Source: Candidatus Electrothrix sp. GW3-4 (GTDB lineage: Bacteria > Desulfobacterota > Desulfobulbia > Desulfobulbales > Desulfobulbaceae). Taken from it: DNA of 32,000 bases. Position 1 is the first letter of the stretch; every line of letters begins with the position of its first letter. The notes under the pieces are model-generated. The model made no database searches and had not been told where the DNA came from. It saw only the letters and a list, made by a program, of their open reading frames with translations. Positions 1 through 32,000 of the stretch are shown one piece after another. Both the position numbers and the translations under genes were made by a program. Location: NCBI RefSeq assembly GCF_037902255.1, contig NZ_CP147990.1:3990001-4022000 (forward strand), in the 5' to 3' direction.

Positions 1-223
1 TTGGCGTCTGTATTCTCAACAGATCACTCTCATCGGGTTTAATCGGGTTGGTGTTTGTGAAATATATCGTTACTGTTTAAAAAAATACTTTCCTCATGTC
101 AATAATCATCGGGCAATAATTATCGTGCTCAACTGCCCAGCAATACTTTGCGTCTTGTCCTGTCCCCTCCTTTCTGGTATGACTGCATAATAAAGTCCAT
201 TTTATCTCATTTTTTATAGGATA

Positions 224-1048
224 ATGAAAAAAAGAACCCTGCCGCCTGCCCTCTCTCCTGGATATGGCCTGATCGACTCACATTGTCATCTTGACATGGA
301 AGCCTGTCAGGATGATATTGAAGATATTATTCGTTGCGCCGAACAAGGGCAGGTGCATACAATCATCACCATCGGCATTGACCTTGCCAGCTCTCAACGG
401 GCCGTTGAACTCGCCGATACCTATCCCGGAGTCTATGCCTCTGTTGGTATTCACCCACACGATGCAGAAGAAGGGGATGATATCGTTTATCAACAGCTGA
501 AAGAATTGGCCACCTCTGAAAAGGTGGTCGCCTACGGAGAGATAGGCCTTGATTATGCCAAGCAATATGCACCTGTGGAACGCCAGCGCTTGGAATTCGC
601 CCGCCAACTCGCACTTGCCAAGGAATTAGACCTGCCGATCATCATTCATGACCGGGAGGCCCATGAAGACACCGTACAGATCATCAGGGAACATGGACCA
701 TTCCCAGCAGGCGGTGTGATGCATTGTTTTTCTGGAGACACGGCCTTTGCCCATCAGGTACTCGATCTAGGCTTACATATTTCTATACCCGGTATCGTCA
801 CCTTTAACAAGGCCTCGGAGCTCCAAAAGGTTGCCCAGAAAATCCCCTTAGATCGAATGCTGCTGGAGACTGACGCTCCTTTCCTCACCCCTGCCCCTTT
901 TCGAGGCAAGCCGAATCGCCCTGAATATCTTCTCTACACGGCTGCAAAGGTGGCAACGTTGCGAGGCATTTCAATCGATGAGGTTGCTCAACAGACCTCG
1001 CAGAATACCAAGCAGCTCTTTTCCTTACCCGATCAAGAGGGCGAGTAA
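224..1048 (+). CDS. tatD: TatD family metal-dependent hydrolase (DNase)
   Basis: 274-aa ORF. It has the N-terminal DSHCHLD metal-ligand motif, then HDREAH and ETDAPFLTP, typical of TatD/YcfH hydrolases. Its stop shares one base with the next start (TAATG at 1046-1050). Confidence 0.88.
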   Translation: MKKRTLPPALSPGYGLIDSHCHLDMEACQDDIEDIIRCAEQGQVHTIITIGIDLASSQRAVELADTYPGVYASVGIHPHDAEEGDDIVYQQLKELATSEKVVAYGEIGLDYAKQYAPVERQRLEFARQLALAKELDLPIIIHDREAHEDTVQIIREHGPFPAGGVMHCFSGDTAFAHQVLDLGLHISIPGIVTFNKASELQKVAQKIPLDRMLLETDAPFLTPAPFRGKPNRPEYLLYTAAKVATLRGISIDEVAQQTSQNTKQLFSLPDQEGE

Positions 1049-1737
1049 TGATCTGTGCCAATCTGGAACGAATACGATCGATTATTCAAAAAACAGCCAG
1101 AGACTGTGGGAGAGATCCTCAGGAGATCAAGCTCGTTGCTGTCTCAAAACGTATGCCCGCCGAGATGATCGCAGCAGCGCATCAATGCGAGCAAATGCTG
1201 TTCGGGGAAAACTATCTTCAAGATGCTGCAGCAAAAATCAGCCAGTTACCTTCTTCCCTACGCTGGCATTTTATCGGCCATTTGCAGAGCAATAAGGCGA
1301 AAACGGCTGCTGAGCTCTTTCAGATGATAGAGACGGTTGATCGACCAAAAATTGCCCAAGCTCTGGATCGTCAGGCAGGTTTCTTCCAGAAAAAGCTTGA
1401 TATCCTGATCCAGGTGAATGTAGGAAGGGAACCGCAAAAATCCGGGGTACTCCCCGAAGATGCAAGCGATCTCCTCCGAGCTATGCAGCCCCTGACAAAC
1501 CTGCGCGTACGCGGATTAATGACCATGCCTCCCTACGGACGCGAGGCCGAGGCAAGCCGTCCATGGTTTCAAGCCTTGAAAAAATTATCTGTGGAACTTG
1601 CAGGTACAAACAGTTTTTATGACAATAAGGCTGTTGAGCTTTCTATGGGTATGTCAGGTGACTTCAAAGTTGCCATTGAGGAAGGCGCAACCTTGGTTCG
1701 AGTTGGCACGGCGATCTTTGGCGAAAGGCCGCGGTAA
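1048..1737 (+). CDS. yggS: YggS family pyridoxal-phosphate-binding (PLP homeostasis) protein
   Basis: 229 aa. YggS/PROSC pattern: KLVAVSKRMP (PLP lysine), HFIGHLQSNK, LSMGMSGDF, RVGTAIFG. Translationally coupled to tatD. Confidence 0.9.
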   Translation: MICANLERIRSIIQKTARDCGRDPQEIKLVAVSKRMPAEMIAAAHQCEQMLFGENYLQDAAAKISQLPSSLRWHFIGHLQSNKAKTAAELFQMIETVDRPKIAQALDRQAGFFQKKLDILIQVNVGREPQKSGVLPEDASDLLRAMQPLTNLRVRGLMTMPPYGREAEASRPWFQALKKLSVELAGTNSFYDNKAVELSMGMSGDFKVAIEEGATLVRVGTAIFGERPR

Positions 1738-1780
1738 TAAACGACCTTACGCCAAAGATCAGCGCATGGGGCCATGTCCT

Positions 1781-1836
1781 CCTTCCCTCATAGAAGAAAG
1801 CCTATGAGGGAAGGCCCATTATGAGAATTTTTTTTT
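1781..1836 (+). terminator. Terminator-like hairpin plus T9 tract downstream of yggS
   Basis: Perfect 13-bp inverted repeat: ccttccctcatag (1781-1793) and ctatgagggaagg (1802-1814), with an 8-nt loop. A T9 run lies at 1828-1836. The T tract is 13 nt from the stem, so this is not a textbook intrinsic terminator. Confidence 0.45.
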
Positions 1837-1882
1837 CAGCTCTCACGCTATATTTTCAAATTACCCAAAGAAAGGAAAAATA

Positions 1883-3193
1883 ATGAAGATAGCAATGATT
1901 GGAACAGGTTATGTTGGATTAGTGACCGGAACCTGCTTTGCCGAGTTCGGCCATCACGTTACCTGCGTCGATAAACTTGAGGAGAAGATCCAGACCCTCA
2001 AGGCAGGGGACATCCCTATTTATGAACCAGGGCTGGATACTATGGTGACAAAAAATGCTCGTGAAGGACGCCTCCGGTTTACCACGGATTTAGCAGACGC
2101 TGTCCCTGATGCAGAGGCGATTTTTATCGCCGTGGGGACTCCAACCTCCCGAAGAGGTGACGGATACGCCGACCTGACCTATATCTACGCAGCAGCCAAG
2201 GAAATTGCTGAACACCTTGAAGGCTACACCGTTATTGTCGACAAGAGCACTGTACCCGTCGGAACTGCCCGTCAAGTAGCCAGAATAATCAAAGAAACAA
2301 ACCCGGAAGCGGATTTCGATGTGGCTTCAAACCCTGAATTTCTCCGAGAGGGTGCGGCCATTGCCGATTTCATGCATCCAGACAGAGTCGTTATTGGGAT
2401 TGAGTCAGAACGTTCTGAGCAGGTATTGCGGGAGATATATCAGCCCCTGTATCTGCGTGACACACCCATTGTCAGCACCACCATAGAGACAGCAGAACTC
2501 ACAAAATATGCGGCGAATGCCTTTCTTGCCGTGAAGATAAGCTTCATTAACGAAATAGCTTCTGTCTGCGAGGCCGTAGATGCAAATGTCATAGATCTTG
2601 CTAAGGGAATCGGTATGGATGGCAGGATCGGCAGCAAGTTCCTCCACCCCGGTCCCGGCTATGGCGGATCCTGCTTTCCCAAGGATACCCTGGCTCTGAT
2701 GCGCCTTGTTCAAGAGTATGGCGAGAGCCTGCGTATTGTTGAGGCGGCTGTGGAGGTCAATGCAGCGCAAAAGGCACGAATGGTCAAGAAAATCAGAGAT
2801 GCCCTTGGTGGCTCAGAAGCGGGAAAAACGCTCGCCGTCCTTGGCCTTACCTTTAAGCCTGAAACCGATGACATGCGCGATGCACCGGTTCTGAGCATCC
2901 TGCCTGCCCTGCTGGAAAAAGGAGCAAAGATAAAAGCCCATGACCCAAAAGGAGTCGAAGAGGCGAAAAAATATCTTCCAGAAGGTATCGACTATATGGA
3001 TGACACGTACGAAACCTGTGCAGGAGCAGACGCTGTCATACTGATGACAGAATGGAATCAATACAGGGCCTTGGACCTCGAGAAATTGAAAGTAAAAATG
3101 AAGACGCCGATCTTTATAGATCTACGTAATGTGTATGACCCAACGAGTCTAAAAAATTCGGGCTTCAGTTACGTCGGCGTAGGAAGGAAATAA
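1883..3193 (+). CDS. ugd: UDP-glucose 6-dehydrogenase
   Basis: 436 aa. N-terminal Rossmann motif MKIAMIGTGYVGLVTG, catalytic-Cys motif GGSCFPKD, and a C-terminal UDP-binding domain (LGLTFKPETDDMRDAP). AGGA ribosome-binding site upstream. Confidence 0.93.
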   Translation: MKIAMIGTGYVGLVTGTCFAEFGHHVTCVDKLEEKIQTLKAGDIPIYEPGLDTMVTKNAREGRLRFTTDLADAVPDAEAIFIAVGTPTSRRGDGYADLTYIYAAAKEIAEHLEGYTVIVDKSTVPVGTARQVARIIKETNPEADFDVASNPEFLREGAAIADFMHPDRVVIGIESERSEQVLREIYQPLYLRDTPIVSTTIETAELTKYAANAFLAVKISFINEIASVCEAVDANVIDLAKGIGMDGRIGSKFLHPGPGYGGSCFPKDTLALMRLVQEYGESLRIVEAAVEVNAAQKARMVKKIRDALGGSEAGKTLAVLGLTFKPETDDMRDAPVLSILPALLEKGAKIKAHDPKGVEEAKKYLPEGIDYMDDTYETCAGADAVILMTEWNQYRALDLEKLKVKMKTPIFIDLRNVYDPTSLKNSGFSYVGVGRK

Positions 3194-3293
3194 GCCTACC
3201 GGTCCATCCGTCAGCTGTCGGCAAGATCCTCAAGATCAAAGAGGCCGACAGCCGACGATCGGTCGACCGGAAGAAGCGAAGAAAAAAATCTTT

Positions 3294-3548
3294 TTATTTT
3301 CCTCTTCGCTTAGAATTTGCCCGTTTTGCTGCCTTCAGCGGGTTAACTCGTACCGTGACCACCTCGATTTCCGGTTTTGCATGGGTGGCAAAATTACATA
3401 TACCCAGCCGCCATTTAGCTGCTGGATTAACGTATGTTTTACAATACTGACTGCTGTTTTCTTTAACGATACGATCACAACCATCGCATTTCTCTATAAT
3501 CGGCTGAAAGGGACCATCGCTATAATTTACGGCTTTACTGGTCTGCAT
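3294..3548 (-). CDS. PxxKW family cysteine-rich small protein
   Basis: 84 aa. Strong GGAGG RBS 9 nt upstream of the ATG. Contains a CDGC pair plus two further Cys, the signature P-A-A-K-W (PxxKW), and a basic C-terminal tail. The family name is recalled from memory, not searched. Confidence 0.7.
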   Translation of the reverse strand: MQTSKAVNYSDGPFQPIIEKCDGCDRIVKENSSQYCKTYVNPAAKWRLGICNFATHAKPEIEVVTVRVNPLKAAKRANSKRRGK

Positions 3549-3734
3549 TTTGCGAACCTCCTGAAAAAATATAATATTTCTCTTGAATCAGAAAAAAAAC
3601 TTACATACAATAAGAATAAAATGTACTATCCAATTTTAGCCTAAAAATATCACTTTATAAAGGCTATCAACGGAACTGTCAACAAATTATCCGATCTATC
3701 CTGCATTCACATAAATATTTCTGGAGCTTGAATT

Positions 3735-4940
3735 ATGCCTGTCTACGTTTGGAAAGGAACAAATACACTGGGCAATAAAATTAAGGGTGAGATTGAGGCG
3801 GGCAATGAAGCTGCTGTTCTTGGCCAGCTCAAACGTTTACGCATCCAAAACCCAACAGTGAAAGAAAAACCCAAGGATTTATTTGCTAACGTTCCGTTTT
3901 TGCAACCAAAGGTCACAGGAAAGGACATCGTTGTCTTTACTCGCCAGATGTCCACCATGATTGACGCTGGACTTCCCCTGGTACAAAGCCTGCAAATTCT
4001 CTCTAAACAGCAGGAGAATCCGAGCTTTAAACGCGCTCTCCTTGAGATTGTCAATGATGTGGAAACAGGGACAACCCTTGCCGACGGCATGCGTAAGCAT
4101 CCGAAATGTTTTGACCCCCTTTTTGCGAACATGATTGAGGCAGGCGAGATTGGTGGTATTCTGGATACTATCTTAAGTCGACTGGCGGACTTCAAGGAAA
4201 AATCCATGGCCCTGCAGAAAAAAATCAAGGGCGCCATGACCTATCCGGTAATATGCCTTGGCATTGCTGTCCTTATCCTCGCGGTTATCCTGATCTTTGT
4301 TATCCCGGTTTTCCAGGAAATGTTTGCCAGTATGGGTGGCGCCCTCCCTGGACCAACCCAGCTTGTTGTTGATATGAGTGAATTTGCCAAGTCCAATTTT
4401 CTCTACATGATTATGGCCGTCTTTGCGATGGTCTTTGCCTTTAAAAAGATCTATGCCACTGAAAAGGGCAAGCTCAAAATAGACGGTATGCTTCTCCATG
4501 CCCCGGTAGCAGGAGTACTGATCCGCAAGGTCGCTGTAGCCAAGTTTACCCGAACCCTCAGTACCATGCTGGAGAGTGGTGTCCCTATCCTTGATGCCTT
4601 GCAGGTTGTGGCGAAAACAGCAGGTAACAAGGTCATTGAGCAGGCTGTTTTTCATGTGGCTGATTCTATCGCTGAAGGTCGACCAATTGCCGAGCCACTG
4701 GAAGAATCCGGCGTATTTCCCAACATGGTTGTTCAGATGATCAATGTTGGTGAGTCGGTCGGTGCGCTTGACGCGATGCTGGAAAAAATCGCTGATTTTT
4801 ATGATGAAGAGGTTGATCAGGCAGTAGAGAACCTTACCGCTATGATTGAGCCCTTCATGATGGTTTTCTTAGGTGGCACAATCGGTGGTTTAGTTGTGGC
4901 CATGTATCTTCCTATTTTTACAATGGCCGATTCGCTCTAA
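3735..4940 (+). CDS. pilC: Type IV pilus / type II secretion platform protein (GspF/PilC family)
   Basis: 401 aa. Internally duplicated GspF domain (FTRQMSTMIDAGLPL and FTRTLSTMLESGVPI), three hydrophobic TM segments, GGAG RBS. Confidence 0.88.
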   Translation: MPVYVWKGTNTLGNKIKGEIEAGNEAAVLGQLKRLRIQNPTVKEKPKDLFANVPFLQPKVTGKDIVVFTRQMSTMIDAGLPLVQSLQILSKQQENPSFKRALLEIVNDVETGTTLADGMRKHPKCFDPLFANMIEAGEIGGILDTILSRLADFKEKSMALQKKIKGAMTYPVICLGIAVLILAVILIFVIPVFQEMFASMGGALPGPTQLVVDMSEFAKSNFLYMIMAVFAMVFAFKKIYATEKGKLKIDGMLLHAPVAGVLIRKVAVAKFTRTLSTMLESGVPILDALQVVAKTAGNKVIEQAVFHVADSIAEGRPIAEPLEESGVFPNMVVQMINVGESVGALDAMLEKIADFYDEEVDQAVENLTAMIEPFMMVFLGGTIGGLVVAMYLPIFTMADSL

Positions 4941-5016
4941 TCTTCACCAAATCTTACCACCAAACAAGACAGCTTTAAAAAAAACATCATAGCTCCCCGT
5001 TACGACTTGATTATGA

Positions 5017-5044
5017 TTGACATGGCTGTCAGATTTCGTATCAT
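5017..5044 (+). promoter_or_regulatory. Sigma70-type promoter candidate for ihfA
   Basis: TTGACA (5017-5022), 16-nt spacer, TATCAT (5039-5044). Lies about 60 nt upstream of the ihfA ATG, which has a GGAGG RBS. Confidence 0.5.
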
Positions 5045-5102
5045 ATAATAGATTGAAAAGTCAAGAGAAGCACTCAATTGATACTGTGGAGGCACTATAA
5101 CA

Positions 5103-5387
5103 ATGACATTGACAAAAGCAAACCTCGTGCAAGAGGTTTATCAGCAGCATCCTGGGCTGACCAAGGCCCAGGCAACAGATTCCGTAGAAACGTTTATCAC
5201 GTTGGTTAAAGAGTCACTGATCAGCGGAGATGATCTTCTTCTGAGTGGGTTTGGCAAATTTAATGTCAAGGATAAACGCCCAAGAAGAGGACGTAATCCC
5301 CAAACAGGCGACGAGCTTATCCTGGATGCGAGAAGGGTAATCACCTTTAAGCCTTCTGGTATTCTCCGAAACAAGATCAACGGATAA
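5103..5387 (+). CDS. ihfA: Integration host factor alpha-like / HU family DNA-binding protein
   Basis: 94 aa. LTKA N-terminus, SGFGKF, and the beta-arm RRGRNPQTGDELILDARRVITFKPS typical of IHF-alpha. Confidence 0.82.
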   Translation: MTLTKANLVQEVYQQHPGLTKAQATDSVETFITLVKESLISGDDLLLSGFGKFNVKDKRPRRGRNPQTGDELILDARRVITFKPSGILRNKING

Positions 5388-5427
5388 TGTTGTTGACTCC
5401 TTTCGGTTGATCAAGTTGACCGATACT

Positions 5428-5476
5428 ACAAATCGGGACGTACTTTACTATACCTGTACCATCCCGATTTGTTTTC
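5428..5476 (+). terminator. Intrinsic terminator candidate after ihfA
   Basis: Inverted repeat acaaatcggga (5428-5438) and tcccgatttgt (5462-5472), extended by an inner cgtac/gtac pairing and followed by TTTTCT. Confidence 0.55.
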
Positions 5477-5511
5477 TATCCCCTCCCTTCTCTTTTTCCC
5501 CTTAGACAACA

Positions 5512-6504
5512 GTGAAAAACGCAATGCCCTGCTATCGTCAGGTGAGGCTTCAGGATATTCATCTGACTGACAGGACGTATACCCTCAATCCTTTTTCCCA
5601 AGAACCGGACGAAAGTTTATTACAAAGTATACGCAGCGTGGGGATACTCCACCCTCCACTTTTATTAGAAAAACAGGATGCTAGCTTTACTATACTCTCA
5701 GGGAGGAGACGGATAGCGGCCTACCTTCAAATATGCAACACCCAGGAGCAGAAAAAAGAGGAAGGCCATGACCATATCACAGCCCTTACCCTCACCCTAA
5801 GCAGAAACGGGGAAACACCGAAGAACCAGCACCACCTGTTGACGACCTTGTTACAGCATCAGCTGCTTGGCGGAAGCTTGACAGTCATTGAGCAGGCAGT
5901 CTTTTTCCAGAAAGCTATGCTGCTGGCCCTTGAGGAGCAGGACGTACTGGCCTTGCTTCCCCTGCTTGGCCTGAAAGCGAAGCCGCACATCCCCAAAGAG
6001 CTTCTCGCCCTGCTTGACTTGGCCCCGACTGTTCAGCTGGGCTTACATAAAGGGATTATTGCACAACGATCAGGAAAAAAACTTTCTCGTTTTTCACCGG
6101 AGGATCAAGAACTACTCGCTCAAGTCATTGATGAATATCAGCTTGGCGGCTCAAAACAGCAAAAGGTGATAGATCGCTTTGTTCAACTGACTCAACGTGA
6201 GAAGCTCCCGATCCAAGTGCTGCTTACTCGTTGGCGGAAAGGAGAAAAAGATAAACAGCTGAATGGGCCACAACGAACAAATTCTCTTTTGCGTTGGCTT
6301 GATCGAGAATGTCAACCAAGGCTTACCCAAGCTGAGGATGAATTTAGGCGATTCTGCTGTCAGCTCCAGTTGCCTGCTGGAGTCCGACTTGATCACAGTC
6401 TGTCCTTTGAAGAGGAGCAGATAACATTGAGCTTGGATTTCAGGGGGAAAGAAGAGTTGATCAGGATTTGGCCGCAGTTAGAGGCTCTGCTCAGGCAGGA
6501 GTAA
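5512..6504 (+). CDS. ParB N-terminal (ParB/Srx-like) domain protein, function unknown
   Basis: 330 aa with a GTG start; an alternative ATG lies at 5524. LLQSIRSVGILHPPLLLEKQDASFTILSGRRRIAAY matches the ParB box with the GxRR arginine patch. The rest has no motif I recognise. No clear RBS. Confidence 0.6.
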   Translation: MKNAMPCYRQVRLQDIHLTDRTYTLNPFSQEPDESLLQSIRSVGILHPPLLLEKQDASFTILSGRRRIAAYLQICNTQEQKKEEGHDHITALTLTLSRNGETPKNQHHLLTTLLQHQLLGGSLTVIEQAVFFQKAMLLALEEQDVLALLPLLGLKAKPHIPKELLALLDLAPTVQLGLHKGIIAQRSGKKLSRFSPEDQELLAQVIDEYQLGGSKQQKVIDRFVQLTQREKLPIQVLLTRWRKGEKDKQLNGPQRTNSLLRWLDRECQPRLTQAEDEFRRFCCQLQLPAGVRLDHSLSFEEEQITLSLDFRGKEELIRIWPQLEALLRQE

Positions 6505-6548
6505 AAGGAGATAACCATATTATCCCCGTTAGTAAAGCTCAACGGATT

Positions 6549-7650
6549 TCAGTGCAGCAGGCCCTGCAGCAAGATGTCTCGGCCAACGCTTTCTGTTGTT
6601 TGTTGTCTCAAAAGAAGCGGAACCTCTTCTTCTCCAATGCTATAGCCGCTAAGCACTGATGTGCCCAGCTCTCCGATGAAGTACGGCGCTGTAAAGAGAT
6701 AGACTTGATCCACCAGGCTTTTCTTGAGAAATGAACCATGGACAGCAGCCCCTCCTTCCACCAAGACAGAGGTAATATCGGCCTGCCCTAACCGGCGCAG
6801 GACCTGAGCAAGATCAAGCCCGCCATTTTGATCTCTATCTCCTCTGTAAATGATTGCCCCGGCCTGTTCCAGCTCCTTCTGTTTTTGCTCAGAGGCTTCG
6901 TGATCACAGAATATCCAGGTTGCTGCTGATGATTGCTGGGTCAGCATGCGGGCATCCGAAGGGAGCCGAAGTTGGCTATCCAAGATTACCCGGAGGGGGT
7001 CGCGCCCGCTCCCTTGCGCCAGCCGGGTAGTCAATGAAGGATCATCAATAAGGGCCGTGCCACTGCCTATAAGGAGAGCATCCAACTGATTCCGTAGTTG
7101 ATGCACTTTTTTCTTCGAGTCCGGTCCAGTGATGGCCCCGCCTTTCCCCTGTCTGCGGTTGATTTTTCCGTCCAGGCTCATGCCCGCCTTCATCACAACC
7201 CAGGGAAGACCAGTGGCAGAATGTTTGAGAAAGGGGTAATTAAGCTGTCGGCACTCCTGCTCAAGAACCCCCAACTTTACTAAAATGCCTTGAGATTGGA
7301 GAAAATCAGCACCTCCTGAGGCAACAGGATTGGAATCGGCCATCCCGATGACCACCCGACTGAGCCCTGCGGTGAGGATAGCCTGAGTACAGGGGGGTCT
7401 TTCCAGTATGATTGCAGGGTTCCAGAGTCACATAGATGGTCGCCCCTTGACAGCTCTTGCCCTTGCCAAGGGCATCTGCAATGGCGTTGACCTCGGCATG
7501 CGGGCTACCTGCCCGTCGATGATGACCCAGCCCTATGATCTGATCATCTCTGACAATGACGGCCCCAACGCAGGGATTAGGAGCTGTTCGCCCTAATCCC
7601 TTTTCCGCCTCCTTAAGGGCGAGACGCATGTATGCGCTATCAGAGCTCAT
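6549..7650 (-). pseudogene. ribD: Bifunctional riboflavin biosynthesis protein RibD (deaminase/reductase), interrupted by a frameshift
   Basis: Two ORFs, 7306-7650 and 6549-7355. The first carries the deaminase motifs HAEVNAI and LEPCNHTGKTP. The second carries VIGMADSNPVASGG followed by the reductase domain. Reading through the C6 run (G6 on plus strand, 7392-7397) with one C fewer gives TPCTQAILTAGLSRVVIGMAD, joining the two halves. Confidence 0.85.
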
Positions 7651-7669
7651 AGCCTAAAACATGACTAGC

Positions 7670-8128
7670 TTAGTGCTGGTTACCCAGAAAATGTTTGAGC
7701 TCATCCATAAACTCATTCACACCCTTGAACTGCCGATATACTGAAGCGAAACGGACATAGGCGACTTCATCCAGTTGGGGAAGTGTTTCCATGACCCACT
7801 CACCTAACTGAGAAGTAAAAATTTCTTTTCCGCCAGCATCTTGGAGCCTGTGCTCAATTCCGTCCACAAAACGGTCAATATCCTCCAAGCTCACTGGCCG
7901 TTTCTCGCAGGCCTTCTCCAAGCCAACAATCATCTTACCTCTATCCCATGCCTCGCGACGCCCATCTTTTTTCACCAGCATGGGCAGCATCATTTCAATA
8001 CGCTCATAGGTGGTGAAGCGCTGATTACAGGCCTCACAATGACGCCGTCTCCTGGTGATGGTTTTGTCCTTGTTCAGGCGGGAGTCAATGACCCGGTTGT
8101 CCAGCTGACCGCAATAGGGACATTTCAT
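7670..8128 (-). CDS. nrdR: Transcriptional repressor NrdR
   Basis: 152 aa. N-terminal zinc ribbon MKCPYCG...CEAC followed by an ATP-cone. Lies 19 nt upstream of ribD, a common pairing. Confidence 0.95.
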   Translation of the reverse strand: MKCPYCGQLDNRVIDSRLNKDKTITRRRRHCEACNQRFTTYERIEMMLPMLVKKDGRREAWDRGKMIVGLEKACEKRPVSLEDIDRFVDGIEHRLQDAGGKEIFTSQLGEWVMETLPQLDEVAYVRFASVYRQFKGVNEFMDELKHFLGNQH

Positions 8129-8179
8129 AGCTTGTGCAGAGTGGTTAGAAGAAAAGAGCGTGCCAGCGGCCCCACGCTG

Positions 8180-9433
8180 TTAGAGCGAATCGTCCCGGGT
8201 AATCTCCGGGTACAGAGGAACACGCTCACAAAGTCTCCGCACTTCCTGGCGTACCTGAGCTGCCTCCAATTCATCCGAGGTAAGCACACGATTAATCCAG
8301 TCGCCGATCATCACCATCTCAGGTTCTTTCAGGCCCCTAGTAGTAACCGATGGGGTGCCAATTCTGATGCCGCTGGTCACAAAACGGGATTGGGTATCAA
8401 AAGGAATAGCATTCTTATTCACTGTCAGGCCTGCGAGCTCCAGGCGTTCTTCAGCGTCTTTACCGGTAAGGTTCTTACTACTGAGGTCAATAAGAAGGAG
8501 ATGGTTATCTGTTCCACCAGATACGATACGGAAACCGTGTTCGGCCAAGCGGGCCGCCAAGGTAGCGGCATTGATCACAACCTGCTTCTGATATTGGCGG
8601 TACCCCTCAGTCATTGCCTCTTTAAAACTCACTGCCTTGGCAGCAATCACATGCACAAGCGGTCCACCCTGGATTCCTGGGAAGATATTAGAATCCAAGG
8701 CCTTGGCAAATTTTTTCTTGGCCAGGATCAAACCACCTCGCGGCCCACGTAGGGTCTTATGGGTCGTAGTGGTGACAAAATCGGCATAGGGGATCGGTGA
8801 AGGATGTACACCAGCAGCCACTAAACCAGCAATATGGGCCATATCCACCATGAAGAGCGCACCGATCTGATCCGCTATATGACGAAATCCCTCAAAATCA
8901 ATAACACGGGGATAGGCACTTGCTCCGGCCACAATCATCTTGGGTCGATTTTCAAAGGCGATGCGTTCTACTTCCGCCATATCAATGGTCTCTGTATCCC
9001 GCTTAACGCCATAAGAGATAAAATTAAACAGCTTGCCGGAAAAAGAGACGGTGGCTCCGTGGGTCAGGTGTCCACCATGCGCCAAGTCCATACCCAGGAC
9101 CTTGTCACCAGGCTTCAGGGTGGCAAAGTAAACGGCCATATTGGCCTGGCTTCCAGAGTGCGGTTGAACGTTGGCGTATTCGGCGTTGAACAGTTCCTTA
9201 GCGCGCTCACAGGCGAGAGTTTCTACAACATCGGCATGGTCACAGCCGCCATAATAACGTCTGTTGGGATAACCTTCTGCATATTTATTGGTAAAAATGG
9301 AGCCTTGAGCCTCCAGCACAGCCGGAGAAACAATATTCTCTGAAGCGATCAATTCCAGCTGATTGGCCTGACGCTCAAGTTCATATTGAATCTGTCCATA
9401 GATATCCGGGTCTGTCTCTTTTAGCGTTGCCAT
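8180..9433 (-). CDS. glyA: Serine hydroxymethyltransferase
   Basis: 417 aa. PLP-lysine motif [14 protein letters not shown] and overall SHMT pattern ([12 protein letters not shown]). Confidence 0.97.
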
Positions 9434-9535
9434 ACCTTTCGCCTAAAATATTTTATCGTTGTTTTAAAAAGAAAAAAACGGCAGTACCTTCAGGGCTGCT
9501 GCAAAATCTTGGTCAGAAAAGACAGCTGCCTTTCG

Positions 9536-9961
9536 TTAACTGAACATATCCAATCGCCGTTGATGCCTACCACCGACAAATGCTGTTTCCACCCAGGTCC
9601 TGACGATGTCCAAAGCGATTTCTGGCCCGATCACCCGCCCGCCGAGACAGAGTACATTGGAGTTGTTATGTTCCCGACTCATTCTCGCAGTAAAGGCCTC
9701 ATGGCAGAGCGCTGCCCGGATCTCCTTATATCGGTTGGCGGCAATGGACATACCGATACCGGTTCCGCAGACCAAGATCCCGCAGTCACAAGTCCCTGTA
9801 CGGACAGCCGTGCATACTTTCTCAGCAAAATCAGGGTAGTCAACAGAATCCAGGGAGTGACAGCCCACAGATTCAACCTCCTGCCCAAGTTCGCCCAGAA
9901 ATTGAACGATAAGCTCCTTTAGCTCAAAGCCCCCGTGGTCACTGCCTACTGCAATTTTCAT
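9536..9961 (-). CDS. rpiB: Ribose-5-phosphate isomerase B
   Basis: RpiB/LacAB pattern MKIAVGSDHGGFELKE and CGTGIGMSIAANR. I chose the start at the internal ATG (9959-9961), which has a GGAGA RBS. The longer ORF from 9994 would overlap the fabF stop. Confidence 0.9.
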   Translation of the reverse strand: MKIAVGSDHGGFELKELIVQFLGELGQEVESVGCHSLDSVDYPDFAEKVCTAVRTGTCDCGILVCGTGIGMSIAANRYKEIRAALCHEAFTARMSREHNNSNVLCLGGRVIGPEIALDIVRTWVETAFVGGRHQRRLDMFS

Positions 9962-9983
9962 CTTTTTTCTCCAAGACAGCTCT

Positions 9984-11237
9984 TCAGCCTTCAAACCGTT
10001 TCATGATGATGACCCCGTTGGTCCCACCAAAGCCAAAAGAATTGGACATTGCCGCCCGAATTTTCATCTCCCGCGCTGTCTTAGGTACATAGTCGAGATC
10101 ACAGTTCGGATCCGGATTTTCCAGATTGACCGTCGGGGGAATACATTGATGATGCAGAGTCAAGGCGGTAAATGCCGCCTCAATGCCACCGGCTCCACCA
10201 AGCATATGGCCAGTCATGGATTTGGTGGAGCTAACAGCCAGCTTATAGGCATGGTCACCGAAGACGGCCTTGATCGCGGCGGTTTCGCAGCGATCGTTGA
10301 GCGGCGTCGAGGTCCCATGGGCATTGATGTAATCAATCTCATCAGGATGCATACCTGCGTTCCGCAGAGCCATCTTCATACAACGAACCGCACCTTCTCC
10401 GTTTTCCGGTGGGGCAGCTATATGGTAGGCATCACTCGATTGCCCATAGCCGACCATCTCAGCCAGGATCTCAGCTCCACGGGCACGAGCAAACTCAAAC
10501 TCCTCCAGGATAATCATGCCAGCGCCTTCAGCGATAATAAAACCGTCCCGATCTTTATCAAAAGGACGTGAAGCATGCTCAGGATCATCATTGCGGGTGG
10601 ACAAGGCCTTCATTGCTGCAAAACCGCCTACCGCCAAAGGACAGATAACTGATTCTGTTCCGCCCGTGACAGCGATATCGCAATCGCCGAACGCAATATG
10701 TCGATAGGCTTCCCCGACAGCATGCGTTCCAGCTGCGCAGGCAGTGGACAAGGCGAGGTTCGGTCCTTTGGCATTCAGATGCATGGAGATATGACCAGAT
10801 GGCATATTCGGGATCATCCTGGGCACCAGAAAAGGAGTAATCCGGCGTGGCCCCCTGTTCAGCAGAACACTATGGTACTCCTCAATAGTCGGCAGTCCAC
10901 CCATGCCACATCCGGTAATAACCCCGATACGCTCGGCCATTTCCTCGGTAATCTCTAAGCCGCTGGCCTTGACAGCCATGTCAGCGGCAGCAATACCGTA
11001 TTGGACAAAATGATCCAGATGTTTTGCCTGTTTTTTTTCAAACCAAAGGTCAGGGGTAAAATCCTTGACCTCAGCGGCAATCTGCGAGGTATGTGCAGAT
11101 GCATCGAAACGAGTGATAGGACCAATACCGCTCTGCCCGTTTACCAGCCCCTGCCATGTCTTGTCCGTTCCGGTTCCGAGCGGGGTGACTAATCCGACGC
11201 CAGTGACGACAACCCGACGCTGTGCATTCTTGACCAT
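9984..11237 (-). CDS. fabF: Beta-ketoacyl-ACP synthase II
   Basis: 417 aa. Active-site Cys in LSTACAAGTHA, and the His residues in INAHGTSTP and KSMTGHMLGGAGG. Confidence 0.95.
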   Translation of the reverse strand: MVKNAQRRVVVTGVGLVTPLGTGTDKTWQGLVNGQSGIGPITRFDASAHTSQIAAEVKDFTPDLWFEKKQAKHLDHFVQYGIAAADMAVKASGLEITEEMAERIGVITGCGMGGLPTIEEYHSVLLNRGPRRITPFLVPRMIPNMPSGHISMHLNAKGPNLALSTACAAGTHAVGEAYRHIAFGDCDIAVTGGTESVICPLAVGGFAAMKALSTRNDDPEHASRPFDKDRDGFIIAEGAGMIILEEFEFARARGAEILAEMVGYGQSSDAYHIAAPPENGEGAVRCMKMALRNAGMHPDEIDYINAHGTSTPLNDRCETAAIKAVFGDHAYKLAVSSTKSMTGHMLGGAGGIEAAFTALTLHHQCIPPTVNLENPDPNCDLDYVPKTAREMKIRAAMSNSFGFGGTNGVIIMKRFEG

Positions 11238-11429
11238 GCTAAAATAATCTGTAAATTTCCCTGTAATCTAGGCGTCAGCCTACACTTGCAGCTCTGAGCC
11301 CTAAAAATGGACCGATGGTCGCACAGTACGCTGACACCTTATCCCTGCTGGCACGATGCTCAAGAGTCGTCTGTTGGAACTCCCTAACGTTATTTATTAT
11401 CCAACGGACATATCTCTTCTATCAAGCCA

Positions 11430-11663
11430 TTATCCCTGGATTTTATCAACGTAGTCTATCGCATCCTGGACAGTGACGATCTTCTCGGCATCTTCGTCAG
11501 GAATCTCGACATCAAACTCTTCTTCCATAGCCATGATCAGTTCAACCAGATCTAGAGAATCCGCACCGAGATCATCAACAAAGGACGCTCCAGAAACTAT
11601 TTTTTCCTTATCAACACTGAGCTGTTCTTCAATAATATCGATCATTTTGTCTGCAACTGCCAT
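11430..11663 (-). CDS. acpP: Acyl carrier protein
   Basis: 77 aa from the internal ATG at 11661-11663, with an AGGAG RBS 8 nt upstream. Phosphopantetheine site [13 protein letters not shown]. The 118-aa ORF extension is not ACP-like. Confidence 0.95.
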
Positions 11664-11888
11664 TCTTTTTCTCCTGAATTGGTTATATGTAGCAAAAGAG
11701 TTCGAGAACACCCGTTCCGAACGATAGTTTCCACATTTGATTTTTTTATGAAAGTTCCGGGTAAGGCATTCAAGTCGCTCAACCAACTTTCATCTCTTCT
11801 GAGCCACTCGCCATTTTTCATTTTTTATTATTCGGCCCACAAAGCCGAAATGACGGGAGATTAAAGGAAAATCGCCTGCTTCAGCAGG

Positions 11889-12638
11889 TCAATTTCCCAT
11901 GTACATCCCGCCATTCACATGCAGGGTCTGCCCGGTCATATATCCGCTCGCGTCCGCAGCCAAATACCCCACTGCTCCGGCTACATCCTCGGGGGTTCCG
12001 AGTGTACCCAGTGGGATCTCTGCCTTAATTTTTTCTTGAATATCTTCTGGAAGATCAGCGGTCATATCAGTAACGATATACCCTGGCGCCACGCAGTTCA
12101 CCGTGACCTGTCGTCCGGCCAGCTCCCTGGCCATGGACTTGGTCAGGCCGACCAGACCGGCCTTGGCTGAGGCGTAATTCACCTGCCCAGCATTGCCGAG
12201 AAAACCGATCACTGAGGTGATATTAATGATCCTGCCCCAACGTTTTTTCATCATACCGCGCATCGCCGCCTTGGAACAGGTAAAGGCACCTTTGAGATTG
12301 GTGTTCAGGACCGCATCCCAGTCATCATCCTTCATTCGGGCCATGAGTCCGTCTCTGGTGATGCCAGCATTGTTGACCAAAATATCCACTCCACCCTGCT
12401 CAGCCGTGATCGCCTTGAGAGCTTTTCCAACGGCCTTGCTGTCAGCGACGTCAAAGCCACTAATAAAACCTGTACCGCCTTGACCAGTGATCTCAGCTAA
12501 CACCTCTTCAGCCGCAGTAGAATTACTTACATAGTTAATGCCAACTGTCGCGCCTTGGCCAGCCAACTGCTGACAGATGGCCCTGCCGATTCCCCGACTT
12601 CCACCAGTTACTAATGCTATTTTTCCATCAAGCGACAT
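11889..12638 (-). CDS. fabG: 3-oxoacyl-ACP reductase
   Basis: 249 aa SDR. Motifs TGGSRGIG, NNAGI, YASAKAG, and the C-terminal GQTLHVNGGMYM typical of FabG. Its start overlaps the etfA stop by 11 nt. Confidence 0.93.
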   Translation of the reverse strand: MSLDGKIALVTGGSRGIGRAICQQLAGQGATVGINYVSNSTAAEEVLAEITGQGGTGFISGFDVADSKAVGKALKAITAEQGGVDILVNNAGITRDGLMARMKDDDWDAVLNTNLKGAFTCSKAAMRGMMKKRWGRIINITSVIGFLGNAGQVNYASAKAGLVGLTKSMARELAGRQVTVNCVAPGYIVTDMTADLPEDIQEKIKAEIPLGTLGTPEDVAGAVGYLAADASGYMTGQTLHVNGGMYMGN

Positions 12639-13827
12639 GACCGCGCTGCTCCTTTATCTTTTGGGTGAGCAAGGGAAGGATTTCAAACAGGTCTCCGACC
12701 AGCCCATAGGTGGCAAGGTCAAAGATCGGTGCCTTTTCATCCCGGTTGATAGCCACAATGGTTTCGGCAGATTGCATCCCCACAGTATGCTGGACAGCAC
12801 CAGAGATGCCGCAGGCGATGTAGAGTTTGGGACTCACCGTCTTCCCGGTTTGACCGACCTGACAGGGATAGCCGATCCAGCCAGCATCCACCGCAGCTCT
12901 GGAAGCGGAAACCGTCCCGTTCAGTTCACCGGCAAGATCCCGAAGCAAGGCAAAACCCTTTTCATCTGCCAGACCCCGACCACCGCTGACCAGGACCTCT
13001 GATTCGCGAATATTGCCCTGCTCTTCCTCACAGATCACCGTTTCCAGGACCTCAACCTTGGAGGTCAAGAGCTCAGGTGAGAGCTCCACCGCCATCACCT
13101 CACCAGTTCGGGAGGCATCGACCTCAACCGGGGCCATAACATTGGGTCGCACCGTGGCCATCTGCGGACGAGAACGGGGGCACTCAATGGTTGCCATAAT
13201 ATTACCGCCAAAGGCCGGTCTGGTCTGGAGGAGAACCCCGTCTTCAGAACGAATGGCCAGATCGGTACAGTCCGCCGTCAGGCCAGCGCCCAAGGCAGTC
13301 GCCACTTGCGGGATGACCGAACGACCAATGGCGGTCGCGCCAGCCAGCAGGACCTCGGGCTTATATTCGCTAATTAGGTGCTCCAGGACCTTGCCGTAGA
13401 CATCTTCACGGTACTGCGCCAAGGCCGGGTCATCAGCCAGCAAGACCTTATCCGCACCTGCCGTAATCAGCTCATCCGTCTTATCAGCCAAATCTGCCCC
13501 GAGCAAGACCGCTGTCAGAGGCGCCTGCCGCTGATCAGCTAATTGCCTGCCAATGCCCAGGAGCTCAAAGGCCACCGGGGCAATCTTCCCGTGCCTGGCT
13601 TCGGCAAAGACCCAGATGCCTGACCAGGCTGAGAGATCGGTCTGTTCCTTTTTCTCTGCCCCTTCAATGCACAGGGCGCCGACCTCGCAACTATCCACGC
13701 AGGAGCCGCAGAGGGTACAGGTGCCGCCTACCACGGCAATGCCGTCTTCAACGGTGATGGCACCAAAGGCACAGTTGGCCTCGCAAACGCCGCAGCCAAT
13801 GCATGCTTCGCTGTTAACAATAAGCAT
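12628..13827 (-). CDS. etfA: Electron transfer flavoprotein alpha subunit with N-terminal 2x[4Fe-4S] ferredoxin domain
   Basis: 399 aa. N-terminus has CIGCGVCEANC and CTLCGSCVDSC. The C-terminus has the EtfA FAD-binding pattern (LYIACGISGAVQHTVGM, VAINRDEKAPIF). Its ATG shares one base with the etfB stop (TAATG). Confidence 0.88.
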   Translation of the reverse strand: MLIVNSEACIGCGVCEANCAFGAITVEDGIAVVGGTCTLCGSCVDSCEVGALCIEGAEKKEQTDLSAWSGIWVFAEARHGKIAPVAFELLGIGRQLADQRQAPLTAVLLGADLADKTDELITAGADKVLLADDPALAQYREDVYGKVLEHLISEYKPEVLLAGATAIGRSVIPQVATALGAGLTADCTDLAIRSEDGVLLQTRPAFGGNIMATIECPRSRPQMATVRPNVMAPVEVDASRTGEVMAVELSPELLTSKVEVLETVICEEEQGNIRESEVLVSGGRGLADEKGFALLRDLAGELNGTVSASRAAVDAGWIGYPCQVGQTGKTVSPKLYIACGISGAVQHTVGMQSAETIVAINRDEKAPIFDLATYGLVGDLFEILPLLTQKIKEQRGHVA

Positions 13828-14606
13828 TATAAATATTCCTTGATCTCGTCCACCAATTGCTCAACCTGCTCTTCAACGGATCCTGAAAACATCCTCCGCT
13901 CCCCACGCGGTTCAGGAGAAAAGACCTTTGCTACCTGAGTGGGTGAACCAGCCAAACCGATGCACTCCTCCTCTGCGCCGATATCTGCGGCCGACAGCAC
14001 CTTGATCTCCGCCTTTTTCGCCTTCATTTTTCCCTTTAAGGAAGAAACCCGTGGTTCGTTGATATCCTTGACCACAGTGAGCAAGGCTGGAAGGGGGACT
14101 TGCACCACATCATAACCGTCATCCATCATCCGTTCCACCTGAATGGTGCTCTCGCTCACCTCGCGGGTTTTCTGGACGCAGGTGACATAGGGCAAATTCA
14201 ACTGATATGCCAATCCAGGACCAACCTGAGCTGTATCACCGTCAATGGCCTGTTTTCCACACAGAATCAGATCAGCATTTCCTACCGTCTCAACCGCTTT
14301 TGCCAAGGTGTAAGATGTCGCCCAAGTATCAGCCCCGGCAAAGGCCCGGTCAGACACCAAGACCCCTTCATCGGCACCGCAGGCAATAGCCTCCCGCAGG
14401 ACCTCTTCTGCCTGAGGCGGCCCCATAGACAGGACCGTGACCTTGCCACCGACTTTTTCTTTTACACTGACCCCCTCTTCCAAGGCATGACGATCAAAAG
14501 GGTTCATGATCGACTCCACGCTCTCCCTGGACATGGTATTGGTCTTAGGGTCCAGCCGGACATCCTTGGCATCAGGCACCTGTTTTATACAGACGACGAT
14601 ATTCAT
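13827..14606 (-). CDS. etfB: Electron transfer flavoprotein beta subunit
   Basis: 259 aa. Motifs MNIVVCIKQVPD and CGKQAIDGDTAQVGP, and overall EtfB/FixA pattern. Confidence 0.9.
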   Translation of the reverse strand: MNIVVCIKQVPDAKDVRLDPKTNTMSRESVESIMNPFDRHALEEGVSVKEKVGGKVTVLSMGPPQAEEVLREAIACGADEGVLVSDRAFAGADTWATSYTLAKAVETVGNADLILCGKQAIDGDTAQVGPGLAYQLNLPYVTCVQKTREVSESTIQVERMMDDGYDVVQVPLPALLTVVKDINEPRVSSLKGKMKAKKAEIKVLSAADIGAEEECIGLAGSPTQVAKVFSPEPRGERRMFSGSVEEQVEQLVDEIKEYL

Positions 14607-14635
14607 ATCATTTATTTATTGTTCCGGTAAAGAAG

Positions 14636-14665
14636 CGTAAGGGCACGGCGCGCCGTGCCCTTACG
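14636..14665. repeat. Perfect 30-nt GC-rich palindrome in the ACAD-etfB intergenic gap
   Basis: cgtaagggcacggcg|cgccgtgcccttacg is fully self-complementary with a GGCGCGCC centre. It sits in the 85-nt gap between the ACAD stop (14692) and the etfB start (14606). Confidence 0.85.
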
Positions 14666-14691
14666 GCTCCGCAAAAACGAGAATCTCAAAT

Positions 14692-15840
14692 TCAGGCGTA
14701 TTCCCTGTTCAGTTCCTGACCAATCACATTGCGCTGAATCTGATTGGTTCCCTCGTAAATCTGGAGGATCTTGGCATCCCGCATCATCTTCTCCACCGGA
14801 TACTCCTTCATGTACCCGTAACCACCCATGACCTGCACGGCATCCGTGGTCACCTTCATGGCCATATCCGTGGCAAAAACCTTACACATGGAGGAGCCCT
14901 TACTCATATCCTTGGGATGGGCATCAATATGGCGGGCTGTAGCATAGACTAAACTTCTGGCGGCCTCAACCTGGATCGCCATGTCTGCCAGCATATGCTG
15001 CACGGCCTGAAAACTAATGATCGGTTTATCAAACTGGACCCGCTGCTTGGCATAGACCGCTGCCTCATCAAGGGCAGCCTGTCCCAGCCCAACAGCAAGG
15101 ACAGCAATACTGGGGCGAGAAACATCAAGGGTCTTCATCACCGTAATAAATCCGGTGCCCTTTTTCCCTATCAGACGATCCTTGGGAATACGGCAATCTT
15201 TCATGATCAACTCACGGGTGGCCGAGGCCCGGATACCCATCTTATCTTCTTTTTTCCCGTAGGAAAACCCTGGGTCCCCGTCCTCAACGACAAAGAGCGA
15301 GGCACCGCGAATCCCCTTTTCCGGGTTGGTCAAGGCAAGAATCGTGTAAATTTGAGCCTCGCCCCCGTTGGTGATCCACTGCTTGGTGCCATTCAGGACC
15401 CATTCATCACCGTCAAGCACTGCGGTTGTTTTGATACCGGCTGCATCAGAACCGGCACCGGCCTCGGTCAGGCCGAAGGCGGCCCAGCGCGATCCCTCAG
15501 CAAGAGAGGGCAGATACTTTTCTTTCATTTCTTTGCTGCCCGCAATCAGCACAGGCAAGATGCCCAAGCCGTTGGCAGCAAAACTGGTCGCCACACCTAC
15601 ACAACCCCGGGCCAACTCTTCCAGGGCCAAAACAGTTTCAAAACAGCCACCGCCGAAACCGCCATATTCCTCAGGAACAAAGATGGAAAACAGGTCGGCC
15701 TTCGCGATATCCCGCAGGACATCACCGGCAAATTCATTTCGTTCATCAAGTTCAGCCCGCTTGGGAATAATCTTTTCCTCCGAAAGCTCACGGGCGGTAT
15801 CCTTGATCATTTGTTGTTCTTCAGTCAGAAAATAATCCAC
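14692..15840 (-). CDS. Acyl-CoA dehydrogenase family protein (short/butyryl-chain-like)
   Basis: 382 aa with a GTG start and AAGGAG 6 nt upstream. ACAD pattern: FGLTEAGAGSDA, WITNGG, and the C-terminal catalytic-base motif IYEGTNQIQR. Confidence 0.9.
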   Translation of the reverse strand: MDYFLTEEQQMIKDTARELSEEKIIPKRAELDERNEFAGDVLRDIAKADLFSIFVPEEYGGFGGGCFETVLALEELARGCVGVATSFAANGLGILPVLIAGSKEMKEKYLPSLAEGSRWAAFGLTEAGAGSDAAGIKTTAVLDGDEWVLNGTKQWITNGGEAQIYTILALTNPEKGIRGASLFVVEDGDPGFSYGKKEDKMGIRASATRELIMKDCRIPKDRLIGKKGTGFITVMKTLDVSRPSIAVLAVGLGQAALDEAAVYAKQRVQFDKPIISFQAVQHMLADMAIQVEAARSLVYATARHIDAHPKDMSKGSSMCKVFATDMAMKVTTDAVQVMGGYGYMKEYPVEKMMRDAKILQIYEGTNQIQRNVIGQELNREYA

Positions 15841-15866
15841 CTTTTTCTCCTTTTTCTCTGGCTATC

Positions 15867-16841
15867 TTACCAACGCATGAGCATGGAACCCCAAGTGAAC
15901 CCTCCGCCAAAGGAACAGAACAACACAAGATCGCCTTGTTCGAGACGATTCTGTCTATTGGCTTCATCAAGGGCTATTGGAATGCTTGCTGCGGAAGTAT
16001 TACCATATTTGTCGACGTTTATGAATACCTTTTCCTGATCAGCGCCGAGCCTTTCTGTTAACTTACTGAGAATTCTTATATTTGCTTGATGGGGAATGAT
16101 CAAAGAAATGTCATTAATGGCGATCTGCTGACGATTGAGCAGATCAAGAACAGCGTTTTCCATGGCCCGAACAGCGTACTTGAACACATCACGGCCGGTC
16201 ATCTGCATGAAACAGCCGTTACGCTCTTCGATGAGAAGATCTGGGTTACGACTGGCCGGACTGTCCATGTAAAGCAGCTTCCAGAGGCTGCCGTCGGAAA
16301 AGAGATTGCAGTCTACGATGCCTCGTTGCTCAGCGCCGGTGAGTACGCAGGCTCCAGCTCCGTCGCCGAACAGGATACAGGTATTACGATCCTGCCAGTT
16401 CATTCGGGCAGACAGGGTTTCTGAGCCGATCAACAAGACCTTCATCTCCGGACGTGCAGCAATATATTTCCCAGCCATATCAAGGCCATAAAGAAAACCA
16501 GAGCAAGCTGCGTTGAGATCAAAGGCAAAGGCCTTTTTCGCCCCGATTTCGGCCTGGACAAAGCAGGCGCAGGAGGGCATCATCATATGGGGCGTTAAGG
16601 TGGCAACAGCGACCAGATCAATCTCTTCAGCACGGACTCCGGCTGATGCCAGAGCTTTTTCTGCTGCCTGGGTTGCCAGTTGGTAGTTTTGCTCACCCTT
16701 GCCAGCGATACGCCGGGTCCGGATACCGGTACGGGCGGTAATCCATTCATCCGAGGTATCCACCATCTGTTCGAGGTCATCGTTTGTCAGCACCCGACGA
16801 GGTAAACAGGAACCGGTTCCAAGGACAACAGCACGGTGCAT
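15867..16841 (-). CDS. fabH: Beta-ketoacyl-ACP synthase III
   Basis: 324 aa. Active-site Cys in NAACSGFLYG, plus PHQANIRI and GNTSAASIP. Confidence 0.95.
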   Translation of the reverse strand: MHRAVVLGTGSCLPRRVLTNDDLEQMVDTSDEWITARTGIRTRRIAGKGEQNYQLATQAAEKALASAGVRAEEIDLVAVATLTPHMMMPSCACFVQAEIGAKKAFAFDLNAACSGFLYGLDMAGKYIAARPEMKVLLIGSETLSARMNWQDRNTCILFGDGAGACVLTGAEQRGIVDCNLFSDGSLWKLLYMDSPASRNPDLLIEERNGCFMQMTGRDVFKYAVRAMENAVLDLLNRQQIAINDISLIIPHQANIRILSKLTERLGADQEKVFINVDKYGNTSAASIPIALDEANRQNRLEQGDLVLFCSFGGGFTWGSMLMRW

Positions 16842-16860
16842 AAATCTTTCCTCTTAACAG

Positions 16861-17871
16861 CTACGCGGCGATATACTGTTGTAATGATTGGACAATAGAA
16901 TCGTTCACTTTATTTTCCACCAACTTAGCCGCCTCACCTATGGCGTTACAAATGGCTACCGATGACGATGAACCGTGGCAGATAATACCAATTCCATTGA
17001 TCCCGAGCAGGGGGGCGCCGCCGTATTCTGCATAATCCACCCGTTTGCGAAATGCGGCAAAGGCCTTGCGGATAAGGAGGTAGCCAACTTTTGCCTGGAT
17101 AGACTTCATAATTTCGTCTTTCAGCATCTGCATGGCCGCTTCAGCAAGCCCCTCACTGATTTTAAGGGAGATATTACCAACAAAGCCATCGCAAACCACG
17201 ACATCAAGCTCGCCGCTATAGACGTCACGCCCTTCCACATTACCGACAAAATTGAGATTACTAGCACTTAGCAATTCATGGGTTTCCTTGATCAAGGCAT
17301 TTCCCTTACCCGGTTCAGAGCCAATACTGAGCAAGCCAACACGAGGATTTTTCCTGTTTTGCAGAAGGGCATAACAGGAGGAAGCCATAACCGCGAATTG
17401 GAAGAGATGCTGAGGACGGCAGTCCACGTTGGCACCGATATCCATCAGCATGACCGGAGCCTTACGCGTCGGAAACAGACTGGCAATACCTGGGCGGGAA
17501 ACCCCTTCCAACCGCCCAAGCTTCCGTATGGCTGCCGCCATGGTTGCCCCGGAATGCCCCGCTGACACCACGGCATCTGCTTGCCCGTTTTTCACCAGGT
17601 CAAAGCCGCGCATTATGGTCGAGTCCTTTTTCTTGCGGATGGCTTCCACAGGTGACTCTTCCATCGTTACTGTCTCAGGGGCATGCTCAATAAGCAGTCG
17701 TCCAGCGACCCTACCAGAGTCACTCCGTTGCGCAACCCGTTCTTTCAGCAGATTTTCAGGCCCGAGCAAGATTATCGAAAGCGCCTTGTTTCTCCTGAGA
17801 GCAAGAAGAGCTCCGTCAATCAGGAATTCAGGGCCCTGATCACCGCCCATTGCATCAAGGGCTATCTTCAC
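16861..17871 (-). CDS. plsX: Phosphate acyltransferase PlsX
   Basis: 336 aa. MKIALDAMGGD N-terminus and the PlsX family pattern. Canonical position between rpmF and fabH. Confidence 0.95.
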   Translation of the reverse strand: MKIALDAMGGDQGPEFLIDGALLALRRNKALSIILLGPENLLKERVAQRSDSGRVAGRLLIEHAPETVTMEESPVEAIRKKKDSTIMRGFDLVKNGQADAVVSAGHSGATMAAAIRKLGRLEGVSRPGIASLFPTRKAPVMLMDIGANVDCRPQHLFQFAVMASSCYALLQNRKNPRVGLLSIGSEPGKGNALIKETHELLSASNLNFVGNVEGRDVYSGELDVVVCDGFVGNISLKISEGLAEAAMQMLKDEIMKSIQAKVGYLLIRKAFAAFRKRVDYAEYGGAPLLGINGIGIICHGSSSSVAICNAIGEAAKLVENKVNDSIVQSLQQYIAA

Positions 17872-17879
17872 AGGTCAGC

Positions 17880-18068
17880 CTAGTCCAGTTCGTCTCCGAA
17901 CTGATAAAAGGTTCTTCCTTTGTATGTCCCGCAGCCCGAACATAACTGATGCGGCATTTTTGGCTCACCGCATTCCGGGCAACGGCCTACGCTGGGACCG
18001 GTTAAAAAATCGTGCGCTCTCCGTTTTCGGGTTCGTGAGTGTGAATGTCGTCTCTTTGGTAATGCCAT
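17880..18068 (-). CDS. rpmF: 50S ribosomal protein L32
   Basis: 62 aa. MALPKRRHSHSRTRKRRAHD plus a CxxC...CxxC zinc ribbon. AGGAGGG RBS. Confidence 0.95.
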   Translation of the reverse strand: MALPKRRHSHSRTRKRRAHDFLTGPSVGRCPECGEPKMPHQLCSGCGTYKGRTFYQFGDELD

Positions 18069-18155
18069 GATATCCCTCCTGAAGGAAAAAACAGTAATCT
18101 TCCTGAATTGGTATTCAGATTATTTTATTATAATAGTGTTCGTGCAAGGCAGAAC

Positions 18156-18671
18156 TCAATCTTTTTTCAGCGATGCCAGGACTGCAAAAGGGGAATTGCT
18201 CGTTTCGTTAGCACAGGAACACTCTCCAGTATTCAAATTTACCCCGCACCGCGTACACAGCCCTTTACACTCTGGAGAGCATATCTTTTTTTCCGGCAAC
18301 ACCAGATAGAGCTGTTGTCGAAGGAGATCCGGGATGTCGACCACGGGCTCGTCCACCTGAATAATATCGAGATAGGCCCTTGTGCATTCGAGCTCTTTTA
18401 TGTGGCCGCTCTCTTCGCTTTCCACATCCAGTATATAATGAAAGGCGACCTGGACAGCAAAACAGTAGTCAGTAAGACAACGGTCGCAGGCCAGTAGGAG
18501 CTCGGTATCCAAGTTTCCGCGTACTTCAACTCGTCTATCCGTTTTTCGCGTCAGCGTCAGCTCTGCATGTACTGGCGCATTTTTCTGGAGATCTGTCTGA
18601 GCAAGCCAATCATCATCTGTAATAGCATAACGATTCCCTACTATAGAAATATCTGTAAATTGAACTTTCAT
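18156..18671 (-). CDS. yceD: YceD/DUF177 family protein
   Basis: 171 aa from the internal ATG (18669-18671, MKVQFTDI...). C-terminal Cys cluster CSPECKGLCTRCGVNLNTGECSC. Conserved position upstream of rpmF. Confidence 0.8.
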   Translation of the reverse strand: MKVQFTDISIVGNRYAITDDDWLAQTDLQKNAPVHAELTLTRKTDRRVEVRGNLDTELLLACDRCLTDYCFAVQVAFHYILDVESEESGHIKELECTRAYLDIIQVDEPVVDIPDLLRQQLYLVLPEKKICSPECKGLCTRCGVNLNTGECSCANETSNSPFAVLASLKKD

Positions 18672-18725
18672 TTTGATGCCCGGCAAACCGCCTGTAAACG
18701 AACACGAGTTGTTGCAAGAATAGCC

Positions 18726-18755
18726 ACCATACACAAAAATAACAAGCTATGACAA
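18726..18755 (-). promoter_or_regulatory. Candidate sigma70 promoter for the yceD-rpmF-plsX-fab operon
   Basis: On the minus strand: TTGTCA (18750-18755), 18-nt spacer, TATGGT (18726-18731). Lies about 50 nt upstream of the preferred yceD start. Weak match. Confidence 0.3.
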
Positions 18756-18858
18756 GAAAAAAAGTACAGAATCGCGGGAGGAGTGTAAAAAGAAGGAAAA
18801 GAGTTGCCTCCTCCACCCTCCTTCGTCAAGTTGGTGGCAACGCCATCTGTCACAAGGC

Positions 18859-18886
18859 TTGACAGAAATGATAGATTAAGGATAAC
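18859..18886 (+). promoter_or_regulatory. Candidate sigma70 promoter for the mqnD operon
   Basis: Perfect TTGACA (18859-18864), 16-nt spacer, GATAAC (18881-18886). Lies about 110 nt upstream of the mqnD ATG. Confidence 0.35.
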
Positions 18887-18995
18887 CTGTTAGAGTCAAG
18901 AGGACGGTGAAGGAAACACCAGAGCAAGAAAAAGCAGGTATTACGCAAAAAAACTAAAAATATTTCAGCGGAACATTCACTGAGACATTCTATAT

Positions 18996-19838
18996 ATGGC
19001 CCTCCCGCTTAGCATAGGCTACTCACCATGCCCCAATGACACCTTTATCTTCTACGCCCTGATGCACGGAAAAATCCCTCTCCGGCATATTCAATTTACT
19101 CCACCGGTGCTTAAAGACGTTGAAACCCTCAATAGATGGGCCATCAACTCCAGGCTTGACGTGACCAAGGTATCCTTGCATGCCCTGGGACATGTGCAGG
19201 ACAGCTACACCATGCTCAATGCGGGTGCAGCTCTTGGTCGAGGCTGCGGCCCTCTTCTGATAACACAACCGGGGCAGAAAACAGCCCCTTCCTCCTGGAG
19301 GATCGCTATCCCAGGAAAATACACAACCGCTGCCCTTCTCCTTACCCTCTTCCTTCCCGAACCCAGCAAGTTGATAGCCATGCCCTTTGATACCATCATG
19401 GATGCCATCAAAGAGGGCAAGGTAGATGCCGGAGTGATTATCCACGAAAGCCGTTTCACCTATCAAAATTACGGACTTGTCTGCGTGCAGGACCTAGGCG
19501 AGTGGTGGGAGAAGGAAACCGGACTTCCCATTCCTCTAGGCTGTATCGCAGCCCGCAAGAGCCTTGGCCAGCAAACCATCAAAGAGAGCGAGGAGGCCAT
19601 AGCAGCCAGCCTCCGCTGGGCCTCTGCCCATCCAGAGACCTGCACCGCCTATATCAAACAATATGCGCAGGAGCTGGATGACCGGGTGATTTCTGAGCAT
19701 ATCAAACTCTATGTTAATAATTTTTCTATAGACCTTACCGACACAGGGCGGGCCGCTGTGCAGGAACTGCTTCGCCGAGGAAAAAACGCCGGAATTTTCA
19801 CGGGGGCTTCTGCTCCCGGAGTTCAATCGTACGTATGA
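18996..19838 (+). CDS. mqnD: 1,4-dihydroxy-6-naphthoate synthase (futalosine pathway)
   Basis: 280 aa. GYSPCPNDTFIFYALMHGKI N-terminus and periplasmic-binding-like fold pattern typical of MqnD. Its stop overlaps the next start (ATGA). Confidence 0.85.
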   Translation: MALPLSIGYSPCPNDTFIFYALMHGKIPLRHIQFTPPVLKDVETLNRWAINSRLDVTKVSLHALGHVQDSYTMLNAGAALGRGCGPLLITQPGQKTAPSSWRIAIPGKYTTAALLLTLFLPEPSKLIAMPFDTIMDAIKEGKVDAGVIIHESRFTYQNYGLVCVQDLGEWWEKETGLPIPLGCIAARKSLGQQTIKESEEAIAASLRWASAHPETCTAYIKQYAQELDDRVISEHIKLYVNNFSIDLTDTGRAAVQELLRRGKNAGIFTGASAPGVQSYV

Positions 19839-20938
19839 GAAAAAAAAAGGATTCGCATCCGCTGTCACATCCCCTGGCCCCCTATCCTGTTCTGGGAATC
19901 TGTGGAGACAGCGGGGCAGGAAAAACCACCCTTATTGAGGCATTAATCCCCCGTCTCCGCTCCAGAGGACTGCATGTCGCAGTGGTCAAAGACGGGGCAC
20001 ACAAGGTTCAGATTGATACACGGGGCAAGGATAGTGATCGTTTTTTTTCTGCGGGTGCAGATGTGGTCCTTCTGGGAGAGCAGCCTTTTCTTCGGCACCA
20101 GCAACAGGGTGACCTAATTGCCTTCTTGGTTACCCTTTGCTCTTCCTATGATATTGTTCTGGTCGAGGGACATGCGGCAACGGCAATCCCGAAGGTCTGG
20201 CTCTCCGGCCCAGGAGGACAGCATGATCTGCCACCGCAAAACAAGGGGCAGATCCTTGCCGTCCTGAACAGACAACAGGCCACGGTTGACCACATCTTCA
20301 GCCTCGTCCAATCGCTGATCACAACCAAGTGGGAGCAAACGCCTATTTGGGGTTGCATACTGATCGGTGGCAAGAGCAGCCGAATGGGCAGGCCCAAGCA
20401 TCTTATTCGAGAAAAAGACAAAACCTGGCTCGAACATGCCGTGGAGACCTTGAGCCCCAAGGTGGATCAAGTGGTCCTTTCCGGCTCAGGGGAGATTCCG
20501 AGCACACTTTCCTCTCTCCCCCGCATCCCTGATGCACCCGGACTGGCAGGCCCTCTTGCTGGCATCCTTTCAGCCATGCGCTGGCAGCGCACTGTTTCCT
20601 GGTTGGTGATGGCCTGTGACCAGCCTGATGTACAACCGGAAAGCCTGGACTGGCTCCTTACCCAACGCCAACCCGGTATCCGGGCCGTCCTGCCAGACCT
20701 GCTCGGGGACGGTCATCTTGAACCACTCCTTGCCTGGTATGACTTTCGCTGCCGTCCGCAGCTGGAAAGCATCATCGCCTCCGGCTCCCTCCGGATCAGT
20801 CGACTGGCAGACCAAGTAGGGGTCCGCCATTTTCAGCCCCCTGAACATCTGCACAGTTCTTGGCGCAATGTCAACACCCCGGATCAAATAGCACGAAAAG
20901 AGAAGAGAGCCTGCCGAAAATTGGAGAACCCATGCTGA
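19835..20938 (+). CDS. mobA: Fused MobB-MobA (molybdopterin-guanine dinucleotide biosynthesis adaptor + molybdenum cofactor guanylyltransferase)
   Basis: 367 aa. The N-terminal half has a Walker A (GICGDSGAGKTTL) and the MobB pattern VAVVKDGAHKVQIDTRGKDSDRF. The C-terminal half has the MobA motif ILIGGKSSRMGRPKHLI and ACDQP. Confidence 0.85.
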   Translation: MRKKKDSHPLSHPLAPYPVLGICGDSGAGKTTLIEALIPRLRSRGLHVAVVKDGAHKVQIDTRGKDSDRFFSAGADVVLLGEQPFLRHQQQGDLIAFLVTLCSSYDIVLVEGHAATAIPKVWLSGPGGQHDLPPQNKGQILAVLNRQQATVDHIFSLVQSLITTKWEQTPIWGCILIGGKSSRMGRPKHLIREKDKTWLEHAVETLSPKVDQVVLSGSGEIPSTLSSLPRIPDAPGLAGPLAGILSAMRWQRTVSWLVMACDQPDVQPESLDWLLTQRQPGIRAVLPDLLGDGHLEPLLAWYDFRCRPQLESIIASGSLRISRLADQVGVRHFQPPEHLHSSWRNVNTPDQIARKEKRACRKLENPC

Positions 20939-22422
20939 TTATTCCTGTTTCCGACGGTCCTCAAAGACGATTTCCTTGTCTAACGATTTTCCTTATCCTG
21001 CTCAATATAGGAGTTTTCCTTTACTTTCAGCATAGCGAGCAACAGAGATACATGCAAGCTGTCTCCTGGGCTCGCTCTTCAGGGCTTCTGGAGATAGAAC
21101 TGGAGGTCTACCAAGAATATCTCCAACGCCGGCACGAAGCGATTCCCGATATCCTCCACGACACCAAAAAACCCACAGCGATCTTTCAGTATCTTATCCA
21201 GGATGACCGATTTCAATCTGCGCTCCGCCAGCACATTTTGATTCCGCCAGCTGATCCCCGTTTTGCCAACTGGTCTCCTAAGCGAAAAACCTTTGAAGAG
21301 AAATTGGACCAAAGCCTTGCCTATCGCTTCGGTTATTCTCCAGCCCGTAAAAATTATCTCGGTATAACCACCTACATGTTTCTTCACGACGGGCTCATCC
21401 CGCTTGTCGGCAATATGCTGTTCCTCTGGTTTGTCGGCTCCTGGATCGAAATAGGCATCGGCCGTATCCTCTATCTTGGGATCTATTTCATGACCGGGGC
21501 CTTTTCCGCCTTAGCCTTTGGTTTCATCCACCCGTTCAATCAAGGCCCACTCCTCAGCGCATCTGGTGCGATTGCCGGACTCATGGGAACCTACCTGCTG
21601 ATATATTGCGGCCAAAGGAGCAGGGTACTCTGCTCGTTAGGATTTTGCAGCAGACACACGACAGTCTTTGGCTGGTTTCTCTTTCCCTTCTGGATAAGCA
21701 AAGAAGTCTACCTTTTTGCCAATTTTCCAAAGACCCAAGAGGTTGCAGCCCACGCTGGTGGCCTCCTCGCAGGTATCATGATAGGGCTCACCTTCCGAGC
21801 ACACGAAGAAAAACAGGCAGGCGGAGAAGAGATTCTCACAGAACCACAAGCAAGAGCAAGCCAAGGCGCTCTTCTGCTCCCTGAACAACACCTCCACATT
21901 CCAGAAGACCTCTCTGGTAAAGAGGCTGCAAGCCTCAGAAAAAAAATCCTCGGGGCATTGAAGAAAGATCCTCATAATCTGACCGATCTTGCCCGACTTT
22001 TTCATCTGGATAAACGCAACCCGAAAAGTGACCAGTTTCACAGGAGCGCCGGAAGGCTCCTCCAGCAACTTGCCGCGCTGAAGAGATACCCGGATCTTTA
22101 TGAATACTTTGAAGAGTATAAAAAAGAGAGTCCTTCCCCTCGCCTGCAACCCTCTGTCATGCTTGCTCTTGCTGAAATACATATTCGTTCCGGCAGGACA
22201 AGCCAAGCTGCTCGTTTTCTCCTCCTCCTCATAAAGCAACGCCCGCAATATCCGGGACTCCCCTCCTGCCTCTTTCAACTCGGCAATGCCTATCGAGAGC
22301 AGGGGCAAGAAGAGCGGGCGGAAAAATGCTTTCAGCTCATCTGTAAGCAGTATCCCCAGACGATTATCAGTCAGCAGGCAGAAGAAATGCTGACACCACC
22401 CTATAGCATTATGGTGCGGTAG
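20932..22422 (+). CDS. Rhomboid family intramembrane serine protease with C-terminal TPR-like domain
   Basis: I chose the start at ATG 20932, with GGAG 5 nt upstream; it overlaps the mobA stop as ATGCTGA. Catalytic GxSG in SASGAIAGLMG and catalytic His in AAHAGGLLAG. The C-terminal roughly 170 aa are helical-repeat/TPR-like (QLGNAYREQGQEERAEKCFQ). Confidence 0.8.
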   Translation: MLIIPVSDGPQRRFPCLTIFLILLNIGVFLYFQHSEQQRYMQAVSWARSSGLLEIELEVYQEYLQRRHEAIPDILHDTKKPTAIFQYLIQDDRFQSALRQHILIPPADPRFANWSPKRKTFEEKLDQSLAYRFGYSPARKNYLGITTYMFLHDGLIPLVGNMLFLWFVGSWIEIGIGRILYLGIYFMTGAFSALAFGFIHPFNQGPLLSASGAIAGLMGTYLLIYCGQRSRVLCSLGFCSRHTTVFGWFLFPFWISKEVYLFANFPKTQEVAAHAGGLLAGIMIGLTFRAHEEKQAGGEEILTEPQARASQGALLLPEQHLHIPEDLSGKEAASLRKKILGALKKDPHNLTDLARLFHLDKRNPKSDQFHRSAGRLLQQLAALKRYPDLYEYFEEYKKESPSPRLQPSVMLALAEIHIRSGRTSQAARFLLLLIKQRPQYPGLPSCLFQLGNAYREQGQEERAEKCFQLICKQYPQTIISQQAEEMLTPPYSIMVR

Positions 22423-22902
22423 AAAACCCAGTACTGACAGCAGGGAACAAACTCTTGTACAATCAGGTCCCCCTAAGGCCTCTGCTCAGCCTCTGATCAG
22501 GATGCTGCATCCGATCTGTTTCGCCACCGGCTTTCCGCAGTTTTCGTTGTAATCTTTCGCCGCCCAGAGCAATACATAATCTCCGAAATTCGCTCGGTTC
22601 TTTCCTCAGTCATGCAATTACGGCCTGCCTGGGAGGCTCATAATGTGTTTCAGGGTCTTATTTGCCAAGCAAGTAAAGCAAGGAATGAAGCAAAGCTTTG
22701 CCACGCTTACGGGCATTATGAATATGTTCGACATCAGACGTTTTTCAGTCAGCAACGAAGTTGGCTTCAGAAAAAACGGTGACGAATGGACACATTTACG
22801 ATGTTCTGTTACTATAAGCGGATAATTCGTGTATTCTCACCCACGCTTGATGTTACAAGTGCTGAAAAAACATTATTGCTCATCTGCCACAGGCCTGCTC
22901 AA

Positions 22903-23565
22903 ATGAAAAATATAATGATCGCCCCCTCCATACTCTCTGCAGATTTCTCCCAACTCGGTGCTGAGATCCAGGCCGTGGAGAAGGCTGGAGCTGAAGTCAT
23001 CCACATTGACGTGATGGACGGGCATTTTGTCCCCAATATCACCATCGGCCCCTTGGTGGTGGAAGCAGTACGGCGGGTCACGAACCTGCCCCTGGACGTC
23101 CACCTGATGATCAGCGACCCGGACCGCTATGTCAAAGCCTTTGCCGAGGCCGGGGCCGACTGGATCACCGTGCATGTGGAGACCTGCATCCACCTCCACC
23201 GGACTCTGAACTTCATCCGTAGCCTGGGAAAAAAGGCAGGCGCGGTCCTTAACCCGGCAACCCCTCTGTCCACCTTGGACTATGTCCTGGAAGAGGTGGA
23301 TTTGGTCATGCTGATGAGCGTTAATCCCGGCTTTGGTGGCCAAGGCTTTATCGCCTCTACCCTGGAGAAATGCCGCACACTGCGGACCATGTTGGATCAG
23401 ATTAACCCGGAAGCGGGCATAGAGATCGACGGAGGGATGAGCCCCAAGACCATTGGTGCAATGGCAGCAGCCGGGGCAAATATCTTTGTGGCCGGTTCCG
23501 CAGTCTATGGGCAGGAGGATTATGCGTCCGTGATTGAAGAAATGAAAACGCTGGCAGGATGCTGA
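22903..23565 (+). CDS. rpe: Ribulose-phosphate 3-epimerase
   Basis: 220 aa from ATG 22903 (MKNIMIAPSILSADF). Motifs HIDVMDGHFVPN and MSVNPGFGGQGF. The upstream 39-codon ORF extension is not Rpe-like. Confidence 0.93.
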   Translation: MKNIMIAPSILSADFSQLGAEIQAVEKAGAEVIHIDVMDGHFVPNITIGPLVVEAVRRVTNLPLDVHLMISDPDRYVKAFAEAGADWITVHVETCIHLHRTLNFIRSLGKKAGAVLNPATPLSTLDYVLEEVDLVMLMSVNPGFGGQGFIASTLEKCRTLRTMLDQINPEAGIEIDGGMSPKTIGAMAAAGANIFVAGSAVYGQEDYASVIEEMKTLAGC

Positions 23566-23885
23566 TGGGCCCCAGACAACTCCCTAAGAGAGATAAGAAG
23601 ACGATGCCCCTTCTCCAATGGTACCAAAGCGCGGCTGTGGTGGTCATGCGGATCTTCCGCTGGGACCTGCAACTCCATTTTTTCTGGGGTTTTGTCCTGA
23701 CCCTGCTCGGTGTGTACTGGCCCCCTCTCTATGCCTCCGGTATCCTGGTAACGATCGTCAAAGAGGGCCTGGATCTCTGGAGCAAGAAGCTCTGGAGCTG
23801 GGACGATGTCTGGCTGGGCATTATCGGCTCCCTGGTTGCGCTGGGGTATCTCTCTTCGCAGGATGTATTGGTGATTGGTCTGTGA
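23559..23885 (+). CDS. Hypothetical small membrane protein
   Basis: 108-aa ORF whose ATG overlaps the rpe stop (ATGCTGA). Two or three hydrophobic helices (FFWGFVLTLLGVYWPPLYASGILVTIV and VWLGIIGSLVALGYL). The overlapping alternative-frame ORF 23618-23944 has an R/C/G/P-rich junk-like composition. The true start could be an internal Met (23604 or 23646). Confidence 0.5.
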   Translation: MLMGPRQLPKRDKKTMPLLQWYQSAAVVVMRIFRWDLQLHFFWGFVLTLLGVYWPPLYASGILVTIVKEGLDLWSKKLWSWDDVWLGIIGSLVALGYLSSQDVLVIGL

Positions 23886-23944
23886 CCCAACACAAGAAGA
23901 ACCTATTTTCTCGGCGCTATTGCGAAAATTTCAGGAGACAATGA

Positions 23945-25549
23945 ATGGATTTCTTCAACAACTTTGCTGAGCTCAAGGCCACGAAAAAACTGGAACAGCT
24001 GGCCCGTACCCCCTATAATCTGACTGCTCCCAACGCCCTCTCTCCTGAACGGCTTGCTGCCTACCAGGTCTCAGCCTGCGGCCTTGACTTTTTCTATGGG
24101 ACCCAGCGAGTCGATGGACAGGTCATGGAGGCCCTGCAGGGGCTTGCTGATGAGGCCCAACTGGTTGCCCAGTTCAAGGCCATGAAATCCGGTGCCATCA
24201 TGAACAGGATCATCGGCCAGGACAGCGAAGAGCGACAGGTCCTGCACACGGCCTGCCGGGATCTTTTCACGCCCCCCCCTTTTGCCCCTGAGGCAACAGC
24301 CGAGGCCAGGACCCAGCTGGCCCGTCTGCAAAGATTCCTGGCTGAGCTGGAGAACGGCACCATCTGCAATACCAAGGGTGAACCCTTTACCACCATGGTG
24401 CAGATAGGGATCGGCGGCTCTGATCTGGGGCCTCGCGCCCTCTTTCAGGCCCTGCAGCCCTATTGCCAGCAAGGACGCAGGGCCTGCTTTATCGCCAATG
24501 TGGACCCCGACGATGCAGCCGCAGTCCTCTCTGAGCTGGATCTCTCCCACACCCTGATCAATGTGGTGTCCAAGAGCGGCACTACCCTGGAGACCCTGAC
24601 CAACGAGGAACTGGTCCGCTCAGCCCTGGTAACCGCTGGACTTGATCCTGCCCGCCATATGATCGCGGTCACCGGGGCAGGCAGCCCCATGGATGATCCA
24701 ACGCGCTATCTGGCGGCATTTCATATGTACGAGTACATCGGGGGACGCTATTCTGCCACCTCCATGGTCGGTGGGGTGACCCTAGCCTTTGCCCTGGGAT
24801 ATGCAAATTTTATTGAACTGTTACGGGGAGCTAACGATATCGACCAATCAACAGAGCAGCTCGATATCAACGAGAACATCCCCCTGCTCATGGCCCTGTT
24901 GGGTATCTGGAACCGTAATTTCTTAGGCTATAATAGCGTGGCGATCCTGCCCTACAGCCAGGCCCTGCTCCGCTTCCCAGCCCATCTCCAGCAATGCGAC
25001 ATGGAGAGCAACGGCAAACAAAGCACAAGGTTAGGTAGCTCTGTACAATGGCCGACCGGCCCCATCGTCTGGGGCGAGCCCGGCACCAATGGCCAGCACG
25101 CCTTTTATCAGCTCCTCCACCAAGGCAGCGAGATCGTGCCTGCCGAGTTTATCGGCTTCCGCCAGTCCCAGTACCAACAGGATATCACGATCAACGGCAC
25201 CACCTCCCAACAGAAACTGCTCGCCAATATGCTGGCCCAGTCCCTGGCCTTGGCCCTAGGCCGGGCCCATGAGAATCCCAACAGGTCTTTTGCAGGCAAC
25301 CGGCCCAGCTCCCTGCTCATCACCGATCGCCTGACCCCCTACAGTATGGGTGCCTTGCTGGCCCTGTATGAAAACAAGATCGTCCTGCAAGGCTTTTGCT
25401 GGAACATCAACTCCTTTGACCAGGAAGGTGTCCAACTGGGCAAGGTGCTGGCCAACCGCATCCTCTCTGAGCTGGCAGGAGAGGAGAGCGGGGAGCTGCT
25501 CAGCCCGGACTCCCCGGAAATTTCCCTGCTCAGGGCCGCAGGACTTTAG
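23945..25549 (+). CDS. pgi: Glucose-6-phosphate isomerase
   Basis: 534 aa. PGI motifs GIGGSDLGP, SKSGTTLET, GQHAFYQLLHQG. GGAG RBS. Confidence 0.93.
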   Translation: MDFFNNFAELKATKKLEQLARTPYNLTAPNALSPERLAAYQVSACGLDFFYGTQRVDGQVMEALQGLADEAQLVAQFKAMKSGAIMNRIIGQDSEERQVLHTACRDLFTPPPFAPEATAEARTQLARLQRFLAELENGTICNTKGEPFTTMVQIGIGGSDLGPRALFQALQPYCQQGRRACFIANVDPDDAAAVLSELDLSHTLINVVSKSGTTLETLTNEELVRSALVTAGLDPARHMIAVTGAGSPMDDPTRYLAAFHMYEYIGGRYSATSMVGGVTLAFALGYANFIELLRGANDIDQSTEQLDINENIPLLMALLGIWNRNFLGYNSVAILPYSQALLRFPAHLQQCDMESNGKQSTRLGSSVQWPTGPIVWGEPGTNGQHAFYQLLHQGSEIVPAEFIGFRQSQYQQDITINGTTSQQKLLANMLAQSLALALGRAHENPNRSFAGNRPSSLLITDRLTPYSMGALLALYENKIVLQGFCWNINSFDQEGVQLGKVLANRILSELAGEESGELLSPDSPEISLLRAAGL

Positions 25550-25820
25550 AAGCATGATACACCAGAAAACTTTCCCCAAATTGGCCACATCCTCAAAAGC
25601 GAACCCGGTCGGGAGGAGTTCTTGCCTCCTGCCGTCTCCCTTTCTACCTTGTCCTGAACGGGAGACAAAAAATATCGGACGGTTCTTTCCATCCGTTGCA
25701 CTGGTGCCAACATTATAGTAGAGTAGCGTATATCCGACGTGTCGTTATCGGGTGAAGCAGCGCTCTTTTTTGCAACAAAGACGCATTATTTACTACGAAA
25801 AATATTCAGTAATAGCATCA

Positions 25821-25848
25821 TTTCACCGTTCAATGCATAAGGTATAAT
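25821..25848 (+). promoter_or_regulatory. Candidate promoter for the hybrid histidine kinase
   Basis: Perfect -10 TATAAT at 25843-25848. Only a poor -35 (TTTCAC, 25821-25826, 16-nt spacer). Lies about 100 nt upstream of the ATG. Confidence 0.35.
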
Positions 25849-25949
25849 GTATCGCCGCCCCAGAAGCGGGATTTTGGCCCGAAGCTGCACAAAAAAACTC
25901 CGACTCTCTTTATGAGACAAGCGGCACGGACTACGACCTGATTCTCTAC

Positions 25950-27569
25950 ATGAGTGAAAAACACACCCTCCTTATTATTGACGATATAGTCGACAACCTG
26001 ATGCTCCTCGGGGAAGCCATGTCGTCTGAATATAAAATAAAGGTTGCGACAGGCGGTGTGCAGGGACTGGAACTTGCTGTGCAAAATCCAAAACCCGATC
26101 TGATCCTGCTGGACATTATGATGCCGGGGATTGACGGATACGAAGTCTGCCGCCTCCTCAAAGCAGACAGCCGAACACGACATATCCCGGTCATCTTTCT
26201 CAGCGCCCTGGATAAGGAGAGTGATGAACTGCAAGGACTCGACGCCGGTGCCGTTGATTTCATAACAAAACCCTTTAAACTGGAAGTTGTTCGGGCCAGA
26301 ATCAATACCCAGCTTGAACTCCTCAGGATGCGGCAACAGTTGCAAACAGCCCGCCTCAAGGCAGAGGCAGCCTCCCAATCCAAATCAGTCTTTCTTGCCA
26401 ACATGAGCCATGAAATCAGGACCCCGATGAGTGCCATCATGGGGATGACCGATCTTGCTCTGGAAAAGGCCTCTGATCCCCACCAGCGAAGCTATCTGGA
26501 GACCGTCAAACTCTCTGCAGATGCCCTCCTTGCCCTGATTAACGATATCCTGGACTTTTCCAAGATTGAAGCAGGGCAAATGGAACTGGATGAACACCCC
26601 TTTCTCCTTGCTGAGGCCATTGAGGCAGCGATGCGGACGGTTTCCATTCTCTCAAAAGAGAAAGGACTGGAGATTTCCCTTGAGATTGCCCCTGATGTCC
26701 CTGTTGCCGTGGCTGGTGACAGCCTCCGTTTTCGCCAGATCATTCTCAACCTCCTTAGCAATGCGATCAAGTTCTCCGACAAAGGTATTATTCGTATCAC
26801 GGTCACCCTAGAGCATGCTGGGTTTGAAACGACGACCCTGCGCGTATCGGTTGCTGATCAGGGGGTCGGCATCAAAAAGGAGAAGATAAGTTCTATCTTC
26901 AGTGCCTTTTCCCAGGCAGACAGCTCTGTGTCGAGAAAATTTGGTGGTACTGGCCTCGGCCTTGCCATCTGCCGACAACTCTGCGAACTCATGGACGGTT
27001 CCATCAACGTGGAGAGTAGATACGGCAAGGGAAGCACCTTTTCCTTCACCGTCATGTTCGGCGCAACCTCTCAGGAAAAAATCGTCCAGCAGGAAGGAAC
27101 GGAGTCAGAACTCATGAATATTCGTCCTATCCGGGTCTTGCTGGTAGAAGATAACGCAGCCAATCGTTTTCTGATCCGAGTGGTGCTGGAAAAATTCAAG
27201 CATGAGGTCGTTGAGGCGGTTGATGGCATTGAGGCCTTACATATTATTTTGGAAAATCAGTTTGATCTGATCCTGACAGATGTTCAGATGCCGAAACTGG
27301 ATGGCTACAGATTCACCCAAATTATCCGCAGCTGTGAAGAGGACAAAGAACTTGATCCCGGTCTTACAGAAAAACTGGACAGCGAGCTGATCAATCAACT
27401 CAGGCAGCAACTGCACGGCAAGCATCGCCTGATCATCTCTATGACGGCCAACGCCATGAGCGGTGATAGAGAGAAATGCTTTACCGCTGGTATGGATGAT
27501 TATCTGACCAAACCTCTGAATCAGGAGGAACTGGCAATAACCCTTAATCGCTGGCTTCCCACGGAATAA
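25950..27569 (+). CDS. Hybrid sensor histidine kinase / response regulator (REC-HisKA-HATPase-REC)
   Basis: 539 aa. N-terminal receiver (LILLDIMMPGIDGY), H-box MSHEIRTPM, N-box NLLSNAIKFS, G-boxes DQGVGI and GGTGLGLAI, and a C-terminal receiver (LILTDVQMPKLDGY ... TKPL). No TM or recognisable sensory domain. Confidence 0.9.
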   Translation: MSEKHTLLIIDDIVDNLMLLGEAMSSEYKIKVATGGVQGLELAVQNPKPDLILLDIMMPGIDGYEVCRLLKADSRTRHIPVIFLSALDKESDELQGLDAGAVDFITKPFKLEVVRARINTQLELLRMRQQLQTARLKAEAASQSKSVFLANMSHEIRTPMSAIMGMTDLALEKASDPHQRSYLETVKLSADALLALINDILDFSKIEAGQMELDEHPFLLAEAIEAAMRTVSILSKEKGLEISLEIAPDVPVAVAGDSLRFRQIILNLLSNAIKFSDKGIIRITVTLEHAGFETTTLRVSVADQGVGIKKEKISSIFSAFSQADSSVSRKFGGTGLGLAICRQLCELMDGSINVESRYGKGSTFSFTVMFGATSQEKIVQQEGTESELMNIRPIRVLLVEDNAANRFLIRVVLEKFKHEVVEAVDGIEALHIILENQFDLILTDVQMPKLDGYRFTQIIRSCEEDKELDPGLTEKLDSELINQLRQQLHGKHRLIISMTANAMSGDREKCFTAGMDDYLTKPLNQEELAITLNRWLPTE

Positions 27570-27676
27570 AGATGCTTCACCGCGCAACTCTTTGATCGGA
27601 AGAGCATTAAAGCATGAGAGCTTTCCCTGCAACTTCACTACGAAAAAACAACAACGATTTTATCCCTTGAGACATA

Positions 27677-28687
27677 ATGGCAAACGATAATCTCCCCGAG
27701 TTCATATCCTCCCTACTACAAGCCCAGAAAGAGACCTGCCCTGAAGACAGTGTCCAGCTGGTGCAGACCCACATCTCCCTTGTCCTGCTTGCAGGCGACC
27801 TGGTCTATAAATTCAAAAAACCGGTTAATTTCGGCTTTCTTGATTTTTCCACCCTGGAAAAAAGGCAGCATTGCTGTGAACAGGAACTCCTGCTCAATCG
27901 ACGCCTCTGCCCGGAGATCTACCTTGATTTTGTCACCGTCACCCAGGAAGGGGCTAACTATACCCTGGAAGGCAACGGCAAGATTGTGGAGTACGGGGTG
28001 AAGATGACCAGAATGCCGGAAGAGAAAATGATGGGCAACCTGATTCGAACCGGGCAGCTTGACCGTGTTCATATCGATACCATTGTTGACAAACTCACCC
28101 CTTTTTATCAGCAGGCTGACCGCACCAGCGAGATAGATGAATATGGCACAGCCGAGTCTGTTGCCGTCAATGTGCTGGAAAATTTCGAGCAGACCCTGGG
28201 GTTCATCAATAACGGGGCCCTCAGCCAGGAACAGTTCGACAACATTTCCTCCTGGTCCAAGGCATTTCTTACCCAAGAGGAGCTCTTTAACCAGCGCATC
28301 AAAAATGGCAGCATCCGTGACTGCCACGGTGATCTCTACTCGGCAAATATCTGCCTTGCCGATAAGGTCTATATCTACGACTGCATTGAGTTCAACCGTC
28401 GCTTTCGCTACTGTGATGTCGCCAGTGATATCGGATTCCTGGCCATGGATCTGGATTTTCATGGCCTGCAGGATCTCTCCGATTACTGCATAGATCAGTT
28501 TTGTCAGCACGCTGGAGATGCCACTCTGAAAGAGATGCTGAATTTTTATAAATGCTACCGAGCCTATGTCCGGGGCAAGATCGGCCTGTTTACTGCTGCT
28601 GATCCGGCAGTGGACGAGGCCGTGAAGAAGAGCTGCCTGGAGGCTGCTGGCAAATACTTTGCCCTGGCCGAGAGCTATACGAAGTAA
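27677..28687 (+). CDS. Aminoglycoside-phosphotransferase-like (APH/choline-kinase fold) kinase, substrate unknown
   Basis: 336 aa. Catalytic loop HGDLYSANI (HxDxxxxN) followed by the metal-binding IYDCIEF. N-terminal nucleotide-binding lobe (VYKFKKP). Confidence 0.75.
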   Translation: MANDNLPEFISSLLQAQKETCPEDSVQLVQTHISLVLLAGDLVYKFKKPVNFGFLDFSTLEKRQHCCEQELLLNRRLCPEIYLDFVTVTQEGANYTLEGNGKIVEYGVKMTRMPEEKMMGNLIRTGQLDRVHIDTIVDKLTPFYQQADRTSEIDEYGTAESVAVNVLENFEQTLGFINNGALSQEQFDNISSWSKAFLTQEELFNQRIKNGSIRDCHGDLYSANICLADKVYIYDCIEFNRRFRYCDVASDIGFLAMDLDFHGLQDLSDYCIDQFCQHAGDATLKEMLNFYKCYRAYVRGKIGLFTAADPAVDEAVKKSCLEAAGKYFALAESYTK

Positions 28688-28729
28688 TCCTCTCTCGCCT
28701 CCTGAGCCGGAAAAATTTATATGAAAATG

Positions 28730-28770
28730 ACAGGTGACTCAGACGAGTCATCTGTTACTTTTCATGTTTT
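28730..28770 (+). terminator. Terminator-like hairpin between the APH-like and P-loop kinase genes
   Basis: Arms acaggtgactc (28730-28740) and gagtcatctgt (28745-28755) form an 11-bp stem including one G-U pair, with loop agac, followed by the T-rich tacttttcatgtttt. Confidence 0.4.
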
Positions 28771-28823
28771 GTCTGTCCCGGCCTGCCGGGATGGAAGTTA
28801 TCTAGAAAGAATACGGACAAAAA

Positions 28824-29375
28824 ATGGAGCAGCCCACCCTCTATGTCTTCTTCGGCCTGATTGCCTCGGGGAAATCAACCTTGGCTGAGCTCTTTGCCAC
28901 AAGCCATAGTTTTCCCTATTATAACACAGATAAGGTACGCAAAGAGCTGGCCGGTATTGCGGCAAATGAACGTCGTCCTGATGGAATGGGTCAAGGCATA
29001 TATACGCCTGCGTTCACCGAAAGGACCTATCAGACCATGTTGGACAGAGCGGTCCAGGACTTCAACAAGGGCGCAGCAGGAGTGGTTCTGGACGGTTCCT
29101 ACAGCAAGGCAGCGGACCGTCACAAGGTCAATAAGCTGGCGAGCGCCCGGGATGCCCGGCCCCTCTTTTTCCTCTGCTCCTGTTCCGAACAAGAGACCCA
29201 ACACCGTCTTGCCATCCGAGCCCAGGACCCCGATGCCGTCTCAGATGGCCGGTGGGAGATCTTTGTCCAACAAAAAAAAAGCTTCGAGGAGCCTGACGAA
29301 CTCCCCCCGCATCAGCTCACCTCTATTGACACTGAGGCGGATCCACAAGAATTATTACGTCTGTTGAAAAGCTGA
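28824..29375 (+). CDS. P-loop (AAA/predicted kinase, COG0645-like) ATP-binding protein
   Basis: 183 aa. Walker A GLIASGKSTLA near the N-terminus. Size and pattern resemble small nucleotide/sugar-kinase-like P-loop proteins. The alternative-frame ORF 28861-29367 is compositionally implausible. Confidence 0.75.
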   Translation: MEQPTLYVFFGLIASGKSTLAELFATSHSFPYYNTDKVRKELAGIAANERRPDGMGQGIYTPAFTERTYQTMLDRAVQDFNKGAAGVVLDGSYSKAADRHKVNKLASARDARPLFFLCSCSEQETQHRLAIRAQDPDAVSDGRWEIFVQQKKSFEEPDELPPHQLTSIDTEADPQELLRLLKS

Positions 29376-29432
29376 TCTAACATACCTGGAGTTTTGCACG
29401 AACTCCTGAATCTTCAACATGCTACCGGTACA

Positions 29433-29867
29433 ATGACCAGAATATACCTCCTCCGTTATCCGAAAGACACGTCGAATCAGCCCATTATCTACCATTTGGT
29501 TCAACGCTATGTAGTAGAGTTCAATATCCTGAAAGCGGATATTCGTCCCCAGCGGGACGGCATCATGGTGGTGGAACTCAAGGGACAGAAAGAGAAAGTC
29601 GCTGATGCCCTTGATTATTTGAAGGGTCTCGGCGTGAAGGCGGAACGCCTTGCCGGTAAGGTCCATCGCGATGAAAGCAAATGTTTCCAATGCGGGGCCT
29701 GCACTGGCATCTGTCCGGTTGGCGCCTTGTACATCCAGCGTCCGAGCATGGAGGTCATCTTTGATCCGGAAAAATGTACGGCCTGCGGCCTCTGTGTGGC
29801 TGGCTGCCCGGTTCGCTCCATGAAAATCTCTTTTGATCCCTTGACCGAGACAGGGATTCCAGCGTAA
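29433..29867 (+). CDS. NIL domain - 2x[4Fe-4S] ferredoxin fusion protein
   Basis: N-terminal NIL-type domain (PIIYHLVQRYVVEFNILKADI ... GIMVVEL). C-terminal CFQCGACTGICP and CTACGLCVAGCP. The start is uncertain: ATG 29433 is preferred, and the TTG at 29394 has a GGAG only 2 nt upstream. Confidence 0.78.
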   Translation: MTRIYLLRYPKDTSNQPIIYHLVQRYVVEFNILKADIRPQRDGIMVVELKGQKEKVADALDYLKGLGVKAERLAGKVHRDESKCFQCGACTGICPVGALYIQRPSMEVIFDPEKCTACGLCVAGCPVRSMKISFDPLTETGIPA

Positions 29868-29909
29868 AGAAAAACCGTAACCAGAGATAGGGCAGCGCTC
29901 TGTCTCTGG
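29866..29909 (-). terminator. Intrinsic terminator candidate after pstC (minus strand)
   Basis: 13-bp arms ccagagatagggc and gctctgtctctgg (29881-29909) with 2 mismatches and a 3-nt loop. On the minus strand it is followed by TTACGGTTTTTCTTT. Sits in the convergent gap between pstC and the NIL-ferredoxin gene. Confidence 0.5.
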
Positions 29910-29939
29910 CCCCTTCACGTACCTTCCCCCTTCACCTTC

Positions 29940-31328
29940 TTACTCATACTCCTCGCGATATTTGCGGACAATATACAGGGCAATGACATTCAAGGCCAAG
30001 GTCACGATGAAGAGAAGGAGACCGAGGGCAAAGGCCGCCATGGTCTTGGGGCTGTCAAATTCCTGATCACCAACCAGCAGGGTGACGATCTGGACCGTCA
30101 CCGTGGTCACCGTCTCAAGGGGATTTGCCGTAAGGCGGGCAGAGAGCCCGGCCGCCATAACCACAATCATGGTCTCGCCAATGGCCCGGGAGACAGCGAG
30201 CAAGACACCCCCGACAATACCGGGCAGCGCGGCAGGCAGAACAACCTGCATGACGGTCTCATTCTTAGTGGCCCCCAAACCATAAGAGCCGTCCCGCAAG
30301 GCCTGGGGGACGGCATTGATCACATCGTCAGAAAGAGAGGAGACAAAGGGAATGATCATAATCCCCATAACCAAACCAGCTGCTAGGGCACTTTCCGACG
30401 ACACATCCAGGCCGATGAACGTTCCTGCCTGGCGAATAAAGGGCGCAACAATAAGGGCGGCAAAGAAGCCATAAACGACCGTAGGAATCCCGGCCAGAAT
30501 CTCCAATAAGGGCTTCACCACGGCCCGGAAGGTATGGCCTGCATATTCTGATAAATAGACAGCAGAGAGCAGCCCCACCGGAACGGCCACAAGCATGGCA
30601 ATGGCCGTGATCATAAAGGTGCCTGCCATAACCGGGACAGCACCAAAGCTGCCGGAACTCCCTGCCTGGTCCGCCCGCATGGCCATCTGGGGGCTCCATT
30701 TCAAGCCAAAAAGGAAATCAGGCACAGAGATATGCTGAAAAAAACGGATGGATTCAAAGAGAACCGAGAGCACGATCCCGACAGTGCAGAAGATAGCCAG
30801 GGTGGAACAGCCGATGAGCGCATAACGAATAAGGCGCTCCACCTGATTGCGGGCCCGTAAGGCAGGTCGTATCCGACGATAGACCAGGACAAAGGCCATA
30901 ATGGAGGTAGAGAGAATAAGCACGGCAAGGGCTACCGAGCTGATAAATTCCAGGCGATGATAAAAGTCCGCTGCTGCCAGCATGGCCGGTTCGACATCCC
31001 CGGCAGCAACATGGCCTGCAATGAGATTGTGGAGATCATTGAGGAGCAGGTTAAGCTGATCCAGAGAGCGGCTCTGCATATCCTCAGGCAGGGTACGCAG
31101 GACAAAGCCCGTCAGAATCCAGTCCGAGGTCATCAGCCAAAACAGGTACAAAAGCAGCCCTGGAGTGCCGCACCAGAAGGCGGTCAGCAGGCCATAATAG
31201 GTGGGCCGGGAATGGAGCTTGGTGCCCTCTCCCTGCCGTGCCTTGCTGCTCAGGGCAAAGGCCTTTTCCCGTCCCTGCCAATAGGCAAGAGCGCTCAGTA
31301 TGCATAATGCTGCCGGAATATATAACAT
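29940..31328 (-). CDS. pstC: Phosphate ABC transporter permease PstC (long form)
   Basis: 462 aa. The permease core matches PstC rather than PstA (LLEILAGIPTVVYGFF, LAVSRAIGETMIVVMAAG). It has an N-terminal extension of about 190 aa with extra TM segments. Confidence 0.85.
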   Translation of the reverse strand: MLYIPAALCILSALAYWQGREKAFALSSKARQGEGTKLHSRPTYYGLLTAFWCGTPGLLLYLFWLMTSDWILTGFVLRTLPEDMQSRSLDQLNLLLNDLHNLIAGHVAAGDVEPAMLAAADFYHRLEFISSVALAVLILSTSIMAFVLVYRRIRPALRARNQVERLIRYALIGCSTLAIFCTVGIVLSVLFESIRFFQHISVPDFLFGLKWSPQMAMRADQAGSSGSFGAVPVMAGTFMITAIAMLVAVPVGLLSAVYLSEYAGHTFRAVVKPLLEILAGIPTVVYGFFAALIVAPFIRQAGTFIGLDVSSESALAAGLVMGIMIIPFVSSLSDDVINAVPQALRDGSYGLGATKNETVMQVVLPAALPGIVGGVLLAVSRAIGETMIVVMAAGLSARLTANPLETVTTVTVQIVTLLVGDQEFDSPKTMAAFALGLLLFIVTLALNVIALYIVRKYREEYE

Positions 31329-31391
31329 ATCGTCCTTGATCCGTATTGTACGGTTCTTGCGGTTCTGGTTCAGCTGAGAAAACGACTTCTC

Positions 31392-32000
31392 CTACTCGTT
31401 TCTGATGATATCCCCTTCAACAAGGTAAATCACCTCTTCCGCTATATTGCAGGCCCGATCACCGATACGCTCCAAATGACGAGAGAGCAGGTACATGTTC
31501 AGGAGGGCGGCAGCGTGGCCGGTTTCCGCATCAAGCTCCTCAACCACGGCCCTATAGGCCTTATCCCGCAAGGCATCAACCTCCTCATCGTCAATAAATA
31601 TCCTGCGGGCAAAATCTGCGTTTTCGGTCAGCAGGGCGTCCAGGCTCATCTTGATCATCCCCAGGACCTTGACTGCCATAGGTGTATAATCCACCGCAAA
31701 GGAGTCACCGCCCTTTTTCTGGATAATCTGGACCCGTCGGGCAATACTGACCGCCATATCGCCGATACGTTCCAATTCGTTGTTGATCTTGATAATGGCA
31801 ACGATCAGGCGCAGGTCACTGGCCACAGGTTGGTGCAGGGCCAGGACCTTGAGGCATTCCTCCTCGATCTGCACCTCCATATGATCAATCTCGTTATCGG
31901 TGCGGATGATCTCCCCGGCCAGCTCATTATCGCCGTTTTCCAGGACAATGCAGGCCTTGCGCAGCCGATCTTCGACCAAGGCTCCAAGCTCGATAAACAT
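31392..32000 (-). CDS. phoU: Phosphate signalling complex protein PhoU (probably N-terminally truncated by the window edge)
   Basis: At least 202 aa. Two PhoU repeats (DNEIDHMEVQIEEECLKVLALHQPVASDLR; NNELERIGDMAVSIA; LERIGDRACNIAE). The ATG at the very edge is probably coincidental, because typical PhoU proteins begin 10-25 aa earlier. Confidence 0.88.
   Translation of the reverse strand: MFIELGALVEDRLRKACIVLENGDNELAGEIIRTDNEIDHMEVQIEEECLKVLALHQPVASDLRLIVAIIKINNELERIGDMAVSIARRVQIIQKKGGDSFAVDYTPMAVKVLGMIKMSLDALLTENADFARRIFIDDEEVDALRDKAYRAVVEELDAETGHAAALLNMYLLSRHLERIGDRACNIAEEVIYLVEGDIIRNE

What the first reader, a model, noticed from the sequence alone, without database searches (positions are those of the whole stretch)
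12628..15840. Acyl-CoA dehydrogenase + EtfBA module wired into the core fatty-acid-synthesis operon between fabH and fabG
The minus-strand order is yceD-rpmF-plsX-fabH-ACAD-etfB-etfA-fabG-acpP-fabF. The textbook cluster is plsX-fabH-fabD-fabG-acpP-fabF. Here the slot between fabH and fabG holds a 382-aa ACAD (catalytic-base motif IYEGTNQIQR) plus EtfB and EtfA. The junctions argue for co-expression rather than chance adjacency. The fabH stop lies 26 nt from the ACAD GTG start, with AAGGAG 6 nt upstream of that start. The etfB stop and etfA start share one base (TAATG). The etfA stop overlaps the fabG start by 11 nt. No FabI/FabK/FabL/FabV-like enoyl-ACP reductase, FabZ/FabA or FabD is visible anywhere in the 32 kb. 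Bcd-EtfAB and CarCDE complexes are established examples of ACAD chemistry running in the reductive direction (enoyl-thioester reduction). That leads to two inferences: (a) an ETF-dependent enoyl-ACP/CoA reductase serving FAS II, or (b) an acyl-ACP dehydrogenase that back-tracks to introduce a double bond for anaerobic unsaturated fatty-acid synthesis, conceptually like H. pylori FabX. As far as I know neither is an established FAS II component. I cannot verify novelty without a search.
Basis: partly seen in the sequence, partly recalled or inferred. Interest (0 to 1): 0.8.

Follow-up and report, generated by a model that had tools for sequence, protein, structure and literature searches.

The report
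Flavoprotein reductase module in fatty-acid operon
A cable bacterium carries an acyl-thioester dehydrogenase and its electron-transfer flavoprotein partner inside its core fatty-acid-synthesis operon; the same linkage recurs in anaerobes of at least six phyla, so the module is probably an undescribed, possibly energy-conserving, way to do the last reduction step of fatty-acid synthesis.

Summary
On the minus strand the order is yceD-rpmF-plsX-fabH-ACAD-etfB-etfA-fabG-acpP-fabF, with the junctions as described.

The ETF is closest to CarDE of the electron-bifurcating caffeyl-CoA reductase. The ACAD has the canonical catalytic glutamate and is about 50% identical to true butyryl-CoA dehydrogenases. 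It reaches no curated family cut-off.

The linkage is not chance. Of 65 informative loci holding orthologues (60-96% identity), 52 carry fab genes on the same strand. These span Desulfobulbales, other Desulfobacterota, Nitrospirota, Margulisiibacteriota, Omnitrophota, Dehalococcoidia and others, in several different gene orders. Unlinked orthologues sit among housekeeping genes, not butyrate genes. Margulisbacterial operons hold this module together with a FabX-like Fe-S protein. That fills the unsaturated-fatty-acid role and leaves the enoyl-reductase role open.

Best reading (about 0.5): a CarCDE-like, ETF-dependent enoyl-ACP reductase of FAS II, possibly electron-bifurcating. Two things are untested: whether these genomes lack FabI/K/L/V, and whether the substrate is ACP or CoA. 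Ten literature searches found no description of this arrangement.

The parts
18156..18734 (-). yceD, first gene of the conserved cluster
   Evidence: Pfam YceD, 89 bits. Same position in relatives.
17880..18068 (-). rpmF (ribosomal protein L32)
   Evidence: ORF. Conserved 50-98% in relatives. Pfam Ribosomal_L32p at the same position in D. propionicus.
16861..17871 (-). plsX (phosphate acyltransferase)
   Evidence: Pfam FA_synthesis, 359 bits.
15867..16841 (-). fabH (ketoacyl-ACP synthase III)
   Evidence: NCBIfam PRK09352, 427 bits against a cut-off of 249. Its stop lies 26 nt before the ACAD start.
14692..15840 (-). Acyl-thioester dehydrogenase (ACAD fold, 382 aa, GTG start); proposed enoyl-reducing subunit
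   Evidence: Three ACAD Pfam domains. Best NCBIfam hit is AcrC at 425 bits, below its cut-off of 640. Best PDB hits score 375-390 bits and include C. difficile Bcd 5ol2_C. Glu363 aligns with MCAD Glu376. 60-96% identical orthologues are fab-linked in many phyla.
14636..14665 (-). GC-rich hairpin (13 bp, 9 GC pairs, tail CUUCUUUACC) in the ACAD-etfB gap; possible attenuator or mRNA-stability element
   Evidence: Strongest terminator-like site in 7500-19500. The 101-nt gap stretch containing it (14600-14700) folds at -32.7 kcal/mol, z = -3.15. A hairpin of different sequence sits at the same place in Ca. E. marina. D. propionicus has only a 14-nt gap and no hairpin.
13827..14606 (-). etfB (small ETF subunit, bifurcating type)
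   Evidence: Pfam ETF. Best PDB hit is CarD 6fah_B at 257 bits, followed by four other bifurcating ETFs at 211-236 bits. Non-bifurcating ETFs score 95-105 bits.
12628..13827 (-). etfA (large ETF subunit) with a fused N-terminal ferredoxin domain
   Evidence: Pfam ETF + ETF_alpha + Fer4. Best PDB hit is CarE 6fah_A at 426 bits, aligned over residues 4-391 including the ferredoxin domain. TAATG junction with etfB and an 11-nt overlap with fabG.
13642..13827 (-). Ferredoxin domain of EtfA (two CxxCxxCxxxC motifs, residues ~1-62)
   Evidence: Sequence CIGCGVCEANC ... CTLCGSCVDSC. Aligns with the CarE Fe-S domain. Both motifs are present in 44 of 46 orthologous EtfA proteins.
11889..12638 (-). fabG (3-oxoacyl-ACP reductase)
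   Evidence: NCBIfam FabG, 339 bits against a cut-off of 332; TIGR01830, 331 against 298.
11430..11663 (-). acpP (acyl carrier protein, 77 aa from the internal ATG)
   Evidence: ORF, sequence MAVADK...DSLD. 69-95% identical in Desulfobulbales relatives (the 69-90% range leaves out the near-identical L004). Pfam PP-binding at the same position in D. propionicus.
9984..11237 (-). fabF (ketoacyl-ACP synthase II)
   Evidence: Pfam ketoacyl-synt N and C domains.

Best explanation
The ACAD, EtfB and ferredoxin-domain EtfA form a CarCDE/Bcd-EtfAB-like flavoprotein complex that serves type II fatty-acid synthesis as its enoyl-thioester reductase.

Proposed electron path, by analogy with Bcd-EtfAB and CarCDE:
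1. NADH reduces the FAD in EtfB.
2. One electron passes through the EtfA FAD to the ACAD FAD. After two rounds the ACAD reduces trans-2-enoyl-ACP to acyl-ACP, with Glu363 as the proton relay.
3. The other electron leaves through the two [4Fe-4S] clusters of the EtfA N-terminal domain to ferredoxin or flavodoxin.

Each elongation cycle would then return low-potential electrons instead of wasting the large driving force of the enoyl reduction.

Shown here: the gene content, the family relationships, the Fe-S domain, and the conserved operon linkage.
Inferred: the ACP substrate, the reductive direction, the bifurcation, and whether this is the only enoyl reductase or a second one.
For: 1. Operon membership with tight or overlapping junctions.

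2. Conserved linkage.
- The order is identical in all 21 Desulfobulbales loci, including D. propionicus DSM 2032.
- 52 of 65 informative loci are fab-linked, and in 42 of those 52 the ACAD lies within 300 nt of a fab gene.
- Different orders keep the linkage: plsX-fabH-ACAD-etfBA-fabD-fabG in Nitrospirota and Margulisbacteria, rpmF-ACAD-etfBA-fabG in Desulfobacca, and fabG-acpP-fabF-ACAD-etfBA in Omnitrophota and Makaraimicrobium.

3. The operons encode KS III, KS II, KR, ACP and often MAT, but no known enoyl reductase.

4. The ETF is of the type known to drive reductive ACAD chemistry. CarE scores 426 bits and CarD 257 bits. All five top PDB hits are bifurcating ETFs, and canonical ETFs score less than half as much. 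The Fe-S domain is kept in 44 of 46 modules.

5. Margulisbacterial operons hold the module together with an NMO protein. Its best PDB hits are H. pylori FabX. It has a 4-Cys motif over the FabX cluster ligands, and it scores only 180 bits against the FabK cut-off of 453. By analogy with H. pylori (FabX plus FabI), the ACAD-ETF takes the reductase role.

6. Unlinked orthologues have housekeeping neighbours, not hbd/crt/thl genes. One of them (L027) has fabD right after etfA.

7. Within Desulfobulbales the ACAD is the best-conserved enzyme of the operon: median 77% identity, against 65-70% for PlsX, FabH, FabG and FabF, and 80% for AcpP. Caveat: the loci were chosen by ACAD similarity.

8. Weak hints on the substrate.
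- The family lacks the one-residue helix-E insertion of true Bcds. It has Ala/Ser/Gly and Ala at the positions of MCAD pocket-floor residues Q95 and E99.
- Six family-specific conserved basic residues stand where CoA-dependent reference enzymes have acidic or neutral ones. This would suit an acidic partner such as ACP.
Against: - No biochemical or genetic data exist.
- Whole genomes could not be scanned, so FabI/K/L/V may well be encoded elsewhere. In that case the module would at most be a second reductase.
- The ACAD is only moderately diverged from ordinary CoA-dependent Bcds (48-59% identity). It keeps the pantetheine-contacting residues, which serve CoA and ACP alike. Nothing shows ACP specificity.
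- It scores far below ACAD-family enzymes known to act on carrier-protein substrates: MbtN 54 against a cut-off of 700, RedW 245 against 650.
- If the Margulisbacterial NMO protein is in fact an Fe-S-type FabK, the reductase slot there is taken.
- Six fab-linked ACADs have no adjacent ETF, and a Nitrospiraceae subclade has the ACAD alone away from fab genes.
- Not every ETF of this type bifurcates. From general knowledge, C. propionicum acryloyl-CoA reductase does not.
- A terminator-like hairpin separates the ACAD from etfB.
Confidence: 0.5

Rival explanations
1. The complex runs oxidatively on acyl-ACP. It would dehydrogenate a medium-chain acyl-ACP to the trans-2-enoyl form, and perhaps isomerise it to cis-3, to start anaerobic unsaturated fatty-acid synthesis. 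This would be a FabX-like backtracking route built on an ACAD fold.
For: - ACAD chemistry is natively a dehydrogenation, and (from general knowledge) ACADs have side isomerase activity.
- From general knowledge, Desulfobulbaceae make abundant monounsaturated fatty acids, and no FabA/FabM-type gene is visible in the window.
- Operon linkage to FAS II fits this reading as well as the reductase reading.
Against: - The ETF is of the NADH-linked bifurcating type. Running it backwards would consume reduced ferredoxin for a minor flux.
- Margulisbacterial operons already hold a FabX-like Fe-S NMO protein next to the module, which makes a second backtracking enzyme redundant.
- Very high conservation and translational coupling inside the core cycle genes suggest a stoichiometric role in the cycle.
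- The pocket-floor residues are small, which does not suggest a C10-specific ruler.
Confidence: 0.12
2. The module is a Bcd/AcrC-like enoyl-CoA reductase acting on CoA thioesters. Its tie to fatty-acid synthesis is indirect. It might supply butyryl- or propionyl-CoA primers to FabH, or act as an NADH/ferredoxin redox valve co-regulated with lipid synthesis.
For: - The nearest curated models are CoA enzymes: AcrC 425 bits and cyclohexane-1-carbonyl-CoA dehydrogenase 371 bits.
- It is 48-59% identical to genuine Bcds.
- It sits directly after fabH, which takes acyl-CoA primers.
- From general knowledge, Desulfobulbus makes odd-chain fatty acids from propionyl-CoA.
- Stand-alone ACAD-etfBA triads exist in Clostridia, Actinomycetota and Spirochaetes.
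Against: - No thiolase, hydroxyacyl-CoA dehydrogenase, crotonase or lactoyl/acryloyl-CoA pathway gene accompanies the module in any locus checked.
- All CoA-enzyme equivalog cut-offs are missed by a wide margin.
- In Omnitrophota the module follows fabF and is not next to fabH.
- Primer supply would not explain linkage in six phyla with different fatty-acid profiles.
Confidence: 0.2
3. The adjacency is accidental or a selfish insertion: an ordinary catabolic ACAD-ETF cassette that landed in the operon and has no role in lipid synthesis.
For: - The etfA stretch has a somewhat higher G+C (0.58) than its neighbours.
- The module can tolerate insertions: a 1.2-kb insert lies between etfB and etfA in Ca. 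E. marina.
Against: - The linkage is kept in 52 of 65 loci across phyla and through several rearrangements.
- Within Desulfobulbales the ACAD tree groups loci by their taxon labels, so the module looks vertically inherited there.
- The coding junctions overlap.
- The ACAD is more conserved than the Fab enzymes.
Confidence: 0.02

Closest known systems
CarCDE, the electron-bifurcating caffeyl-CoA reductase-Etf complex of Acetobacterium woodii (PDB 6FAH)
   Same: Same three-subunit architecture: an ACAD, a small ETF subunit and a large ETF subunit with an N-terminal two-[4Fe-4S] ferredoxin domain. EtfA and EtfB have CarE and CarD as their best solved relatives, at 426 and 257 bits.
   Different: The ACAD is nearer to Bcd/SCAD-type enzymes (375-390 bits) than to CarC (302 bits). 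The genomic setting is the FAS II operon, not a phenylacrylate respiration cluster. The substrate is presumably an aliphatic enoyl-ACP, which is untested.
Bcd-EtfAB, the electron-bifurcating butyryl-CoA dehydrogenase complex of Clostridium difficile and Acidaminococcus fermentans (PDB 5OL2, 4KPU, 4L1F)
   Same: ACAD 48-50% identical. Same catalytic Glu and FAD scaffold. Bifurcating-type ETF. Well established reductive direction (PMC5691135).
   Different: - The Bcd-associated EtfA proteins lack the ferredoxin domain: their alignments start at query residue 70.
- True Bcds have a one-residue insertion in helix E that this family lacks.
- This family has Trp where Bcd has the Phe155 that bridges the flavins.
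- It is not found with hbd/crt/thl genes.
Known FAS II enoyl-ACP reductases: FabI, FabL and FabV (SDR fold) and FabK (NMO/TIM-barrel flavoprotein)
   Same: The proposed reaction (trans-2-enoyl-ACP to acyl-ACP) and residence among fab genes. From general knowledge, fabK sits in the Firmicute fab operon.
   Different: The fold and cofactor system are unrelated: an ACAD fold plus a three-flavin, two-cluster electron path. It would use two NADH and reduce ferredoxin rather than take a simple hydride from NAD(P)H. No sequence similarity.
FabX of Helicobacter pylori, the backtracking decanoyl-ACP dehydrogenase/isomerase (PDB 7E1Q-S; PMC8626469)
   Same: A flavoenzyme with Fe-S assistance acting on the C2-C3 bond of acyl-ACP within FAS II.
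   Different: FabX is an NMO-family FMN protein, not an ACAD. A FabX-like protein co-occurs with the module in Margulisbacterial operons, so the two are probably complementary and not equivalent.
AcrABC acryloyl-CoA reductase of Clostridium propionicum (NCBIfam NF042972, NF042971, NF042970)
   Same: Best-scoring curated models for the ACAD and EtfA, and the second-best for EtfB (425, 349 and 253 bits; EtfB scores higher against the flavo_sub_EftB model, 320 bits). It is an ACAD-ETF complex that works reductively.
   Different: All three scores are far below the cut-offs (640, 475, 600). There is no lactate/acrylate pathway context.
ACAD-family dehydrogenases acting on carrier-protein thioesters in secondary metabolism (MbtN, RedW/PigA/AnaB, TcsD)
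   Same: They show that the ACAD fold can accept phosphopantetheine-tethered substrates on carrier proteins.
   Different: They are distant from this ACAD: MbtN 54 bits, RedW 245, PigA 232; PDB 4irn 187 bits and 6cxt 198 bits. They act oxidatively in dedicated pathways and have no bifurcating ETF.

Membership tests
Bifurcating ACAD-ETF complexes (Bcd-EtfAB / CarCDE type) | ACAD subunit with the FAD scaffold and a catalytic glutamate in the YEG motif | tested here: met
   Three ACAD Pfam domains. Tyr362-Glu363-Gly364 align with MCAD Y375-E376-G377. These positions are invariant (E, G) or nearly so (Y, 78 of 82) across the 82 family members.
Bifurcating ACAD-ETF complexes (Bcd-EtfAB / CarCDE type) | ETF of the two-FAD, NADH-oxidising (bifurcating) group rather than the AMP-containing canonical group | tested here: met
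   At sequence level only. The five best PDB matches of both subunits are bifurcating ETFs (EtfB 211-257 bits, EtfA 275-426 bits). Canonical ETFs score 95-105 and 131-169 bits. FAD content was not measured.
Bifurcating ACAD-ETF complexes (Bcd-EtfAB / CarCDE type) | CarE-type N-terminal ferredoxin domain with two [4Fe-4S] motifs on the large ETF subunit | tested here: met
   Two CxxCxxCxxxC motifs align with CarE residues 5-60. They are present in 44 of 46 orthologues.
Bifurcating ACAD-ETF complexes (Bcd-EtfAB / CarCDE type) | NADH-dependent reduction of ferredoxin coupled to enoyl-thioester reduction | not testable with these tools
   Needs anaerobic enzymology.
Butyryl-CoA dehydrogenase proper (butyrate fermentation / beta-oxidation) | Encoded with thiolase, 3-hydroxybutyryl-CoA dehydrogenase and crotonase, or with other beta-oxidation genes | tested here: not met
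   None of these genes is in the window, in D. propionicus or in the sampled related loci.
Butyryl-CoA dehydrogenase proper (butyrate fermentation / beta-oxidation) | Bcd-type helix-E insertion, as seen in 5OL2_C and 4L1F_A | tested here: not met
   The insertion is absent from the window protein and from all 19 family members displayed. Only two reference Bcds were compared.
AcrABC acryloyl-CoA reductase | Score at or above the NCBIfam equivalog cut-offs | tested here: not met
   425 against 640, 253 against 475, 349 against 600.
Known enoyl-ACP reductase families (FabI/FabL/FabV SDR; FabK NMO) | SDR or NMO/TIM-barrel fold | tested here: not met
   The fold is ACAD. No similarity to FabI or FabK probes. 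The module may work like an ENR but is not a member of these families.
Known enoyl-ACP reductase families (FabI/FabL/FabV SDR; FabK NMO) | Reduces trans-2-enoyl-ACP and is required for FAS II | not testable with these tools
   The only evidence is operon linkage in 52 of 65 loci.
FabX backtracking dehydrogenase/isomerase | NMO-family FMN enzyme with a C-terminal [4Fe-4S] subdomain | tested here: not met
   The ACAD does not have the NMO fold. A separate FabX-like protein exists in Margulisbacterial operons.
Carrier-protein-specific ACADs (MbtN, RedW/PigA, TcsD) | Membership of those equivalog families | tested here: not met
   MbtN 54 against 700, RedW 245 against 650, PigA 232 against 500.
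Carrier-protein-dependent enzyme in general | Basic docking surface for acidic ACP next to the active-site entrance | tested here: inconclusive
   Family-specific conserved basic residues K23, R28, K236, R303, K314 and K329 stand where reference enzymes have acidic or neutral residues. Their position in three dimensions was not examined.

The most novel reading that the evidence does not exclude
The module is a new class of enoyl-ACP reductase that is electron-bifurcating. [quoted passage not shown] Membrane-lipid synthesis would then feed low-potential electrons back into energy metabolism. In Margulisbacteria the module would work alongside an Fe-S FabX-like enzyme for unsaturated chains.
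Probability: 0.33. Interest if true: 0.9.

Novelty: new variant of a known kind. Interest (0 to 1): 0.78.

Why it matters
- Only a handful of enoyl-ACP reductase families are known, and they are major antibiotic targets. An ACAD-ETF-based reductase would add an unrelated class. From general knowledge it would presumably be insensitive to FabI inhibitors.
- It would be the first link between flavin-based electron bifurcation and an anabolic core pathway. That would change energy and redox budgets for organisms living near the thermodynamic limit, such as sulfate reducers, cable bacteria and candidate phyla.
- It would correct a widespread annotation. Sources name these proteins 'butyryl-CoA dehydrogenase', which wrongly suggests butyrate metabolism or beta-oxidation in metagenome-assembled genomes.
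- It bears on lipid hydrogen-isotope fractionation in anaerobes, which is currently discussed in terms of FabI (PMC4916218).
- It offers a candidate for genomes with no recognisable enoyl reductase; one such case, Caldithrix abyssi, is reported in PMC5317091, though no link to this module was tested.

Tried and rejected
Literature. All ten full-text searches found nothing that describes an ACAD-ETF module in a FAS II operon or an ETF-dependent or bifurcating enoyl-ACP reductase. They combined enoyl-ACP reductase, ETF, ACAD, fabH, plsX, Desulfobulbus, cable bacteria, bifurcation, and FabK/FabV/FabL. Targeted reading of seven papers also gave nothing on the arrangement itself. The cable-bacteria genome paper, the ETF classification paper and the sulfate-reducer energy-metabolism review are not held. 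Subscription journals are largely missing, so absence from this library is not proof of novelty.

Whole-genome check for FabI/K/L/V, FabD and FabZ. This was not possible. 

Search with the Margulisbacterial NMO protein. I hoped to see Desulfobulbaceae homologues. It returned only Margulisbacteria, Saganbacteria and WOR-1 relatives.

Exact-sequence look-up of the window ACAD. It is not on record. The organism is therefore inferred only from 96% identity to Ca. Electrothrix laxa and Ca. E. marina.

The 'module replaces fabD' idea. Rejected, because fabD follows etfA directly in other phyla.

Structure prediction and fold search. Not run. The tools give no coordinates, so they could not answer the open questions of pocket depth and the ACP docking surface.

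The neighbour-joining tree has no bootstrap support and includes no reference Bcd, CarC or AcrC sequences. The clade structure is indicative only.

Full report
**1. Observation**

On the minus strand the order is:
- yceD (18156-18734)
- rpmF (17880-18068)
- plsX (16861-17871)
- fabH (15867-16841)
- a 382-aa ACAD (14692-15840, GTG start, AAGGAG 6 nt upstream, 26 nt after the fabH stop)
- etfB (13827-14606)
- etfA (12628-13827, TAATG junction with etfB)
- fabG (11889-12638, its start overlapped by 11 nt of etfA)
- acpP (11430-11663)
- fabF (9984-11237)
- then rpiB, glyA and nrdR.

Pfam and NCBIfam support every name. Pfam scans of all other large ORFs of the window and tblastn probes found no FabI/K/L/V-like, FabZ/FabA or FabD gene in the 32 kb.

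- The first ~60 residues of EtfA form a ferredoxin domain with two CxxCxxCxxxC motifs.
- The 85-nt ACAD-etfB gap contains a 13-bp, 9-GC hairpin with the tail CUUCUUUACC. It is the strongest terminator-like site between 7500 and 19500. The 101-nt gap stretch containing it (14600-14700) folds at -32.7 kcal/mol, z = -3.15.

**2. What the proteins are**

- The organism is a cable bacterium. The ACAD is 96% identical to proteins of Ca. Electrothrix laxa and Ca. E. marina.
- The ACAD has the canonical catalytic Glu: Glu363 aligns with MCAD Glu376.
- Its best solved relatives are actinobacterial ACADs and the bifurcating Bcds of C. difficile and A. fermentans, at 361-390 bits and 48-50% identity.
- The best curated model is AcrC at 425 bits against a cut-off of 640. 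No equivalog cut-off is reached. Models for carrier-protein-specific ACADs score very low.
- EtfA and EtfB are closest to CarE and CarD of the caffeyl-CoA reductase complex (426 and 257 bits). The alignment covers the Fe-S domain.
- The next four PDB hits for each ETF subunit are all bifurcating ETFs. Canonical ETFs score less than half as much.
- The module is therefore a CarCDE-like three-subunit flavoprotein with a Bcd-like ACAD.

**3. Conservation of the linkage**

D. propionicus DSM 2032 has the identical order, yceD-rpmF-plsX-fabH-ACAD-etfB-etfA-fabG-acpP-fabF-rpiB-nrdR.

I scanned one genome per GTDB species with the ACAD and ran tblastn with the window's operon proteins against the 80 returned loci. 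The results:
- All 21 Desulfobulbales loci keep the window's order.
- Nitrospirota and Margulisbacteria have plsX-fabH-ACAD-etfB-etfA-fabD-fabG-acpP-(NMO)-fabF.
- Desulfobacca has rpmF-ACAD-etfBA-fabG-acpP-fabF.
- Omnitrophota and Ca. Makaraimicrobium have fabG-acpP-fabF-ACAD-etfB-etfA.
- A clade of Thermodesulfobacteriota and unclassified 'delta' MAGs has the ACAD between plsX or fabH and fabD or fabG, with no adjacent ETF.
- A Dehalococcoidia chromosome and an Actinomycetota MAG show looser linkage.

In numbers:
- 52 of 65 loci with informative flanks have fab genes on the same strand, and in 42 of those 52 the ACAD is within 300 nt of one.
- The Fe-S domain of EtfA is present in 44 of 46 modules.
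- Family members are 61-80% identical to each other across phyla, but 48-59% identical to characterised Bcds.

Linkage that survives several different rearrangements is strong evidence of functional coupling to FAS II.

Orthologues that are not fab-linked (a Clostridiaceae MAG, Actinomycetota, Spirochaetaceae, a Nitrospiraceae subclade) lie among housekeeping genes. None lies with thiolase, hbd or crt genes. One of them (L027) has fabD directly after etfA.

**4. Which function**

The operons encode both condensing enzymes, the ketoreductase, ACP and often the malonyl transferase. The dehydratase is usually elsewhere; from general knowledge it typically lies in the lpx cluster. The one cycle activity with no candidate in these operons is the enoyl reductase.

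ACAD-ETF complexes of exactly this ETF type carry out enoyl-thioester reduction with NADH and ferredoxin in strict anaerobes (PMC5691135). The organisms that carry the linked module are strict anaerobes.

A useful natural experiment comes from Margulisbacteria and Saganbacteria. Three divergent operons contain the module and also an NMO-family protein between acpP and fabF. For that NMO protein:
- It reaches only 180 bits on the FabK equivalog model, whose cut-off is 453.
- Its best solved relatives are the H. pylori FabX structures, at 143.6 bits, against 112-137 bits for FabKs.
- It carries a conserved CxxCxxxCxxxxC motif that aligns with the FabX [4Fe-4S] ligands C300, C304, C308 and C320.

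If the protein is FabX-like, the unsaturated-fatty-acid branch is covered and the ACAD-ETF takes the place FabI has in H. pylori. The FabX-versus-FabK call is close, however, and is not proven.

Other supporting observations are weaker:
- Within Desulfobulbales the ACAD is the most conserved enzyme of the operon: median 77% identity, against 65-70% for PlsX, FabH, FabG and FabF, and 80% for AcpP. The loci were chosen by ACAD similarity, which inflates this figure.
- The family lacks the one-residue helix-E insertion seen in both structurally characterised Bcds.
- It has Ala/Ser/Gly and Ala at the positions of MCAD Q95 and E99, the floor of the acyl pocket.
- Six basic residues (K23, R28, K236, R303, K314, K329) are conserved family-wide where MCAD and the two Bcds have acidic or neutral residues. 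This would suit docking of an acidic partner such as ACP, but their spatial position was not checked.

**5. Proposed mechanism**

Each step below is inferred from Bcd-EtfAB and CarCDE:
1. NADH reduces the EtfB flavin.
2. One electron goes through the EtfA flavin to the ACAD flavin. After two rounds this reduces trans-2-enoyl-ACP.
3. The other electron leaves through the two clusters of the EtfA N-terminal domain to ferredoxin or flavodoxin.

What is shown: gene content, homology, the Fe-S motifs and the operon linkage. What is inferred: substrate, direction, bifurcation and essentiality.

**6. Evidence against and rival readings**

- I could not examine whole genomes, so a conventional ENR may exist elsewhere. 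The module would then be a second reductase or something else.
- The ACAD is not far from CoA-dependent Bcds, and nothing demonstrates ACP specificity.
- The main rival (about 0.2) is a CoA-level role, such as primer supply to FabH or a co-regulated redox valve. It is weakened by the absence of any accompanying CoA-pathway genes and by operons where the module follows fabF.
- An oxidative, FabX-like role (about 0.12) is disfavoured by the ETF type and by the Margulisbacterial operons.
- Chance adjacency is effectively excluded.
- The hairpin between the ACAD and etfB may attenuate read-through, so the subunits may not be expressed equally. D. propionicus has no such gap. Ca. E. marina has a hairpin of different sequence at the same site.

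**7. Comparison with known systems and novelty**

The module belongs to the ACAD-plus-bifurcating-type-ETF kind, and CarCDE is the closest in architecture. It is not a member of any known ENR family, of FabX, of AcrABC, or of the carrier-protein-specific ACAD families. The defining features of each were tested and not met.

I found no description of the operon association or of an ETF-dependent enoyl-ACP reductase in ten full-text searches and seven targeted readings. The library lacks most subscription journals.

I classify the finding as a new variant of a known kind. The function is a well-motivated hypothesis.

Noticed in passing
window 14636-14665 (minus strand); L004 9157-9176: A stable GC-rich hairpin with a partial U tail sits in the ACAD-etfB gap. 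Ca. E. marina has a hairpin of different sequence at the same position, while D. propionicus has only a 14-nt gap. It may be an intra-operon attenuator or an mRNA-stability element specific to Electrothrix.
   Followed up: partly
L004 10039-11182 (Ca. Electrothrix marina): A 1.2-kb insertion splits etfB from etfA, which touch in the window (TAATG). It carries three small ORFs of 115, 81 and 136 aa. Judged by eye only, the first looks secreted and the other two look like an antitoxin/PIN-toxin pair. No family search was run on them.
   Followed up: no
L052 13197-14171; L084 10001-10957; L085 10001-10960: Margulisbacteria and Saganbacteria FAS II operons carry an NMO-family protein between acpP and fabF, with a conserved CxxCxxxCxxxxC motif. 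It is closer to H. pylori FabX than to FabK in PDB scores and far below the FabK cut-off. It is a candidate anaerobic FabX-like enzyme.
   Followed up: partly
L040, L061, L062, L073, L074, L078: A clade of fab-linked ACADs (Thermodesulfobacteriota and unclassified 'delta' MAGs) has no ETF genes next to the ACAD. The ACAD lies directly between plsX or fabH and fabD or fabG. Its redox partner is unknown.
   Followed up: no
L028, L030, L033, L035, L042, L043: In a Nitrospiraceae/Thermodesulfovibrionales subclade the orthologous ACAD stands alone. In the two loci whose neighbours were scanned (L030, L033) these are unrelated genes: a PilZ-domain gene, a LuxR-type regulator, a PPIase, a deacetylase and an aldolase. 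No fab or etf gene was found within about 8 kb in any of the six.
   Followed up: partly
window 6549-7650 (minus strand): ribD appears as two overlapping ORFs: the deaminase domain at 7306-7650 and RibD_C at 6549-7355. D. propionicus has a single 370-aa gene. This could be a frameshift, a sequencing error or a real split.
   Followed up: no
L084 12290-16588; L085 12202-16299: A very large ORF (1432 and 1365 aa) with no Pfam hit on record follows fabF directly in two Margulisbacterial operons.
   Followed up: no
window 5512-6504, 23559-23885, 27677-28687, 29355-29918: Four ORFs of 108-336 aa have no Pfam match at E <= 1e-4.
   Followed up: no
ACAD residues K23, R28, K236, R303, K314, K329 (window 14692-15840): These basic residues are conserved in 87-100% of 82 family members, where MCAD and two Bcds have acidic or neutral residues. 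Q154, R178 and M344 are also family-invariant and differ from the reference enzymes.
   Followed up: partly
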